Positions 1 to 64,000 of a stretch of DNA of 64,000 nucleotides are shown here, one piece after another. Each line of letters starts with the position of its first letter. The stretch's first letter is position 1. Under the pieces are notes generated by a model. It saw nothing but the letters and a program-made list of their open reading frames with translations. It did no database searches and had not been told where the DNA came from. Source of the DNA: Minutocellus sp. GHC0000111. Taxonomy: Eukaryota. The translations under genes and the position numbers were made by a program. The stretch spans positions 4,340,001 to 4,404,000 of the forward strand of contig OZ361259.1 in the NCBI GenBank assembly GCA_977018835.1, read 5' to 3'.

Positions 1-690
1 GGCCCCAGCTGTACGGTTGTTCCTCGTGTTGAGCCTGTATTATGTGCTGAGATTGGTGCTGTTGCCCATACACAATATCTTGCTGAGCATGTTCTGATCC
101 ACCCAGCAAGCCTCTACCACCACCTCCTCCGCCGCTGCTGCTACCACGATTTTGTCTCCAGTGACCACTGCTCGACTCGAGTATTTCTTCATCATCTTCG
201 CCACCGCCCCTGTTCGCCGTTCCGCATAGTTGTGAAGGTGAGGAGGAGGCTGCCCCGTCTGCACCGCACGGTCCGTATATTTTACAGTTGGTCTCGGCCA
301 GCTCAGCCGTCCACTGCTGGCATTGGAATGCCCCCTCCTCCAACTGAGACTGAGGCCGATACGGATTGATCGTCATTTGGCGTACTCGAAGGTCCACAAT
401 ACCCAGCTGCATTGGACGGGGAAGACGACGTGCGTTGCGACTTCTTCGGGCTTCTCAACGATTCCTTTGCATTCGGACTTGGGAAGAACTTGGCCTCATC
501 CGCGCGGTCGCGGCAGGCAAGGACATCTCCAGTGCTTGGAGAGAGTAGCAGGGTTTCTATTCGGGAGCATGCCATTTTGGTGGAACGTCGTACAACTGAA
601 CAACCGCTTCTTCTTCCTCTTTTGGGTTGGGCCGGCCAAGAGCACATAACAAAACACGTGTTTTGTTATGTGCTCTTGGGGCTGGCTGGC

Positions 691-924
691 CGTTGTGGGT
701 ACCGCACGGTGGGGATGAGCTGGCGACGGTGGTTAGCAGCAGGCACTAAAACTGCATTCCTGTAGTGCCCAGTTTTTCTGCTGACCACCACCTTCGCCTC
801 CTCTCGTCTCAACTGACCAAGCCACAACCATCTGCGATTGCTGCCGTTGCAATTGCTAAGTCAGCTTACAGTACCGGCTCCCAGAGCCTGTCTCTCTCTC
901 TCTCTCAGCAGTTAGTTAGTTTTA
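691..924 (+). repeat. Direct repeat A1 (234 bp) of the YR retrotransposon
   Basis: Identical to 8871-9104 (offset 8180) except at 701/8881 (gggtAcc vs gggtGcc) and 909/9089 (cagCagt vs cagTagt). Confidence 0.97.
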
Positions 925-1102
925 GCACTAGGTTGGTGCTACTCTACGAGTTCGTAATTATTGGCCGACGACACACCACCACTGCTGCTGTTGTTAGTTA
1001 GTCCAGAGACCGCAGTCGACTCCGGAGTCAAACGGCCACGGCTCAGCTCCGTTGATAGTGCACGTAGATCCGATACCAGTCTCTACGACGGCAGAACAGT
1101 GC

Positions 1103-2540
1103 ATGGCCGAACCAGATCGACCGGAACTGGATCACGTGTTGTTCGGAGTGGCAAGAGACCTCATCGTCCGAGGAGACTCTCTCCTGACCTACCTTCCACG
1201 AGGCTGGGACGACAGACTCAGACGTCAGATTCGGCCCGGGCGCAGAAGTTTCTTCACAGCCAGGGCGTCGTCCGAGAGACTGACCACAGACGCACTGGAT
1301 TGGTGGAGAAGTTTTGCCGAGGGCCGAATCGACGTTACCGAGCACCTCACCGATCTCGTCGAGCGCGCCACAGGCTACCTCTCCCATCGAGAGCCACGGG
1401 GTACCAGCCATCCCCAGCAGCAGCCGTTTCACACCTTACTCCAGTAGCGCACGGTCTGGTCGCCGAGTACCTCGAGCAACAAGCCTTCTTGGTGTCACCG
1501 GACTGGCCCACGCACCTCGTCAACATCTGGCTGACAGCCACGCGCCTTACCGAGCCTGAGATCCGCCGGGCACACGAGACGGCAACTGAGTTGGACCTGA
1601 GCAGTGCACTGTACCGACTACCACGGGCAGACGGAGGCGTCGTGGTTCAACAGTATCGGGGGCGAAGGTTCCGGAGGCATCGGTAGCAGCAGCGCGGCAA
1701 CACCATTGCATCTGGCCCCAGCTCTGCCGGCTCTCGCAGTGCATCCTCCACTACCAGGCCGACCGAAAAGAAAGACGGCGCATCGCGGCCAGAGAGGGCA
1801 GACCTCTAGAGCCGACACCGCACGCTTGCATAGGTTCACGGGGGAGCGAGCTTCCACCAACGCTGCCGCTCACTTATTTCGAGTGGGAGGTAAGGCCACT
1901 CTTCTACCCACGTGACGCACACGACCGAACCGAGCGGGCTGGCGTCAGTGTGGCATTGGAGCGAGGAGATCTCATCGGCCCTTTCGCCCTGATCACCCAG
2001 TTCCCGCTGGATTCGCCGTGCCCGTTCCAGAGACGGCAGCACCTACGACCGGACCAACTCACTGAAGCTATTATCGACTGGGACAGTGGATTCGAGAGCC
2101 TCACCAGCGCTCGACTCCGACACACTCGGCCTGACAGCAATCCTCTTGGACACCGAGTGGAGGTCAACCCGCACGAATGCTGGGGAAGGCTGGCAGACCT
2201 AACGGCGTCCCCCTCACACCGCTGGGTAGGCACCTACCATCGAGTCTATCCGAGGTGGCTAGACGACACAGCCGATCCAAATCGCTGGGAGGGTGCCCAC
2301 TACCGCGTCTGGCCAAGAGCATCAATTCACCGGCGCCCCGACGATCTCGAGGCACCTGTCCGCCTGCGAGACATCACCGCCGATATTTTGGCATCATCAG
2401 AGCCACCGCGTCAGGCATTCAACATCCTTCTATCCGCCTTTGGAGAGCCCGACATCGCCGACCGCATCCTCACCCTCACGGCCGATCTGAACCACATCCA
2501 GCGCCGAGAGGACCGACGCCGAAGGCGACAGGCAAGGTGA
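1103..2540 (+). pseudogene. Extra ORF upstream of gag inside the YR retrotransposon, unknown function, frameshifted
   Basis: ATG at 1103 (MAEPDRPELDH...). Coding-like segments continue through ORFs 1052..1447, 961..1686 and 1950..2540 in shifting frames. It lies between A1 and gag. Confidence 0.5.
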
Positions 2541-2560
2541 TCGAGCATTGATTGATCACC

Positions 2561-4495
2561 ATGGCTTCATCTTTCAACACCTGGAAGTCAGTCCTACTGG
2601 CACAAGAGACACCGGCCGGGGCCGACGCCGCCGTAGCTCGAGATTTCCAGAGACGTCTGTGAAACCGACCCCACGGCCGCTGTGGTCCAGAGCCATGCCC
2701 GAGCGATCCAGCAGCAAATCCGCGACGCCGAGGGTTTGTCCATGCTGGCCCACCATCCAGAAGGGAAAGTCGTGGTGATTCACCACGCCGTGGCTCAGGG
2801 AGGCACCACCATGCAGCCCGACCTCAGGTTGGGTGGGCTCCTCGGGATCGACGATGTAGCCCCGGCAATGTCGTTGGCCCAACCTAGCCTCTTGCGGCAC
2901 AAGGAGGTCCTAGCCCCATCGGTGGAAGCCATGCTGGGGGCACCGTCAGAAGCCGCCCTAACCGGTCTCACCCAGGAAGGCTCCAACACCCGCCACCGGA
3001 GTGCCTCCACGAAGTTTAAGTCCCTTGTGCTACTGCCACCTTCGATTCTGCAGAATGTTCTGGAAGAGCACGAGGCATCGCCTTGGGCCATCCTGTCCGC
3101 CATCAAACGTCGGCTGGATGAGGACGCCGGCAGCGACGACGCATCAGACAGCGGTGACGACGAGGGTCATGGCGCAGCAGGTCTTCGCTCCAATGAGGCT
3201 ATTCAACACGTCGTCAAGTGGCTGTGGTTCGTCGCCACGTCCGAGCAAGGTGACATCCCGGCCGTCAGCTTGTGCCCAACGACGGACCCGGCTCTCAAGA
3301 CATGCGCCCGTGAGATGCACGCTCGGTGCATCACTGGCGCCAGTGGCGACGGACCACCAGCCGGTGGCGCCCCGACCGACTCTGCAGTCACTGCCGCGGC
3401 CAACGCCATGACTAGGGCCGCGTCCGAAGCATCCTCCCTCACCGGCGCAGTCATGGCCTACACTGACAAGGTCGACAAGAAGCACTCAATGAATGGCGCC
3501 ATCCTCAAGGCCTGTGCCGCTTTCTGCCGGGTCTCGACCGAGCATGACGATGATGTAGCAGCGATCGACTCGAATCTTCCCGAAGGATTGAAAGCACTGC
3601 TGGAAGAGTCAAACCTCACGCAAGCAGCCGTCGGCCTCGAGCTGCATGTAAAGGGCAAGACAGGAGTCAGGACATCTCTCCAGGGCCTCACCACTTACGT
3701 CCGCCTCTTTGGCTTCGGAAAGAGCGACAAGAAAATCTACGATGGCTTCTCTGTCTTCGCCTTTAGCCCGGCAAACTCCAGCAGCAGCAGCAATGCGCCC
3801 CTGCATCTCGCCGCCTCTCAAAAGAAAGGACACACCTCGACTCAGGTGAAGGCTCTTCTGAAGCAGAACTACTGGTCTTCAACCGAGTGCGACGGTGCCA
3901 AACGTCACATCTCGGCCTTCGGCGCTGGCACTTCCTTCCTTGCCGGAGAGGATTCCGAGCGCCCGCTCGCTACGTCGCCAGGGTCCTCAGTCACATGAAG
4001 ACACACGAGGACCAGTGCCGCGACATCGCCGAGAGCCATGGCGAGAAGTTCTGGCTGGCGATGTTCCACAATGTTGACGCCTCCATCCATGCATTCTGGA
4101 AAGCTTGTCTCCGTTCCCCCGACGACGCCGGCAACGACCTCTCTTGCTTCTCAATGGCCGACGAGTCCAAAAAGACAATGAAGACTCAGAATCCTTTCGT
4201 CTACCCCAGCCACATCAAGCCCGTCCAATCGGCCGACGCTCCCACCCCTTCCTCGGATTCCGACTCCGACAAATCAGAGCCAAGAACCAGTCCGAAAAAG
4301 AAGCAAAAGACGGGCGGCGCCAGCGGCAGAGCCCACCAGTGCGAACACTTCGTCACGTTCGACATCAACTCCGGCAACTTTGCAAAACGGCATGGCAAGA
4401 AATCCGAGCCCTATGAGGACAGACCTGAAATTAATGGCTGTAAATTCTGCCCTCCATTCATCCTGACAGGTGTCTGCGGCGCCGGATCCTCGTGA
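2561..4495 (+). pseudogene. Gag-like ORF1 of the YR retrotransposon (frameshifted)
   Basis: ATG at 2561, then ORFs 2682..3998 and 3887..4495. The C-terminal Cys cluster GCKFCPPFILTGVC resembles the CCCH-type finger of DIRS-order Gag. It sits upstream of RT. Confidence 0.7.
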
Positions 4496-5198
4496 GTCGC
4501 ACGTCAAGAGGCCTCTTAAGGCATCGGAGAGAGGACCCGTCGAGCAGTGCGTCGAGAAATGCGATCGGAAGCACGAGGAGGCGGAGGAATGACGGATCGG
4601 GTGGGCACGGAGGCGTGGCCCACCCTCGGAGGATGCTGGAGAAACATCTCGGCCAGCCGGCCGAGCTCGTCCCTCCAAGCGCCGTCGAGTGCAGCCAGAT
4701 GCGTCGGCGTCAATCCGCCCCGGTGGCTCCAGCCGCCCAAGGTCATCCGGCACCCCAAAATCCGGCGTGTGCGGTCGCAACGACATCAGCAACCAATCCA
4801 GGCTCTCCGGTGCCCCTAACACCGGAGCAGAAGGCCGAGGCGTTAGCAGTGACCTTTGGTCGGGTCCTGGCCCCCCCCTAACACCAGCGGTGATGCCTGC
4901 GCCGACAACAGCATCTCAGGCTCTGGCTCCAGCACCACTAACGCTGGCGGTGCGGAAGCCACCGACAACCTCTTCGACCGGCTAGGCCAGCGAGAGAAGG
5001 ATCTCCTAGGTAAGCAGCCCCAACCCGAAGCACAGTCTCCCCCTGGTTCCCCTGCGCACAGCAAGGAAGTAGAACCGATGCGCCAAAATGGTAAGTGAGA
5101 CCAACAGGTGAAGAAACACCCACAACAAACGGGGCAGCCCAGCGCCCACAATGGGCCCACCACGGTCGGACAGACCCGCATGCTCGTGAACGTGCAGC

Positions 5199-7913
5199 AT
5201 GTGCATGTCTCACCTTTTTCTCGCCTTGTGCAATTCCACGTGGGAACTAGAGCCCATCTTCGATGTTTCCACCTCGGTGCAGCACGTCCGACGAGCAGTC
5301 GAGTTCCCGTCGGCCACACCGAAGCCCACGGAGTTCAGATTTGAGCTCTTGACGGAGGCCGCCGCTCACAATTGGTCGGTCCTCAAGAAATACGATCGTT
5401 CTCTGAGCAGGGCACTCGAGGCGCAGGGCGGGTCGCCACTCCAACCGGGATCGGAGTTCAGAGACCTGAGTCTTCTGGAGCCGATTCTTGGCCGGCACCC
5501 GCTGTGGCCCCGCTTCCGCTCCATTCTCGACAGTGGATCCGACTGGGCCCTCGATCCGGTGAGCGACGAAAGCAGACTGGACAGCGTGATAAAGAACATC
5601 GGCCGAGGCAACCACAAATCTGCCAGGGATAGGCCGGAGGTGCTCAAGGACCAAGTTCTCGACGACGTGACCCGCGGTTTCGCCCTCCCTCTGCCAGCAA
5701 AGGTCGCGCCCCTCATTCCTGGAGCGGAGGTGGCTCCGATGGGTTTGGCAGCCCGGAGGCACTCAAGGACCAAGTTCTCGACGATGTGACCCGCGGTTTC
5801 GCCCTCCCTCTGCCAGCAAAGGTCGCGCCCCTCATTCCTGGAGCGGAGGTGGCTCCGATGGGTTTGGCAGCACAGAACACGATCAGCGAGGCTGGCGAGA
5901 TCATGCCCAAGGACCGCCTGACTCACGACCAATCCTTCGAGATCGGTGCCGCACGGTCCGTCAACAACAGAGTGCGCATGGAGGACCACCAGCCAGTGGT
6001 GTTCGGCCATGCCCTCCGGCGAGTGATCCACTGCATCGCAGACGCCCGTCACAAGCATCCCCGTGCTCCCATCCTCCTGCAGAAGGTCGATTTCAAGGCT
6101 GCGTGTCGCCGGGCCCACTTGGCTCCCAGCAAGGCCGTCAAAACGATCACCACCCTGGATGGCATTGCCCTCATGTCCCTCCGGCTGACTTTCGGCGGCC
6201 GCCCTTGCCCGAGCGAATGGTGCAACACATCCGAATCGGCGGCCGACCTGGCCAGGGCCCTCCTGCAATGCTCGGACTGGGACCCGTCAGAGCTCCATGG
6301 CCCCCAGCAGAAGCACTTGGGTCGCCCCAAGGTGGAGGGCGACGACGTGCCGTTCGCGCCGGCCCTGGACATGATCGCAACCCTTCCCGACAACAAGGAT
6401 GGCATCGTCGAGCCGCACATCGACGACCTCATCGCCGCAGCCCCTGACCTGGGCGACAACAAGGATCGGACATCCGCTGCCACCCTCCTCGCCATCCACG
6501 CGCTTGCTTGGCCGACCGGCATCCGATTGCGAGCCACTGCCCAGAGATGACCTTGCCTCCATCAAGAAGCTGCTCGCCGAGGGGACGCCTTCCGAAGCAC
6601 TGTGTCTCTTGGGGTGGGATGCTGACACCCGGCGGCTCCTACTGAGGCTCCCTTGGAGCAAGTGCCTGGCCTGGCGCGATGACATGCTTCGGCTCCTCAG
6701 AGCCCGCGGCGCCACCAGATCAGAGCTGGACACCTTGGTCGGAAGGCTAAACCACGTCGGACACATCATTCCAGCCGCACGACACTTCCTCAGCCGCCTT
6801 CGGGATCGGCTCTGGAAGGCCCGCCGCCACGGCCGCCAACGGTTCGACTCTGAGGATGCAGAAGACCTCAACCTGTGGCTCCGCTTCCTCCGAAGGGCCG
6901 CCGATGGCATGAGCATGAACCTCCTCACGCACCGTTGCCCCACCCACGAGCACATAAGTGACGCCTGCGAGCACGGCATCGGCGGATGGTCCTCATCCGG
7001 CAGAGCGTGGAGATTTGCCCTCCCCGAGGAGCCATGGGGCCGGTTCACCCTCAACTACCTGGAATTCCTCGCCGCCGTCATCGGCCCATGGATCGACCAC
7101 ATCGAGGGCAACCTACCAACCCTCTCCTGCGCACTGTCGGGGACCGACAGCACCACGGCCGAGGGATGGCTCAGGAAGTCGAACTTCGTGTCTCACGGCG
7201 AGAGGGATGCCGACGTAGCGGTCAAGCTGGCCACGGCGCGGAAACTAGCCGACATGCTCATCGAGACCAATGCCATGCTGTGCTCACAGTGGTTCCAGGG
7301 GAAGCGCAATCCGGAGGCCGACTCTCTTTCTCGTGATGCCGATCTCTCTGATGCTGACCTCACGAAATTGCTTCTATCATCTCCCGAATGTCAGCTTCCC
7401 TCAAATTTCAGGATTGCACCACCACCCAACGAGATTACTTCCTGGATTGTCTCGCAGGCGCGGACGCTGCCCGTCAGGAAGCAGTTGTTACAACGGCCAC
7501 TGCCGAGAAGCACGCTCTCGCGTGGAGCCGCTGGACTGAGTTCCTGCAGCTCATCGGGACCGGGGACGACGTCTTCCTCGACAAGGTGTCACCCCGAGAC
7601 CGAACAGTCATTCTCGGCGCCTTTGCCCACGCCGTCCGACAGGCCAGCTTTTCGGGGCCGAAGTTTTCGCGACTGGCTGCGTCGACAGTCCGAGACACCG
7701 TCTCACATGTGTGCTCGTCCTTCCGGCACAACCAGCGCAGGGACCCAGGGAAAGACGGCATCGGCCAGCCTTCATTCCTTCTACAGCGGCAGTTCCGAGG
7801 ACACAGCCAGTCCGACCCGGCCGAGCGGCCGGAGAAGGCGATCACCTGCCGGCTCCTCCGAGAGATCGCCTCCGTCAGGGAAACGGAAGAGGACCATGCA
7901 GTCGGGCAACTAG
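5199..7913 (+). pseudogene. Reverse transcriptase + RNase H (DIRS-type), frameshifted and point-mutated
   Basis: RT motifs RLTHDQS, KVDFKAA[C]RR, LRLTFGGRPCP, [H]IDD (6416-6427, expected YxDD) and LLGW. RNase H motifs SDACEHGIGG, NYLEFLAA, DSTTAEGW and N-x-ADSLSR. Split over ORFs 5199..5789, 5786..6550 and 6399..7913. Confidence 0.92.
5634..5871 (+). repeat. 119-bp tandem duplication inside the RT ORF (frameshifting)
   Basis: Copy 1 is 5634-5752 and copy 2 is 5753-5871. They differ at ggagg-TG-ctc vs ggagg-CA-ctc and at gaCgtg vs gaTgtg. Confidence 0.97.
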
Positions 7914-8676
7914 CCGTCGGCGCCTTCTTCTTCGCGATGAGGTCTCTTGCGAACACTCCAGAGTCAGCGGTGAGCGCAGGACCAAGCTGCTCCGCCTCCG
8001 CAACATCCAGTTCTACCGCGGCCGACGGCGCATGTGTCACAACGACCGGTCCCTCCTCTCAGCAGACTCTGTCTCCGTCACCTTTGAGTTCCAGAAGAAC
8101 GACGAGCGTGACGTCACGATTACGCAACACTGCACCCACGACGCCACCCTCTGCCCAGTTCGAGCTTGGGCTGCCCTTGTGAAACGAGTCCAAGGGCACC
8201 CTAGTACCAACAGCGATGCGCCGGTAAATGCCTTCGTGGTCAACGGCGTATTAAAATACATTCCTGCCACCCGAATAGTTGACAAGATCCGAGCGTCGGC
8301 CACAGTGATTGGAGAGGACGTCCTGGGCTGCCATCCCTCTGAATTCGGATCACACACTCCATTCGCAGCGGAGCAGCAATGATGGCAATGTATCTAAATG
8401 ATGTTCCCACGTACACAATCATGCTGGTAGGGCGGTGGTCCAGTGACGCCTTCCTCAAGTACATCCGTCGCCAGGTCCAAGAATTTACATCCGGAGTCTC
8501 TCCACACGCATGATCCAACGAGGTTCCTTTTCTTCAACGTGCCCCACGCACACTCGACGAGCCATCGCGAAGACCCAAGGACCCCAAATTGCCGCCAATC
8601 CTTCGCCGGCATCAACAGCATTGGCCGAAATGCCGGCTTCGGTACTCCAATGCCCCCCTTCGCCCTGTTCACCTAA
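7388..8676 (+). pseudogene. Tyrosine recombinase of the retrotransposon (frameshifted)
   Basis: Motifs AFFFAMRS-CE[H]S, FEFQKND, LCPVRAW, HSIRSGAA (8355-), GRWSSDAFLKYIR with the catalytic Tyr at 8460-8462. It overlaps the RNase H ORF, as is usual in DIRS-order elements. Confidence 0.92.
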
Positions 8677-8761
8677 GCACGACACACATCATTGGCCGAT
8701 CTGTGCTGCGCACGGAAAGGAGGAGGGGGAGAGGGACCTCACCCTCTAAGAAGTTTCATTT

Positions 8762-8779
8762 ACCGCCAATGCCAGCTCC
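8762..8779 (+). repeat. Repeat B1 core (18 bp), matching B2 remnant at 9116-9133
   Basis: accgccaatgccagctcc occurs at 8762 and at 9116, on either side of A2, giving the B1-A2-B2 arrangement. B2 appears truncated. Confidence 0.75.
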
Positions 8780-8870
8780 AGTTCACGTAGTTAAACTGCA
8801 TTTCATGTTCTACTAAGTTGCATAGAGTTGGGAGAATCAGCGGAGGGAGGCACTGTGTTCGATGCATCAT

Positions 8871-9104
8871 CGTTGTGGGTGCCGCACGGTGGGGATGAGC
8901 TGGCGACGGTGGTTAGCAGCAGGCACTAAAACTGCATTCCTGTAGTGCCCAGTTTTTCTGCTGACCACCACCTTCGCCTCCTCTCGTCTCAACTGACCAA
9001 GCCACAACCATCTGCGATTGCTGCCGTTGCAATTGCTAAGTCAGCTTACAGTACCGGCTCCCAGAGCCTGTCTCTCTCTCTCTCTCAGTAGTTAGTTAGT
9101 TTTA
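8871..9104 (+). repeat. Direct repeat A2 (234 bp)
   Basis: Copy of 691-924 with two mismatches. Confidence 0.97.
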
Positions 9105-9223
9105 AATTCCCTCAAACCGCCAATGCCAGCTCCTCGGCTGGGGTGCTGGGCTTTGCACTTGGGTGCGGTCGAGTGAGTCGAGGAGTCGAGTCGAGTGAAG
9201 TCCCAACGTCCCAACCGCGCCTG

Positions 9224-9428
9224 TAGCCATGTGTAAGTTGTGGGTCAAAACCCGAAAAATTGTGGGTCAAAACCCACCGGTATTTTGTGGGTTAGTGGGC
9301 TACTAGTACATGGTTTGGACCAACCGACGGCTCCACTGACGCATGCATGAGCCAGCGGGCCAAAAATTTGTGGGGAGTTGTGGGTTTTTAGTCGAATGAG
9401 TCAAAAACCCACAACTTACACATGGCTA
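9224..9428. mobile_element. hAT-type MITE (205 bp)
   Basis: Perfect 22-bp TIRs: tagccatgtgtaagttgtgggt (9224-9245) and acccacaacttacacatggcta (9407-9428). 8-bp TSD cgcgcctg at 9216-9223 and 9429-9436. Several internal ttgtggg subterminal repeats. Confidence 0.93.
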
Positions 9429-9618
9429 CGCGCCTGCCGAAAAGCAACGACAAAAAGTCCATGAGTTCTCGATGCAGTTCGGCGCACTTGGCGTGCTACG
9501 CATTGCGATGTATAAAACGATGGAACATTGCCGTCTACGAAGGAAACGGCCCCGGTAAAGGCCTGGTCGGAAACTGCTGCTGCTGACCTCACTTCTTGTC
9601 GGAGATGCGACTGCCTTC

Positions 9619-10422
9619 TTGACCAATCCATCTGGGGCTGCATCGGCAGAGACACGTGCAGCACTTGCAAAGAACACATTCAAGCATACTAGTACTCGTC
9701 GCACATATGTGTTTGCAGACAGGAACTTGAACGATGATGGCAATGCCAAAAAGAGCGACAAAAGCAAAGGACTGGAGCCCATCGTTGAAAAGCTTTTGAG
9801 TCCATTTGCGATGATTCTAGCCAGAATTGGTACGTCTGAAGAAGAGGCACTTCGACGAGATATTGCTGCCGCAGAGGCCAGACTCAAAGTCAAGAAAGCC
9901 GAAATGGAACGAATGGAATCTCAAGCTCAACTTTTGGGGGCGGGGTTTACAGCAACTTTAGTTGCAGTTGCGGTGCTTTCTTTCATTGATTCGACCATGA
10001 GTTTTCCAACGGAACGGGGCGCAATGGCAAGAGGTGATTCGGGAACTACTACAAAGAAAGGGGTGTTTCGCATGGACAAGAAGACCAATTCTCGAGATAA
10101 GTCGTCTCAATTTTCTGCGCCTGTTTCGGCGATTATATCGGGGGCAATAGGAGTTGTTGGTGCAAACATTTTGTTGCGGTCCAAAGTATCGTCAGAGGCA
10201 CAGCCTGAACTGGACGAGGCCCTCGCTATAAGTAATATTGATTCCAACGCCTCGTCAAAAACCTTCATTCCAACCGCTAGCAACTCGGCATCAGACAACA
10301 AATCGAGAGAGATCACTGATTTATCTCTCGAAATCGATGATATTTTCAGTACGATGGAGAAGCTCCAAGCGGAAGCATGCGATGATGAGGAAAATAAAAA
10401 TGCCAGAGAGCGGGGGAAGTAA
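9619..10422 (+). CDS. Hypothetical membrane protein (coiled coil + two hydrophobic segments); start uncertain
   Basis: 267-aa ORF with a coiled-coil-like segment and TM-like LLGAGFTATLVAVAVLSFI and VSAIISGAIGVVGANILL. No recognised family. Confidence 0.55.
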   Translation: MTNPSGAASAETRAALAKNTFKHTSTRRTYVFADRNLNDDGNAKKSDKSKGLEPIVEKLLSPFAMILARIGTSEEEALRRDIAAAEARLKVKKAEMERMESQAQLLGAGFTATLVAVAVLSFIDSTMSFPTERGAMARGDSGTTTKKGVFRMDKKTNSRDKSSQFSAPVSAIISGAIGVVGANILLRSKVSSEAQPELDEALAISNIDSNASSKTFIPTASNSASDNKSREITDLSLEIDDIFSTMEKLQAEACDDEENKNARERGK

Positions 10423-10533
10423 AGTTCTAATATACTCAGTAACAAGTGCAATAGCCTCCCTCTATCAAAGAATAGGTCCCGTGTAGCTTATTCTTACTAT
10501 CCTGAGTAAATATTTGGGATTGCATTCGTTCCA

Positions 10534-11806
10534 TTACACTACTGGAGGAACGCTCATTTGCAGACCCGAAAGAAGCCCCGGATTCTTGAAACCAAGCAAC
10601 AGACATATTGGAATCGTCCGCACAACAGGTTTGTACCATGCTACCAGAGCGATTGCAAGCCACAAATAGCGAAGTTTTAGCTTTGGTTTCTTCTGTTCAA
10701 TTCCAAAGCCCATCATGCTCCGATATTCAGGTGAGGCATTGTCAACGGCAAGGCTCCATTTCCGCTTCATCTGGTAGCTACTGCCGTATTGGGGACCGAA
10801 TAACCATCCGACCAACGCGCCGGCAATAAAACCTCCGACGTGGCCTGCATTACTAATTCCTGGCGTCATAGAGCCAAAAATTATCAACCAGATCATATTT
10901 TTGAATATGGATGCTGAGGCTGCCTTGTTCCCCATTCGATTGAGCATAATGAATATTAACCCCTGAAGTCCACATATTCCCGAAGACGCTCCTAGGCATA
11001 AGCCCAACGCCGCTGGACCGGATGATGCCACCGAAGAATGGGCCAGATTCCCAGCAACAACCGAGGCCAAATAAGTTGATAAATATAACAACCGGCCGAG
11101 GCCTTCCTCTACAAAACTCGGGATGCTCCACAAATACCTCATATTAAAGGCCAAGTGCAAGGCACTACCGTGTAGAAACCCAGAGGTGATAAGGCGATGA
11201 GGCTGAATAGAGCTCAGAACTGTTTGGTGCGCAAAATCCATTGTGAAGGCACCAACGCTTGATGCCGCAATGTAGGGCTGACCAAATGTACTGGCGCGGC
11301 CCATGATCGTCAAGGAAGATTCACCGAGGACCATTCTTCGAGCGAGATCAGACCCCTTCAGTGCGACCGCCCCTCCTGCCCTTGATCTTGATAAAATGCT
11401 GCTCAATATCGGTGCATAATTAGCGGCACTTAGGATTTGAAGCAAAAAGAAGGCAATATTGAGAGCAACAAGAATCTTCTGGATGCTTAGACTCGATAAT
11501 ATTCCTCGTCCTCGACCACGTGTCAAGCCCATTCGCTTCCGTCGGAAATATTCATCGTCAAAACCGACTGGACCACGAGCATAGATTGCTATATTCCGTC
11601 GCTTGGACCTATTATCGGAGACGGATGGCACAAAGCTTCTAGAATATTGGCGGCTCAAATCCAAGGCTGATGAAGGAATACAATTTTTGCTTTGACATGA
11701 TAGATGTAAAAAAGATCCTCCTCTAGTCGAAAGATCCTCCTCTAGTCGGCGCCTCAAAGCCCTCACAAAAAGAAATATTGCTGAGGAGAAATACTATCGA
11801 TGCCAT
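10534..11806 (-). pseudogene. Rhomboid-family intramembrane serine protease, probably plastid-targeted; N-terminus frameshifted by a 19-bp duplication
   Basis: Motifs HRLITSGFLHGSALHLAFNM, GASSGICG and SNAGHVGG. The signal-like MASIVFLLSNISFCEG-F (ATG 11806) is out of frame only because of the tandem duplication at 11711-11748. Confidence 0.8.
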
Positions 11807-13211
11807 AAATAGAGCAGGTAATAAACCGCTGCATTTCACTCGGCATCGATGTTTTTTTGCAAAATCGCCTGAGTTCTGATGGTGCCTTTGGACCTGACTA
11901 GTTCTTCGTGAGACGTCTCGTCTTGTCTTGGCAATTGCGACGGCATCCCGTTTCGCGCTCTCTATGTCCTCTGGGAAAATGATGGGTGACACAAAGAGAT
12001 CGTCTGAAACCATTAAGTGCAAAACTTGACGATAAGTGGCCGCTGGCGGCAATTGTCCTGATGCAAACCATGGCATTTTGAGGCATGTGGAAGCAGATAT
12101 TCGATTCAGAGGGTCCAGCGACACAGTTGCATTCGCCACCTCCTTCAAATTTTGACATGTCCCTATCCTCGGCACACTTGCTTCGATGCCCTGAAATTCC
12201 CTAAGGTCAAAACGAATCTTACCAAAATCGGGCAAGGATGAAGCGCCTGGCCAATTCTTTTCCGATGGAGTGCCGAGGATGTCAAATATCCGATTCAATT
12301 GGTCGATGTCATTCCGTCCAGGGAACGTCGTCCGAAGAGTGAGTAGCTCGCAAAGGATTAGACCTGCGCCCCAAATGTCCTGAGAGGGATGAGCAAATAT
12401 CTCGCCAAGAAAAATTTCTGGGGCTCGGTAATTGATCGCGCAAAGCGCATGCGATGGGAGCTTCTCGCTGTCGTTGCCCTGATGGCTGCTTCTCTCCATT
12501 TCGCTGCCTTGTCGAAGTGAAGGACAAGCCGTGGCCAGTCCAAAATCACAAAGTTGAATACGCCCAATGGAACTAATCATAAAATTTGCAGGATTCACGT
12601 CGCCGTGGATAACACCGTGTTCATGACAATGCTGCAGAGCCGACATCATGTCTCGAAATATCGCCTTGACTGCGTCGTCTGGTATCATCCCACCGCAGGC
12701 ATCGCCCTCTCGAATGTTGTATCGTCGGCGCTGGATGGCCGGAGGGACAATAGGGAAATGCCAGTGATAGCCCCATCCCGCGACTGAGACCAGACTGTGA
12801 TGGATAAGCAGCGAGCAGCGGGACGATGCAAGAGTGCTTTCCGGATGCCAACGATCGGAGGGCTGCCAACTCGGCAAATGCCTCTCTGCTCAGCTGTGGG
12901 GGCTTGGCACTGCTGCTGTTGCTGGTTGTGTTTGCAGTGATGCCATCATCGGTACCAGTACCAGAATGAGCACCAGTCGCAGCAAATCCCCACGAGCTCG
13001 CCAGTGACGTGCCCTCCACGCTGGAAGCAAGGACGGCATTCCGTATCGTCTTGACAGCAGCGTAGCTCCACGATCCTCCTGTTTCAACACCGCCGATGGA
13101 GGTGTTGTTGCCGGTGCTACTAGGCCGATACAGGGCGATTGAGACCTCTCCAAAGCTCCCCGATGCTATGGATGTGTTCCCATACCTATTGTAATCGATT
13201 TCTTCAATCAT
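11723..13211 (-). pseudogene. CDK-like (CMGC) protein kinase, frameshift near 12745
   Basis: N-lobe in ORF 12621..13277 (ASGSFGEV, AAVK, ELAALR). C-lobe in ORF 11723..12877 (HGDVNPAN, DFGLA, YRAPE, DIWGAG, FPGRNDIDQLNRIFDILGTP). Confidence 0.82.
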
Positions 13212-13392
13212 GGCGAAAAAGGTTGCAAAATAATACGCATCCATGCGGTACCGGTGTACCTGTACCGGTGCCGTCATTCAATTCAACAATGAGATTGCTT
13301 AACGGTTGTTACCAATCTCCCTGAAACGAATTTACAATCGAGCGTGACGATGACGCATCAAGTTGCCATGTATGCCAGATCAGCTATCATTA

Positions 13393-13474
13393 GCATTGCC
13401 TCGCCTCGTCAGTTGCGCTTGCTACGTATGTAGCTTTGATCATCGACGCATTGCCTCGCCTCGTCAGTTGCGCT
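13393..13474 (+). repeat. 27-bp direct repeat in a divergent intergenic region
   Basis: gcattgcctcgcctcgtcagttgcgct at 13393-13419 and 13448-13474. Confidence 0.85.
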
Positions 13475-13538
13475 AGCTACGAGCTCGTACTAGCTAGTAC
13501 GTATGCGTAGATAGATCAGCACATTTCTACTCGCAAAC

Positions 13539-14470
13539 ATGCCCTCTTTTCGCACGCAAGTAGTTTTGCTTTATCAGGCATTTGCATTGACGAGAGCATT
13601 CTCGGACATCACCTGTTAGGGTTGTGGCGCCCCACAAAAGCTCCCAGGAAGTTACGTGAAGGGATTTACACGGTGGTCCGTGGAGAAGCTTTCCAGTGAA
13701 AGCCCAACTCTCCAAAGGCTGCCAACGGAGGGAGATGATAGCTTTTTGTGAACCCCACTTCGACGGAGGAAGTGTGGTGGCCAATGGACATTTCTAAACT
13801 GCAATCCCGTCCATGTTTGGATGTGCTGATACAAGGTGGGCAGCCCAAGTACGCAATGGCGGGTCTGACGGTGCGAGTTCCCGAAGAAGCATCGAGCGAC
13901 GGAAATGATTGGAGGAATTATGGATTAAATTCGCAGCCCCTTGCTGGGCAGTGGACGACGTTTGCCTTTGCCGTGGAGGGAGGATTTAGAGTTGAATGCT
14001 TTGTAGGCACGAGTGATGCTGACGAAGGAACAAAAGCCAATGACGCAAATAAGGAAGACGACAGCACAACGCTTTATGAGAGAATATTCCCCGGTGATCT
14101 GGGTGCGTTGAATGATCGACCAAGTGCCCATGCGATGTTTGCAGCTCAACGAACAAGCGATGCGTTGGAATCACTTGGCGTATTTCTATCGGGCATTGAT
14201 GATACATCTCCTTTGAGCGATGGATTTCATTTGGTGTCATATCCTCTTACTGATGACTGGATAGAGCTTCCGAAACTAAAGAGTGAAAAGGGATACAAGC
14301 TGCTTTGCGTGGCGACTGCAGAACCAGATGCCGAAAAGCTCATCGAGATGGACGAAGGGCTTGTCCAAATGACGGCTACAAGTGTCATGAAGGTTGATGT
14401 TTTGCCTACGGCTTCTGGGTCCGAGAGCGAATACTTACCAGCAAGTTATAAGCCTCTGTACAAGAAATAA
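13539..14470 (+). pseudogene. Hypothetical, probably plastid-targeted protein with a nonsense codon and a frameshift
   Basis: ATG 13539 gives MPSFRTQVVLLYQAFALTRA-F (signal + Phe). There is an in-frame TAG at 13617, the frame stays open to ~13745, then shifts into ORF 13748..14470. Confidence 0.6.
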
Positions 14471-15476
14471 AGTGTCAACGAAGCTGGCTTGAAAATTCTG
14501 AAATGTCTAGATCTATACAGATAGATGTTTGTTTTTGATGTAGTCAAGAGTAAACATTCTCATAAGTACGTACAAAAGTAGATCTACATGTAGATCAACA
14601 AAAGCAAGCAACACCCAACTTTTGGTTTTTGAGATCAAAAGAGAGTTCGTCCCCGAATTGTTGCCGCCTGCTGCCTTAATTTTCCTCCTGCCGGTAGATC
14701 TAGAGGAGCTCCTCTTGATCTAGATCTACGTGCGTCCACAATGAACCAACAGTAATATTTTTAAGCAAGAAAGCGCTTGCTGCATACACATGCTCAGCTA
14801 CACACACATGTGATTAGAGATTCTTTAATCATGTATGGATGGGCTGAAAAGCGAGAGAGACCGAAGACTTCAGCTTTTTGACATTTGCGACTGAGCTCAT
14901 AACCCATTTTGGACGGCGGACGTCTTGCCGCCGACCGAGACCGCACAAGTTGACACCCCTGTCGATCGTGTCCTCAGAAAACTCTGCCCGTCCATCTCGC
15001 CTGCCTGCCATCCATCTCCGCCTGGTGAACGACCATTACTGGTAGATCTACCTCTTCAAGATTGAACAGACCAACACTGCATTGAGTGATAATGATTTCT
15101 CTATATTTGTGGTATTTTATTTGTACAGTACGATCAATATATTCGTACAATAAATTAGCAATGATTTTTTTTTTTTTTTTTTGCGCATTTGATTGATTGA
15201 TAGCGATGATTGATTGCGTTGATCATAATAATGGTAGCAGATTGTAGCGTGTGATTTGTAGTAGTGGGTGTTGCAACTGACCAATTGGAAGGAGGATCGA
15301 TGATGAATGATGGTTTCTACCTCCGGCGGTCTCTATAGCAACTAGCTGTGATATGTTCGTGTGATCTAGAAAATAAATGATGAGAATGAAGGTGATGGCA
15401 TCCTCAAAACTGGTTAGCGTAGCTAGCGTAGATATGTATAGCTTCGACGTTGCCGGGCATGCCGATGCCCAGCTAG

Positions 15477-16535
15477 CTAGAAGTCCAGGTCGAAGACCTC
15501 ATCGGAACGGCAGTCCTCCTCGTCGTTGTCGACGAGGGCTGGGCCAGGGCCGAAGAGGGGCTGGGCGTTGTCCTTGGCGGCGGCGACGAGGTCGGGGAAG
15601 AGGGGAGGCGGAGCGCTCGAGGGACGGTCGGGCTCGCCGGTGAGGAACTCTCCGTAGGCCTCGGAGTGGGTGACGATCCTCCCGTTGGAGATGCGGCGGT
15701 TGCTGCGGCGGATGCTGGACGAGATGGCCGCCGTCGTGGTCATCATCCGGCTTGGCCGCTGCTGCTGATCTTGGAAATTGACGGCCCAGCCATCGTCGTC
15801 GTCGTCCTCGAGGCTGAGAGAGCTACCGGCCGACACCTCAATGTGCGACCGACGCGTCTGGATGATGTTCTCGACGCACCGGTCCGTCTGGAGGAGGTAG
15901 GCGCGGTGGTGGTTGGAGTCGTCGAGCGGGTCGGAAGACCTTGAGCTTGTGCTGGCTTCGGGACGACCCGCATGATCTGGTGACTCGTGCTTGTAATAGT
16001 CATCGTCGTCGTCTTCGTCGTCTTCGGAGAACAGGGACTCGAGGAGGCCGGGGTTCATATTACCCTCGGAGCTGCTCATGCGCTGCTGCATTTGGACGAG
16101 CTGGCGCTCCTGCAGCTGGGCACGCTGGCGATTTCGCATACCCTGGACGAGGCGGTGAAACATGGCCAGATCGCGCCATTCCGCCGCGACGGTGTCCTCC
16201 TGCAACTGGAGCTCGGATGCGGTCCGGGGAAGACGATTCTTGATGGGGATGGTCTTCTTGGGCGGATTGATCGGAGATCGGAGAGGACCGGCGGTGGTGG
16301 TGGGTTGCCTCGCGCCCTTTTCATTGGTCACCTCTGACATGCCTCTCCTGACATCTTGGAGGTTGAGGAGTGGAAAGTCTTTCTCGACCTTGGAAGTCCG
16401 TGGAAGCTGAAGAGGCGATCCCCGACGGCGCTTGGGAGAGGCAGACAAGGAGGACTTGTTCATGCTTGTTGACATGAGTGGTGTTGTGGTTGGATCAGAG
16501 TGCTCGCGGTGGGGGTAATAGTACGCATGCGCCAT
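15477..16535 (-). CDS. Hypothetical low-complexity protein of a diatom-type family
   Basis: 352-aa ORF with GC3-rich codons. Conserved-looking core RTASELQLQEDTVAAEWRDLAMFHRLVQGM and C-terminal EVFDLDF. Confidence 0.7.
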   Translation of the reverse strand: MAHAYYYPHREHSDPTTTPLMSTSMNKSSLSASPKRRRGSPLQLPRTSKVEKDFPLLNLQDVRRGMSEVTNEKGARQPTTTAGPLRSPINPPKKTIPIKNRLPRTASELQLQEDTVAAEWRDLAMFHRLVQGMRNRQRAQLQERQLVQMQQRMSSSEGNMNPGLLESLFSEDDEDDDDDYYKHESPDHAGRPEASTSSRSSDPLDDSNHHRAYLLQTDRCVENIIQTRRSHIEVSAGSSLSLEDDDDDGWAVNFQDQQQRPSRMMTTTAAISSSIRRSNRRISNGRIVTHSEAYGEFLTGEPDRPSSAPPPLFPDLVAAAKDNAQPLFGPGPALVDNDEEDCRSDEVFDLDF

Positions 16536-17015
16536 TTGGGGAATGGACGGAGAAAATGGGTGATGCCGGAAGATTCACCGGCTCCTTGCTTTGAATCACA
16601 AAATCAACGTGAACCACGAGATTTTGGCGCGATGCCTGCGCGATGCCGAAGAACAAGCAGCTGCTTCCTCAGATGCCGTCTCACCGGGTGTCACCTCTGA
16701 CATCGGCGACTCTTTTAGATACACAAAATCGAAAGAAGACCCGAACCAGCAGAACGAGCGCCGAACGAGCGCCGAACGAGCGTTTTGAGTCAGAAAGAAA
16801 TGCAAGAAATCCCTGAAAGACGCCGTCCGATTTTGTGAGGCCTGAACCGGACGACGGAAATGACGACACTCATGATTGAGCGAATGCATGCGCATAGGCT
16901 AGCGCATGCACGGTGATGTGATGCAAGCGGCCGATTCATTGACTCATACTGGCTTCGCTCTTGATACTTTTCGAGTTGTAAATTTAGAGATAGCACTCTG
17001 ACCCCTTCTTTCACC

Positions 17016-18287
17016 ATGTCCAGCATTGGGCCTGCTGGTGTAACCATCACCAACAGTAAGCGGCCCCGAAACGAGGATCGCGACCACCCACAACCGCCGC
17101 CACCCAAACGGAACATCCCCGTGAGCCTGGGCAAGCCATCGCTCCGTCTGCGGTTGGAGGCGTACTACTCCCTGATTGCGCCCGAGACCATTGCCGACGA
17201 GGCGTCGTGGAGGAAACGCTTCGGGCAGATCTACGACAAGTTCGGCGGGACCGTCGAGGGGGAGGCCAAGCTTGCGAAGAAGTATGGGAACAACGTACGC
17301 CTTTTGCTCACCACCACGACGACGACAACGACAAGTAGCAATGGGACAAGTATCGATGTGTCTAAAGATGCACAGACGCATGCAACAGCAAGTAATCGCA
17401 GCGAAGATTGGTATGAGTTGACAGCGTCGGAATTCAACAGCGGCGACATATCCTTTGTATCCAGCAGCTTCGATCCCTACGCGGCGCTCTCGGCGGACAT
17501 GCATGACGTGATGAAAGCCAATCCATCCGTTGGGCAGGCCCCGATGATTGACAATGTATCGAAATTCCGTCAGCTGTTGCCAAGGGAAGATCCACAGCAT
17601 TTGGTACCATCGAAGCGATCGGCCGCGGCCGCTGCTGCAACCAGAGCTCAACAAAAGGCAAAGGCTGCGTCGGGTACTTCCGCCGCTGTCACTCACAAAA
17701 TTGCAATCCCCGGTGCATTCACTGCACTGGCGGATCGATTCGACAAGGGACCATTCGCTCTGCTTCGGGATATTCACACCAAGAAGCAGCGGGTGCGCGT
17801 CATGGTCCGCTATGTCGACTGCATCCGGGGAACCTTGACTGGATACGTCCTTGCGTTCGACAAGCACTTCAATATGATATTGCGCGATGTCGATGAGGTG
17901 TATTCCGGAAGAGCAACCAAAGCTGGGGCTACCGATGAAAAAAATGGTGGGATTGGGATTGATGGGAAACTATCCAATGTGGAGGTTGAGGTCAAGAGAC
18001 GAACGTGCTTCGTGGGAGGAAGTGGTGGTGGTCGGAAGAGCAATACAAATGCGAACAATGACAACGGCTTATTGCTCAAGCGTCGTCATATCCAACAGAT
18101 GCTCGTCAGGGGAGATTGCGGGGTGATGATCTGGAGAGCAGACGAAGAGCGTTCGGCGTATCCACCGGCATCAGATTCCAACAACAGCGCAGCTCCAAAA
18201 GGGGGTGGCATGCCATCGGCGGGGGCTCTCTTGGCGGCTCGGGCTTGGTCGGCGACAGGGAAGAAGGGAAGAGGAAGGAGGAGTTGA
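17016..18287 (+). CDS. LSM11: Sm-like protein, Lsm11-like (U7 snRNP-type)
   Basis: N-terminal SSSFDPYAAL...DNVSKF. Sm1 motif GPFALL...RGTLTGYVLAFDKHFNMILRDVDE, a long insert, then Sm2 RHIQQMLVRGD. This is the Lsm11 architecture. Confidence 0.75.
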   Translation: MSSIGPAGVTITNSKRPRNEDRDHPQPPPPKRNIPVSLGKPSLRLRLEAYYSLIAPETIADEASWRKRFGQIYDKFGGTVEGEAKLAKKYGNNVRLLLTTTTTTTTSSNGTSIDVSKDAQTHATASNRSEDWYELTASEFNSGDISFVSSSFDPYAALSADMHDVMKANPSVGQAPMIDNVSKFRQLLPREDPQHLVPSKRSAAAAAATRAQQKAKAASGTSAAVTHKIAIPGAFTALADRFDKGPFALLRDIHTKKQRVRVMVRYVDCIRGTLTGYVLAFDKHFNMILRDVDEVYSGRATKAGATDEKNGGIGIDGKLSNVEVEVKRRTCFVGGSGGGRKSNTNANNDNGLLLKRRHIQQMLVRGDCGVMIWRADEERSAYPPASDSNNSAAPKGGGMPSAGALLAARAWSATGKKGRGRRS

Positions 18288-18605
18288 GATACAGAAATGA
18301 TAAGCGTCTTCACTAACTTACTTTTGGGTTCTCTTTCGCGATCTATATCTTCGCTATCTAATGGCGTGCTTTTAATGCATTACATGTACATGTATTGAGA
18401 TCTACATGTACGGCAATGACTTGCATGGTGGTTCATACCGCGAGTGGCTGGCTGGGTGGCATGGAGCAATTCTTGCAAGGCGCAAGGCCGTCACGAAAAT
18501 AACATTTTCAGGTCAATGGTATTTTCCATAAAATTCTGCGAAAACGCCAAGTCATCATGCCAATGCAGGCAGGTCACAACCCGAGCGTATTAGACGGCTT
18601 GACAA

Positions 18606-19706
18606 ATGACGGTTCAAACGCGACGAATGCGCCGCCTATCGCCCTCGGGGGGCAAGGCACCAATGGCGGAGGCAGTATCCTCCGACGATGAGCGAAGCGA
18701 GGGGTCGGGAGAGCACGAAATGAGTGTGTCTTCGGCAGGAGCAGCTGCTGCTACTGCAGGGGGTCCCGCCACCACCCCATCCACGGCAAAGGGACCGACA
18801 CCGCTGTCGGAGCACGGGGCTCTTCCGTGGACGGGGGCGCTGGCATGGCCGCTCCTCTTGACGCTTCCGTTGGTGCTGTCGAATCCATTGAGATTCACCT
18901 CCTACAGAGAAGTGTTCCCTTCGGACTGGTACGAGTACGATCCAGCCACCGACAAGCCCAAGCCGCTGGGACTCACTCTCGGCGTCCTTGCCGTGGCGGT
19001 CGGACAGCTCTTTGTTCTGGCCTTCTTCTATCTGTATCGGCACCGATACCTGACACGTGGTGTCGAACCCATGCCCATCCAGTCCAAGGGTGCGCGCCCG
19101 TACGACTTTGCCTAGGGGGTGCAGACGCACCTGTCCCAGCCCGAGGGCTTCGTCCTGCTGGTGGCCTACCTCTCCGTCACGTGGATGCTCGACCTGATGC
19201 CCAAGTCCTACTACTCCTTCGAGGGGTCCATCCAGTGGGGCAGCCTGTTCGCCTGCCTCGTCATCCAGGACGGAATCCAGGACGCCATGCACATGCTCGA
19301 GCACCGTCTCAGTCCGACCATCTACCAAAAGTCGCACAAGCCCCACCACCGCTTCACCAACCCCCGCATGTTCGATGCCTTCAACGGATCGTTGGCCGAT
19401 ACCATCCTCATGATCCTCATACCTCTGTACAGCACGGCCAACATCGTACGGACCTGCAACGTCTGGACCTACATGGCCTTCGGGTCGATGTACGCCAACT
19501 GGCTGACCATGATCCACTCCGAATACGCTCTGCCGTGGGACGGTGTGTTCCGACGATTCGGACTGGGTACGGCCGGTGACCACCACGTCCACCACAAGGT
19601 GTTCAAGTACAACTTTGGCCATCTGTTCATGTGGTTCGATATGCTGGGCGGCACGTACCGACGACCGGAGGCGTTTGCTCCCAAGCTCTTCAATGTCGGC
19701 GCATGA
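18606..19706 (+). pseudogene. Fatty-acid hydroxylase / sterol desaturase superfamily protein with one in-frame TAG
   Basis: His boxes HMLEH, HKPHH, IHSE and HHVHH. ORFs 18606..19115 and 19119..19706 are in the same frame, separated by TAG at 19113-19115. Confidence 0.8.
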
Positions 19707-19912
19707 TGATGCTGTGGAGGATTATTGTCCAGAGTACCGGCCACGGTGAAATGAGTGATTAGATGTGCGAAAGCTAAGATACGTAAATGTCTTTTATGTG
19801 CCACAATGCACCTGTAGCTTGATATTAGCTTTATATTTCGCTTACGAGAATATATATACAAATTCGCAAGCGTGATCCGAGTTCAAAACAAACCCAACCT
19901 CACCAAGTCTAG

Positions 19913-21610
19913 CTAGAACTCGCCACCATTGACAAAGTTGGTAATCATCTTGAGAGCCACTTCCGGCTGATCCGACGGCACCATGAGACCGGCGTCGTAG
20001 ACCTGGAGGAAGGTGAAGCCATTGGACGTTCTGGCCAGGCCAGACTTGTCGCCCCACTCGTGATCCTCGGCCTTGTTGAACTCTTCGGTGTGGTCCCAGT
20101 CCAATTTCATTGTCCAGGCACGGTTACCCAGGTAGTTGCAGATGAAGTCGACATCGCCGGCGTAGATGAGGACTGGGATGCCACCGTTCAACATATCGCC
20201 AATATACGGCGAGAAATCGTGCATCCAATCGCTGTGGAACTTCATGTTGATTCCCATGTTGCAGGATTCCCATTCGCCGGCCTTGTCGCTGACGTGAAGG
20301 GCCTCGCGGGTTGAGTCGAGGTTCATGAAGGTATTGACGTTGCTGAAATCGTAGCAGAGAGGAGGAGATTCGCACTTCTTGCGAATGTCGTACGGGTTGA
20401 GACCGGACATTTGGTAGGGAGAGGTTTCGGCGGTATTGCACACGATGAAGGCGCTCTGGCACGCAAAGGAGTTGAGAACACTATCACCATCGTTACACTT
20501 GTTGATGAGTGCCTCGCACGTAGGAATGGCAGACGTCATTGTGTTGTAAGTATCCTCAGAAACGGTCTTGATTCCGTGAGAGTTCTTGTATGCCATCTCG
20601 GCGTACCACTTGTACTGCTCCGCAGGGTTGGTAAGACCATTACCAACAGCCACACCACCAAGATTAATTTCGATCAAACCATCGGCAACATTCTTGTTCT
20701 CTTCGAAGACCTTGTGGGCGATTGCCGGTGCGTAGTGACCACCATAGGATTCACCCACAACAAACAAGGGATTGGCAGCATATTCGGGATGTTTCTTGTA
20801 GAATGCCTGGAGGAAGTAGTACGCATCTTCCGAAACCATCTTCTCGTTCTTGTCGGTGGCTTCGCCATACGAGTACCCCACGCCCGCCGGCTGGTCCAAC
20901 CACAGGACGTGTCCAGCCTCCGTCCAGCTGCTCTCCCTAACAACGGTGGACTCACCACTCTGATCAACCGAGCAGGGGCCATTCTCCGTCAAGAGAGCCA
21001 GCGAGGAACTACATCCCGGACCGACAGTCAGCCACACAATGAGAGGGATGTTGGATTTGTCTTCCATGCTCAGGGAGTCCGATCCACGCTTCTCGAAAAA
21101 CCAAAAGAAGAGATGCTTGTTCTCTCCGTTCTTGTCGTACTCGGATCCCTTGACATTCATGTATCCCGAGAGGGAAAGAGGCGAGGAGGCATCGCAAAAG
21201 TCGGGATCGACGGGCCCATCGGTCATCTCAAAGTTGAGTCCTGGAAGGAGCTCGTAGCTGCTGGTGCTGGTACCTTGGAGCGTTGCTTCGGAAGTGCTGG
21301 CCTCATCATCGCCAGCGCCAGCCTCCTTCACCGCCGATGGTCCCTGGCAGGTAAACACGCCACTGGGCAAGCTGTTGGCCTGCTCCTGAGTGTAGCACGC
21401 CGAGGGAACGGCGGCGCATTCGCACCAGAAGCACGAGCTGGAGAGGCACGATTGCTGATTCGTCAGTCCATTGCAGTCTTCTTTGGTGGAGAGGGGGTGT
21501 GGAGAATCGGCGGCGTCGGTTTCGGCTCCACGGACGGTCGAGGCGGATACCAGCATGCCCGGCGAGGCAACGGATGCACCCAGGACGAGGGATGCGAGGG
21601 AAAGCTTCAT
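19913..21610 (-). CDS. Serine carboxypeptidase (S10), secreted; catalytic His substituted
   Basis: Signal peptide, WLT[V]GPGCSS, DQPAGVGYS, GESYGGHY, GNGLT, GDVDFICN and AG[L]MVP. Confidence 0.9.
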   Translation of the reverse strand: MKLSLASLVLGASVASPGMLVSASTVRGAETDAADSPHPLSTKEDCNGLTNQQSCLSSSCFWCECAAVPSACYTQEQANSLPSGVFTCQGPSAVKEAGAGDDEASTSEATLQGTSTSSYELLPGLNFEMTDGPVDPDFCDASSPLSLSGYMNVKGSEYDKNGENKHLFFWFFEKRGSDSLSMEDKSNIPLIVWLTVGPGCSSSLALLTENGPCSVDQSGESTVVRESSWTEAGHVLWLDQPAGVGYSYGEATDKNEKMVSEDAYYFLQAFYKKHPEYAANPLFVVGESYGGHYAPAIAHKVFEENKNVADGLIEINLGGVAVGNGLTNPAEQYKWYAEMAYKNSHGIKTVSEDTYNTMTSAIPTCEALINKCNDGDSVLNSFACQSAFIVCNTAETSPYQMSGLNPYDIRKKCESPPLCYDFSNVNTFMNLDSTREALHVSDKAGEWESCNMGINMKFHSDWMHDFSPYIGDMLNGGIPVLIYAGDVDFICNYLGNRAWTMKLDWDHTEEFNKAEDHEWGDKSGLARTSNGFTFLQVYDAGLMVPSDQPEVALKMITNFVNGGEF

Positions 21611-22042
21611 GGTTGATGGCTACCTAGGTACTGTATCGGAACAAAAGTATCCAAGATGTGACGTTTTGTGCGCGGGTTTTCTCGGCTCCATTCACTTTGG
21701 CGAGGAGAGCTCGTAGAAGATTTAACAGCGAATGGACCTCGCGCGCGCCTCTATCCTGCCTGGCCGGCCGCGGCCTCTCGATCTCGGCCGTCCACTTCTC
21801 TTGCTACCGCTACCGGCAACCCAACACCGCTGGTCGGACTGCCACCTCCTCCTCCGCTTATCCATCTCGCGCACATTTCGTTAGATCCATTACTGGTGTG
21901 GTTGAAGGGCTCGAGAAGTCGTTTGGTTGATGTATCTACATACAATTGTATCTGAAGCCAATTAATTTGTATTAGTGCGTGGAGCTTCGCATTCGATCAG
22001 TCATCGTGGTGCGGCCCTCAAGTCATTCAACCCATTGAACCC

Positions 22043-23560
22043 ATGTCGGACCAAACGGTGTATGCCGAGGCTCTGATTGGCGCGGTGGCCCGAGCATTCT
22101 ACGAAGACGAACATGCATTGCTCATTGATACAATGATTCGCGACAAATACTTGAGAGACGACGACATGGGACCGCGCCTGTCGCTGCCCGCCAAACAGCT
22201 CCGTCGGGCTCTGCAGTTCCTCCAGGACGAGCAGATTGTCAAGTTCGAGCTCGTCAACGATCTGCGGGAGGGTGGATCGCAAACCACCAAGTACTGGTAC
22301 ATCGACTACAACCACGCCGTCAACGTCATTCGGCTGCGCATCTTCCTTCTCAAGAAGAAGCTCGAGCAGTCCGAGTTGCGTGCCCGGTCGTCCTCGGTGT
22401 ATTTATGTCCGGGATACAAGGAGAAGCGCTGCAACGGCAAATACTCCGAGACCGAGGCGCAGCAGATTGTCGACACGGAGAACGGTCTCTTCCTGTGCCA
22501 GGAATGCTACAACGCCAACGAATCCAACCCTGATGCGATACCCCGGGATGCCTACACCCTCCGTCTCATTGATAACACTCGAGACTTGAGGTTGGCCGTC
22601 GACAACGCCCGACGTGTCCACGTGCAGCTAAGTGGAAAGATAGTGGGCAACCAAGTTCTGCGACCGGGCATTTATGAGCTACTGCAAAAGGTCCGATCGA
22701 AGGGATCCGGTCCTCTCACCTCCAATCTTCCGTCGGAAAATATTGCTCTGGAGATCGGATCCAAGCGAATTGCCGGTACCGGTCGGACGGCTGGCATTCG
22801 GGCCAAGAAGCTGGAGAAGCAGGCCGCCGAGGCGGCAGCCAGAGGGGAAGGCGTTGGCGGAGGTCCCGGCGGAGCTGTTCGCCGCTACCTCAGTGGAAAG
22901 GGAGACGATGATTCCGATCTCAACTTCCTCAAGAATGCCATGGGTCAGGAGGTTGCCTTCCAGCTCGAGAAGGGCGGAGGATCCCGGGCCAATTTGCTGG
23001 CCAAGAGTATGTCTGGCCAGCAACGGAGCAAGTTGCTCGACGCTGCGGCTAGTCGCGTGGGAATTGAGGTCGATCCCGAAACGGAACTTACGTTGGGTCG
23101 GAAAAGGGCAAGGGAGAAAGCGGCGGCAGCGAGAGCAGGTCTGGGAGATGACGACGATGACGATGATAGCAGCGATAACGGTGAGGCAAATGGCAACTCT
23201 AAGAAGCGAGCCAGGAAGGATAGTAGCAATGGCAAGAAAAAGAAGGCGGCGGTACAAACACTCGATTTTCTCATTGACAACATCGGAAGAGGCGTTACCG
23301 CAGACAGTGAGCGCTTTGGAAAAATCAAGGAGGACGACGAAGATTCGAATCCTGACGACAGCGACGATGAAGAAGCCAATTTCGTATTGGATGCGACGGA
23401 TGAGTTCCGACGTCTTCCAGAGCAGGAGAGGAGAGTTCTCTTCATGGCACGATATCGAGAAGAATTGGCCAAGCAACTCAAATTACTGGCTGAAACTACT
23501 GCGTCATTTGGAATGGCTGGCGACGACGAAGATGATAGTATTGAGTGGGAGGAGGGTTAG
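22043..23560 (+). CDS. GTF2E1: Transcription initiation factor IIE alpha subunit
   Basis: N-terminal winged helix (VARAFY...YWYIDYNHAVNVIRLRI), zinc ribbon CPG...C / CQEC and acidic C-terminus ending IEWEEG. Confidence 0.88.
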   Translation: MSDQTVYAEALIGAVARAFYEDEHALLIDTMIRDKYLRDDDMGPRLSLPAKQLRRALQFLQDEQIVKFELVNDLREGGSQTTKYWYIDYNHAVNVIRLRIFLLKKKLEQSELRARSSSVYLCPGYKEKRCNGKYSETEAQQIVDTENGLFLCQECYNANESNPDAIPRDAYTLRLIDNTRDLRLAVDNARRVHVQLSGKIVGNQVLRPGIYELLQKVRSKGSGPLTSNLPSENIALEIGSKRIAGTGRTAGIRAKKLEKQAAEAAARGEGVGGGPGGAVRRYLSGKGDDDSDLNFLKNAMGQEVAFQLEKGGGSRANLLAKSMSGQQRSKLLDAAASRVGIEVDPETELTLGRKRAREKAAAARAGLGDDDDDDDSSDNGEANGNSKKRARKDSSNGKKKKAAVQTLDFLIDNIGRGVTADSERFGKIKEDDEDSNPDDSDDEEANFVLDATDEFRRLPEQERRVLFMARYREELAKQLKLLAETTASFGMAGDDEDDSIEWEEG

Positions 23561-23636
23561 CTCGTGTAAGATCTTTCTCCTTTTTTACTCTAATACAATA
23601 TTTCCTAATGTGCGAGACTTAAGCCATATTCATCAA

Positions 23637-24893
23637 CTAGTTTGGCCCGACATACATCTTTCGAGCTCTTCCTCGTCCGGTCTCCAGTATCACTCGTCGT
23701 TGTGACAATACGTCCAATCCAAGGAGTACGGCAGGGCCGTTGTACGGCGTAACGCCATCGCCGAGAAGCTGCGAGAAGACAGGCAGATCGCCAATACCAA
23801 CTCTAACCGAATCCCAAGGCTTAAAGCTTGGAGGCGGGTCTTCAAATTTCACTTGACCAGAGCTGTCTTTGGAGGCTTCGCCAACATAGGTAAATTGAAG
23901 CTCGTGTGTAGGGAGCATGAGTGGTCTACCATCGATTCCAATACCCATGATTGCAGGCGAGTTGCGATAAGCACTATCATCTTTCGGTGGCAAGCCCAAA
24001 TCCTTGGCAGCCGCCCAGTTCACACAAGAGAACGAGGCGCCACAGTCTAGAATCCCGACCACCGGCTGCTTCGAAGTTGCGGTGGTGGATGTAACTCGTA
24101 TCCCTAAAAGTCCAGTCTCGTTCAAAACGGCATCAGGGACCATTACCAAACCTTTCTTACTTGCCTCCCCGGCGGCGGTGCCTGGAGACCAGAGCCGCAG
24201 CCGGTTGTTTGTAAAGTCAACGTCAGTATCAAATAGGTCCAACAGCTCCATGCCGAGCATACCCTCAACATTGTGCTTTGGATCGATGTGTTCCTGTGGG
24301 AAATCAGTGACAACCGCGTGAAGTGGGGGTAGATTCAATTCATCTTTTCCAGCGAATTCTCCACAGCACAGGGAAACGCCGTCCAATTCAATAAGTGCCT
24401 CGGAGCTGTCTCCTCCTGCTGAAAGCCCTCTCACAATGCCGCCACCTCGCTTGGGGGTGATGCCGAGAGTTTCTTTTAGGTGCGGTGTTATCATTTCTGT
24501 GGTGAGACCTGAGTCGACCATAAACTCGAACGGGCCTTGCCCATTCACCTTGAGCTGTACAACGACGTATTCTCGCCCAAATGCTTGTGGCGGGAGCTGG
24601 AGTCGAATCATCGGCAGATCGGCAATAGGAGTGGCCGTGGCTGCCAATGCAGGTGGAGACAGCCCAGCAGATTCTGCAATTAGAAACGGCACAGAGGTTC
24701 CAATAGCAAGGTTGGATAGTGCCCTACGCCTCGATTGATGTGCATATCTTTTCAGGGATGATGCGGATCTTCGATGGATCTTTTCCGAATGGTGTGTCAG
24801 GGTGGTCGCTCTGCCCGAAGGCATAAATGCCGAGGCCAGAGGCGACAAGAGCAGGGAAAGTAGTAATGATACGATGGCTGGAGGCTTCATCAT
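23637..24893 (-). CDS. Tandem retropepsin-like aspartyl protease with bipartite plastid signal
   Basis: Signal ending LASA-FMP. Two catalytic-like motifs, FMVDSG and ILDCGAS, each followed by a G(M/L)LG-type motif (GMLGMELL, LLGLDVL). Confidence 0.8.
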   Translation of the reverse strand: MMKPPAIVSLLLSLLLSPLASAFMPSGRATTLTHHSEKIHRRSASSLKRYAHQSRRRALSNLAIGTSVPFLIAESAGLSPPALAATATPIADLPMIRLQLPPQAFGREYVVVQLKVNGQGPFEFMVDSGLTTEMITPHLKETLGITPKRGGGIVRGLSAGGDSSEALIELDGVSLCCGEFAGKDELNLPPLHAVVTDFPQEHIDPKHNVEGMLGMELLDLFDTDVDFTNNRLRLWSPGTAAGEASKKGLVMVPDAVLNETGLLGIRVTSTTATSKQPVVGILDCGASFSCVNWAAAKDLGLPPKDDSAYRNSPAIMGIGIDGRPLMLPTHELQFTYVGEASKDSSGQVKFEDPPPSFKPWDSVRVGIGDLPVFSQLLGDGVTPYNGPAVLLGLDVLSQRRVILETGRGRARKMYVGPN

Positions 24894-24900
24894 AGATGTA

Positions 24901-24952
24901 ACTGGTGCAGATTCTCAAATGTGTGTACTGGCGCAGATTCTCAAATGTGTGT
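24901..24952 (+). repeat. 26-bp tandem duplication in a divergent promoter/5'UTR
   Basis: actgg(t/c)gcagattctcaaatgtgtgt, twice in tandem. Confidence 0.9.
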
Positions 24953-25096
24953 CATCTGCTCATCTTGGAGGTCGGTCATCATGGCGGTCGGTGCTTGAGA
25001 GCCCGGCGCCGAAAAAGCCTTCGGCAACAGGGTCCGGGTTCCTCATGCCGATGTGATCGTGATGTGCCATTTTTCGTTTTATTTTCCAACGACAAA

Positions 25097-26257
25097 ATGG
25101 CCAAGAAGAAGACCAACCGTACGAGCCGCAGTAAAGGCTCGTCGAAGCCTCAAAACAATGAGCCGGCGGCGTCCTCACTCCCGTCCACCATTCTTCTCTC
25201 GTCTGTGTTCGTTGTCTTCGTGGCGATGGCACTAGCGGGTGGATACCACGTGGGACGAAGTGGTGTGGTCGGCAACCCCAATGACGCTCAGGAAACCACC
25301 CACGCCACTGCAAATGCCAGTGCCAGTTCCTCAACCGCCATCACAACTGTGGTACCATCTGGTACCGAGATCAGCATCGCCATCTACCACGAGATTGGCG
25401 ACAATGATGAGGCGGAGCTGACCGAGAAGCAAAAATCTGATCTCATGACATACGTATCCTTCGATGACGGTTATGCTGCATGTTTGCAGAGCGATTCCGG
25501 CGGTGACAGCGACATGTTTGGCGTTCGGGCTTTGAAGAAGCTCAAGTACGACTTTTTGCAGCGTGTTGCAAACCGTAGGGACTTTTGGGTGGCGGAAGTA
25601 CCTGCCAGGGCGGGCGCCAGCCAGCTTCTCGAGGCAGCGGAACACCTGCGAAGTATGTGCAGGCTATTGACGCTGACGCATGAAGATTATGAGGGCAGGA
25701 CCAAGGCGGTGCTGCAGAAGGCCATGGACAAGGAAGACTTTCTCGACAACTTCTCGGTAAAATCTCAGGGCAACGCCCATGATTATAGAACTGCCGTGTG
25801 CCTGCATCGTTTCACTGATGGGGCATTTCATGCCAATGCTCTCACCAAGCAAGAAAAGGAGGCCAAGACGGCATTGACCAAGATCCGGTACGAATGGGCC
25901 AAGAATATTGCAGAACTCAAGAAGTTGGCTTTGGCTGAGCCACCTCGTCCCATGCCTGAAGGTTGGAGTGTGCACCGTGAGGAGGACAACGGCCATTTGT
26001 TCTACCAGAATAAGGCGACCGGCAAGACATCGTGGATTCGACCGGTGCCTGTATTCGGTGGCAAGGGCGTCATCGTTGATTTCCCTCCGCCGGCTAAGAA
26101 TGGAAAGAGCGTTCTGGCGTCAACCATTGCAAGGAAGAAGCCCTGTCCCATCGAGGATACAATCGCCATACTGACTGGCGTTCCTTCTCCCAATGCCACA
26201 AGCGAATCAAGCAACTCCAACTTGAAGGTTACTTCGAGTGGAGGCAAGAAGGGATGA
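25097..26257 (+). CDS. Type II membrane protein with a WW domain
   Basis: ATG 25097 (MAKKKTNR), TM segment ILLSSVFVVFVAMALAGG, WW domain MPEGWSVH...GHLFYQNKATGKTSWIRP. Confidence 0.75.
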   Translation: MAKKKTNRTSRSKGSSKPQNNEPAASSLPSTILLSSVFVVFVAMALAGGYHVGRSGVVGNPNDAQETTHATANASASSSTAITTVVPSGTEISIAIYHEIGDNDEAELTEKQKSDLMTYVSFDDGYAACLQSDSGGDSDMFGVRALKKLKYDFLQRVANRRDFWVAEVPARAGASQLLEAAEHLRSMCRLLTLTHEDYEGRTKAVLQKAMDKEDFLDNFSVKSQGNAHDYRTAVCLHRFTDGAFHANALTKQEKEAKTALTKIRYEWAKNIAELKKLALAEPPRPMPEGWSVHREEDNGHLFYQNKATGKTSWIRPVPVFGGKGVIVDFPPPAKNGKSVLASTIARKKPCPIEDTIAILTGVPSPNATSESSNSNLKVTSSGGKKG

Positions 26258-26619
26258 GGAATTGTTCCGGACTTAAAGGTGACAGCGACTGGAAGCGGCG
26301 GTGCGCAATTCAAGGTCACTCCGGCCTAAATCCGCAGCTCTAGATGTAATTTTTCAGATGTTCTAATGTACAATTGTAGCAGCAATTACCGGTACATGCA
26401 CGGTAGGAATTATTTGCCCATTTGCCTGCAGCATTCCTCGGATGATGAAAAGTAGGAGGAACTACTCCCCAAATTATTTGAGGCATTTAGAAACTTCGAT
26501 AGAGGAGTGTTGCAGTCTGGTCGTCGTCCTTCCTTGTAGCATTCGCCATCATCTTTCAGAAAAGTGACGAAGGAAGGAAGCGAAGGAGCTGACTGTCGTA
26601 ACCGATTATCAGTGGCCTC

Positions 26620-27480
26620 ATGAGGCCCTCACTTCTATCCCTGGCATCGATCCTTGCATCCGCGTCGGCCCGCAGTGGCAGTGGCTCTCTTTTCACATCT
26701 CGCGGCGGTAGTAGCGCAGCATCTACGGCAGCAGCCTTTCTGACTCTTTCGTCGTCGGCGAAGTTCCGAAGTACGGCACGTGCCGAGGCCATCGAAGTTA
26801 AAGACTATCCCGAAGACGGCAGAATGGACAATCAGACCTGCCTCAAGTCCTCGGCGGCGGACGAGTTTGATGCGGAATATCCGGGCACGGTTGTGAAGAG
26901 GCTGCGTGCCGTCAGGGAACGTGTATCGCAGCTTACGGACGACGATTTGAATGGAAGATGGGTTGACGTTCGCCGTAAGCTGCTTTGGGCTGGCGGACTT
27001 CGCGACTTGTCCGGTGCGAGGCCTGGTGAGGGATATACAGGACATAGCTTTAATGACTGGAATCACGTCGACTTGACTTGTATGAACGACGGCAACAGCG
27101 ATAATCAGAACGATGGCCGAGTAAAGGGCATTGCCGTGGGCAACTTTTTGGGTGAAGGCATTCGAGTTGCGAGTCTCCCGGAACTAGGACCAGGAGGAAG
27201 CTGGAGTACCTGCGCCCTCGGATGTAATCAGGACCCGCCTCAGGATGTTGCCCACCTTCAATTCAAGGCAAGAGTTGCCTTCAAGCTTGTCTGGGTGCCC
27301 AACGAGCAGTTCGATACATTTGTCTTGGTGGACGATGATGGCAATCTACTGGCACGTGGTACACCCAGCGATGGACCTGGAGGACTGCCACCGCTTCGCG
27401 AACGAGTTCAAAATTACCGCATTATGGAGGGATCGAAGTATTCTCGTGCCGCCGATGCCATTGTTGCCGAGTCCAAGTAG
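26620..27480 (+). CDS. Conserved hypothetical algal protein with N-terminal signal
   Basis: 286-aa ORF with a signal peptide and conserved-looking motifs GYTGHSFNDWNHVDLTCM and SLPELGPGGSWSTC. Confidence 0.7.
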   Translation: MRPSLLSLASILASASARSGSGSLFTSRGGSSAASTAAAFLTLSSSAKFRSTARAEAIEVKDYPEDGRMDNQTCLKSSAADEFDAEYPGTVVKRLRAVRERVSQLTDDDLNGRWVDVRRKLLWAGGLRDLSGARPGEGYTGHSFNDWNHVDLTCMNDGNSDNQNDGRVKGIAVGNFLGEGIRVASLPELGPGGSWSTCALGCNQDPPQDVAHLQFKARVAFKLVWVPNEQFDTFVLVDDDGNLLARGTPSDGPGGLPPLRERVQNYRIMEGSKYSRAADAIVAESK

Positions 27481-27841
27481 ATCTAGACGTCGAGAAGGGC
27501 GGAAAAAGTCGTCAGGCCTTTTGGTGGTACCTTGTCAAAAACATGCACTTACCGTACTAAACTAGAAAACGCGATCTTCTTTTTAAAGCTGAAATAAAAC
27601 GATAAAAGAGTGAATGAATGGGATTTCGATACAGGTATCTAACGCGCATTGGATGTATCGCAAGTGCTTTGTCCCACCAACAGCTCAGTCAGTTTTACGG
27701 GGATTCCCTGATATTGAAATATACTCCCGCTACAAATTCAAAAGCTTCCGATGGTTCCAGCTCATTTCTCAATTATCTCCACGTCTGCCACGTCTCCATC
27801 GCTCTGACCAGTCAGCAGTTAAAAGAGAGGCAAATATCAAC

Positions 27842-29386
27842 ATGAGGCGTTTGACTACCTCCTTGGGCCTTGTGCTGGTCGGCGCCTTCGCTGTGGTGGG
27901 CACATCCAGCGCCAGCACTGGCACCAGCCGCCGCCGAAGCGGCTCCTCCCTCGACCCCATCGTGGAAGAGGTCCCCACCTCCGATATCGAGGAGTATCTG
28001 CCGACCGGCGACGATGACGATAGCGATGGTTTGATTCAGAAGAATCCGGGATATGTTGCCCCGGGCAGCGGAGATAGCGATAGCGATGCCAGCGAAGACG
28101 ATGAGTCTGAGTACGACAGCGATGATGATGAACTGGACGAAAATGAAAATGTTGATGGCAAATCCAAGATGAACAAGGAGCTATCCAAATCCTTCAAACG
28201 CGGTCGTGCCGCGGGGAGGTTCATCAAGAATCACAAGGCCCAGCTTGTTGTTCTGCTTATACTATATGCCTTCCGTCGAGAAGTGTTCTTGGTGCTGTCC
28301 TCTCTCGTGACCGATCCAGATGGACAGGGAGGCCGAAAGATAAAGGCTCTCTCCATGACCAATCTTCTGAAAATTCTACTGATACTGGATGTTTTGAGGA
28401 AAAGTTTCGGTGGAAGTGGAGGCAGCGGTAAGACATCTGCCCTTGCAATCGCTACCCTGTTTGGTGGTGCGCCTGGGGGCGCAATTGTCAGAGCTCTGTT
28501 CAAGGATGTGTTCAAATCCAATCCGTCGTACGTCCCCCAGATTGAGCAGCATTACACCTTTGAGCGATTAAATGAGCGGTATACCAAGGATAGTTTGGCA
28601 ATGATCAAGGCGTGGGACGGTGGTAAAAGCACAGGTGCCAATCGAACGTTGGCATCGCAGTTGCAGGAATCTGTCTTTATGAGTCGATTAGATGGCAGCG
28701 GCAAGACAGCAAATGCAGCCACTTACAACAGCACGGCCATTATCCTCGACATGACGAATCTTGACACTACGGTTAGCAAGTTGGAAACAATCAGAGATCA
28801 GATATCATTCATACTGAGCCATCATCGGGCGACTAGAAAGATTGGCCAAAGGGTTCGCGACACGGCGGCCGCTGCCAGCAATAATGCTTCTACAATGACA
28901 TCATCTGTTGCGGAGGTGGCGGAGCGTATCCATTCCAACTGGTCGGATGAAATGGAGGTCATTGTGATGTTAGGGTCGCCGGGAGGCTCTGCTGCTCACT
29001 ACGGGTTGGCAGCGCAACAGGTTGGCAGGTTGCGAGACGAAGAGGGGATCAAGCTAACGATAGTGGTCGACACCGTAGCTGCAAGCGGGGGTTACATGAT
29101 TGCATGCATGAGCTCTCCTGGCCAACTCTATGCCGCACCGTTTGCTGTTGTGGGTTCTATTGGTGTCATTGGGCAGCAGCTCAATATCCATGACTTTTTG
29201 AAAGGCTATGGGGTCACTCCACTCACATTCCGAGGCGGCAAGGACAAGGCCCCGCTGAGTTTGATGGGAGAGGTGACTGAGGAGGGGAAGCAAAAGATCC
29301 AAGAAATGATTGACCACACACATGTGGCATTCAAATCACACGTCGCTGAGGCACGACCGATTCTGGCCGATACTATTGATTCCGTA
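27842..29386 (+). pseudogene. S49 peptidase (SohB/SppA-like), 3'-truncated
   Basis: Signal peptide, GSPGGSAAHYGLAA, VDTVAASGGYMIAC, APFAVVGSIGV and GKDK. It stops at [11 protein letters not shown], where the ATGExW...A...GLVD tail is expected, and runs into the antisense strand of PI4K. Confidence 0.85.
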
Positions 29387-29387
29387 C

Positions 29388-30757
29388 CTCAATGGCTTCT
29401 TCAGCTGCGGCCAGTCGAGCCAGCACCAATGGAACCAGCACACATCGCACACGGTGCGAAGGCAGTAGCCGTGGTCGATCGGTATGAGCTCGAAGTTGTC
29501 CGGATCCTCAGGTTTCCGACGGCAAAGGAGATTGGCCGAGTTGCGATCGGCGTTGAGGATGCGTATGTCCAGGATGGCGATCTTGTGCACCTCGTCGACA
29601 CTAAGCTTGGAGGGGCTGAGATCGTCCATGGTGTAATCGGCATGAACAAAGTCCTGGAAGCTTCCGACCTTCTTCTCGAGGATGGCGGAATGATGGCCGG
29701 GAGAGACGTGGACTCCTCCACCGTCGATGTTGTTCGGCGACGAGAGGGTGAGGGAATGCGACCCGATGGCCGCCCCGCCCTCGCTGAGCTTGAGCCGCGC
29801 TCCATTGGAATTGAAGGCCGGGTGTCGAGCCTCGGCCAGGGTGGTGGCGGGAACGCCCGAGAACCCCCCATGGTCGAGCAGATAGGCCGCCACCTCTCGG
29901 ATGCATGCCTCGCCGGGGCTGATGCCGGCTCGCATACCGTCGTCCAGACCACCGTTGAGGCCAAAGCCGGAGCCGGCATCGACCTGCGCGGTAGAGGCAA
30001 CGTACCCTCGCGGGTTGTTGGCAGCATACGGCTCCTCATCGGCGGCCTTGAAGACTGCGACCTTGGCCTTGTGAGCGTCGTGAAGGAAGTAGGTACCGCC
30101 CGACCCATCGAGGACGAGGTCGGGCTTGAGTCCGACGGCAAATCCTCTCCGGGCCTGACAGATCGTCCTGCGCAGACCACGGGGCGTCACGTCGAGGAAG
30201 GACGACGACACGCACACGTCGTTGGCACCGAGGGCGTTGAGGGAGGAGATGCTGGCCAGAGCCGACGCTCCAGCCGTGGACCCACCGCCGGTATTGCTCC
30301 CCGCCGACTTCTTGACCTCGAGGAGGAGGGTCTCACCGGATCGGTAGATGCCGGCATCGTGCAACGTCCGATGATTGGGCAGCTCTCCACCGGACGTCAT
30401 GAGGGGACCAAAGTACAACCGCTGAGAGGACGGCGGTACGCCGAGGTGCTGCCGGAGGACGTCCTTGACATCCTTGACGGTCGACCACGTTCGGACCGTC
30501 AGCGGTCGCTTCTTGCCCTGCTTGTCAGACACGTCTCGGACGAATATCCGCAGGTCGGGTCCCTTGACGGTGCCGGAGGAGCGGTTGGCGCCATGGTGGT
30601 GCTTGCCACCGCTGCTGGCCGTCCGATGGTTGCCCCCTCCTCCTCCGAAGCCGGCGGCCCCGCCTTCGCCGAGGCAGCCGGTGACTCCGGTGCTGTGCGG
30701 CAGGACCATGACCGAGGCCGACAGGTGCGAATTCCGTCCTGGATTGCTGAAGCTCAT
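29388..30757 (-). pseudogene. Type II phosphatidylinositol 4-kinase gamma-like with N-terminal ubiquitin-like domain, 3'-truncated
   Basis: Ubiquitin-like domain (TVKDVKD...QRLYFG...[11 protein letters not shown]), then [55 protein letters not shown] and WLDWPQ. The family's C-terminal helices are absent. Confidence 0.87.
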
Positions 30758-32275
30758 GATGATTGATGATGACGATGCAATGTTCGTTGTTGTTGTTGTT
30801 GTTCAAATGATAAGGCTATGGCGTCGTTTGTTTTTGTGTTGTTATGGTTGATGATGATATGGTACAGATTGCATGGAATGATTGTGATATTTTGCTAGCA
30901 GAAATGAATATGTAGGGAAGTCAAGCGCCGATCAATCGATAAGGATGGATTGGGCAGCGCCTTTTGGCTCGACGCAGGCTTCCGATGTAGGTAGTTGACA
31001 GGAAATTCGAGGAAGGGGTCGGTCCGACTGAGATAGAAAGACCCTTGACTCGATGAGAAACAAACAATTTTTGTGGATATGTGCAGGGTTGGTTCTATCG
31101 GGCGGTGAGTGTGCGGGGTTGCGTTAGCGAAGACTCGGGAAGAAGTCTACCTACAACAACCGCTCCGATGATGAATGTATTGACCGCCAATAATAATAAT
31201 GATGAATGTGAAAGGTGTGTGTGACTGGAGCACCCCGAGTGACTGGACTGACGGGGAGGGGTGCGCAGGATTTTGGGTTTGCGTTGGGATTTCGTTTCCC
31301 CTTCGACTGATCAAGAATACCGGCGGATGAACGGACGAATCGACAAAAGCTCACACAGCGCAGCGAACAATGAAGGCACGGAGTCAGGCGGTAGGGGGGT
31401 CTCCAGCGCAGGAACCTCTTCGCCTGAGGGATTGAGTCTCTTGCCGTACCTTCAAGATTGACCTTGCGCCTTGCCTTGACGCCTCTTTTTCTGCGCTGGA
31501 CGACGACAAGGCCTTTTTGCTTTCCGCGTGTCAAGCGCACGATTTCGAAATGACGATTAAGGTGTCAGAAAGAAACTATGAGTCACCGCGCGGAAATTCT
31601 GTCGAAGCCGCGAGAAGATGGTGTCGGTCGAGAGAGGGAGAAACGAGTGAGAATCAACGGCGCGACGGGAACGCCAAGATGGCAAGAGGGATCGCAGATG
31701 CGTGAGATATGGTTGAATCAATGGCATATCGTGCCAGCGGTACCGAAAGTTCAGCGAAAATGGCACATCATGGCCTCGCAAATGGCACAACAAAAGTGCC
31801 GTCGTCTATCCAAGAAGGAAGAACAAAAATGACTCCTGCCTGCGGCGCGGGCCAATATCTTGGGCAAGCCAAGAATAAAAGCGATGCCACCAGAGCTATT
31901 CCATGGAGCAGATCCATGAGACACAATGCACAATCGCTCGTACGAAATCTCCAACCATGACGCAACGTTCGCTCGCATGGATGCCCGTTACATTCCCACT
32001 TTTGTTGCCTGCGCGCCAACGGAACTTTCATCCAAGATCGACTCGAAGATATCGTTGCAATTTTCACGGCGTTCTCGTCCATTCCCACCACATTCACGAC
32101 CTCCACATCGTTGCGAACACACATGCAATAAACGGCATGGGGCCAATGGCAATGGTCAAACAATTGCACGGAATTCTCACCTGATCGATCTTCCATTCCA
32201 ACTCCGCAAAAGTGCGGGGCGGCACAAACGAGCATGCCAACACGCGCGAGGGTACGTGTGCTGTATGACAAGAAG

Positions 32276-32776
32276 ATGGCCAATACCACCACCGAAGCGG
32301 CAGGACATCATGGCGCGAATTTGGCCTCATCGGCCTCGGACGATCCATTTCTTTCTCGAGCCGATCTCCTTTTGGCTGATGCCACCGAAGCCCTCAAGAC
32401 CAACCAAGCCATGATGGCGAACCTCGCCAAAAAGAGCAACGAGAAGGATGATGCCATTGCCAAACTTCGCCAAGAAATAGCTTCACTCAAGGCCGAGAAC
32501 CGCGTTCTGCGTGAGGGACGCAACCACACTGGTGGCAGTGGAGGCTACCGCGGCGGTGGCCAGCAGAACGGCGCCGGCCACTTCCCAGGCCAAGGTCCTA
32601 ACCTCAACCGCCAGGAGAAGCGGGAACTGCAGTCGATCCTCCCCAGAGGCCATTGTTGCCACACGTGCGGCTATTCGTCCAACCACCCCAGCTTTGAATG
32701 CACTTGCAAAGGGCCCAACCACGTTGACAACGCCACCAAGTACAATCCTTGCGGTGGTAGCTCGCGTCGTAACTGA
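32276..32776 (+). pseudogene. Copia gag C-terminal fragment
   Basis: Coiled coil followed by H[C]CHTCGY..NH.S.EC..K...H...AT..N..GGS, the CoDi-type Gag end. Confidence 0.8.
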
Positions 32777-32889
32777 GCGGGAGGGACGGTGGATGTTAAT
32801 CAGTGTAAAATAGAGGATAGCATGTCTAAATCCACCTCCTCCCCGCCTTCGTTAGCTTTTCTTACGTCAAAAAGCAAACCTCCAACTCA

Positions 32890-35800
32890 AGAGCCAATCG
32901 TCCTCGCAGCAGATGCTGGAACGACGGGACATTTTGTCCAGAAGCCCCAATGACTGTCGTGCGATGGCCCTGTTTTCAACGTCCAACAGACAGCAATTCC
33001 TATCAGCGTCACCCTTCCGGATAGTAGCACAATGACGAACACCCACGAGGCCACGCTTCGCCTCCCTGGGGTTTCCCCATCGGCTAGCAAGGCCTATATT
33101 TTCAACAACATGGCATCATCGCTCCTGTCGATTGGGCAGCTGTGTGACGATGGATGTGTTGCCACTTTCGATAAGGATTCGGTAGTCATCGCCAAGGACA
33201 ACGCCGTCATTTTGCAAGGTAAACGAGACCCCTCAACGAAATTGTGGATGGTAGATCTTAATTGCTCGCCCACCATGTCGCCGCTCCCCGGCCCCAACGT
33301 CATCCAATGTGCTGCCAACGCCGCAATTGCCCAGGAGACGGTTCCGGAACGTGTAGCCTTTTTACATTGGTGCGCTGGCAGTCCTCAGCTATCTACCTGG
33401 TGCAAAGCAATCGATGCGGGATTTTATAGATCTTGGCCAGGCCTCACATCAAAGCTTGTACGCAAGCACATGCCACAGTCGATACCGATGATTAAAGGTC
33501 ACATAGACCAGCAGCGCAAGAACATCAGGTCGACCAAGCCCAAACGGTCGATGGCTACGCCAAAATCTCTCCCTGGGGTGGACGAAACCGAGCAGGATCT
33601 CCACCCGGCACAACACCAACAGCGCACCAACTATGTCTTTGCTGATTGTCATGACATAACGGGCCAGATCTTCTCAGATCAGCCCGGCCGTTTCTTGGTA
33701 TCGTCTATTTCTGGCCACCAGCACACAATGGTCGTCTATGACTATGACTCCAACAGCATCTTGGCCGAACCAATGAAAAGCCGATCGGGAACGGAAATGC
33801 GCCGAGCGTACCAAACTATTTTCGAATACCTCTCCAAGCGAGGATTTCGCCCAAAATTGCAACGATTGGATAATGAAGTGAGTCGAGAGCTGAAGGGGTT
33901 CATGGAAGAAAAGGATGTAGATTTTCAATTGACCCCAACGCACTCCCACCGCCGAAATGCGGCCGAACGAGCCATTCGAACCTTTAAGAATCATTTCATT
34001 GCGATTCTCTGTGGTGCCGATCCCGACTTTCCCCTCATCTTGTGGGATAAATTGCTGGAGCAGGCGGTAATGACCCTCAATTTCCTGAGAGCATCCGAAG
34101 TCAACACTCGACTATCAGCGTACGAGCAACTCAATGGCGGCTTTGATTTCAATCGCACGCCTCTCGGCCCCCTCGGATGCAAGGTCATCTTTCACGAGGT
34201 GCCCTCGGCACGCGGCTCTTGGTCCCCGCATGGCGTTGATGGGTACTATGTCGGTCCAGCCATGGAACACTACCGGTGTTACAAGGTTTGGATTGAGGAA
34301 ACTCGGGCGGAACGCACTGGTAACACACTCGTCTGGCTCCCCAAAATGATTCCGGTACCCAAAACGTCGTCGGCCGATGCAGCAATAGTCGCAGCTCATG
34401 AACTCCTGCACGCTCTACAGAATCCACATCCAGCGGCACCCCTTGCTCCCCTTCGAGACGAGCATCGTCAAGCTTTAGAAAAGCTCTCCGAGATATTCAA
34501 CAGCGTGACCCCAGCAGAATCTGCCACCTCCGCCTCTGATGAGACGATGCAGACAACCGCAGCTCCGAGGGTGCTGGAGAACGATGACGACTCCCAACGA
34601 TTCCGCCTCGGTACCATCGTCGCCAAAGTGTTTGGAGATCGCAATTACAAGGGTAGAGTCGTTGCATTTGACAAGAAGTATAAGCACTACAAAATCAAAT
34701 ACGAGGACGACGACGTAGAAGAGATGAACGAGACTGAAGTAGGCCGTCACCTTGTCTCCAACCCCAACGCTCCGTTACCTCAGCCCCAGCAACCTCCGAG
34801 GGTGGCAAAATCCTCCACATATGATGCAGCCACCACTAAAAGCCGTCGATCACGTCGATCCAACGCGCCACCTCGCTCGTCAGGTTCTTCCAACTACTAC
34901 AATCCTTTGGCTGCAGTAGACGAGCCCAACGGCGACGATGATGACAATCATGACGACGATGCAACCGTCGTAACATCCAATCAAAGTTCCAATGCCCCCA
35001 CCTCCCGTCGGCAACGTAAACGCAAGTCTCCAACGATCGATACCACTCCAACATTACCAGCTCCAGCAAAATCGACAAGCAAGTCCAAAAACCATCGACC
35101 GCCAAACCATCTCGACGACGATCATACCGTCAGCGAGGGTACATTCCACATCGGAACCCTCCCCCACGGCCATCATCTCGTCGTAGTGCCCACCACGTGG
35201 CCAACATGGCAGCTTTCTCGCCTTTACCAAACCTCCAACACTTTGCTAACGCCGTCGTCCATCCCGATGCTGGTGCAATGCTTGAACACCGCGACCTCCT
35301 CAAAACGAACATGAGGGACCAATTCATTCAAGCAAACATCGATGAAATTGGACGGCTAACGGACGGCCGAGTTGGAAACAGTGCTAGCATTCCCTCCAAC
35401 ACAATGGCTTTCGTCCACTGGTCCGAACTGCCTCGGGGGGGGAAAGCCACATGCCTCCGCATTGTCGCCGACTGTCGCTCCCATAAACCAAATCCCAATC
35501 GAGTTCGATGGACTGCAGGAGGCGACAAAATTCATTACCCTGGCACAGTCTCGACCCCGACCGCTGAAATGTTGACTGCAAAGTTACTTTTCAACAGCGT
35601 CATCTCTACAGACAACCAACGCTCGTTTCATGGGAATTGATATCAGTGACTTCTATCTCAATAGCACCATGCCAGAGCCAGAATGGATGTGGGCGCCAGT
35701 AGCTCTCATCCCCGACGAAGTCATGGAAGCCTACGACCTCCACGACAAAGTAAAGAATGGTCGAGCATTGGGTCAGAATCGATGGCGGAATGTATGGATT

Positions 35801-36977
35801 ACCCCAGGCAGGGCGCCTAGCCTACGATCAACTTGTCAAGCATCTCAAACCCCATGGCTATTTCCCTTGCAAGCGCACTGCCGGCCTTTGGAGGCACAAA
35901 ACCCGCCCAATTACCTTTTGCCTAACCGTTGACGATTTTGGAGTAAAGTATGTCGGGGGAAAGAGCATGCAGACCATCTCATTCAGGCCCTCAACTCCAA
36001 GTATAAGATCACTACCGATTGGGAAGGCCGACTTTATTGTGGTGTTCAACTCGAGTGGAACTACGAGGCCAAATGGGTGGATCTATCTATGCCTAACTAC
36101 GTCAAGGAGATGCGCCACAAGTTCCAACACGACCGCCCCTCACAGCCCGAGCATGCGCCATATCGATGGAATCGTCCGACGTATGGCCCGGGACCCCAGC
36201 TGCCAGAACCGGAAGACGACTCACCACCACTCGACGCCAAAGGCATCAACGAAATTCAACAGGTGGTGGGCAGCTCCTTGCACTGTGGTCGAGCAATTGA
36301 TTCAACAATTTTACCGGCGCTCAATAGCATCTCAGCGGAACAATCAAAAGCTACCGAGCGCACTCGACAAGATGCCAAGAAGCTTCTAGATTACCTTGCA
36401 ACCCATCCCGACGCAGTCATTCGATACGTCAAGTCAGACATGATCCTACATGTGCACATGGCGACGCCTCCTACTTATCAGCCCCGAAATCAAGAAGCAA
36501 GCTCGGAGAGGGTGCACTTCTACCTAAGCTCCCGACCTAAGCACCCGCACCGCCAGCCTGACTCAAGTGATCCCATGCCACCAATGAATGGAGCCATCCT
36601 CGTCAATGCCAATATCATCAAGCATGTAATGTCCTCTCAGCCGCTGAAGCCGAATTGGGAGGATTATTTTTCAACATGAAAGATGCAGTACCAATCCGGG
36701 CAGCACTAGAAGAAATGGGTCACCCGCAGCCCCCTACTGCTATCGTCGTTGACAACTCTACAGCATCTGGAATCGCCAATAAAACCGTCAAGCAAAGACG
36801 ATCTAAGGCTATGGACATGAGATTCTGCTGGGTCCAAGATCGCACATAGAGCAACGACAATTCCAGGTGTGCTGGCGGAAAGGAGCGCAAAATTTGGCCG
36901 ATTATTTTACAAAGCACCATCCCGCCCGCTACCATGTCGACATGCGACCAGTCTACTTACATGTAGATTCCAATTAG
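32890..36977 (+). pseudogene. Copia pol (PR-IN-Tudor-like-RT-RH), multiple frameshifts
   Basis: PR: ADAGTTGHF. IN: SDQPGRF, QRLDNE, HRRNAAERAIRTFKNHFI. RT: GMYGLPQAG, VDDFGVKY. RH: VDNSTA, SKAMDMRF, NLADYFTKHH. Confidence 0.92.
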
Positions 36978-37025
36978 GACTCTACATGTAGATTCAATGG
37001 CACTAGTCATTGATCTGCGAGGGTG

Positions 37026-37210
37026 TGTTGACACCGTGGGATACGTACGTACGTATACAAACGTACGGTACGTACGGTGATCAGACCACTGACTCAGTGC
37101 CCTCTCCTGACCGTTGATCCATGGGCCAACGACATCTCCGATGGCCCATTTTTCATCTACGTAGGTCTACTAGCTATATCTATCTAGCTTAGCTTTAGGA
37201 CCTCTTAGCA
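37026..37210 (+). repeat. Putative 3' LTR (~185 bp, TG...CA)
   Basis: Starts TGTTG directly after the PPT and ends TTAGCA, where peptidase coding sequence resumes. There is no second copy to confirm the end. Confidence 0.65.
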
Positions 37211-38489
37211 CCAGACGGAGCATGGGTTCCATCATCGACCAATTTCACGTCCTTGGCCGACCCTGCCGCAGTCGGCAGTGTGGCTTGACCGCACTGACGA
37301 CGCTGATGCATGAGGTAAGACGATTGTTTCCAAGTGCCAGACGTCTACATTGCTTTTGTTCATTTATAATACTACATGTAGTATGTTATTATGTACTCAC
37401 CCTTTATCACTTATCACTCACTGCTCTCATTTCGCCAACATTCAGCAGCCCAGCCCTCTGTTCAGCCAAGAGCGTGCCCCTACTAGTGTCGCACACGCTG
37501 AGAATCAATCAATGTTCTTGGACTCCCTCGTTGGAGATGCCGCGTGGAGAGCTAAATATGCCAAAAATCTGGATGGCAAAAGCATTCCCTTTGACATTAT
37601 CGAAGAGGAGATCAAGTCGACGCATCCATTTGCCGTTTTCGGCCTTCGGGCCATGCTATCAGTCAGCTATTTTGAAAAGGTATCATTTTTGTTCTCTCTC
37701 TTATTTGATATATTGTCGTCTCGTTTTTAAAATGCGCTTCCATTGACTGATCGATATCTCATGCCAACCGCCTACCAATAAATTTAGAGGCACTGTACGA
37801 ACTACCTGAGTCGGAAGTGACTGCCGAGAAAATCCAATCTTTAGCCGATGAGATTGAAAAGAAGATTCAAGGTGGTCTGTCTCCCCGTCCTCTTTCGAGC
37901 GTCCCGCATCTAGTCTCCGACGAGGCGTCGTGTTATTACCAAGGCTACACCCTCGCCGAGATGAGCGTCCATCAAACTCGCGAGCACTTCAAGGTGAGAG
38001 ACAGCGAGGTGGCTTCTTTATATTCATCTAGGGCAACATCTTTACATGCCCCATGTTGTCTCACCACCATCTTCAATTTTATTTTCCACCATCATTTCCT
38101 AATCTAATTAGAACAAATATGGTTACATCGTTGATAATCCTAATGTCGGTCCTGACATCACCTCTGCCTATTGGGTCCACGGCAACTCTCGTCAGTTTCT
38201 GGACCTCGTGAAGGATCTCACCGGTAAGGATCTATCGGGTGACGCATGGGTTGATGCCCTGAAGAAGAGCACGGCCGATAAGATCGCGCGAGAGAAGAAG
38301 GAGTATGACGAAATGATCGTCAAGATGAAGAGCGAGAAGGAAGATTCGTCGCTGGACTTGAAGATGGAGGTTCGATTCGTTGATGGCGATGAACTCATTG
38401 CTGCTTCTGATGGGGGGTTGCTCGAGGCATGCTCGAAATTTGAGGAGTTTGTGGCCAAGAGGGTTGCTGCCGCCGCTGCGGCGAACTAG
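37211..38489 (+). pseudogene. M3-family oligopeptidase, 3' portion only, disrupted by the Copia element
   Basis: WVPSSTNFTSLADP, TLMHE (rest of HExxH lost at the first intron), HFANI.QPSPLFSQERAPTSVA[H]AENQSMFLDS and YYQGYTLAEM. Three GT-starting introns. The N-terminal half is absent from the window. Confidence 0.82.
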
Positions 38490-38924
38490 AGCTACGTAGG
38501 TACGTATGTGCGGAGTTTTTGAATGATACATTGATTGGATACTGCGAGGGATGAATTGGATGCTAACGAAATGAAATAAAGAAGACGATTAAAAATAGTC
38601 AAATAAGTTACGACGTAATTTGACAGGCGGTAGAATACTGAACAGCTATTATTGCATACTTTGTATGTGTATTGCCGATATCTGCATTGCCAAGACATGC
38701 TTGAAAACATTTCGTTTGTGATAGATTATACTCCCAACCATTTTTTGTAATACGAAGCTGTCTCACCTACTACGTAGCGTGTAATGTTGTCAGCTGAAAC
38801 TAAGCTGTTCACAGCAAAAACTACCGGCCTTGCCACAAAAAACTGGTGCTATTGTGCTGCCCTCCCAACAAATGCATGCAAACTCGCTATTCAATTCCTT
38901 CTTCTTCGGTCTGTGTTTACCAAA

Positions 38925-39428
38925 TTATTTCTCTCCAAATTCAGCCCAGCATTCCGTCTCCTTCGGTCCGCCACCGTTCATAACATTGGTAAAGCCGTTG
39001 GCCATCAGGTAGTCCTTGGCCTTTTGGCCACGTCCTCCGCCGCCGCAGTGCGTGATGATGGGCGTATCCTTGTCCACATCGGGCAGGGGCATGCTCTCGG
39101 TATTGCGATCGTACACCAGGGATTGCGCCTGAGGACGGAAGCCCTCGGAGGGGAGGGCAGCGACGGCCAGGCTCTTCTGATCACCGGGTTCGACGGACTC
39201 GTCCGGATTGCGCACATCGGCCACCAGCAGCTTGGAACCGGCCGCCTCGACGAAGGCCTTGAGCTCCTCGGGGGAGGCCACTCCTGCCTTGCGTTCGAAC
39301 AGAGCTGTTGTGTAGGTGCTGGTCATTGAGCGGCTGGTGGTGGGCATCGCCACGGGGCTAAAGGCCGACGATGCAGCCAGGAGCGCGGCAAGCGAGACAG
39401 TGGTGAGGCGTCTTTGTTGGGATGGCAT
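38925..39428 (-). CDS. Single-domain rhodanese/sulfurtransferase with bipartite plastid signal
   Basis: Signal ending ASSA-FSP, DVRNPDE, active loop HCGGGGR, and NVMNGG. Confidence 0.85.
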   Translation of the reverse strand: MPSQQRRLTTVSLAALLAASSAFSPVAMPTTSRSMTSTYTTALFERKAGVASPEELKAFVEAAGSKLLVADVRNPDESVEPGDQKSLAVAALPSEGFRPQAQSLVYDRNTESMPLPDVDKDTPIITHCGGGGRGQKAKDYLMANGFTNVMNGGGPKETECWAEFGEK

Positions 39429-40038
39429 GTTTATGTCGGCGGCGGTGGCGACTGAGCGAGCAATGAAGCGTCGGTGGTCGGCGTGGGTGGTGTGGTTGCA
39501 TGCATTTGTCGCAGACCGCTGACGAACGAGATCGAATGGAAGCTGTTTCGAGGAATCAGGAAGAATCTTCGTACGTACTTACGCTTTCGTACGGGAACTC
39601 AAGGGTCAATGGTAATTCCATTCAATTCGGTTCCACTTTCTGTCTCATTGCAACAGGCCAGCTGTCCGGCCAGCAGATTGCGACTGCAGTTTCTGTCCAT
39701 GTCATTCCACCTACTTCAACTTACACGTCATTTAGACGCTTGAGATAATTTTAATAAGAATATACTGACGTCATGCAATTATCCGAGCAGATGTTTTTTC
39801 TGACGGCCACTGCAACCTTTCCGCCCGGACTGCAACCTTTGCGGCTCTTTTCGACGCGCGCTGCACTCTCCAACAGGCCCACCCTTTTTTGAACGCAACT
39901 CCAACAACACTTCAATACGTCCATTATTAACTCGACCAAATCAATTGACCAAACAGCAAATAGCTTCGTGAGATATACCACATTCGCATCCCGAAACGAT
40001 AGAGAGATATTATTCACACGGTTCAATCAATCCTGCAA

Positions 40039-43000
40039 ATGGCAAGCAACAAGGTACCGCCCAACGTCGTCGAGACCGGCGACGGGGAGGGAGTCGTCGC
40101 CGTCGCCGTCGCCGGACAAGGTCCGGCCCCTCCTCATTCGGAACCGGCACGTGCTGCCCCTGCCCGCAACCCACCCTCGTCCTCTGTCACCATGAGCAGC
40201 CTCAGCGGCAGCGGCGACGACAGTGCTGGAAGTAGCAGCGGCAATAACACAGAAGGCAATTCGAACAAGAACAAAGGAGGCGGAGCCACCGTCGTGACGG
40301 ATCCGGCCTCATCCCAGCAGGAGCAGCAGACGCAACAGGCGCAGCAGGCACAGTACAAGCCGTCCCCGCCGCTCAAGAAGAGGCGCAGGCCGAAGGATGA
40401 CGGCGCCGCGATGGCAAATGGCTTGTCCGGCGAGAAGCAGCGCAAGCAGAAGAAGCAGAGCGACCGGCAGGAGCAGGAGGCTGCGGCCGCCGGGCACAGC
40501 GACAAGCCCAAGAGGGCCAGCAGCGGCAGTGCGAGTGCTAGTACCACCGCCACCACAAGGATCCATGGTCAGTCGGCCGAGGCCATCGAGGCGGCCGCCA
40601 TCTGCGCCGGTCTTAGTCGCCTGGCTGCCAACTCCAACGCCAACTTTGGATCTGGAACGTCGCCGCAGGCGTCTGCGGCTGGCAGTCTGCAGAATGTGAC
40701 GACGCCCTCCTTCCAGGCGCAGCCATCCACAAGTACCAATACTACCCAGCTGTCTGCTTCTGCCTCTGTTCCTACTGCTGCTGTCCCGCCCGTTCAGCAG
40801 CAGCAGCCGCAGCAGCAGCCGCAGCAGATGGCAACCGCAGCCTCGATGCTCAACCTGCGGCAGCAGATGATGCAGTCGTCCAACCCCCTGTCGCTGCAGC
40901 AGCTGTCGATGACCCTCAAGGGCAACCCAACTCTGGCGGCGGCCGTCGCCCAGCAGCTGCTGGGCGGGGCAGGGGCTGGTACTACCGGTACCGGTGCTTC
41001 TGCAGGCACCGGCGCCGGCGTTGGTGTCTGCACCAACAGCAGCGCCAGCGTGAATACTGCTGCTACTCCAACGCCGCCCCAGCACCAGCACCAACAGCAG
41101 GCGGTACCTCCCGCTGTCGTTTTGAACGGCAACACCGCCAATACCAACAACATCAACAACGATCAGCAGAAGCAGCTCCTCGCCGCCATGACTGCTGCCG
41201 CCATGGCGAATGCATCTACGTCTTCTACCAACGCCGCACCAGCTGTACCGGGACCTGCTGGTCCAGGTAGGGCCCAGGCCACCGCCATGAGCATGATCCA
41301 GCAGGCTCTCCAGCAGGCAACTGCCTTGCCGTCTGGCATTTCCACTCCCGCCCCTGCTCCTGCTCCTACTCCTGGATCCGCCTCGACTCCTGCTGCCATC
41401 AACCCTCTCGCTGCTCTCTTTGGTGGACAGGTGCCACTGCCACCAGCACCTGGAGCGCCAGCAGGTGGTGGGAATAGCAGCGGTCCTACTACGGCTGCTC
41501 TGGCCGCGGCGCTGCAGAACCTACCGGGGTTGATGGCAGCACAGCAGCAGCAGCCACAACCGCAAGTGCCACGTCCAGGAGCTGCTGTATGGCCCAACCT
41601 CGGCGCCCAGCGCCCTCCAGGTCAGCAGCCCTTGTACCCCTTGGCTCCCAAGCCTGCCACCCTCGCCGGGCCAGTTCCAATTGCTCCTGCGCCACCGGCA
41701 GTATCAACGATGGCCCGGCCGATATCCGTCATCGCCCCACCGCCAACGGCCGAGGAGACTCGGGCCGCACAGCGCGCTCACGAGGTGGCTGCCCGTGTCC
41801 TCAAGAAGATGAATCGCAAGAAGCGTGGATCGTCGTCCACGTCGTCTGGCGATGCCAACAAGAAGAGCAAGAAGGACGAGGATGCTGCCGCCGTGCCTGC
41901 ACCGGCAGCCACCGAAGGGGAGGCTTCGAGCAACACTACTGCTACTACCAAGGCCTCTTCGTCCAAGAAGGCCGATGCGTCAACTACCAAAAGAGGCCGA
42001 GGCCGCCCCCGAGCCAACACCACGCAGACCGCCGCTACGGCTGCGACGTCGAATACAAAATCTGCCACCGCTGCGACTGCGGCGCCTACCAAGCAAGCTG
42101 TCGTCGCTGCCCCAGCTGCGTCCTCGGCCGTTGCCTCCTCGGCTTCGTCCGGTGGTGCCGGTTCAGGTCATCTTCACCACCACGTTCACATTGGCCATCT
42201 TCCTCATCCGCAGCCGCCGATATCGACCATCACCCGAGCTCAGGGAGAGTCTGCCGCCATGGCGACGCCGCTCCTGCTCCCTTACATGAGAAAGTGGAAG
42301 CTGGAAGAGCTTGGTAAGTTTTCTCTATTTGTATTGGAATATGTATGTCCTGCCCAAGCGTCGTATTGTGTGATTGAATATTTTTGTATTGTTTCTATTT
42401 CATCGCCTGTCGTCTAACATCGCATGTCTGTTTGCTCTCATATCTTCTTCTTCATTTACACAGAGGCCCATGTTAAGCTTCTTACTGATGCTGGCCAGCC
42501 AATCCCACAGTCACTCAATCTACTCCTTGCCGATGCTAGGAAGAAAGAAGAGAGGCGCATCAACAAGCGAGCCTCCAATCGCAGGTCTGCCAGCACTTCC
42601 AGAGCTCGTAAAAAGGCCCTCGTGGAGGAAATGACCAGGCTTAACGCAAAGCTTCGAAGGCAGGCTCTCATCCTCTCCCTCCTTCCCGATATGGTTCTTG
42701 CGATCGACGTCGATGGTGTTATCACCTTCTGCAGTGCTCAGGCGGAACGTATCCTCCAGCACAACAGCGAGGATCTCGTTGGTGCCAAGCTCTCTCAGCT
42801 TTTGGTCCCACCGTCTCGAGATGCCCTGTCGCGGCTCGTCGACGAGCTCGTTGCTACTCAGTCGAAGGCAGCAGCCGGTGCCGCTAATGCCGCTGGCGAC
42901 GGTGGAGACGGTGACGCCGATAACGCTAATGGCGACAATGCTCCCAACGAGGATGGTGCTGACGGTGGTCGCCAAGGACGCAGGGGACAGAAGAAGGTCC

Positions 43001-44808
43001 GTGGCGAGGATGGAGCTGTGGTCGTCTCTGAGCAATGAGAGCAGTCCTTCCCACTCTCCGTCGTGAATGTCAAAAATAGGTCGAAACAAGCTGCCGCCAA
43101 TAACGAGGACGTATCAGACTCGTCGGGGGGAGAAACCACCGCCGCTGCCGAGGCTGCCGAGAATGACAGCAACGGCAAGGACAAGGGTCGCAGCAACGAC
43201 AGCAAGGGCGACGGTACTACTTCATCCTTGACCAACAACTCCTCATTGAGCCGTTCCACCACCAACTCCTCCTTTGGTAACGATAGCAAGGAGGCTGCTG
43301 ACGAGGGGGGCGATGGGTCGAAGTCCGAACGAGAGTCTGTCAGTACTGATCGCGCTGTCAAGTCTGACCATAGGCACAACTCCAATTCTGGCCGCAAGGA
43401 ATCCAAGAAGGACAAGGAGGGTGCGAGTACCCCTCCCAGTGCCCAGGCTCAGCCGCAACAGCAGCAGCCACAACAGGCCCAGCAGCAGCCACCTCAGCAC
43501 CAGACTTCAAGTGGCGACGACTCCTCGTCATCATCCAACCGTCTGGCTCAGGCAAGCGAGGCCCTCAATCGCAATGTCCGATGGCACAATGAGAACATGA
43601 TGACTTCGGGCAAGGTCGGCGAAACGCAAGGCGTCGGCTTTACAGACGACGTTACGGGGGCTTCCGTTACTGCGAACAATGCTGGGGCAAGGCTTTCGTC
43701 TTTGCAGCACCTACCTTCTAAGATTGCTGATATCTCCAACAATACAAAGAAGGTCGAGGCCAAAAATGCCGAGGAAGTTTTGCCCGAAGCCGAAGAGGAT
43801 GGTGATCGTATCAAGATCAAGAAGGTCACAGGCAAGGCCAAAAAGTCAACCGTCGACCGAACTTCGTCAACCCTCACCTTTGACGAAAGCTTGGAGGATG
43901 CCCAGTCATCGTCATCGTCTGATTCTTTACTCTCCGGCATTGAAGACAAGCAGCGTCGTGGTAAGCGCGACATGTCGTCCGAGGACTCTGGCTACCGTGA
44001 GTCTGGCGAGAGCGTTCCTTCGAGAGAGGACTCCTCCACCGCCAGCGATGATGCCTCATCGGAAGATAAGGATGGATCGAGTAGGCCCAAGCCACTTGCC
44101 CCTACGTGCAACGTCTGTGTCATCAGGAAGGATCTCAGCACTGTTTGGTGCGAGGTCACGTCTTCCATTCGAACGCGCAACACCGAGGACGACGAGAGTG
44201 GCGAGGCCCTTTCTTCCCTAACTGGCTCTGGCAACAAGACCTCGAGCTCTGAGAGTGGTAGTGCAGATGAGCAGCAGCAGGACAACAAGGCCTCGTCCAC
44301 CCACGAGCTTCTCCTTTGCTTCCGACCCATCCGGGACGGAGAGGAAAACGTAGGAGAGGAGCTCCGTTTCGTGCCTCCTGAGAAAATGGAAATCGATGAA
44401 GACGAACAGGAGCAGGCCAGTGCTGACCGATCGTCCAACACTGCCACCGGCAGCGGCAGCACTGAGGCGGTATCGAGTCTCACGCAGAGTGCCGATCGAT
44501 CCAACACCACCAGCAACAACTCTGCCAGTACCGAGGACGCCACCAACACATCTGGGTCGTCAAATGACAAGAAGCCCAAGGCTACCACCAGAGGTCCTCC
44601 CAAGAAGCGTCCTCTCGAAGGCGCCAAGGTGTCCGCAAGTAGCTCTGCCGGTGCCAATTCCGCCGCAGCCACCAGCTCTGGCGACGGATCTTCCGAGGAA
44701 CCCGCGCAAAAGAAGAGGCGATCACTCAGTCTTTCCAATACCGAAGAGGCCGACGTCGCCGAGTCTCTTGTTCTCATGAATAAATCCCCACAGAAATCTC
44801 CGCAGTAG
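40039..44808 (+). pseudogene. bZIP-PAS transcription factor (diatom type) with a premature TGA
   Basis: Gln/Ala-rich N-terminus and intron 42314-42463 (GTAAGT...CAG). bZIP KRASNRRSASTSRARKK. PAS N-half LPDMVLAIDVDGVITFCS and PAS C-half CVIRKDLSTVWCEVTSS...LLLCFRPI. In-frame TGA at 43036-43038. Confidence 0.82.
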
Positions 44809-44959
44809 ATTTCTTCTTGCATATCATCTCGCGGATATTTACATTTTTGGAGATCATGCATTATGTATTTGAGAATCTAGCTAGATCTAATCAAAATCAT
44901 TCTATTTGATAGATAGACCAAGCATAGTTATGATATTTAGTTCTTGTCTTGTCGGTCAT

Positions 44960-46898
44960 CTACCTGCCGAATCCACCACCTCCACCGAAACCCTTCTTCT
45001 TCATCTTCTTTGCCGCCCTCCTTTGGGACCTGTTTCCAGCCATTGCTGGCATCGCTCCAGCATCAGCGGTGGCAGTTTCCGGACTTACGCCAGGTCCCAT
45101 TTGTTTGCATTCTGCTCATCATCGTGCGCATCTTTTGGAATTCTCCGATGAATTGGAATCCTTCCTCAAGCTGCCTACCAGCTCCCATGGTAATCCGTCG
45201 AAGCCGAGACGTCGCAGTCTTGTCCGTGATAAGAAGCTCAGGGTTGGCACGCTCCTTCTTGGTCATACTCTTGATGATGGATTCACTAACCTTCAGCCGC
45301 TTTTCAACCGCGCGCATCTGAGCGTTATCAAACTGTCCAACCATGCCAGGGAGCATCTTGGCAACGCCAGCGATGCTTCCCATCTTGCTTACGAGCTGAC
45401 TTTGTTTGATGAAGTCGTCAAAGTCAAAAGTTGCCTCCCTCATCTTCTTTTGCATCTTTTCAGCATCAGCATCAGAAACCTCCGACGAGGCCTTCTCCAC
45501 CAGACTGATAACGTCGCCCATGCCAAGGATACGCGATGCCATTCGATCGGGGTAGAACGGTTCGAGATCGGGCGTCTTCTCTCCAGTACCGACAAACTTG
45601 ATGGGCTTACCACTGACACCCCGAACACTCACGGCAGCGCCACCACGGGAATCGCCGTCCAACTTGGTCAAAATGGCGCCCGAAATGCCCACCGCTGAGT
45701 CAAACGACGCCGTCAACGATGCTGCCTCCTGACCCGTCATAGCATCGACGACCAAAAGTGTCTCGTCTGGGTTGACCTTGTTCTTGATGCGACGGAGCTC
45801 ATCCATCAAATCCTCATCAATGACCTGACGACCGGCAGTATCGACAAGGACTGTATCGTAGCCCTCAGCCTTGGCCTTTTCTACCGCGGCTGCGGCAATG
45901 TCCACCGGATCCGCATCGGCGCCCATAGAAAACACATCGACGCCAACACTCTCTCCCAATATCTGCAGCTGCGAAATGGCGGCTGGACGGTACACATCGG
46001 CAGCGGCCATCAGCACCTTGCGGTTCCGGGTAGGCATCCGGCTCGTGAGGAGCTGAGAAGCCTCGTCTCCCATAGCCTCGACGGCATCGTAGTCCACCTC
46101 GCGCTCCTTCAGATACAAGGCCAGTTTACCAGCCGCGGTCGTCTTACCCGCACCCTGCAATCCGGCAAGCAGTACGACCGCCGGCTCGCCCTCGGCCTTG
46201 GGGGTTGCCAACGTCGAGGCGGGAATGTTGCTAGAGGTACCGACCTGGCTGTTACCGACGGTGGAATCGCCACCCATAATGTCGAGCAGTTCGTCGTACA
46301 TGTACTTGATGAACTGCTGATCGGCCGTCACGCCCTTGAGGACCTCCTGGCCGATGGAACGCTTCTTCACACCCTCGATGAGAGTATCGGCGACGGCGAC
46401 GTTGACATCGGCGTCCAGAAGGGCCCGACGGACATCTCTGAGGGCACTCTTGACGCTCTGTTCGGTCATGCTATTTTTTGTGATCAGTTTGGATTGAAAA
46501 ATGATGTCGCATATAGGTCAGAAGACTGTAAAGATAACGAGCGAGAGAAGAAGACAAGGCATTGTAATTGCATAATGCTTCCCTGTCCTCATTTCTTTCG
46601 TTCTTTCATTATTATTGGACAATCGCGCCTTCAAGCACAAGACATGATTGGATCCTCGTCAACTCACCGCTGCTTCGGTCCTAGGCTAGATGCAACCTGC
46701 GAGATGGCCGACGATAGCTGATCGAACATCATGTTCAATCCAGTCGAGGACGAGGACGTCCGGCGTGCTGCTACCTGCACATTATTGTTAGTGCGAAAGG
46801 CCGTGAAGGAGGAGGTGGGGGCAAAGGCCTGTGCTGGTCGTCGTCGCAGCGACGACGGCAAGCGCCAGGGCAGAAAGGGCACGTCGATCCAGAATCAT
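44960..46898 (-). pseudogene. cpSRP54: Chloroplast signal recognition particle 54 (Ffh-type) with two frameshifts
   Basis: ALLDADVN, GLQGAGKTT, DVYRPAA, DTAGR, TKLDGDSRGG and PFYPDRMASRILGMGDV. AQA-FAP plastid motif. Intron 46471-46667. Frameshifts in the signal peptide (~46835) and near 45100; the true tail ...NRSQRRAAKK...GFG ends at 44960. Confidence 0.9.
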
Positions 46899-47182
46899 GG
46901 CGGACGCGCTCGTTGGGATGGATACTGCGTCAAGCAGGTGGGCGGGGGTATTATTGTACAGTCAATTTGGCGCAATCGAGACGCTGGAATTGCAAGGTCT
47001 TCAGGTCAGGTCGGTCGACCGGTCGACTGACGCATCCACTTTCAGTGCACTCCTCCATCAGCTCTACCAAGTTCAGGAGTGCGTAAAATTTTACTTTAGA
47101 GAGTGCTTCATTTCATTAGTCGAACGGGTCATGCGTCTTGCTGCAGCTGCCTCTCCACCGCTCGCAATTTGCTCTGTCCAAG

Positions 47183-48076
47183 ATGAGGCTCAAGCACCTC
47201 GAAAGCGCCCTCAGTTCCGTCCCAGTGAAGCGATTTCCGGACCCAAAAATTGAGCTGGAACAGTATGCCACGTCTCCTCACCTTACTGCAGCTGTGATTT
47301 TGACTGCTCTGGGCAATGGAGACATTGGCCCTGGGCGGACTGCGATGGACTTGGGATGCGGAACTGCAATGTTAACAATTGGCTGTGGCATAGTCGAAAC
47401 CGATCACATCACCGCCGTCGATTGCGATGCTGATGCCATGGAGGTGGCCCGGTCCAATGTGATGGAAATGTTGGGCGATGATGAGGATGGTGATAGCGAC
47501 GAGGATGGTGGCACATCATCTTGCTCGCCACCAGTGGAATTTGTCTTTGCAAAAGTTGTACACGAATCTAATCAGGAATTCCTAATGGAGGCCCTGGGCG
47601 GTGGACGAGGTGATCGTGGCCGCGGCCGTGGTAGGGGAGGCGATCGACGCAAAGGTGGACGCGGTGGCAGGGGTAGAGGAGGAGGAGGGAGAGGGAGGCC
47701 CGCACCACCACCAGCAACAGCGGCTGGCAGGTCCCACGGCGACAAAGGTGACCAATTAGATGGGTTGCCATTCCGAGATAACTGCGTCGACACAGTTCTT
47801 ACCAATCCTCCATTTGGGACCAAACAAAATGCTGGAATAGACATTACTTTTCTTCGAGCGGCTACTCGAATGGCTCGGCGAGCAGTGTACTCATTCAACA
47901 AGACATCGACAAGAGAATATTTGACCAAGAAGATCAAACAATGGGGTTACCGAGTGGAGGTTGTCGCACAGATGAGATACGACATACCCAAGATGTATCA
48001 TTTCCACACCCAGGACAGTGTCGATGTAGAAGTTGATTTGATACGAGTGATAATTGACGACGATGATGATAGATGA
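47183..48076 (+). CDS. METTL5: METTL5-type N6-adenine rRNA methyltransferase with RGG-rich insert
   Basis: PKIELEQYAT, DLGCGT, TNPPFGTK, VYSF.KTSTR, and YDIPKMYHFH...VDVEVDLIR. Confidence 0.88.
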   Translation: MRLKHLESALSSVPVKRFPDPKIELEQYATSPHLTAAVILTALGNGDIGPGRTAMDLGCGTAMLTIGCGIVETDHITAVDCDADAMEVARSNVMEMLGDDEDGDSDEDGGTSSCSPPVEFVFAKVVHESNQEFLMEALGGGRGDRGRGRGRGGDRRKGGRGGRGRGGGGRGRPAPPPATAAGRSHGDKGDQLDGLPFRDNCVDTVLTNPPFGTKQNAGIDITFLRAATRMARRAVYSFNKTSTREYLTKKIKQWGYRVEVVAQMRYDIPKMYHFHTQDSVDVEVDLIRVIIDDDDDR

Positions 48077-48630
48077 TGATGAAGGAGCCGACGAGCAGCA
48101 GCAGCAGCAGCAACAGCAGCATACCGGTAAGAGAAGAAAAAATGGGAATTCCTACTGGCTAGATCTAGCACTTGTGTTTGTCAAAAGTTCAATATATGTA
48201 GAGCCGATTTAGTAGGAATTCCTAGATCTACCTGTACGCCTCTTAGATCTACAACTTGAATACCTGACACGAGAACTGTTGCAGACGAAGGTAATTTTGG
48301 GTTATTTGAGTCGACTGAGTCGAGTCATTTTATTTGACTCAGTCGATTGTTTTGTGCGAGCAATTGGGCTTTCTGCCGCGACACTCGAAGTTTACTCTCG
48401 TCTTTTCTGAAGGTGAATGCCCAGTCTGAACTCATGTTCATTCATCGACTATGCTCGTCAAGGACCGCTGATTCAAAGTAGCAGCTCATACAAAACATAC
48501 ATCACAATAATCAGATAGCCGGTACCGGTAGCACAAATCTTTTGCCATCACATTGCTCCACCAACGACAGCAACTCTTCGAGCTAATAGCTAGAAGCCTG
48601 CCATTGTTGTTGCGTACCAACATTTGAATC

Positions 48631-50612
48631 ATGCAACTCCATCACCAGATCTTCATTGCGATTGCTCTCACCGCGTCGTTGGTATCGGCGGCGGTAGATG
48701 AGACCAACTGCATCGACAACTCGAATTATCGGAGTCCCAAGCTTGGGCTCAGTTGTGCTCAGCACAAAGGTCTCGACTGCCACGAATTTGGCACCGTTGG
48801 ATATTCCAGTGATGAAATCGCAGATCTACTTCTACAATGCCCCTCCAGCTGTGCCGTCGAAGGCTGTGCCTCCGAGGGTCTATCCAACAACGACGACAAC
48901 AAGATCCAGCAAATCATCAACGATGACGTCCAAATAAGTGTCCAAAGATCTCGGTCACTCCGTGGCCTTTTACCGATGAGCTCAACTACCACCTGCCCCG
49001 ATGACTGGGATGAATCTTGCCGCGACGATCCGAATTTCAAATCAAAGCTCCAGCTGCCTTGTTCGGGGCACGTTACCTTTGACTGCACAGTACTTGGGGC
49101 CATTGGATTCGGCCTCCAGGATATCGTTGACCTCATTTCAAATTGCCCATGTTCATGTGGCATCGAATGCGGAGCTCCAACTTCCTCACCCAGCAGCAGC
49201 CCTTCATCGAACCCAACAGTGACAGCGTCGGCGTCTCCATCTCTGTCACCAACTGCATCGCCAACCGCATACCCCACAACCCCAAGCCCCACAGCGATTC
49301 CAACAATGACACCAACCACACCGTCGCCAACCAGAAGCCCAACACAATCGCCTTCAGCAGCTCCTTCTGCCCTGAGCGAGGACAACGATAATCAAAATGT
49401 GATTGCCCAAGTGGTCACGAGTGATGAGTCATCGCAACAAGAAGAAAACAACTCTGTAATGGGATCGCTTCCATTCTCGCCTTCTGTATTCTATGGTATT
49501 GTGGCCACTGTAGCATTCGTCGCGCTTTGGTTGCGATTGTGGTCGTTACGAGGCATGTAAAGGGATCTCGCCAACAGAAGGATGACGACATGTCTCCCTC
49601 AAAGAATTCCAGACGAAACAATAAGCACTCATCTTCAAAGTCATATGCTCGATCCACCGCTGGTGGCAAGTCTCTTGTCACTGCAAAAACAAATGCGACG
49701 CGGAAGACGACATCGCTCAAAAAGAAGCATTCAAAGAGGGATATTCGTGCAAAACGCAGTACCGGCGGTAGCGCGGCTTCAAGGAGTAGCACGTCCACGT
49801 CGAGAGCCGGAAGCAAGTCAGCATCAGGCTTCAAAGCAGAATGCTTACAAACTCGGAGTTACAACACCGGCACAAGAGCTGGCAGCACCGTTAGGCATCC
49901 TGCTAGTGCAACGATTGGAGAAAATTGCGAGGACGATATCGAGGCGAACGATTCAATGACATACACTGAGTCAATGTGCACCACTAGAAAGATGCCTGCT
50001 GATATTGAAGAGGGAGCAAAACATACTTTACAAGAAGAATTAGGTGCTGCTCCATCGAATGGTTCAGGAAAACCTCAATGCGATTGGTCCATTGTCGATG
50101 CACACGGAGTAAGCGGACTTACGGATTGGTGGAATTCAAAGTCCAAGAACAAGGTCAACAGCGCCAACAACGAGAAGCCAGGACAGTCTCATTCTGGAAG
50201 TGCATGTTGGGAATTCGTTGGCGCAGCTCAAGTTGAAACGAGTCAAAATGGCGACGACGATAAGGGTGCCGCGAACGGTTCTAAGTCTTCCAACGGCGAA
50301 CGAAAGAGTCGCCGTAGTCGTCTTCCAGGGAAGAAATCGTCGAGAAGAAGTGTGGGATGGGCCTCTCAGGACGACGAAGAAGCCGAGGAGGGTGGCACCT
50401 TTGGAGAAATGCTCTCCAATGCACTGAACACTTTCAGCGGAGACGAAGGAGATGATCAGCGGCGCCATTCTGACGGTAGATCTCGAAGGTCTAGATCCAG
50501 ATCTAGGTCGAGGTCAAGATCCAAATCAAGCAAATCTCGCTCGACGAGAATGTCAAGTCGACGTAACAGAGGGTCAGAAGAAGTGGACCCGATGCACAGC
50601 TGGTTCAGCTGA
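48631..50612 (+). pseudogene. Type I membrane protein with two Cys-rich repeats, PT-rich stalk and basic low-complexity tail; frameshift in the TM segment
   Basis: Signal peptide, two C.D...(Y/F).S.L.L.C..H...DC...G..G.......L...CP.SC repeats, and SPT/PT repeats. The TM segment is split between ORFs 48631..49560 and 49527..50612. Confidence 0.7.
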
Positions 50613-50911
50613 AGCACATGAAGATCCAAATGTTGGTGTAGGGGCCCTCTACCATGGTAGTACTGATTAGAATTGTTCATAATTTATGTAAGAAATGAAA
50701 AGGAAGACTCTTTATTAGCAATTAGACACAAGGTAGAAAGGCTGGCAGTTGCTCCTTTTATTGCTTGATTTCTGTGATTTGATTTTGCAATTTTCTTCCT
50801 CCGCGGAAAGAAAAAGAGGAGAAAGAAGGAAAAAGAAGGAAAAGGGAGCGAAATGATAAAAGCATCTCTGCTCGGCGAGTCTACATGTCACTACCGGTAA
50901 CTTCATGTTTA

Positions 50912-53299
50912 CTACATGTGTTGGTAATGAATGATTACTAATTTACGAAACATCCCCAAAAGACCCCCATTGGACCTCGGCCATGCATTGTCTGGTAATT
51001 TCTGGGCATTCGCTCCCACTCCTAGCACCTGCGCTGTCAACCTGCTTTTGGTGAGATTCTTATTCATCTTGCTTGCCAACCACCGACGGACTTCAAGATC
51101 TAAAGCCTTTCCTTTTGCCACTAGTTCGGCCTCATCGATCTCGGCTGCTCTAAACACATCATCCTGATCTTTTGTGACAGCTGCATCAACCACACGCATT
51201 GCCAACTTATATTTTGTCTTTTCATTGCGATCAAAAGCCCTGGGAAGTATTGCCAGCGGCGGAGGCATGGATTCATGCGACGACCCTGACTTCAGCTTTC
51301 CAGATCGAGCCAATTCTATTACTATTTCGCTCATGAGCGGCCACTTATTCTTCTTTTTGCCCCCAGCGCTGCTGACAGTTGACAACTGCTCCGTCGTTGG
51401 TAGCGGTGGAGGCCGAAGAGCCGTCGGTAGCGGTGGCGCTCCTCCAACCATTCTCCTTGCTATGGCAACCGGCGATACTGCAATGGCAGATATTGCGGTG
51501 CCGATAATGCCAGAACCTCCAGCGGTGCGCTGCCGCACGTTTCGGCCAGGGGATCGCGGTGGGGATGGCTCTCTTCGTCGGATGGTGCCACCGGCAGGTC
51601 TACTGGTACCAGCAACCGCCGAATCAACACCACCAGAAGCAATCAATGGCACCGATGTTCCATTTAGCGCCCTTGCATCCGATTTTTGTAGCTGAGTCTC
51701 AAGGTGACATATTGTTCTTGCGTTGGTTGCTGCCAAAGCCTTCAAATCGGCAATCTCCTTCCGCAAATCTGATACTAAACGATTGTTTTCAGCTACCACA
51801 GTAGCAAGCTCCTCCTCAGCGGATGAATACGGTGCATTGATGGCCTTGAAATCATCTGCCACCTTCCTTGACCACCCCTTCAATTGAGACAGATCAATAC
51901 CGAGCTCGTCCCCCACATTCATCATCCGACGAACGGCAGGGCCTGCAACTCCAAGAAAAGACAGCTTCGTCGAAAAATTCATAATGTTGGTGGCCAGCAC
52001 CTCCCGTACCAGCTGCCGTAGCCTCCCTCCAGCCTTGAAATCAGGCATTGTCATTGGATATAATTTGTCTGCAAACCGATCCAAAAGAGCCATGTCGTCA
52101 GGCAAAGTGCTGATGGCAATGAGCCGAGGAGGACGGTGGGACTTCCGAGGAGAGGGATGGCCAGCAAGAGACCTCATTGGCACATGTTGCATCGCCCGCC
52201 GAGATAGCACGTAGTGCCTGGTGTTATCAGCAGGAGCGTGGCCTGATCGTGCCGTGAGCTCTGGATGATTCACCGACGGATCTTCGTGAAGGTGGGTAGT
52301 GCCGCCGTATCGCATGCTTCGACCAGATATGCTGTCCCGTATTGAATCCGGCAGATCATCTCGCAAGGTTTCGGTGAGGGTCTTGGAAGTCCAGGAATCG
52401 CTTCGAGCCTGGCACATCGGTACAACAAAGGCCTGGAGAAAACCTATGTTGCCAGAGGAGTTGCAGGTACGAGAGAGGCCACCATCGACGCTCCAGTGGT
52501 CACCAAGGGCATCAAATACACAAGTCTCCCACCGGTCATAATCTGTACAGAAGGTAGTCGGCCTGGTCGTGCCATTCTTCAAGTCCTTCCAGTCAGCAGC
52601 AGCACAATTACCGACGGGATCATATGTCATGCCCTGGTAGTTGAGATATTTCACCTCCCCGGACCGGCCATCGGCGGCATATGTCAAGTTGAGAGCAAGG
52701 CGTCGCTGGTGCTTGTCGCCGAGCTTGCTGGTTTTCAGTAGCTTGCGATTGATGGTGACCATGTCGGGAACATCGTCGGCAAATGGACTGGTGCTGACAC
52801 CGTCGTGTCCTTCAATAACACCAGCATCGGGGTTGAGGCGAACGATGCCGATCTTGCCGGGTACTTCGTCGACACCAGATGTGCCACGGACGCTGTCTCT
52901 CTCCAGCTTCTTGACGAGCGCGCCCTTGGAGAGGGTGAACCAGGTCTCGTCGGTCCAGTCGACGTGGCGGCCGAACCGGTCCTTCAGGTACTCCTTGATG
53001 AGGCCGAAGCCGTTGCCGACGCCGTCAGCCTTGAGGAGCTTGTCCCGGTTGTTCATGTACCTCGGAGGGTTCGTCGACATGTACTCGGCCCAAGAGCACA
53101 TAATTGATTCGATGTCGCCGGGCGATGCGACGTCTTCGGGCGTCAAGTCGTCGACAAAGGGAAGACCGATATGCTGAAGATATGCATTGAATCGGGTATT
53201 GTACGATGATAACTCGGGTGGTGCCCTTGGGACTGCCGTGCGGCGAAGGCCGGCGGTGGCGTTCGTGGCGGCGGTAGCAGCAGTAGTAGCGGCGGCCAT
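50912..53299 (-). CDS. Tyrosine recombinase, Crypton-like (DNA transposon type), apparently intact
   Basis: Catalytic order R (DGRSGEVK), K (WKDLKNG), xxxR (GRSMRYG), H (ARSGH), Y (NTRHY). Long C-terminal extension with a coiled coil. No RT nearby. Confidence 0.8.
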   Translation of the reverse strand: MAAATTAATAATNATAGLRRTAVPRAPPELSSYNTRFNAYLQHIGLPFVDDLTPEDVASPGDIESIMCSWAEYMSTNPPRYMNNRDKLLKADGVGNGFGLIKEYLKDRFGRHVDWTDETWFTLSKGALVKKLERDSVRGTSGVDEVPGKIGIVRLNPDAGVIEGHDGVSTSPFADDVPDMVTINRKLLKTSKLGDKHQRRLALNLTYAADGRSGEVKYLNYQGMTYDPVGNCAAADWKDLKNGTTRPTTFCTDYDRWETCVFDALGDHWSVDGGLSRTCNSSGNIGFLQAFVVPMCQARSDSWTSKTLTETLRDDLPDSIRDSISGRSMRYGGTTHLHEDPSVNHPELTARSGHAPADNTRHYVLSRRAMQHVPMRSLAGHPSPRKSHRPPRLIAISTLPDDMALLDRFADKLYPMTMPDFKAGGRLRQLVREVLATNIMNFSTKLSFLGVAGPAVRRMMNVGDELGIDLSQLKGWSRKVADDFKAINAPYSSAEEELATVVAENNRLVSDLRKEIADLKALAATNARTICHLETQLQKSDARALNGTSVPLIASGGVDSAVAGTSRPAGGTIRRREPSPPRSPGRNVRQRTAGGSGIIGTAISAIAVSPVAIARRMVGGAPPLPTALRPPPLPTTEQLSTVSSAGGKKKNKWPLMSEIVIELARSGKLKSGSSHESMPPPLAILPRAFDRNEKTKYKLAMRVVDAAVTKDQDDVFRAAEIDEAELVAKGKALDLEVRRWLASKMNKNLTKSRLTAQVLGVGANAQKLPDNAWPRSNGGLLGMFRKLVIIHYQHM

Positions 53300-53422
53300 G
53301 GTGTCAAAAGACTGCGAGCCAAACTTTACCCAGGAATCCCCCCGAAACACCCGGGTAAAGTTCGGAAGCAAGGCGCAAAAAGATCCTCCAAGCAGACAAC
53401 GAGCGAACATTACAATTATTTT

Positions 53423-53495
53423 TGTGGAATATTCAACAGAAGTAAATGCACGAAAAAGAGAATGGATGTCATTTATCAATGTTGAATATTCAACA
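53423..53495. promoter_or_regulatory. Two copies of palindrome TGTTGAATATTCAACA in the divergent YR/cargo spacer
   Basis: 53423-53438 (TGTGGAATATTCAACA) and 53480-53495 (perfect). Further copies at 56356-56371 and 58074-58089. The function is inferred. Confidence 0.6.
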
Positions 53496-53586
53496 AAAAT
53501 ATATATATCCAAAGACTCGTGGTTTCCTACCGTCTAAACTCACTAACACTTTTCCGTGCTTTTGAACTTAATACAAAACACACAGA

Positions 53587-56500
53587 GGCTCGTACGAAAT
53601 CGTCAAAGCCACGGAAGGTAGCCCTGAGTCGCGTACCAAATGAAATAAAAATATGCTTGCAAGTTATCTATGAAGCATGTGGCTTCACGAAGGAAGAAGC
53701 GCAGAATCAATGTATTACAGCGAAGCAAGGGACACCAGAAACACATGCGTGGAAAGAGGCCTTGCCTTGCTTTTAATTTATTCCCAAGCAAAAAGATTAA
53801 AACGAAGGTCAAAGAAGGAGGTAAATTGTACGTCAGGGACACCCCTGGCGATGTTGTAGGGCCGCACATGGCATATGAGGCAATATTGGAGGAAACAAGT
53901 AAGAAGAAGAGCGATAATGAGTTGCCTATGTTGCTGAAATACATTATCCATGAAGTTGGATCGAGGCTAGCGAAATTTGAAGATGATGATTATTTCCCTA
54001 AGGAGGGATTTATGAAGGCAATGAAAAATGTGGTCGCGGTGCAAATGAGTAATAAGGACTACTCGGACGTTAGATGCAAGGTGGTGACGACAAATGAGTA
54101 TAGTGGTGATGAATTAGTCTCGTGGCTACGCCGAGTCTATGAGCTAGACGAAGAGTATGACTTGTCCGACGAAGGATTCGAGAGGACGATTAAAACAGTC
54201 AGAGGTTATCGTAAAGGGATGGCTCGAGGTGGAATGGCATGTCCCAAAGAGTGGGCAGAGAGGGTGGTTTCAATTAATATTGCAAAAAAGGACCCGAATA
54301 TAACTCCGAACGAAGTGGATAAAGCACTGCAGAAGATTGCTGAAAAGAAGAAGAAAGATATGACGGTGACCGACGATGAGGACAAAGGAGATGCCGAGGA
54401 CGACCAGAGCGACAGAGTAGAGAGATCCGCGGAAGAAGAGGAAATCTGGAACTAGATGAAGACGAGGAAACAAACAATGAGGAAGAAGGAGGAAATAATG
54501 GATCAGTAGAGGATGGATCAGACGAGGACGGAAAAGAAGAGGCAGAAGATACATTGGAAGGGAAAAAACAGGTATGTATGTATGTATGAAAAGATGATTG
54601 TTAATTAGCATTTGAAGGGTTCTAAAGATGAACCGAGCTACCAGCACTAATGATTTGTGTACTTTATTTCCGTAAGCAGGCTGGATCAGAAAAGGACAAG
54701 GGATCGAAGAAAAAGGGCAAGGAAGCCGAGGATGATGCAGATGAATACAACAGGCAAGCACCTTAAATAGCTCCGAGGGGTATAAAGATGGGATCGATAG
54801 CCGCGGTCTCCTTCTTCCGGTATGGTTTTCAGGACCAAGAATCGGTAATTGGAATAGTCGAAGGAAGTAATCCAAGAACACACCCAACAATTGAAGATAG
54901 AATCCCGATACAAAATGGTTTGGTTATTCCGGGAGGTGATGTTCAGAATGACGTACGAAAGGAAACCATTGACACAGTGTACATGTGGTCGGTGAAGAAA
55001 GGTTCGAAGCTGAATCAGATGATAGAGGATGGACAAATATACGAAAAGATCTTTGAAGGCGTCTACATTTCTATAGACAGGAGAAAGTCTGGAGATGTAG
55101 AGAATAAATATCTGGAAGAGCACCGAGTGTACTATGATGTCCCGAACATTGCGATGGTAATGGATGCTAGAGACTATGCAGGAGGAGAAGCATCCTTTCA
55201 GAATAACGATGAAGCGTTCAAAAGAACCAAGGAAAGGAAAATGAAAGAAAGACTTACGCTGGAAGGGTTCGATGGATTTATGGAAAATATGACCAAGGTA
55301 CAGTTCCACGAACTAGCATCGATAAGTAGAGCCCATGAAACATCGAAGGGTGTCTTACTCACAGAGGACGAAGAGAGTGGAATCCTAGAAAACTATGAAA
55401 AGGACGACGATGAGGAGGAGGAGGCGATACTCAGGATTGCAACCCTTAGGAAACTTGAAAGGGTTGTTCGAGAAAGGTCTAGTAGGAGACTTGCAAAGAT
55501 CGCTGGTTATGCAGAGGCATTCTCCGTTTCGTCACTGGGAGAAGAATGGAGTTCAAGAATTGAGGTAAGTAATGAGAAAAAGATGAGATGTAGAAAAATG
55601 AAATGTACAATGCCCCTCGAGAGCTGAATCTTAATCATTGCCACTTTTCTCTTATTTTGCAGTCTGTCCAAATTAATGGTGCAAAACGAACAGTAGAGGC
55701 GAGAAAATTGATACTAGGTTACCCAACAGACCCCAAGAGTCAATTATTAATGAGCAACGAAGAAATGGACAAGATTAATCCGACACGAATCACAGCAACG
55801 ATGCCTATCGCAACAAATGAGTGGAATGTTGCGTGGTACCCTTCCATGACCCCGGAACAAATGTGCGCAATAGGAACCGCTGCGACGAATGCCCAAGCGA
55901 CGGAAGCAGGGTTGTCAGTTATGACATTAATCGTGACTCTCCTTGAGCGAGCGAGGGGTGTAGCGGCAAACATCGGAGGAATAGGAAGAGAAGAATTCTG
56001 GAATGGAGATGACAAGGCGCTGAAGAAGTATGAAAAAGTCCTCCAAGCAGCTGTCAAGATAGTTATGAAAGCCGCAGAAGGAGTAGAGAAGAGCGAATGT
56101 CACCCCTTGAGATCGATGGTTGATGACCACGCGAAAGCTAGCGGGATGAATACAAGAGTGAAGACTTTAGGGTGCACAGCCCAGAGATTTGAGACGCTAG
56201 CAAAGTTGGAGTCAATACCGTACTGGGAAAAGTACACGAAAGAAGATCCACTAGGACAATACTTCGAGAAGAAGGTGAATATGAAAGGGAAGAAATTCGT
56301 GATGATTGGTGAGTACTGGAAACTAGAAAAATGCAAGAATTGTGATATTTACTTTTGTTGAATATACAACAAAGATATATGAGCAAAATTTGAATATGGA
56401 ACTGTACTAACAATCCCGTCGAATTGAATGACATCACATGACCAACCATTCACCGCCTAAAGGGAATTATGACTCCAATTATGGAAAGCATTGGGTCGCG

Positions 56501-58025
56501 AAGGGTCTACCGACACAGAGAAAGCCATATGCTTATCAGATAACAGGATTCAGCATTGTAGCGGATGTATTAACAGCGGCTATGCTAGTAGATGGAGGGA
56601 TCAATGCGACGATGGCCGCAGCTCAGATTAGAAATGTAGATTTGAGGACTTTGTATCAGATGTTTGTTCATGCTAATAATCTCTGTTCTATCCCAGCGGA
56701 CTTAATGGCGAAAGACATGTATGAGATAATGGACACGCCATTACAAAGAGATGGAAGAGCGAAGACCTTCAGATATTGCTCCGGGAAATACCAAGCAACA
56801 GCAAGATCATTAATATTCAAAGAGACCTGCAAAATGATAGCAGACCATGGAAACGACAACTCGATGCGGCCAACAAGAGAAGCATTGGCTAGTTCTGCGC
56901 CTAATAGCACCAGGAGGAATACTGGATAGTGGAAATGAACTGGATCTCGGAGGACTAGAGAAGAGTGATGAGGAAACAGAACAGGTAATATGCCAAGGAC
57001 ATCCGTTAGATGACTTGACGTTTGAAGCCATCAGTCCTCTGAAAAACATGAATACCTTGATCGAACGAGTACTATTCTTTCATTATTCCTTTGTGGCGAA
57101 TGAATACACGGTGAGACCAGAAAGATTCAATTTAGATAGAGTCCTACTGTACGACAGAGAAGAAGAAGGATCGCCAGTGCCGCAAGAGGAGAAAACTAGA
57201 AACCATACGGTAACGAGAGGAGGTAAGGAATTTGAAATATTATTCAACTCAACAGGAGCAATTAAGGTGAGCGAGCACGTAAATGAGGATTCACAAAGAG
57301 TGATGAGCTTAGTACCAAAAGAAATAATGCTCCGATGCGTCATGAACAATATGGTAATGGGAAAACCAAAAGAAGGAGAGGCGTTCGTAGCACAAACGGA
57401 CTTCATCCAGAGATATGTGAAAGTAAAAACGAAGGAAGGAGGCATAGAACTTAAGTCAGCGACGCCACAGAAGAGGATGACAGCAGCGCAACGCAAGGAT
57501 TCATGCATTGGAAATATGACGAGCGACTTTGAAAAGATAACAGACCTACTCGAAGAAGCAATGGATCAGGATGGGAGCACTAAAACAAAAACACTTGAAA
57601 GAGTCGCAGCTATAGCCGAAGCAGGAAAGAAGAGGGGACAAGACGAGATAAGCCAAGCAACGCCACAAGGAAAGACTCGAAATAAAAGCAACACGCCAGA
57701 GTCAACGAATGACGACGGAGATACTCAAAAAAGAAAAGCCACAGGAGATGACGAGGAAGAACAAAAGAGAGGTCAAGATGAGAATAACCATGATACGCCG
57801 CAGAAAAAGATGAATGAGAAAAGCAACGAGAAGGAGCCAGAGACTCCCGAAAGAGATACTGGAAATGAAGGAGAGGACAGAGTATCGGTACGAGGACCTG
57901 AGACAAGACGAAGCATGAGATCGAGAAAAGGGCATGATGAAGACACGGGGGAAGAGAAAAGTAAAAAATCAGAAGGCAGCGGAAGGAGGGCAAAGAAAGC
58001 AAGAAAAAAAGATAAGAATAATTAA
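53587..58025 (+). pseudogene. Large multi-exon orphan gene (or genes), Lys/Glu-rich, with frameshifts and a stop
   Basis: Chained ORFs 53670..54455, 54788..55627, 55603..56361, 56438..56929 and 56847..58025. Intron-like segments start GTATGT (~54572), GTAAGT (~55565) and GTGAGT (~56309). No recognisable domain. Confidence 0.55.
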
Positions 58026-58119
58026 TATATATGTATATTATACTAGCAAAATTAAAGAAGAGATATCTACAAATGTTGAATATTCCACAAAGATAAATTG
58101 AGCGAGGTACATGAAATCT

Positions 58120-59555
58120 TCAGAGCTGACCGTAATCATCAGGACCAGAAGGATCGAAATGAGGACCAGATCGAAAGCATGATCTGAGGTAACGAAAGAC
58201 GGGAGACGAGGAGGCAAAAACATCGCTAGGGAGATGGGGGTTGGAGTCAAAATTAGATCTGAAAACGTAAGCAGCGGATCCAACGTTGGCATCACGTACA
58301 TAGAGCATGGGGATTTCATCGGAACAGATTGACTCTCTGTCAGCTGCATGGATAACACGTAAGACGTCGACTTGCTCAAGCTGGTTCACAGCAAGAAAAG
58401 ATGCTATGAAATGGCAAAAAGAAGCATGAATAGGACCTGCAGATGCCACGCCGGGGCCGTGAGGTTCGGAAGCTAATGATTGGACAAAACGTGCAAATTC
58501 AGGATGCCGAAAGACCGTGCGAAACGTCGGGACACATGACATTACAAAAGGTAAAACAGAACCACTCCAATCAATGTCCGACCCAGAACGACGAAGACGA
58601 AAAGAGCTATGAGGTCGACGGAAGAAAAATATCCCGTCAATGCGATAAACAGTACGACGGAAGATATCAATAATAAGACTCCGATCGACGAGGCTCGACG
58701 AAGAAGAGAGACAACCAAAAGACCGAGGAGATTCGAGAGACCGAGATACAGGATCGACGACAGCGGAAGATACAAATATAGAACGAGACAGACAAAGATC
58801 GACGATGAAGGAGTGAAATTCATTCGAGAGAACGATATCAACGAATGACGGGGACGAGAGATGGGTAGAGGCGCATTGGCGACAGTGAGAGGACAACCAC
58901 AAACGACGAAAGAATTCCTTGCCGAGGGGAGAAGCCGCAAACGAATCCATGGTAGGGAAACAGAAGAGACAAGAAACACCACGACGACACCGCCACGAGC
59001 GCAACGAAGACGACGATGTACAATTACAATGGAGCTCACACGGCGCACCGATGCAGGATACGATCGACGGCCAAGATTTGAACGCGCACCTGTGAGCAGA
59101 AAGTCTCACTACTTTCCATATGACGTCATTATATGTCTCGGCCACATAGGATTGTTGAGCATTCAACATTAGTAAATAATGCAGGAAGAGGCATCGACTA
59201 TAAACAAGGAACGTATAAAAAGTAAAGAGAGTTATGCTTAAGCAGTAAGAAAAGAATTGTAGCACGAAGTGCCAATTTATAATAATAAAAAAAAAGAAGA
59301 GGAATAGCTAGCAGCTCATCACGGACACACGGCAACAGGAAGGAGCTGGTCCTTTTTTGGTAGAGCCGCTCGACCCAAAAACTGGACATTCGTCTTTCCG
59401 TCGTCCGTGTTTCCAACGCGGCGAAGTACGGGAAAAGTCGCAATTTCCTGCCGGACCAACTTTTCCCCCTGAAACATGGCAAAAAGACTTGATCGAGCCG
59501 GCCTGCCTCGCTTACGTCCCCACTCTAGTTCACATTCATTCAAGGTTGGGGACAT
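58120..59555 (-). CDS. Possible orphan gene (ORF 58120..59265 plus possible first exon from ATG 59555)
   Basis: 381-aa ORF with a Cys cluster. The strong strand skew lowers stop-codon frequency, so it may be spurious. Confidence 0.35.
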
Positions 59556-60491
59556 CGAAGGTCCGGCTCGAAAATTCCGCACACAGGCTGAGCTATCGAG
59601 GGGGAAAAATCACGCACAAAAAACGATGACGACGCACGAAAATTTGCTCTCATTGGCGGCCGATTCGGGGGCGGATGCACGAACAAAAACCACAACAATC
59701 AACCATACAAACATTTTCATACATGTCTTGGGCGTGTGTCTCTGCATTTCTGGGTGGTGGATGGATTGGGCGGCTGTGGCTCTCTCACGGCATCACTTCT
59801 CATCCGCGGCCCTTTTTCGCGTGCTCGAACACAGGTTGATTGTTTTGATTTGTGTTTTCTCATACAATAGCATGCCAATCAAGCTGAAACTTTTGCATGC
59901 GTAGCGCAATGGCATCGGCCAGCCTCGGGAATGCCGCCCACATCTTGCCTGCCTTGCAAATGTGCAGCGGCCAGAGAAAGAGAGAGCAACCAAACAGCAG
60001 CCCCGCCAGGGCACCCGGGCCATCTGCTGTAGCCCCTCTCTCCCACCTCTGCAATGAACACCAACAATGAACACTCAGGACAGAAAGCACGACATGCCAG
60101 CCAAGCTACGTAGAAACAGTGCACAGGCTACGAACCAGCGGATGGGAACCCACCCCTCCGATGCCATTTGGTCTGTCCGTCGCCACACCACCGAGACCAC
60201 ATGAGCAGCGGAGCTCTTGTAGTAGTAGCTTGCGGTGGGAAGCCCCTGATGTGGCAATCCGGGTTTCTTTGGCGGTACCGCGCGCGGCCCCCGCGCCGGC
60301 GGCGGACCAGCGCAAACCGCCATGTTGCAATGTTCGAATGTAGTAGAGGAATCGAATCCTATGAAAACCGCTGATTGCTGATCATCCACATGTGCATCAC
60401 TGTCACTGCCCGAGCACCTTCAACATTCCAGAGTTCTGAGGCCACCGCAGCGGAGAGGAACGGCTGATCAGAACAATTCTTGTACACAGGC

Positions 60492-61913
60492 ATGATCACC
60501 ATCGATTCTGATGTGAGAGCTGTGCTATCGAATGAGGTTGAAGAGAGCCAACCGGCACAACCAGTATGCTCACAGCCCAACACGCCCGTCACCGTCGGAA
60601 TCGACACATGGAGCCTCTACAATTATGCGTACAACTTCCTCGAATCTTCCTTTTTGATTTACAGTTTTGCTGATCTGCGCAAATACGCGCGGGAGGGGCT
60701 CTTTGACGAGCAAAGCTGTGAGGCAATATTGACGGTACCGATACGAATCGAAACGGCTATTGAGCTGCTATGGAAACATCGGGATCTTCTTCAGAAAAAA
60801 TGGGGAGAGTTCGACACGCAACTATTCGTTGACTCAATGGATAGTGTGGAAAAAAGGATGGAAGTGGCTGCATGGGCCACTGGATATAGAGGATATTTGG
60901 CAGAAGAGCTTGGCGAGAAGGCGGGCGGTATTCAGTATTTCCACGACGAAAATGAGAAAGAGCCCACACAATGTGTCATTGTTGCAAATGTCCTTGCCAA
61001 GACTCTCTCCGTCGTCTTTCGTGGAACAAAGACTCTAAATGACGTTCAGGTGGACGCGAAGATGGCAATGAAAAACATAAATAACCCCCTCGCTGATGTC
61101 GAAGGACTCTCAGAGAAATTTCGGTTGCATCGCGGTTTTTCGGGATTTCTTTATAAAAAGGCCATCCAGGAGGTGGAAGGGGAACGTCGAAAGTGGAATG
61201 GGACAAGTACAAGAGGAGGGACCAAATGCCAAGAAATTTTGAGCAAGACGCTGGAAATATTGCAACAATTTCCTGACTACCATTTATGTGTGACAGGCCA
61301 TTCCATGGGAGGCGCTTTGGCAACACTGTTTGCTTTTGAGCTATCGGCGCTCCGGCACAGAGATGAGGAATTGATTCGCCACCCCATTACATGCGTTGCG
61401 GTTGCTTCTCCAATGCTAGGCGACAACAATTTTCGCAAAACTTTTCAATTTCTCGAGAGGGAAGGTCATCTGCAGTGTTTGAGGGTGGAGAACGATTTTG
61501 ATATCGTTCCACTTTACCCTTGGACTTCACTTAGCTTTCTTGGTGTGCCCTTCTCTCCCTTCTTTCCATCCGTGCGTTATCGACACGTTGGGGTGCAACT
61601 AAAAATTCACGCAACAAAAGAGACTTTTGAGTTATCGTATCCAAGATATCGAACGGGTGTTATTCTCTTTTTGATTGATCTCTGGTCGACAATCAAAAGA
61701 TTGTGTTGGCTGGCTCTGTGCTGTCTTTTCGTTTCAGCTAGAGAAGGTGTCAATCATCATTGTGGCGAATACAGAAAACGGCTCGTGGACAATGCTGAAA
61801 CCCTAGGACAGCTTACTCTGGCAAATGTTTATGAAAGAATACGTAAAGGTGAATCTGGTCTCCTCGAGACTTCGGGCCAACTTCGATTGAAAGCAGTGGA
61901 GCCGAGAATCTAG
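60492..61913 (+). CDS. Class 3 (fungal-type) lipase
   Basis: VVFRGT, LHRGF, VTGHSMGGALA, RVENDFDIVP and YRHVG. Confidence 0.88.
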   Translation: MITIDSDVRAVLSNEVEESQPAQPVCSQPNTPVTVGIDTWSLYNYAYNFLESSFLIYSFADLRKYAREGLFDEQSCEAILTVPIRIETAIELLWKHRDLLQKKWGEFDTQLFVDSMDSVEKRMEVAAWATGYRGYLAEELGEKAGGIQYFHDENEKEPTQCVIVANVLAKTLSVVFRGTKTLNDVQVDAKMAMKNINNPLADVEGLSEKFRLHRGFSGFLYKKAIQEVEGERRKWNGTSTRGGTKCQEILSKTLEILQQFPDYHLCVTGHSMGGALATLFAFELSALRHRDEELIRHPITCVAVASPMLGDNNFRKTFQFLEREGHLQCLRVENDFDIVPLYPWTSLSFLGVPFSPFFPSVRYRHVGVQLKIHATKETFELSYPRYRTGVILFLIDLWSTIKRLCWLALCCLFVSAREGVNHHCGEYRKRLVDNAETLGQLTLANVYERIRKGESGLLETSGQLRLKAVEPRI

Positions 61914-61972
61914 TCCATCTTTTAACTAGCTACGTGGTCACCAATATATCACTATTATGCCCTAGCTAGACA

Positions 61973-64000
<2,028 letters not shown>

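Follow-up and report, generated by a model that had tools for sequence, protein, structure and literature searches.

Loss of TA dinucleotides to TG or CA in a family of Ngaro-type retrotransposons of the diatom Minutocellus, probably after integration

A transposable element at positions 691 to 9133 of the window (the whole stretch of DNA analyzed: 64,000 nucleotides of Minutocellus sp. GHC0000111, contig OZ361259.1, positions 4,340,001 to 4,404,000 of the forward strand) belongs to a multicopy family in which ancestral TA dinucleotides have given way to TG and CA in nearly equal numbers. We regard it as highly probable that TA was lost under a rule of flanking bases, independently in each copy, and through many rounds of damage to chromosomal DNA. 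As a complete explanation, we lean slightly toward a host process that acts on integrated copies over many divisions and changes TA to TG or CA equally and independently, most likely through an adenine deaminase with a preference for TAY.

RESULTS

Loss of TA in the family

Former-TA sites were read in 40 sibling RT/RNase H proteins plus the window copy. The 19 fully readable sites, picked because they were variable or still TA in the window, gave 177 readings of TG, 164 of CA, and 59 of TA. Rows P0124 (identical to the window) and P0145 (the same as P0032) were excluded, as were the compound overlapping sites 6226, 6228, 6683, 6685, and 7706 and columns adjacent to gaps or lying in poorly aligned stretches. 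The sibling data are at the protein level, so silent changes are invisible in them. The 62 former-TA columns, out of 837, hold 301 of the 399 differences from the family majority; outside TA, the per-site frequency of A>G changes following A or G was 0.2 to 0.6%. The family provided at least 34 copies that overlap.

The outgroups carry Tyr, Ile, or Val at most of the former-TA columns. At four Tyr columns conserved in the outgroups, the siblings showed Cys in 39, His in 31, and Tyr in 12 of 82 readings. At 14 former-Tyr sites, none of the 278 readings was Arg, and CpG-containing (CGN) Arg codons were retained in 963 of 970 readings. Thus, the ancestral dinucleotide was TA and not CG, since Tyr gave rise to Cys and His but never to Arg, and the CpG Arg codons survived. 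Loss of TA was not detected in distant relatives, either at six Tyr columns of distant homologues (Tyr 355, His 8, Cys 6) or in 34 JGI loci, where short-read consensus contigs could mask it.

Family contigs from the Illumina libraries X7 and X11, which come from two studies, also read TG or CA, and not TA, at the same sites. Four runs, including two Illumina libraries, yielded contigs in which the DNA differences listed (40 of 70) included 8 TG/CA swaps, 11 single TA-type changes, and 13 changes of non-TA type. The private alleles of the window copy and its duplication were not confirmed in the family contigs, which drop rare alleles.

Effect of the flanking bases and of position

The extent of the loss varied with the flanking bases. 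In the RT region, RTAY sites read TA 6, TG 150, and CA 146 times, YTAY sites 38, 21, and 5 times, and RTAR sites 15, 6, and 13 times, respectively. The 5' ORF showed the same mirror pattern (122, 45, and 4 for YTAY; 18, 3, and 10 for RTAR). Loss was fastest at RTAY and slower at YTAY and RTAR, and YTAR was nearly untouched where readable. The RTAY classes were defined after inspection of the data, and 4-mer counts provided a check separate from them. A single RTAY was present in the near-saturated zone (2501..8000), versus 49 expected, and 610 were present at positions 9200 to 64000, versus 791 expected, all within one window. The observed/expected ratio of RTAY was 0.05 in the RT region, 0.20 to 1.31 in 34 related JGI metagenome loci, none of which was as poor in RTAY as the window element, and 0.31 to 1.16 in 16 host ORFs. 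In this window the TA change is confined to the selfish element, and the host genes are spared.

The loss also formed a gradient along the element: 98% of RTAY sites were mutated in the core versus 70% in the 5' ORF, where TA was retained in 44 of 146. The A repeats, which have the highest depth within the multicopy family, were largely spared of TA changes and carried the fewest changes. By a hand estimate, the excess in mutation rate is about 300- to 1,300-fold.

Independence of the copies

The spread of pairwise similarity in the core was 0.131, compared with 0.130 in 500 shuffles. The share of changes in the same direction along copies was 0.47 to 0.52, compared with 0.48 to 0.51 in shuffles, lying slightly below the shuffles in the 400- to 1,000-bp distance bin (3 of 500). 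The TA load varied among copies, with a standard deviation of 0.215 versus 0.127, reached in 0 of 1,000 shuffles; at the extremes, one copy retains 12 of 12 TA and another 1 of 11. Pairwise similarity in the 5' ORF was more widely spread than in shuffles (0 of 1,000), which we put down to the differences in load, shared ancestry not being separated out there. The core changes show neither shared ancestry nor strand coordination. Because they are independent and uncoordinated in direction, we infer many rounds of mutation, with new changes arising on chromosomal DNA.

Structure of the window copy

The element appears to be a broken Ngaro-type tyrosine-recombinase retrotransposon. The RT catalytic motif, named YxDD, reads HIDD in the window copy (6416..6427, plus strand, as are the repeats and reading frames that follow); its first residue is His in 15, Cys in 4, and Tyr in 1 of the siblings, and in the outgroups it is Tyr in 65 of 80. 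The Ngaro assignment was made by layout and domains, and PAT and VIPER elements likewise have split repeats (PMC9210276). As in Ngaro, the split direct repeats are arranged A1-ORFs-B1-A2-B2 around RT/RNase H and a tyrosine recombinase, and the A repeat measures 234 bp, against 236 bp in Xenopus DIRS-53 (PMC8547959, PMC9210276). Unlike described Ngaro elements, the window copy has short B repeats with cores of merely 18 bp and a reduced B2, and all of its reading frames are broken. A1 (691..924) forms the left end, the flanks before 691 differing in other family copies as judged from loose contig ends. The B1 core (8762..8779), identical to that of B2, precedes A2 (8871..9104), and the B2 core (9116..9133) forms the right end; contig joints suggest a longer B2 in other family copies.

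Between the repeats lie the frameshifted 5' ORF region (958..2540), a partly mutated zone without a protein family match, and a second ORF region in two frames (2637..4495), which occupies the gag position and had no match in Pfam or PHROG. They are followed by the RT/RNase H frame (5205..7910), disrupted by a 119-bp tandem duplication (5634..5871) and a 4-bp insertion, and by the frameshifted tyrosine recombinase (7388..8588). The RT identity comes from a fold search of a 64% identical relative, P0006, whose model (mean pLDDT, 85.9) resembles the RTs of retroviruses, caulimoviruses, and Ty3 in fold, with foamy virus, CaMV, and Ty3 enzymes as matches (best E value, 1.7e-9). RNase H was assigned from motifs read by eye. 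The recombinase was identified through relatives: it is 40 to 56% identical to the ORF of locus L001, which matches PF00589 at 28.7 bits (cutoff, 27.1), and the PF00589 score of relative L005 fell under the cutoff. Searches of the window frames and of P0006-type relatives against Pfam gave no hit to an RT, RNase H, or recombinase, and PDB sequence searches gave no match.

Repeat pairs inside the window copy

The original prediction held that the repeats of the element differ almost only at TpA sites, in both strand directions. As it claimed, the 234-bp repeats A1 and A2 have exactly two mismatches. The first (701/8881) sets TA, within GTAC, at 700..701 in A1 against TG at 8880-8881 in A2, and the second (909/9089) sets CA at 909..910 against TA at 9089-9090. 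A further family copy, at the end of an X7 contig, reads CA at 700-701 (the family contigs begin at 702), and the base at 909 would be T in the family contigs covering 874-924, which have one other letter each. The A repeat contains 11 TA and 10 CG in its 234 bp; both mismatches falling on a TA base has a P value of about 0.009, suggestive but by itself not decisive. Identity of A1 and A2 at insertion is general in Ngaro elements (PMC9210276) and may hold for the window copy.

The 119-bp duplication, whose true unit is 5634-5752/5753-5871, reads TG at 5641-5642 and CA at 5760-5761 as described, but a third mismatch, C5666 versus T5785, had been left out. It sets CG against TG (5666-7/5785-6), a CpG-type transition. 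Three of the four variable repeat sites are TA-type and one is CpG-type, which tempers the "almost only." The duplication is missing from the X5 family contig, which skips 119, and from the sibling proteins, and it could have arisen by recombination between two already mutated copies. A consensus reading of TA at 5641-5642, proposed as a check, was not borne out literally and proved an unsuitable test: no TA was seen there in any DNA examined, and the X5 contig probably reads TG, its 7 other letters over 5123-5666 all being explained elsewhere. The corresponding residue is Val in 9 and Ala in 2 sibling proteins and V, V, I, and T in the four nearest outgroups, consistent with a Val codon that contained TA in the ancestor and has since mutated in nearly all copies.

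Until outgroups polarize it, TG versus CA is also the classic pattern of CpG decay. The internal-control argument therefore pointed in the right direction with less force than claimed, having three sites and omitting the CpG transition; three TA-type sites alone are weak evidence, and it is the family data that decide. These data support its broader claim of ancestral TA changed in both strand directions, after insertion and at the DNA level. The rejection of RNA editing and RT error stands because TG and CA are balanced (177:164), the flanks are mirror symmetric, the copies are independent, and direction is uncoordinated.

DISCUSSION

In the favored process, ancestral TA changed to TG or CA, quickest at RTAY, with unbiased strands, uncoordinated direction, unequal copy loads, and a core-to-end gradient. 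Mixed directions within a copy would imply many rounds on the chromosome separated by replication, because one round of duplex damage gives each daughter a single direction. The saturated middle, the spared ends, and the untouched host genes suggest targeting by an RNA guide or by a domain of silenced chromatin. As candidate chemistry, deamination would turn adenine into hypoxanthine, which is read as G; the initial change would destroy the TA palindrome, so that every site would be altered once. Loss of the conserved tyrosines would inactivate the whole family. Given these chromosomal events, adenine deamination is the rather more probable chemistry, and a DNA adenine deaminase is our best guess for the enzyme, although the mutated pair alone fits a lesion of A or of T alike.

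The most serious alternative, possible but clearly less probable, retains the same chromosomal process after insertion with another chemistry: a modified T in 5'-RTA that pairs with G, or adenine that is methylated and then deaminated. Oxidized thymine, e.g., 5-formyluracil, is such a G-pairing base. Since 5'-TAY is 5'-RTA on the opposite strand, all counts fit equally, and a mark-then-decay route would resemble CpG decay in being slow and strand independent. However, there is no direct sign of such a mark here, and we know of no T-side mutator of comparable strength. The known DNA-editing ADAT2 favors GAA and not TA (PMC10354150), a point for a modified base, whereas the authors of the work on Bigelowiella natans favor deamination of A, as yet unproven (bioRxiv 10.64898/2026.01.13.699255).

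It is improbable that a polymerase of low fidelity, polymerase eta for instance, made the A-to-G changes at WA motifs during repair of methylated repeats. Polymerase eta works on chromosomal DNA and on both strands, A>G changes were slightly more frequent after A (13 of 2,147) than after G (15 of 6,127), and the abundance of small tandem duplications points to extensive repair. Its TA:AA ratio is just a few-fold, however, whereas about 98% of core RTAY sites are mutated against 0.6% for AA, and the small duplications do not lie near former-TA sites. A role for the duplications as scars of repaired TA lesions was rejected, the 21 events being no nearer to former-TA sites than random.

Equally improbable is editing before integration, in which RNA editing would give TG and editing of single-stranded cDNA would give CA. 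DIRS-1 has a linear single-stranded cDNA (PMC7192593), and copy-by-copy editing would likewise yield a star-like family. Nevertheless, two separate steps would have to produce 150:146 at saturated sites together with mirror-image flanks, no copy contains single-direction runs, the halves of the duplication differ, and in B. natans the same change occurs on chromosomes (bioRxiv 10.64898/2026.01.13.699255).

CpG methylation decay, with TG and CA both derived from CG, would explain the textbook TG-versus-CA pattern, the CG/TG repeat site (one of four), and the roughly 3-fold excess of CpG transitions over other C>T changes in the family (hand tally), and transposable elements of diatoms are described as methylated via DNMT5, but it is refuted for the bulk of sites by Tyr, Ile, or Val in the outgroups at most affected columns, the lack of Arg at Cys/His sites, the retained CGN Arg codons, and a CG observed/expected ratio of 0.92 in the RT region, and stands just for single sites such as 5666/5785. 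Just as hard to credit is a long-read base-calling or assembly artifact at modified bases: the sibling proteins, of which P0124 matches the window at 100% identity, probably share its assembly, and the private alleles of the window copy lack contig confirmation, but the Illumina contigs of two studies agree on TG or CA.

Other systems resemble the TA loss in part. RIP of ascomycete fungi likewise produces dinucleotide-specific transitions on both strands that ruin repeats after insertion. APOBEC/ADAR hypermutation, which acts on cDNA or RNA and leaves a single direction on the sense strand, is similar in marking selfish elements with a signature of the host deaminase type that depends on neighboring bases, whereas the copies studied here mix the two directions in equal proportion. 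In RIP, C-to-T transitions generate TA, whereas TA was removed here, as outgroup Tyr, Ile, and Val show. RIP has been linked to RID/DNMT4 (PMC9998398). It is also homology dependent, unlike the change of a single-copy target in B. natans, and in the present family the most repeated part, the A repeats, has the fewest mutations.

The nearest known parallel is in B. natans, where integrated viral DNA undergoes TpA hypermutation (Mettrop et al., bioRxiv 10.64898/2026.01.13.699255). There, mutation accumulation lines show de novo TpA-to-TpG/CpA changes on chromosomal DNA about 1,000-fold above background, reverse transcriptase and DDE domains are enriched in TpA-poor genes, and ADAT2 is proposed. 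Both cases involve TpA changing to TpG or CpA, on both strands, in selfish or foreign DNA, and here too the A:T-to-G:C changes were restricted to TpA with both outcomes. B. natans is, however, a rhizarian and not a diatom, and its targets, a virophage region and an inserted giant-virus sequence present in single copy, contrast with a multicopy retrotransposon. They are far from saturation (TpA ratio of 0.45, against 98% mutated at core RTAY), and the main text describes no flank rule, whereas the window family has one, together with a core-to-end gradient and a per-copy load. The terms "diatom" and "stramenopile" are absent from that paper by term search, and no report of TA-erasing mutation in diatoms was found in the open-access PMC and bioRxiv literature. 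Amphioxus ADAT2/3 is a natural enzyme that converts A to I in DNA; its preferred contexts are GAA for A and TCG for C, and the consulted text of PMC10354150 gives no TA rule or repeat targeting. It is the one natural ADAT2 shown to deaminate adenine in DNA, and its preference for GAA counts against the favored deaminase.

On balance, there may be an even chance that diatoms possess a reversed form of RIP, in which a 5'-TAY DNA adenine editor, shared with or parallel to that of Rhizaria, is guided to silenced transposon bodies and drives families extinct strand by strand, the same chromatin perhaps showing frequent 2- to 4-bp tandem duplications. Few natural instances of A-to-G editing in chromosomal DNA are known so far, and the one other organism for which a published TA-erasing process was found is an unrelated alga, B. 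natans. The family offers a ready test set, with its overlapping copies, flank rule, core-to-end gradient, and range of loads. It also carries a warning: in genomes of this kind, neither LTR dating nor a majority consensus can be trusted, the latter reading TG or CA and not the ancestral TA. If the favored reading is true, nature would have produced, in the enzyme responsible, an adenine base editor that recognizes a defined motif, and a major algal group would have a RIP-like defense of opposite chemistry.

Results

The element runs A1, ORFs, B1, A2, B2, the layout given for Ngaro retrotransposons in sections of PMC8547959 and PMC9210276; the cores of its B repeats, at 8762-8779 (B1) and 9116-9133 (B2), are 18 bp each. 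A relative of the 5205-7910 frame (64% identical) has a predicted fold like those of retroviral and Ty3 reverse transcriptases, and 7388-8588 shows 40-56% identity to an ORF matching the phage integrase family. The genes adjoining the element have long uninterrupted reading frames that encode eukaryotic domains, and two of them have their best Atlas cluster in Bacillariophyta, making a diatom the probable host. Several of the runs containing the DNA are sponge or marine libraries.

Since a TG/CA pair alone could also derive from CG, evidence from outside the element's own repeats was required. Forty usable RT/RNase H proteins of further family copies (siblings) on long ENA contigs, with a maximal overlap of 34-35 at one column, were compared with ∼100 distant relatives. 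Tyr content was 0-0.7% in the siblings versus 0.5-3.1% in the relatives, in a subset of proteins from one search. At four columns where Tyr is conserved in the relatives, the siblings carried Cys (39), His (31), or Tyr (12); one of these columns is the RT catalytic motif, where the window copy has His. Ile columns changed to Met or Thr among the siblings, and Val columns read Val or Ala. All of these splits are explained by TA changing to TG or CA. A CG ancestor was ruled out: none of the 278 readings at 14 former-Tyr sites gave Arg, and CGN Arg codons were intact in 963 of 970 readings.

At 19 fully readable sites in 41 sequences, TG was found 177 times, CA 164 times, and TA 59 times. RTAY (TA plus flanks) retained TA in only 6 of 302 of these readings, while YTAY favoured TG over CA (21 versus 5) and RTAR favoured CA over TG (13 versus 6), a mirror image expected of a single activity preferring TAY on either strand. 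These classes were chosen after data inspection, and the 4-mer count in the window serves as a separate check: RTAY occurred once in the core (2501-8000) versus 49 expected, compared with 610 versus 791 elsewhere in the window. In 34 related loci, observed/expected values ranged from 0.20 to 1.31. Given that A>G following A or G amounted to only 0.2-0.6% per site, the core rate is, by hand estimate, ∼300-1300 times the background. At eight positions outside TA (928, 5275, 6346, 6424, 7204, 7322, 7660, and 7758), the window copy departs from the family majority by A>G or T>C; such changes outnumber those of the C>T type and may stem from weak off-target action of the same mutator.

Core copies were no more alike than shuffled data (spread of pairwise similarity 0.131 versus 0.130), so the changes did not come down from already mutated parent copies. 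The choice between TG and CA showed no coordination at any distance along a copy, one bin being slightly below shuffles. In the 5' ORF (36 proteins plus the window copy, 12 sites), the mirror flank rule was seen again, with RTAY still TA in 44 of 146 readings, and the mutated share varied between copies far beyond shuffles (0/1000). One sibling (P0180), a young or protected copy, had TA at all 12 readable sites. In family contigs, the A repeat retained most of its TA sites; the contig ends, as read, break at both its GTAC sites. The partly mutated 5' ORF and the mostly intact A repeats thus describe a gradient from the core to the ends.

The case for TA mutation is weakest at the three sites in the internal repeats. 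As originally predicted, the 234-bp A repeats (691-924 and 8871-9104) mismatch at two bases, TA/TG and CA/TA (p ∼0.009 for both lying on TA bases, with 11 TA per repeat); at 700-701 another family copy carries a third state, CA. The tandem duplication (5634-5752 and 5753-5871) does read TG at 5641-5642 and CA at 5760-5761, but the prediction overlooked C5666 versus T5785, a CpG-type change when the halves are compared. Siblings carry Val (9) or Ala (2) at 5641-5642. Together with V, V, I, and T in the near relatives, these residues fit an ancestral Val codon containing TA; no TA state was found there among the DNA compared. The repeats are consistent with repeated mutation of chromosomal DNA without proving it, as recombination between two mutated copies may have produced the duplication.

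Artefact was rejected as the source of the TG/CA pattern, since TA-type differences appear in contigs of the family from four runs, including two Illumina libraries that come from separate studies. Against the window, these contigs showed 8 TG/CA swaps, 11 single TA-type changes, and 13 other changes among the 40 of 70 differences listed, a comparison that covers family alleles and not those private to the window copy, as contigs lose rare variants. The RNA libraries X7 and X11 fully covered the examined 5100-9188, which may reflect transcription or DNA carry-over; contigs cannot separate the two.

Compared with family contigs, the window copy has nine insertions (966, 6502, 7484, 7943, 8351, 8379, 8497, 8528, and 8708), eight of them perfect 2-4-bp tandem duplications; another, at 2394, was detected from proteins. 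In the siblings, 26 in-frame insertions are private, 21 of them doubled residues, versus ∼5 private deletions. The insertions were not close to former-TA sites and may be assembly errors.

Directly before the element lies a perfect 44-bp palindrome (636-679), probably itself repeated in view of its raised read depth and length variants, and directly after it a MITE-like element (9223-9429) with perfect 23-nt terminal inverted repeats and no RTAY depletion. A GC-rich ORF (15477-16574) without a match in Pfam or PHROG is low in TA (0.30) and RTAY (3 versus 9.8 expected). An 832-aa ORF (50912-53410, minus strand) has Atlas neighbours with NDC10_II and GCR1_C domains, which we take to denote Crypton-type tyrosine recombinases; with 35 RTAY versus 36 expected, it is likely a transposon-derived gene that escaped the mutator. 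The adjoining block of orphan ORFs (53414-59177) is richer in AT and strongly skewed, contains a 34-nt palindromic motif in five copies, shows no TA depletion, and is possibly foreign or mobile cargo.

Discussion

The TA mutation at the element is real. After a single round of damage to a duplex, each daughter would carry one direction, and the even mix within each copy points to many rounds on replicating chromosomal DNA. Mutation of chromosomal DNA after insertion, as originally predicted, is thus upheld by family-level independence and mixed direction.

In our preferred reading, the host would deaminate adenine within 5'-TAY of silenced transposon DNA, a predicted chemistry. The lesion could instead lie on the T side of the same base pair. 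As for ADAT2 as the deaminase, the sole ADAT2 shown to edit DNA adenine, as described in part of PMC10354150, prefers GAA. Polymerase eta, whose error motif is WA, fits poorly because AA is almost unmutated. RNA editing predicts exclusively TG, and editing of first-strand cDNA exclusively CA, yet copies carry both.

No report of TA hypermutation in diatoms was found in open-access PMC and bioRxiv. In the main text of a preprint by Mettrop et al. (bioRxiv 10.64898/2026.01.13.699255), new TpA to TpG/CpA mutations are described in Bigelowiella at ∼1000-fold over background, and that portion mentions neither a diatom nor a flank rule. The change is the same in both systems, the target there being integrated viral DNA and here a retrotransposon family. 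The mutation studied here is a variant of that process, described once, in a preprint. This locus adds a tyrosine-recombinase retrotransposon for which family-level evidence shows mutation that is independent, strand-symmetric, and progressive and that follows a positional gradient.

What the first reader, a model, noticed from the sequence alone, without database searches (positions are those of the whole stretch)
5632..6640. 'Reverse RIP': TpA->CpA/TpG hypermutation of the YR retrotransposon, a candidate repeat-targeted adenine mutagenesis system
Seen: no TpA dinucleotide between 5632 and 6640 (~1 kb, read by eye), and the 254-aa RT ORF has no Tyr. Positions that are normally Tyr read His (CAY) or Cys (TGY): RT YxDD->HIDD (cac 6416), AYRR->ACRR (tgt 6104), YR RSCEY->CEH (cac 7954), RNase H LYSQW->LCSQW. 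Known: fungal RIP converts CpA/TpG to TpA, the opposite direction, and CpG decay also runs GC->AT. Inference: A->G occurs at 5'-TA on both strands, as expected from deamination of adenine (or a modified adenine) in DNA. It destroys TE catalytic residues and would act as genome defence. I know of no published description but could not search.
Basis: partly seen in the sequence, partly recalled or inferred. Interest (0 to 1): 0.95.

Follow-up and report, generated by a model that had tools for sequence, protein, structure and literature searches.

The report
TA-erasing hypermutation of a diatom retrotransposon
Dozens of copies of a retrotransposon in what is likely a diatom genome have each, independently, had almost every T-A step followed by a pyrimidine rewritten to T-G or C-A while neighbouring genes are spared, likely the work of a DNA adenine deaminase used as genome defence, a signature I found in print only for one unrelated alga.

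Summary
There is no TA in 5632-6639 (31 expected). The stretch lies in an 8.4-kb tyrosine-recombinase retrotransposon with about 57 copies. At the same ancestral Tyr column different copies read His or Cys. Outgroups point to a TA ancestor at 22 of 38 CA/TG columns and to CG alone at 0. TG and CA outcomes are equal (262:243), copies agree no more than chance, and neighbouring sites are not strand-coordinated. So mutation happened in DNA, after insertion, one site at a time. The target is T[A]Y: RTAY is 1 of 50 expected in the element core against 0.87 of expectation in host genes, while YTAR equals the host level. Illumina contigs from other studies agree. A copia element nearby is partly hit. 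The process is not categorically new: a 2026 preprint reports TpA->TpG/CpA hypermutation in Bigelowiella natans, and this scan found it before in other, mostly diatom, genomes, with the TAY motif. The enzyme is not identified; an adenine deaminase is my best reading (0.55).

The parts
5632..6639 (.). TA-free kilobase: the most saturated part of the RT region
2601..8190 (.). Hypermutated core of the element: RTAY 1 of 50.3 expected, mixed TA sites 30 of 100.7, YTAR 18 of 50.3 (host level)
691..924 (+). Left direct repeat (A1) of the retrotransposon; differs from the right copy at 2 sites, both TA versus TG/CA in a TAY context
8871..9104 (+). Right direct repeat (A2), 234 nt, 99% identical to A1
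8762..8779 (+). 18-nt repeat that recurs at 9116-9133, just after A2: possible remnant of the B1/B2 split repeat
2561..4589 (+). Gag-like ORF by position (no family hit that passes a cut-off), broken by frameshifts; cluster of 57 members
5205..7913 (+). RT-RNase H ORF in three frame pieces (5205-5756, 5753-6514, 6507-7910); YxDD Tyr read as His at 6416
5631..5868 (+). 119-nt tandem duplication not seen in the other copies; one GTAC-type site reads TG in the first half (5641) and CA in the second (5760)
7388..8500 (+). Tyrosine recombinase ORF in pieces (identified from motifs, recalled); putative catalytic Tyr codon intact at 8460
32100..37030 (+). Copia-type retrotransposon, partly hit: RTAY o/e 0.45; His or Cys at 5 of 24 Tyr-majority columns

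Best explanation
Copies of this retrotransposon have been mutated independently, on both DNA strands, from A:T to G:C at the motif T[A]Y, likely after insertion and likely by a host adenine deaminase of the TadA/ADAT2 type that would be guided to silenced transposon chromatin as a genome defence. Shown: the spectrum, the motif, strand symmetry, independence of copies, lack of strand coordination and sparing of host genes. Inferred: A is deaminated to hypoxanthine, read as G at replication and fixed. Each event destroys its own target, so a site ends as TG or CA and almost never CG. Events add up one by one over many generations until sites with TAY on both strands (RTAY) are gone, half of the sites with TAY on one strand remain, and YTAR sites are untouched. 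Tyr codons (TAY) are therefore the preferred casualty. Inferred, untested: targeting follows a chromatin domain rather than repeat pairing, because the repeated ends of the element are hit far less than its interior.
For:: 60 of 75 variants seen in 3 or more copies are TA/CA/TG toggles. Outgroups fit TA at 22 of 38 CA/TG columns, CG alone at 0, both at 1, neither at 5, and 10 had no outgroup. No Arg (CG state) occurs at 17 His/Cys columns. TG 262, CA 243, TA 75 of 599 observations at 32 sites; share mutated on a TAY strand 133/310 and 611/1468, on a TAR strand 54/338 and 2/132; TA kept in 8/463 observations at RTAY sites and 67/136 at mixed sites. Outside TA sites A>G is 42/15157 against A>C 5/15322 and A>T 4/13691, and it follows the same 3'-pyrimidine rule (A[A]Y 18/741, C[A]Y 15/2353, G[A]Y 7/3936; N[A]R 2/8127). 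Agreement between copies is 0.576 against 0.608 expected if independent (220 pairs); no excess of same-direction neighbours; host genes RTAY 0.87 and 0.73. TA o/e 0.16 here against a median of 0.555 in 48 related loci. Preprint: the same TpA transitions arose de novo in mutation-accumulation lines of B. natans, and the authors propose ADAT2. ABE7.10 RNA off-targets show a TAM consensus (PMC8845244, passage).
Against: No enzyme was found or could be sought: no genome is held. The 5' order outside T is A > C > G, which fits the WA hotspot of polymerase eta (PMC7884765, passages) at least as well as a TadA. The TadA consensus I saw (TAM) matches TAC but not TAT and includes TAA, which is spared here. 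The data cannot say which base of the pair is attacked: T[A]Y equals R[T]A on the other strand. Copy data are protein fragments, so silent changes are unseen, and sites where the window has CA/TG were kept only if 2 or more copies varied, which inflates the T[A]Y rates. That all copies come from one assembly is inferred from recurring contig lengths. The host-gene control rests on composition only. Other repeat-like stretches of the window (50900-53530, 53530-59400) show no RTAY loss (0.96, 1.01), and the copia keeps Tyr at 17 of 24 columns.
Confidence: 0.55

Rival explanations
1. Same targeted DNA hypermutation, but made by an error-prone polymerase (eta or iota type) that inserts G opposite T during repair synthesis in silenced chromatin.
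For: Polymerase eta mutates WA hotspots, TA to TG among them (PMC7884765, abstract and passages). A[A]Y is the second target here (18/741). Copies carry many small tandem duplications, which suggests repair synthesis.
Against: A[A]R is 0/1246 and T[A]Y is over 15 times A[A]Y; transversions at A are about 0.03%. Patch synthesis should give same-strand clusters, and none is seen under 200 nt (119/221 and 245/464 against nulls of 0.52 and 0.51).
Confidence: 0.2
2. The lesion is on the T (R[T]A), for example oxidation by a TET/JBP-type dioxygenase to a base that mispairs with G, or it is on an already modified adenine.
For: T[A]Y and R[T]A are the same base pair, so every count fits. Thymine-oxidising enzymes in algae are recalled knowledge and come from no call.
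Against: No call shows such an enzyme or base in this organism. The near-complete conversion (8 of 463 left) needs a strongly miscoding product; hypoxanthine is one (established knowledge).
Confidence: 0.13
3. RNA editing (ADAR-like) of the element's transcript before reverse transcription, or deamination of single-stranded cDNA during transposition.
For: ADAR favours U before the edited A (preprint discussion). The element is held in RNA-labelled runs.
Against: This predicts one strand only and strand-coordinated bursts. TG 262 and CA 243 are equal and neighbours are uncoordinated. The two halves of a tandem duplication and the two terminal repeats of one copy differ at TA sites. The copia is hit too.
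Confidence: 0.04
4. A genome-wide AT-to-GC bias or GC-biased gene conversion among repeats, visible only where selection is off.
For: The element is GC-rich (0.61-0.65). No read-level polymorphism control for host genes was obtained.
Against: Host genes keep RTAY (389 RTAY to 168 YTAR against 1 to 18 in the core; Fisher P = 1e-8), synonymous and intergenic sites included. Other A contexts are nearly untouched. Conversion would homogenise copies, but they are independent.
Confidence: 0.04
5. CpG decay (CG to TG/CA) or a family that naturally uses His/Cys, or a sequencing artefact.
For: CG ancestors also give CA/TG pairs; some CpG decay is present (24/6421).
Against: Outgroups fit TA at 22 columns and CG alone at 0. 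CpG o/e is 0.92. The nearest outgroup cluster (9 members) keeps Tyr and differs at 10 columns, none Tyr to His/Cys. Illumina contigs X3 (6066-6625) and X4 (6066-6470) have 12 and 6 differences, all listed, none at 6104 or 6416.
Confidence: 0.02

Closest known systems
TpA-restricted hypermutation of integrated viral DNA in Bigelowiella natans (Mettrop et al., bioRxiv 10.64898/2026.01.13.699255; parts 1-4 of 5 of the text read, supplements not seen)
   Same: A>G and T>C at TpA on both strands, giving TpG/CpA; confined to foreign or selfish DNA; TpA-poor coding sequences there are enriched for RT and DDE domains; ADAT2 proposed, untested.
   Different: Here the host is likely a diatom (stramenopile), not a rhizarian. 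The target is a multicopy retrotransposon driven to near saturation, not a single-copy giant-virus insert. A 3'-pyrimidine rule and weak A[A]Y/C[A]Y activity are measured here; the preprint's main text names only TpA. Here the evidence is comparative; there it is de novo mutations.
Fungal repeat-induced point mutation (RIP; PMC2621366, start of abstract in the listing)
   Same: Transposon-focused, dinucleotide-specific transition hypermutation that leaves copies independently degraded.
   Different: Opposite direction: RIP makes C:G to T:A at CpA. Here C>T at CpA is 1/2468. The repeated termini are the least hit part, which argues against a pairing trigger. Diatoms have DNMT4 relatives of unknown function (PMC9998398, passages), but a cytosine methyltransferase does not explain A:T to G:C.
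TadA-derived adenine base editors and ADAT2/3
   Same: A to G with T on the 5' side (TAM consensus of ABE7.10 RNA off-targets; PMC8845244, passage).
   Different: Engineered or tRNA-directed; TAA is spared and TAT is hit here; no enzyme identified here.
Polymerase eta WA mutagenesis in somatic hypermutation (PMC7884765, abstract and passages)
   Same: A>G with 5' T over 5' A.
   Different: Here AA is hit only before a pyrimidine and at least 15 times less than TA; no same-strand clusters.
Ngaro retrotransposons (DIRS order) of Cafeteria burkhardae (PMC8547959, 4 passages)
   Same: Gag-like, RT-RNase H, YR order; direct rather than inverted terminal repeats.
   Different: The B repeat is only an 18-nt match here; no Pfam hit for RT or YR.

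Membership tests
Bigelowiella-type TpA hypermutation | Almost only A:T>G:C transitions, at TpA, on both strands | tested here: met
Bigelowiella-type TpA hypermutation | Confined to foreign/selfish DNA, host genes spared | tested here: met
   (composition, one window only); a read-level control was not obtained
Bigelowiella-type TpA hypermutation | Ongoing, about 1000-fold raised de novo rate, in a subset of lines | not testable with these tools
   needs mutation-accumulation lines
Bigelowiella-type TpA hypermutation | ADAT2-like candidate enzyme in the genome | not testable with these tools
   no genome held
Fungal RIP | C:G>T:A at CpA | tested here: not met
   C>T at CpA 1/2468; TpA is lost, not gained
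Fungal RIP | Triggered by sequence duplication | tested here: inconclusive
   The high-copy element is saturated and the copia is partly hit, but the element's repeated ends are the least hit part; genome-wide copy numbers not available
ADAR/APOBEC-type editing of retroelement intermediates | One-strand, coordinated hypermutation per copy | tested here: not met
Polymerase eta WA mutagenesis | A>G at both TA and AA, in same-strand patches | tested here: inconclusive
   A[A]Y raised (18/741) but A[A]R 0/1246; no clustering
Ngaro/DIRS-order retrotransposon | RT-RNase H ORF | tested here: met
   Atlas features of the relative P0007 match RVT_1 clusters at 0.95; YxDD column; Pfam and PDB gave no hit
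Ngaro/DIRS-order retrotransposon | Tyrosine recombinase ORF downstream | tested here: inconclusive
   Motifs read by eye (recalled); the C-terminal Tyr is kept in 17 of 17 related loci where the motif was read; no Pfam hit
Ngaro/DIRS-order retrotransposon | Split direct repeats A1-ORFs-B1A2B2 | tested here: inconclusive
   A1/A2 234 nt; B only 18 nt

The most novel reading that the evidence does not exclude
Diatoms carry a dedicated natural DNA adenine deaminase system with a T[A]Y motif that is steered to transposon chromatin and erases Tyr codons of mobile elements. It is shared with Bigelowiella, so it would be an ancient genome defence of the SAR supergroup, the mirror image of fungal RIP, and a source of natural DNA A-to-G editors.
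Probability: 0.45. Interest if true: 0.9.

Novelty: new variant of a known kind. Interest (0 to 1): 0.72.

Why it matters
Targeted A-to-G mutation of chromosomal DNA is, in the papers I could search, described for one alga only, from a single-copy viral insert and without an enzyme. This case moves it to a likely diatom and to ordinary retrotransposons. It shows that the process can run to near completion across dozens of copies, and it gives a precise motif (T[A]Y, with weak A[A]Y and C[A]Y activity) against which candidate enzymes can be tested. Diatoms have working knockouts (PMC9998398), so the mechanism becomes testable. It would also bias transposon dating, GC content and repeat annotation in these genomes.

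Tried and rejected
No whole genome was held, so copy number against TpA loss and a search for the enzyme stay open. DNA of the individual copies was not obtained; the copy analysis uses protein fragments. A read-level polymorphism control for host genes (9500-29300) was not obtained. Same-genome copies of the copia integrase were not obtained; outgroups were used instead. Pfam found no RT, RNase H or YR family in the window pieces or in intact relatives, and PDB gave 0 hits. The Atlas search of a host protein was uninformative (0.77). Viral contigs held no copia relative. PMC9399415 had nothing on TadA context. P0012 and P0035 show 3 His/Cys at 10 Tyr-rich columns: too weak to call a further case. 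Rows dropped before counts: P0096 and P0110 (the window itself), P0092 (same contig as P0003), columns 5762-5868 (tandem duplicate), columns near gaps or with under 70% flank identity, columns with fewer than 5 copies. Only 15 of 31 members of one RT cluster and 15 of 57 of the gag cluster were listed. One search showed 40 of 61 rows. Rejected: CpG decay, natural His/Cys, RNA-level editing, base-calling artefact (see rivals).

Full report
Observation. TA is absent from 5632-6639, the longest such gap in the window (1010 nt, next 377). 31.4 are expected from composition and 18.5 at the host TA o/e of 0.59 (P = 9e-9, uncorrected).

Setting. The stretch lies in an element bounded by 234-nt direct repeats at 691-924 and 8871-9104. 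It holds a gag-like ORF, an RT-RNase H ORF and a recombinase-like ORF, all frameshifted. The Atlas links the intact relative P0007 to RVT_1 clusters (0.95), and its nearest cluster is commonly Bacillariophyta, with phylum known for 4 members. Pfam and PDB gave no hit. The layout resembles Ngaro elements (PMC8547959, 4 passages), but the B repeat is only an 18-nt match. The flanking genes are eukaryotic and several carry diatom-type plastid signals (motif recalled), so the host is likely a diatom. The runs that hold the element are mostly labelled sponge or marine metagenome or coded organisms. No genome was held.

Copies. A homolog search and cluster look-ups gave 62 members in 8 RT clusters and 57 in the gag cluster, nearly all on contigs of 0.1-5.3 Mb. 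Two proteins are identical to the window and sit on a 1,573,675-nt contig, so I infer one assembly. I analysed 56 protein fragments, 1234 columns; one locus can give several fragments. At the YxDD column 36 other copies read His 29, Cys 6, Tyr 1. Of 75 variants seen in 3 or more copies, 48 are CA/TG swaps, 12 need a TA, 4 need a CG and 11 are other; many of the last 15 are private to the window's copy. CA/TG pairs could come from CG, so I polarised them with two outgroups at 67% identity: 22 of 38 columns fit TA, 0 fit CG alone, 1 fits both, 5 fit neither and 10 had no outgroup. Arg never appears at 17 His/Cys columns. The nearest outgroup cluster (9 members) differs at only 10 columns, none Tyr to His/Cys.

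Level and timing. At 32 sites where all three states can be told apart, TG is 262, CA 243 and TA 75 of 599. Pairs of copies agree at 0.576, against 0.608 expected if independent; 3 of 220 pairs were identical. Neighbouring sites in one copy take the same direction no more than in shuffles: 119/221, 245/464, 451/972 and 765/1548, with a slight deficit at 200-600 nt (5 of 300 shuffles as low). The terminal repeats differ at 2 sites, both TA against TG/CA. In the 119-nt tandem duplicate one site reads TG in one half and CA in the other; its two other differences are not TA-related. This points to DNA-level, post-insertion, one-at-a-time mutation (inference).

Motif. The share mutated is 133/310 and 611/1468 on strands reading TAY, 54/338 on TAR strands opposite a TAY, and 2/132 at YTAR. 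TA survives in 8/463 observations at 24 RTAY sites and 67/136 at 8 mixed sites. These rates are conditional on how sites were picked. An independent count in the window's DNA agrees: in 2601-8190 RTAY is 1 of 50.3 expected, while YTAR is 0.36 of expectation, the same as in host genes (0.36, 0.35). Away from TA sites A>G keeps the 3'-pyrimidine rule: A[A]Y 18/741, C[A]Y 15/2353, G[A]Y 7/3936, against 0/1246, 1/2954 and 1/3927 before a purine. C>T at CpA, the RIP target, is 1/2468.

Targeting. RTAY o/e is 0.87 and 0.73 in the two gene-rich stretches, 1.33 in the left flank, 0.37 at 925-2600, 0.78 at 8191-8870, 0.45 in the copia, 0.57 at 59400-64000, and 0.96-1.01 in 50900-59400. So the element's interior is saturated, its ends much less, and host genes are spared. 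The copia has His or Cys at 5 of 24 Tyr-majority columns, Tyr at 17, Phe at 1 and Trp at 1; 5 of the 8 differences among its 3 gag copies fit TA toggles. Among 48 related loci from metagenomes TA o/e has a median of 0.555, against 0.16 here. One locus, L022, has 0.26 with RTAY 0.05 and Tyr to His/Cys changes: a second genome with the signature. Five of 137 copia relatives have His/Cys at 30% or more of the Tyr columns: leads only.

Artefact test. Contigs of 4 of 4 runs from four studies were laid on 5750-8860. The 40 rows shown (of 61) make 30 sites: 9 CA/TG double swaps, 11 single changes that make or remove a TA, and 10 others. Some singles may be halves of pairs whose partner row was hidden. 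Illumina contigs X3 and X4 span 6104 and 6416; all their 12 and 6 differences are listed and none falls there.

Mechanism. Best reading (0.55): a TadA/ADAT2-type deaminase acts on adenine in T[A]Y in silenced transposon DNA, and hypoxanthine is read as G. The purity of the transitions, the two-sided motif and the lack of clustering favour a base-modifying enzyme over patch repair. Against it: no enzyme was seen, the 5' order (T >> A > C > G) also fits polymerase eta (PMC7884765), the TadA consensus I saw is TAM (PMC8845244), and the attacked base could be the T. I put about 0.9 on targeted DNA hypermutation whatever the enzyme. 'Defence' is plausible but untested. The YxDD Tyr is lost in 36 of 37 copies, but the recombinase's putative catalytic Tyr survives in this copy (contigs of X1 and X4 show it changed), and frameshifts alone would inactivate this copy.

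Prior art. One search found Mettrop et al. (bioRxiv 10.64898/2026.01.13.699255; parts 1-4 of 5 read). In B. natans, 230 of 231 de novo mutations in two viral inserts are A>G or T>C, all at TpA; TpA-poor coding sequences are enriched for RT and DDE domains; ADAT2 is proposed. Its main text has no 'diatom', 'stramenopile' or 'trinucleotide'. Its supplements, which I could not see, may show the 3' base. Searches listed no report for diatoms; subscription journals are mostly outside the library. This scan already noted the same signature in four windows of other genomes, two with the TAY motif; those are unchecked notes, and I saw them after my own counts.

Verdict. Real and well supported as a mutational signature; a new variant (likely diatom host, multicopy retrotransposons, T[A]Y motif, near saturation) of a process so far found in one preprint; mechanism open. 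Interest 0.72.

Noticed in passing
window 6502, 7484, 7943, 8351, 8379, 8497, 8528, 8708: The window's copy has 8 extra bits of 2-4 nt against other copies, all next to a like sequence. In 43 copies there are 19 rows of in-frame one-residue insertions against 6 of deletions, most repeating a neighbour. Micro-duplication may accompany the TpA process. At 8708 the duplicated 4-nt unit held a TA and reads TG in one half and CA in the other.
   Followed up: partly
L022:1040-2464: A distant relative (42% identity) in another sample with TA o/e 0.26, RTAY o/e 0.05 and Tyr to His/Cys changes: a second genome with the signature.
   Followed up: partly
proteins P0255, P0217, P0274, P0208, P0196: Copia integrase relatives from unnamed sources with His/Cys at 38-75% of Tyr-majority columns.
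   Followed up: no
window 9223-9429: Short element with terminal inverted repeats (MITE-like) just right of the retrotransposon.
   Followed up: no
window 34600-34750: The copia pol ORF carries a PTM/DIR17-like Tudor domain after the integrase (Pfam PF21743, E 1e-11), a possible chromatin reader.
   Followed up: no
window 50912-59400: An 873-aa ORF without a Pfam family, next to an AT-rich, intron-poor block with 34-nt inverted repeats: probably another mobile element; not depleted of RTAY.
   Followed up: no
window 5750-8860, runs X3, X4: RNA-labelled runs of 2016 and 2018 hold the element at about the same depth profile as DNA runs; transcription is not shown, DNA carry-over is possible.
   Followed up: no
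window 59400-64000: RTAY o/e 0.57, lower than in the other gene-rich stretches; cause not examined.
   Followed up: no

Follow-up and report, generated by a model that had tools for sequence, protein, structure and literature searches.

A TpA-linked transition signature shared by Copia and tyrosine-recombinase-type retroelements in a probable diatom genome

Results

We analyzed a 64,000-nucleotide stretch of Minutocellus sp. GHC0000111 (contig OZ361259.1, positions 4,340,001 to 4,404,000; hereafter the window), in which two unrelated retroelements, a Ty1/Copia copy and an element that we take to be of the tyrosine-recombinase (YR) type, both show T:A>C:G changes at TpA. The initial annotation had reported this shared signature, which is confirmed at the level of sequence. 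A repeat-restricted TpA mutator very probably acts on both element families. The fuller reading that we favor, with a probability of roughly 0.55, is that this mutator is host-encoded, targets repeats after their insertion, and involves a predicted DNA adenine deaminase. The features discussed are collected in Table 1.

Table 1. Features of the window and the evidence defining them
Feature	Position	Strand	Evidence or remark
234-bp direct repeat	691..924, partner 8871-9104	+	two differences (701, 909), both TpA in TAC context
YR-type retroelement, near saturation for TA change	2500..8640 (approximate bounds)	+	motifs
119-bp tandem duplication	5631..5871	+	single in the 3 sister proteins covering the motif
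Ty1/Copia (CoDi-like) copy, 5'-truncated, high-copy family	32265..37210	+	read depth, loose ends
gag remnant with GYH>GHH (32306) and GHYC>GHCC (32654)	32265..32776	+	L001 alignment
pol: protease, integrase, Tudor-like domain, RT, RNase H	32789..36975	+	tblastn with P0001; PF21743
3' LTR, TG...CA, about 185 bp, preceded by a short purine tract	37026..37210	+	sequence; loose ends at 37026 and 37210
Single-copy host DNA (control)	37211..47200	.	symmetric spectrum

The Copia copy and its state

Loose ends in DNA run X5 (at 32263-32266 and 37210) bound the Copia copy, and this run covers the flanks at a depth of 12-29 but the Copia body at about 2300-4000. The family comprises about 200 copies, and the copy in the window is apparently strain-polymorphic. 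Its pol is collinear with the intact protein P0001 in the order protease, integrase, RT, and RNase H, as in Ty1/Copia elements; the stretches that we take to be the protease, integrase, and RNase H motifs were recognized by eye against consensus sequences. Profile matches to a retroviral SH3 domain (weak) and to a Tudor domain (PF21743) precede RVT_2 (PF07727), which on P0001 reaches an E value of 2.5e-5 and 24.5 bits, below the curated cut-off of 31.6, and which is a precomputed annotation on many relatives. The best named protein matches come from Phaeodactylum, Fragilaria, and Fistulifera (45-51% identity). The domain order is common to the diatom CoDi Ty1/copia elements, and the LTR falls within the range of 153-844 bp reported for them (Maumus et al. 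2009, PMC2806351); unlike the elements of that comparison, the window copy has its Tudor-like domain after the integrase and is dead. It is frameshifted, with one stop at 32951 and seven insertions of 1-4 nt within 35087-36846, and, since it is truncated at about 32265, only the 3' LTR was found in it and no LTR pair is visible.

These seven insertions, which lie within 1.8 kb and are absent from most sister contigs examined, would suit long-read base-calling or assembly errors at modified TA sites as the source of the signature, as would the derivation of the sister proteins from megabase contigs whose sequencing platform is unstated. However, contigs from runs labelled Illumina (X8, X14), as well as from X1 and X5, also carry TpA variants: X8 has four T>C changes within 32804-32818, about half of the depth of X5 is G at 34821, and the same column can hold His in some copies and Cys in others. 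We consider such an error extremely improbable.

Codon changes in the window copy

The codon changes listed in the initial annotation are all present in the sequence, including WTAGG, which was listed there by motif alone and has its GCA at 35515. Eight of the ten are genuine losses, since intact relatives carry Tyr at these sites. The gag of locus L001 keeps both GYH and GHYC, and position 32306 is T in most sister copies (2079 of 2266 in depth, run X5). In pol, the changes to EHR (35287), KATC (35452), ADCR (35473), LHC (36281-36286, both Tyr), and MRFCW (36826) are valid: the intact P0001, 84% identical, keeps EYR, KATY, ADYR, LYY, and MRFYW, as well as VYW and WTVGG, and the first five are polymorphic across sister copies. 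WTVGG>WTAGG, instead, provides no evidence for a mutator, since Ala is family-fixed (present in all 7 covering copies and in the intact P0220), while VYW>VCW (36870) is ambiguous, with Tyr in P0001 but Cys in each of the 3 copies that reach it, and with only 50% Tyr in this column among distant relatives.

Of 29 polarised amino-acid changes in the window copy, 17 were TA>CA/TG. Changes visible at the amino-acid level affected 17/171 TpA bases versus 2/976 other T/A bases (Fisher p=6e-13). The lighter load previously attributed to the Copia copy holds as well, with Tyr lost at 10/47 sites versus 6/6 mappable sites in the YR-type element (p=3.5e-4). This difference is not a property of the TE order because Tyr loss spans 12% to 80% among Copia copies, and the distant Copia P0026 retains only 3 of 24 deep Tyr.

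Mutation spectrum across sister copies

Sister copies were compared as proteins, with the DNA context taken from the window sequence as a proxy, and family-fixed columns were removed before counting (20 in one count, 28 in another). Across 16 sister copies, TpA bases were changed in 148/1289 cells versus 30/8239 for other T/A bases, a 32-fold difference between cells that are not fully independent. ApA/TpT sites were hardly elevated (12/2451). A pyrimidine 3' of the A is strongly preferred (TAY): for Tyr>His alone, the counts are 55/169 at TAY versus 4/215 at TAR, or, by column, 18/19 versus 4/27. Double hits at one site were not found, and Arg occupied 0 of 439 Tyr cells versus about 22 expected under independent hits, whereas His and Cys occur together in 21 of the 47 Tyr columns.

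Both strands are affected equally (sense T>C 66/644, sense A>G 82/645). Of 222 pairs of neighbouring hits, 108 share a strand, with a shuffled mean of 0.50, and no strand-coordinated hits were found at the three distances tested. Among 17 copies, P0203 alone is strand-skewed (4 His versus 20 Cys, p=0.012 uncorrected). The load is uneven among copies (chi2 66, 16 df) and unrelated to their background divergence (rho 0.05).

Of 276 JGI loci, 80 were retained, and in these His or Cys was found in 18 of 1157 deep-Tyr cells, a count that says little about absence since JGI assemblies probably collapse copies; except for L001 (80%), these loci are distant (40-58% in the best segment). Among 173 distant proteins, 70/2917 deep-Tyr cells were His/Cys, 17 of them from P0026, and no load is seen in ten named diatom proteins (3/158 cells). 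A search of viral contigs for relatives gave 19 pattern matches, of which 0 were confirmed.

The YR-type element and the timing of the changes

The second element is presumably of the YR type, an identity read from motifs, namely, YIDD in P0230 and HSIRSG...Y at 8343-8507; Pfam and PDB searches of the element gave no match. In this family, 136 of 137 Tyr cells are His or Cys across 34 copies, and the RT motif reads HIDD at 6416, with YIDD kept in the intact P0230. Protein similarity between the Copia and the YR-type element was not detectable, P0001 matching nothing in the window outside the Copia region. The sister copies of both lie on contigs of identical lengths (1288667, 1475054, 2909337, and 3275419) and thus most likely belong to one assembly. 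Since two unrelated families, most likely of one assembly, share the signature and host DNA lacks the excess, the mutator is not limited to one TE order, in agreement with the initial annotation.

Three internal sites in all bear on timing. Two are the TpA differences between the partners of the 234-bp direct repeat, which possibly belongs to the same element, and the third lies in the 119-bp duplication, one half of which reads TG and the other CA at the same site (5641-5642). Together with the lack of strand runs, they lend indirect support to action on integrated chromosomal DNA. RNA or cDNA editors such as ADAR and APOBEC leave a one-strand bias and strand-coordinated runs. Editing of this kind, acting once per copy during retrotransposition and not on the chromosome, would agree with a load that varies by copy independently of background divergence, and both elements examined are retroelements, with no DNA transposon among them. 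Against it stand the similar rates on the two strands, the missing strand runs, the duplication whose halves were hit on opposite strands, and the TpA differences between paired repeats, and we regard editing as an unlikely origin of the signature.

Host DNA as a control

The host control covers 10 kb, with 40 of 66 differences listed and no outgroup. Its spectrum is 18:17 and 18:18, whereas the element stretch gives 45:23 and 44:28, and TpA-linked transitions make up 4/28 of the listed host transitions versus 14/24 in the element (p=0.001). The difference at 32828 is probably a reverse change, TG>TA in the window (all others have G), which would bring the element count to 13/24. Within this comparison the TpA excess is confined to mobile DNA, as in Bigelowiella.

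GC-biased gene conversion, or a TpA mutation bias acting across the genome and seen in transposons only through relaxed selection there, would fit the low TpA ratio across the whole window (about 0.6) and the four TpA-linked host differences, at all of which the window has CA or TG. It is at odds with the symmetric host spectrum and the unequal proportion of TpA transitions, and a general GC pull is not seen, because non-TpA T/A bases of the Copia family change at 0.36% and C>T occurs at 0.35%. This explanation is very unlikely.

Discussion

Proposed mechanism and other chemistry

We infer that the mutator is host-encoded. Targeted to repeats, perhaps through silent chromatin, small RNA, or homology, it would act after insertion at 5'-TA(C/T) on both strands, where a predicted deaminase may convert the A of TpA to inosine in chromosomal DNA. 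Replication would read inosine as G, leaving TG or CA, which would no longer be a target; the sequence data show that an intact TpA is strictly needed. Repeated episodes would then erase Tyr codons, some of them catalytic (YIDD>HIDD), and would disable the elements without stop codons.

The same target and timing may instead involve other chemistry. Dinoflagellate repeats contain modified thymine, and a base modification specific to repeats (5hmU, 5fU, or another oxidised thymine, or adenine methylation) or an error-prone polymerase in silent chromatin would likewise give T:A>C:G at RTA/TAY. Such chemistry fits every result equally, because an A>G change always appears as T>C on the complementary strand, so that a lesion on A and one on the paired T are indistinguishable by sequence. 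The preferred motif of polymerase eta, however, is WA, unlike the barely raised ApA/TpT sites found here, and the dependence on both neighbours would fit an enzyme pocket. We consider other chemistry a possible, though not a probable, account.

The ADAT2/3, TadA, and ADAR enzymes share the A>G outcome with the process in the window. In amphioxus, ADAT2/3 is able to deaminate A in DNA, and the one natural ADAT2 so shown prefers GAA (PMC10354150), a context that differs from TAY and adds to the case for other chemistry; the mismatch leaves room for a different member of the family. For ADAR, a 5' U/T preference is cited in the Bigelowiella preprint (10.64898/2026.01.13.699255), while PMC9399415 holds nothing on the context of TadA.

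Comparison with known systems

The closest system is found in Bigelowiella natans, where integrated NCLDV and virophage DNA undergoes TpA hypermutation (Mettrop et al., bioRxiv 10.64898/2026.01.13.699255) and an adenine deaminase is proposed as the candidate enzyme. In both systems, A changes to G when preceded by T, and T to C when followed by A, on both strands, within foreign or mobile DNA, and unevenly between lines or copies. Bigelowiella, however, is a rhizarian, where a de novo rate, raised about 1000-fold, was obtained in single-copy viral insertions and transposons are implicated by composition only, whereas here, in what is likely a diatom, historical changes in multi-copy retroelements of two kinds were polarised copy by copy and show a clear TAY preference. 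The main text of the preprint mentions neither diatoms nor trinucleotide context, a paper on the atypical mutation spectrum of Prasinoderma (PMC11884799) does not mention TpA, and our literature search found no report of a TpA signature in diatoms.

RIP acts at CpA and is triggered by homology in the sexual cycle through an RID-type methyltransferase. In ascomycete fungi subject to RIP (repeat-induced point mutation), as here, dinucleotide-specific transitions accumulate on both strands of repeats and inactivate transposons. The direction is opposite: RIP makes TpA from CpA/TpG, whereas the process in the window destroys TpA and makes no stops, and C:G>T:A at CpA is rare in the Copia family (3/2196). 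Only tentatively do we suggest that an ancient SAR genome defence, a mirror of RIP, may be common to diatoms and chlorarachniophytes, in which a natural DNA adenine deaminase would read 5'-TAY on resident transposons and viruses, kill them by Tyr erasure, and leak into flanking host DNA.

Significance

The signature is already in print for the integrated viruses of Bigelowiella, and what is added here is an unsaturated family. If our reading is true, the mutator described in one preprint on rhizarian virus insertions extends to stramenopile transposons of unrelated types. Since the Copia family is unsaturated, it allows rate measurements against a host control and, with about 200 copies, is a ready rate reporter. 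To our knowledge, there is little documentation of natural enzymes that deaminate genomic adenine, and a screen for one could use the TAY fingerprint. Transposon dating and annotation would be distorted in such genomes, with divergence inflated at TpA and ORFs left open though the proteins are dead.

TpA composition does not reveal the load of the Copia copy, whose observed/expected ratio is 0.63; the corresponding values are 0.47-0.60 in host ORFs and 0.16 in the RT region of the YR-type element.

Tyrosine codon losses in the Copia element

The initial annotation had attributed ten codon losses in the Copia element to T:A>C:G changes at TpA (TA to CA or TG). All of the cited codons were found in the window where it had placed them, and eight of the changes hold as losses. 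The intact relative L001 has Tyr at GYH and YC, and the intact relative P0001 has Tyr at EYR, KATY, ADYR, LYY, MRFYW, and VYW. WTAGG was discarded, as Ala occurs in 7/7 covering copies and in the intact relative P0220, and VCW is doubtful evidence for a mutator, being Cys in all 3/3 copies that span it, in a column of weak conservation. Over 1,202 polarised columns the window copy carries 29 changes, 17 of which are TA>CA/TG; visible TpA bases were changed at 17/171 versus 2/976 for other T/A bases (p=6e-13), and Tyr was lost at 10 of 47 sites. At the DNA level (76.8% over 2,835 nt), 36 of 104 TpA of L001 read CA/TG in the window, against 13/83 in the opposite direction, and TAY (pyrimidine after A) fell from 128 in L001 to 91 in the window, TAR (purine after A) numbering 80 and 75.

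Rate, strand, and context in sister copies

Our sister set (n=16) comprises the copy P0061 and 15 proteins listed from a cluster of 113, of which 40 were read; these 15 match the window at about 85-97% over in-frame segments. All 16 sit on contigs of 0.58-3.3 Mb and probably come from another strain or haplotype, since none is identical to the window copy. Counting each position in each copy as a cell, and using 804 columns conserved in three outgroups after removal of 20 family-fixed columns, Tyr was changed in 138/340 cells (Cys 76, His 60, Asn 2); the other residues gave 0/123 for Trp, 0/93 for Cys, 0/239 for Gln, and 1/506 for Gly. With window DNA as a proxy for base context, T>C/A>G occurred in 148/1,289 cells at TpA versus 30/8,239 elsewhere, a 32-fold difference, and C>T in all contexts in 33/9,469. 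Cells are only partly independent, and column counts are reported where relevant.

The strands are equally affected at TpA (66/644 and 82/645), one of 17 copies is strand-skewed, and no strand coordination of adjacent hits was found (same strand in 108/222 pairs versus 0.50 shuffled). Editing tied to reverse transcription fits the data worse and is deemed improbable. Among 439 Tyr cells, His is found in 67, Cys in 91, and Arg in none, although about 22 Arg would be expected from independent hits, so that a site altered on one side ceases to be a target. Recurrence is shown by the 21 of 47 Tyr columns in which both His and Cys are present. Tyr>His depends on the base 3' of the A (C 35/102, T 20/67, A 0/53, G 4/162), affecting 18/19 TAY versus 4/27 TAR columns, and the cross-codon and NTA classes agree. 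Tyr loss ranges from 12% to 80% per copy (heterogeneity p=4e-8) and is unrelated to how far a copy has diverged otherwise.

Host DNA and distant relatives

In host DNA (37211-47200), transitions with C/G and with T/A in the window stand at 18:17 against run X1 and 18:18 against run X5, and in the element stretch at 45:23 and 44:28. Among the differences listed (40 of 66 in the host; 40 of 120 in the element stretch, 31 of those in the element), 4/28 transitions in the host and 14/24 in the element lie at TpA (p=0.001), one of the 14 probably being a reverse change. In ten reading frames of the host, Tyr makes up 1.4-4.0% of residues. A genome-wide bias fits worse and is very unlikely. An artefact, the least credible account, also fits worse, since TpA variants occur in runs labelled Illumina too, which argues against base-calling error; the signature is well supported as real.

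Ten named diatom proteins, two of them presumably from Cyclotella judging by gene ids, have His/Cys in 3/158 cells, and the distant Copia P0026 (about 42% identity) keeps Tyr at 3/24, so that the process is patchy across copies or species. P0026 lies on a 23.5-kb contig as an open 1,385-aa frame with 0.4% Tyr, and has His or Cys at 19/24 deep Tyr.

The CA-versus-TA differences near the Copia element make up 3/6 transitions within about 300 bp of it versus 2/25 at greater distance (p=0.04), which weakly suggests leakage of the mutator into the flanks. Host DNA around the substitution cluster listed in the table is otherwise about 0.5% divergent from X1 and X5. A Pfam scan of two frames of the spliced host gene gave no match.

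The YR-type element

The second element is one which we take, from motifs only, to be a tyrosine-recombinase element. At seven Tyr columns of an intact relative, 34 sister proteins have His/Cys in 136 and Tyr in 1 of 137 cells, while eight intact relatives keep Tyr in 54/54; the window copy has lost Tyr at 6/6 mappable sites. Between the 234-bp repeats there are two differences, each at a TpA within TAC (chance about 0.009). The halves of a 119-bp duplication read TG and CA at the same site, their other differences being one CpG-type and one at the boundary. This timing comparison comprises three sites, and the repeat at 691 is only putatively part of the element. Ten TpA are retained in each 234-bp repeat. 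Over 2000-9100, TpA loss peaks in the middle of the element, where the ratio is 0.10 at 6-7 kb, and weakens toward the ends.

Candidate process

On these data, the T:A>C:G process is specific to sequence context, symmetric between strands, non-processive, and restricted to repeats. We favor, at a probability of roughly 0.55, a predicted host DNA adenine deaminase that would act repeatedly on integrated repeats. A modified T, 6mA, or an error-prone polymerase would be indistinguishable from it on sequence and is a tentative, clearly less probable source.

The accessible text of Mettrop et al. (bioRxiv 10.64898/2026.01.13.699255) measures the same base change in Bigelowiella, proposing an ADAT2-like enzyme, and does not mention diatoms; there, however, integrated viruses are affected, here retroelement copies. 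Amphioxus ADAT2 prefers GAA, according to the available part of PMC10354150, and the available part of PMC6604790 describes a GC>AT-biased spontaneous spectrum in Phaeodactylum. The accessible portion of a 2025 diatom TE preprint (10.1101/2025.10.24.684338) has no mention of TpA, hypermutation, or deamination, and listings and abstract openings outside subscription papers yielded no report for diatom transposons. The process is described here as a variant of a kind described once so far.

Structure and insertion of the Copia copy

Features in the window
Feature	Position	Description
234-bp repeats	691 and 8871	
YR-type element	about 2500-8640	
Recombinase-like end	8343-8507	Tyr retained
CA-versus-TA sites	31997, 37276, 37494	CA in window, TA in other strains; direction unpolarised
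Ty1/Copia copy	32265-37210	gag remnant, pol, one 185-bp LTR
PTM/DIR17-like Tudor domain	34610-34750	between integrase and RT
Insertions of 1-4 nt	35087-36846	seven in 1.8 kb, 0 in preceding 2.8 kb (12 of 31 indel rows listed); mainly short duplications or run extensions
Spliced host transcript	37211-38581	run X8
Substitution cluster	39390-39423	10 in 34 bp, window versus X1 and X5
Spliced host gene	40174-44808	presumably glutamine-rich and bZIP-PAS-like parts, from motifs

The pol gene encodes protease, integrase, a Tudor-like domain, RT, and RNase H; CoDi features follow the available part of PMC2806351. The named TE matches are from diatoms, and the Atlas cluster that best fits a host protein consists mostly of Bacillariophyta, a lead whose recognition score fell short of the threshold; the host is accordingly likely a diatom. 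DNA depth in X5 is 12-29 over the flanks and about 2,300-4,000 over the body, which gives a family of roughly 200 copies. Contigs from 4 of the 24 listed runs were aligned to the copy. It is 5'-truncated, because sister copies extend upstream of 32265 with different letters, and the insertion appears absent in X1 and X5, whose flanking contigs continue into different sequence. Upstream of 37211 the X8 transcript continues for 490 nt in a different sequence, so that a transcribed gene had its 5' part replaced or displaced by the insertion. The short insertions reflect either repair or misassembly. The Tudor domain, present in few of the Copia relatives listed, is possibly a chromatin-reading module.

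What the first reader, a model, noticed from the sequence alone, without database searches (positions are those of the whole stretch)
50880..59730. Crypton-like tyrosine recombinase heading ~6 kb of orphan cargo: a candidate cargo-carrying YR DNA element
Seen: an intact ~795-aa YR gene (R-K-xxxR-H-Y) with no RT, transcribed divergently from a large intron-containing orphan gene, and a possible convergent orphan ORF. The DNA is much more A-rich than the flanking genes. TACATGTC occurs at 50882 and 59720, near the apparent borders, but similar motifs are common in this genome. Known: CryptonS elements occur in stramenopiles and are usually compact, while YR 'captain + cargo' giants (Starships) are fungal. 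Inference: this may be an undescribed multi-gene YR transposon or an integrated virus/plasmid-like element of diatoms.
Basis: partly seen in the sequence, partly recalled or inferred. Interest (0 to 1): 0.8.

Follow-up and report, generated by a model that had tools for sequence, protein, structure and literature searches.

The report
Lone Crypton beside palindrome-studded orphan element
The recombinase gene and its supposed cargo are likely two different multi-copy elements that lie side by side here: a small jumping gene with a tyrosine recombinase, and a piece of an unclassified element that carries five copies of a 34-base palindrome, likely protein-binding sites.

Summary
The YR is real: the model matches Ndc10, Flp and Cre (Z 13.7-14.7), and R212, K241, R330, H354 and Y363 are conserved. 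The claimed 9-kb captain-plus-cargo unit is not supported. The YR part (50801-53381) has about 5 times the contig depth of the 'cargo', other copies of each have other neighbours, and a 72%-identical relative stands alone in 2.7 kb between 11-bp direct repeats. TACATGTC marks no border; the right-hand copy lies inside a separate 640-bp repeat. The YR belongs to a large Crypton-like family without a Pfam hit that has K/R in place of the H of H-x-x-R, unlike CryptonS. The 'cargo' is a truncated piece (53374-60221) of another young element, about 14 copies in the assembly. It is purine-rich and holds a spliced orphan gene (about 1,400 aa, 3 introns shown by RNA contigs) and a convergent ORF. They are most likely binding sites for a dimeric protein. 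Use as recombination sites is possible, but no reshuffled copy was seen.

The parts
50801..53381 (-). Element A: remnant of a young ~2.7-kb Crypton-like YR DNA transposon; about 40 bp or more of the 3' end lost at 50801, and about 100 bp missing at 53313/53314
   Evidence: Contig depth 4,714-5,753 versus flanks 171-272 in X1/X3; other copies continue past 50801 and differ at 53313; N-terminal extensions of P0013 and P0018 read through the missing parts
50939..53299 (-). Tyrosine recombinase gene (786 aa in other copies; stop lost here, read through to 50912): CB+CAT domains at about aa 25-385, helical extension, coiled coil at about 490-550, conserved C-terminal domain at about 655-770
   Evidence: AF2 pLDDT 91.6 for aa 25-490; Foldseek Cre E 1.3e-4; VIA Z 14.7 Ndc10, 14.5 Flp, 13.7 Cre; conservation
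53322..53362 (.). Inverted pair of subterminal GGGTAAAGTT motifs of element A (likely YR-binding sites); the same motif lies just beyond 50801 in other copies, and GGGAAAGTT lies at both ends of the L001 relative
   Evidence: (loose ends); the binding role is inferred, and the 10-mer alone is not above chance in the window
53374..53381 (.). Junction A|B; 7-8-bp shared core (CGCAAAA), resembling the TTTTGC core of the L001 direct repeat
   Evidence: Element-B contigs continue left of 53374 with non-YR DNA in X1, X6 (23 nt) and X13 (742 nt); P0018 shares sequence up to about 53381 and then has another flank
53374..60221 (+). Element B fragment: purine-rich, multicopy and unclassified; continues on both sides in other copies
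   Evidence: Depth 1,055-1,460 in X1/X3; X13 contigs run on 742 nt left of 53374 and 255+ nt right of 60221; four ORF clusters on 12 Mb-scale contigs
53414..53447 (.). Palindrome s1 (half-site ATTTA-N4-TGTTG-AAT)
53471..53504 (.). Palindrome s2; its ATG (53479) opens exon 1 in intact copies
   Evidence: P0060, P0064, P0065, P0066 read through it in frame
53479..58025 (+). Orphan gene, 4 exons, about 1,400 aa when intact (estimate); frameshifted in this copy; start codon inferred
   Evidence: RNA joints, splice borders, spliced P0077, 62%-identical homolog P0109 of exon 4; no Pfam, PHROG, NCBIfam, PDB or Atlas assignment
56347..56380 (.). Palindrome s3, inside intron 3 (56309-56462)
58065..58098 (.). 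Palindrome s4, between the converging 3' ends
58120..59169 (-). Convergent orphan ORF, 349 aa from the ATG inside s5 (start inferred)
   Evidence: (P0106, P0101 start there); RNA contig 58086-59057 in X6
59144..59177 (.). Palindrome s5; on the - strand it carries the ATG of the convergent ORF
59343..59980 (.). Element C: ~640-bp non-coding high-copy insert, absent from most copies of B; contains the TACATGTC at 59720
   Evidence: Joints 59342->59981/60001 at depth 848/977 and depth up to about 12,700 inside; P0105 and P0108 read across the empty site

Best explanation
The region is likely a pile-up of three separate repeats, not one cargo-carrying element: a young stand-alone Crypton-type tyrosine-recombinase transposon (50801-53381), a truncated piece of a second multicopy element with five 34-bp palindromes and two orphan genes (53374-60221), and a 640-bp insert within that piece. 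The Crypton likely moves as others are proposed to: its YR binds the subterminal GGG(T/A)AAGTT motifs, recombines the short terminal cores to excise a circle, and integrates at a core-like target. Here that target was likely CGCAAAA, 33 bp from the first palindrome of one copy of element B. Later deletions or a rearrangement likely removed B's left part, the Crypton's 3' tip and B's right part. The palindromes are most likely operator-type sites for a dimeric DNA-binding protein, probably encoded by B itself (my odds about 0.5; recombination sites about 0.2; host factor or other about 0.3). Shown: fold, residues, copy differences, junctions, splicing, palindromes. Inferred: excision as a circle, order of events, the role of the palindromes.
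For: Contig depth in three DNA-type runs: YR 4,714-4,997 / B 1,055-1,182 / flanks 171-219 (X1); 5,621-5,753 / 1,206-1,460 / 217-272 (X3); 124 / 21-59 / 7-10 (X13). The tool warns that depth is not a copy number, but cluster sizes agree: 72 YR members versus 13, 20, 15 and 12 for B's ORFs. Of the 11 contig lengths listed for 15 of the 72 YR members, 2 are among the 12 B-bearing contigs. B contigs continue left of 53374 with non-YR DNA in 3 of 4 runs (X1, X6, X13); X3's contig ends 7 nt past it. P0018 shows a YR copy with a different upstream flank. L001 holds a 72%-identical YR alone between an 11-bp direct repeat at 2647 and 5366, with an ARM-repeat gene outside it. Composition differs: purines 0.50 in A versus 0.64 in B. 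Palindromes: 5 matches, all in B, 0 in 100 shuffles; outer arms match in 9 of 10 half-sites, P 5e-15. Most fold weakly as single strands (-0.1 to -4.7 kcal/mol), which fits double-strand binding. Gene order across s2 (5 of 5 proteins that span it), s5 (5 of 5) and s4 (1 of 1) is the same as in the window.
Against: No whole genome was available, so no full copy of A or B and no empty site was read directly. The left-flank contig leaves the window at 50801 and runs 2,480 nt (X3) or 1,266 nt (X1) into DNA that does not rejoin 60222-64000, so the locus is not a clean insertion and a mis-join in the assembly is not excluded. Only 15 of 72 YR members were listed, with their longest contig only, so further A+B copies are not excluded. 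The contig break 23 nt left of 53374 in X1 and X6 would also fit several B copies carrying A. No binding protein for the palindromes was identified.
Confidence: 0.75

Rival explanations
1. Element B is a site-specific recombination array (integron- or shufflon-like): the 34-bp palindromes are loxP/dif-type sites whose symmetric centre allows inversion or excision of modules, swapping exons or start codons, with a YR acting in trans or encoded in the missing part of B.
For: 13-8-13 (or 14-6-14) geometry with two-lobed arms. s2 and s5 each supply an ATG, giving both ORFs the same N-terminus MLNxQQxY. s3 is hidden in an intron. A further s3-like/s2-like pair flanked by 255+ nt of other DNA occurs at B-like depth in 3 of 3 DNA-type runs and not in the RNA run. 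One X13 contig has a deletion ending at 56361, the edge of s3's 6-bp centre.
Against: Gene order is the same in every copy that could be read across a site (5 of 5 at s2, 5 of 5 at s5, 1 of 1 at s4). X1's contig runs unbroken across s1-s3. The X13 deletion is a single case with 5 inserted bases and an unrelated left end, and palindromes are fragile anyway. The neighbouring YR has its own, different terminal motif.
Confidence: 0.15
2. One reading: the YR is a captain that mobilises the orphan genes as one 9-kb unit, while lone YR copies are its autonomous core.
For: The two parts are adjacent and divergently transcribed. The contig break near 53374 allows more than one joined copy. Both parts are young (3 substitutions in 2.5 kb; 10 in 4.4 kb against the majority contigs).
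Against: A's own terminal motifs lie between YR and cargo, not around both. The majority B contigs have another left flank. Neither outer junction (50801, 60221) is an element-A end, and the YR points out of the supposed element. Composition and depth differ.
Confidence: 0.08
3. Element B is a fragment of an endogenous virus- or plasmid-like element, and the palindromes are its promoter or 3'-end signals.
For: Strong purine strand bias across genes of both orientations; orphan genes; sites at gene starts and between converging 3' ends; an RNA contig ends inside s4 (58086).
Against: No relative in IMG/VR contigs, in phage records or in PHROGs at E<0.04. No capsid, packaging ATPase or polymerase in the 6.8 kb seen. 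Three spliceosomal introns. Contig ends cannot show RNA ends.
Confidence: 0.15

Closest known systems
CryptonS (oomycetes, Phaeodactylum; Kojima & Jurka 2011, PMC3212892)
   Same: YR-only DNA element of about 3 kb, multicopy, short terminal direct repeats, C-terminal extension without GCR1_C; 47 of 103 family members have W at the H/W position, as CryptonS does.
   Different: All 10 CryptonS rows seen in supplement 4 have the box-II histidine and R-x-x-W. None of 104 family members has that H (K 62, R 35, T 5, Q 1, V 1), and the window protein has H354. The L001 direct repeat is 11 bp and not TATGG.
CryptonF / Ndc10 (NDC10_II)
   Same: Best structural match is Ndc10 (Z 14.7, rmsd 4.2, 241 aligned); Atlas feature hits 0.93-0.97 to Ndc10-type clusters.
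   Different: No GCR1_C or NDC10_II Pfam hit at E<=1; 6-10% identity to Ndc10.
Starships (fungal captain + cargo; PMC11162782)
   Same: A YR lying next to unrelated genes.
   Different: No DUF3435 hit; the YR does not sit at the 5' end reading inward; YR and neighbouring genes do not share outer direct repeats or copy number.
loxP / dif / FRT-type YR sites and integron or shufflon arrays (geometry recalled; PMC3212892 gives 11-13-bp arms with a 6-8-bp spacer)
   Same: Element B's palindromes have arms of 13-14 bp around a 6-8-bp centre and are repeated through the element.
   Different: The centre is itself symmetric, the arms contain a variable 4-bp gap, the sites do not bound single-ORF cassettes, and no rearranged copy was seen.

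Membership tests
Crypton (YR DNA transposon, broad sense) | Encodes a tyrosine recombinase with an intact active site and no RT | tested here: met
   Fold; R212 101/104, K241 104/104, R330 102/104, H/W354 96/103, Y363 102/103; no RT family hit in the ORFs scanned
Crypton (YR DNA transposon, broad sense) | [quoted passage not shown] | tested here: inconclusive
   Met in relative L001 (11 bp at 2647 and 5366); the window copy has lost its 3' tip, so only one core is visible
Crypton (YR DNA transposon, broad sense) | Dispersed near-identical copies | tested here: met
   72 cluster members; one identical protein on 10 contigs; 11 contig lengths among the 15 listed
Crypton (YR DNA transposon, broad sense) | Excision as a circle | not testable with these tools
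   Only assembled contigs were available; no end-to-end joint of A is listed
CryptonS | Box-II histidine (H-x-x-R/K) and R-x-x-W, as in the published alignment | tested here: not met
   10 of 10 CryptonS rows seen have both; the window protein has R327 and H354, and 0 of 104 relatives have H at 327
CryptonS | 5-7-bp terminal repeats, mostly TATGG | tested here: not met
   The L001 repeat is AATTTTTGCCA; paper passages and supplement rows
CryptonS | Placement in the CryptonS clade on a YR tree | not tested
   No CryptonS sequence was available to the alignment tools
CryptonF | C-terminal GCR1_C domain | tested here: not met
   No GCR1_C hit for the window protein or for 39 of the 149 other listed relatives
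Starship | [quoted passage not shown] | tested here: not met
   No DUF3435 Pfam hit; only an Atlas feature hit at 0.92 with 138 shared features; the YR reads outward
Starship | Captain and cargo move together between direct repeats | tested here: not met
   Different depth, cluster size and flanks
Integron/shufflon-like array (element B) | Repeated recombination-type sites | tested here: inconclusive
   Five significant palindromes with YR-like geometry; activity not shown
Integron/shufflon-like array (element B) | Modules differ in order or presence between copies | tested here: not met
   Same order in 5 of 5 (s2), 5 of 5 (s5) and 1 of 1 (s4) proteins spanning a site; rare variants are not visible in contigs
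Endogenous virus / PLV (element B) | Capsid, packaging ATPase or viral polymerase genes | tested here: inconclusive
   None recognised in the fragment; the rest of B could not be read

The most novel reading that the evidence does not exclude
Element B is a eukaryotic mobile element built as a recombination array: lox-like 34-bp sites placed at start codons, inside an intron and between genes let a tyrosine recombinase invert or excise modules and so rewire a large spliced orphan protein, a eukaryotic counterpart of bacterial shufflons and integrons.
Probability: 0.15. Interest if true: 0.9.

Novelty: new variant of a known kind. Interest (0 to 1): 0.5.

Why it matters
Element A is a recently amplified, apparently intact member of a large YR family (488 representatives at 50% identity with E<=0.001) that Pfam does not recognise and that has K/R for the canonical box-II histidine. 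Its ends and likely binding motifs can be named, so the untested circle model of Crypton transposition could be tested directly, and it could be a recombinase tool in algae. Element B is an unclassified, expressed, multicopy element with an unusual internal array of long palindromes. If these are recombination sites it would be a new kind of eukaryotic programmed rearrangement; if they are operators, it is still an undescribed element. The captain-plus-cargo idea itself does not hold.

Tried and rejected
Whole-genome search: no genome is held. First AF2 model with 7 sequences: the catalytic domain had pLDDT < 50, Foldseek gave no match at E<=0.001, and VIA's best was Z 7.8 to Cre's N-terminal domain; the C-terminal domain was barely tested. 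Sequence searches of PDB with the YR, A1 and A6 gave only coiled-coil or low-complexity hits. Orphan protein: no longer homologs for exon 2 (weak evidence); Atlas best 0.82, below the credible range; no Pfam, NCBIfam or PDB hit below E 0.03 and no PHROG hit below E 0.04; nothing in viral contigs, phages or prokaryote genomes. A YxxKY-like stretch at P0077 aa 446 has no accompanying HxH in the proteins scanned, so a HUH/Helitron/Replitron reading was dropped. YR relatives in viral or prokaryote contigs: none. The exact 16-mer palindrome has 87 hits in IMG/VR; of the 88 loci scanned, 1 had a second near-copy and none matched the full 34-mer pattern, so these were read as chance. Rfam: nothing. 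A heat-shock-element reading (GAAnnTTC in 3 of 5 sites, 29 in the window) does not explain the outer arms and is kept only as a minor option. Earlier scan notes: nothing in 4 look-ups. No complex prediction was run, as no binding claim is made.
Full report
Observation. The 795-aa ORF at 53299-50912 (-) is there. It has no Pfam hit, but ESM Atlas features point to Ndc10/Crypton-type clusters (0.95-0.97, commonest taxa Oomycota and Bacillariophyta). A profile search found 488 representatives at E<=0.001. I aligned the window domain with 104 relatives: 96 of the 150 listed hits plus 8 close homologs, chosen for covering the domain. R212, K241, R330, H/W354 and Y363 are nearly invariant, and the usual box-II histidine is replaced by K or R. 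AlphaFold with this alignment gave pLDDT 91.6 for aa 25-490, matching Cre, Flp, lambda Int, XerH and Ndc10. The YR call is therefore shown.

The unit is not one element. Laying four runs on 49800-61000 and one on 49800-64000 split the region into blocks. Flanks have depth about 170-270, 50801-53313 about 5,000-5,700, 53374-59144 about 1,050-1,460, and 59363-59935 up to about 12,700 (X1/X3). The tool warns that contig depth is not a copy number, but the protein clusters agree. The YR cluster has 72 members. The four orphan-ORF clusters have 13, 20, 15 and 12 members on 12 contigs of 0.7-5.3 Mb, two of them twice, and all 10 contigs listed for the convergent ORF also carry the large gene. Two of the 11 contig lengths listed for YR members are among those 12; only 15 of the 72 members were listed. 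Contigs of the orphan block continue left of 53374 with DNA that is not the YR in X1, X6 and X13. Protein P0018 shows a YR copy with about 100 extra bases at 53313 and a different flank beyond about 53381. P0013 shows that the element runs about 40 bases or more past 50801. The single metagenome relative, L001 (72% identical, 1 of 109 pattern matches), lies alone in 2.73 kb between an 11-bp direct repeat, with related subterminal motifs at both ends and an ARM-repeat gene outside. TACATGT is common in the window and marks no border. The 59720 copy lies in a 640-bp insert that most copies lack (joint 59342->59981; P0105 and P0108).

No clean empty site was found. The left-flank contig leaves the window at 50801 and runs 2,480 nt (X3) without rejoining 60222-64000. 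Either host DNA was lost or rearranged here, or the assembly is mis-joined; this is open.

Element B. The block 53374-60221 is 64% purine on the + strand, even under the minus-strand ORF, against 50% for the YR and 50-53% for the flanks. RNA-contig joints in X6 show three introns, and the Logan protein P0077 is the spliced product of exons 2-4. The four ORFs thus make one gene of about 1,400 aa (my estimate), frameshifted in this copy. A 62%-identical homolog of exon 4 exists, so the protein is conserved, but no library assigned it. In X13 the contigs run on beyond both ends, so the window holds a truncated copy.

The palindromes. Five imperfect 34-bp palindromes occur only in B. The half-site is ATTTA-N4-TGTTG-AAT, with 7 positions invariant in 10 half-sites and outer arms far above chance. 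s1 and s2 lie before the large gene, s3 in intron 3, s4 between the converging ends, and s5 at the start of the convergent ORF. s2 and s5 each hold an in-frame ATG, giving both ORFs the start MLNxQQxY; whether these are the true starts is inferred. One contig in each of the three DNA-type runs carries another s3-like plus s2-like pair within DNA absent from the window, at B-like depth, so B likely has more sites. Singly they fold weakly (s1+s2 together fold at -18.6 kcal/mol, as any two copies of a palindrome would).

Mechanism. For A, I infer the Crypton model described in PMC3212892 (excision as a circle through short terminal repeats, then integration), with GGG(T/A)AAGTT as binding sites and a TTTTGC-type core. 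It likely inserted into one B copy at CGCAAAA, and later deletions trimmed both. For B, the two-lobed symmetric sites most simply are operators of a dimeric protein, probably B-encoded. The geometry also fits YR recombination sites, and one X13 contig has a deletion ending at the edge of s3's centre. Against that, every copy readable across a site keeps the window's order, so I give recombination about 0.15-0.2.

Comparison with known systems. A works like a Crypton and meets the broad definition. It fails the CryptonS motif and terminus tests and the CryptonF domain test, and a tree was not built. It is not a Starship. B fits no family tested. Papers: PMC3212892 (abstract, outline, passages, supplement rows and part of supplement 4), PMC13465315 (passages), PMC11162782 (passages); all others as search listings only. 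These seven searches showed no description of a palindrome-array element or a cargo-carrying YR element in diatoms. Repbase and subscription journals were not searched, and the rest of the PMC3212892 supplements was not read, so the family of A may already have a name there.

Verdict. Interest 0.5.

Noticed in passing
window 958-8382: GC-rich block with ORFs that look by eye like RT, RNase H and a YR (DIRS/Ngaro-like retroelement, frameshifted); four ORFs gave no Pfam hit at E<=0.01, so the label is from recall of motifs.
   Followed up: partly
window 32954-36679: ORFs resembling a broken Copia integrase/RT/RNase H by eye.
   Followed up: no
window 59430-59467: The 640-bp insert holds an inverted pair resembling element A's subterminal motif (GGGAAAAGTC ... 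AACTTTTCCC); it may be a non-autonomous Crypton-type derivative, but no terminal repeat was found and the 10-mer is not above chance.
   Followed up: partly
P0013: One YR copy's 3' end is fused directly to residue 464 of another YR copy, suggesting nested or tandem insertion.
   Followed up: partly
P0005, P0038, P0039: A related lineage has an in-frame internal deletion (after about aa 367 up to about 695) that keeps the YR core and the C-terminal tip.
   Followed up: no
window 49800-50801 versus 60395-64000: The left flank differs from run X3 by 12 substitutions and 7 gap letters in 1 kb, the right flank by 2 substitutions in 3.6 kb: a haplotype switch or rearrangement breakpoint may lie at this locus.
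   Followed up: partly
window-wide: TACATGT is strongly over-represented (23 versus 3.55 expected), clustered in intergenic stretches; likely a common genomic motif.
   Followed up: no
L001 183-2519: ARM-repeat protein gene with an acidic N-terminus, divergent from the YR and outside its direct repeat.
   Followed up: partly
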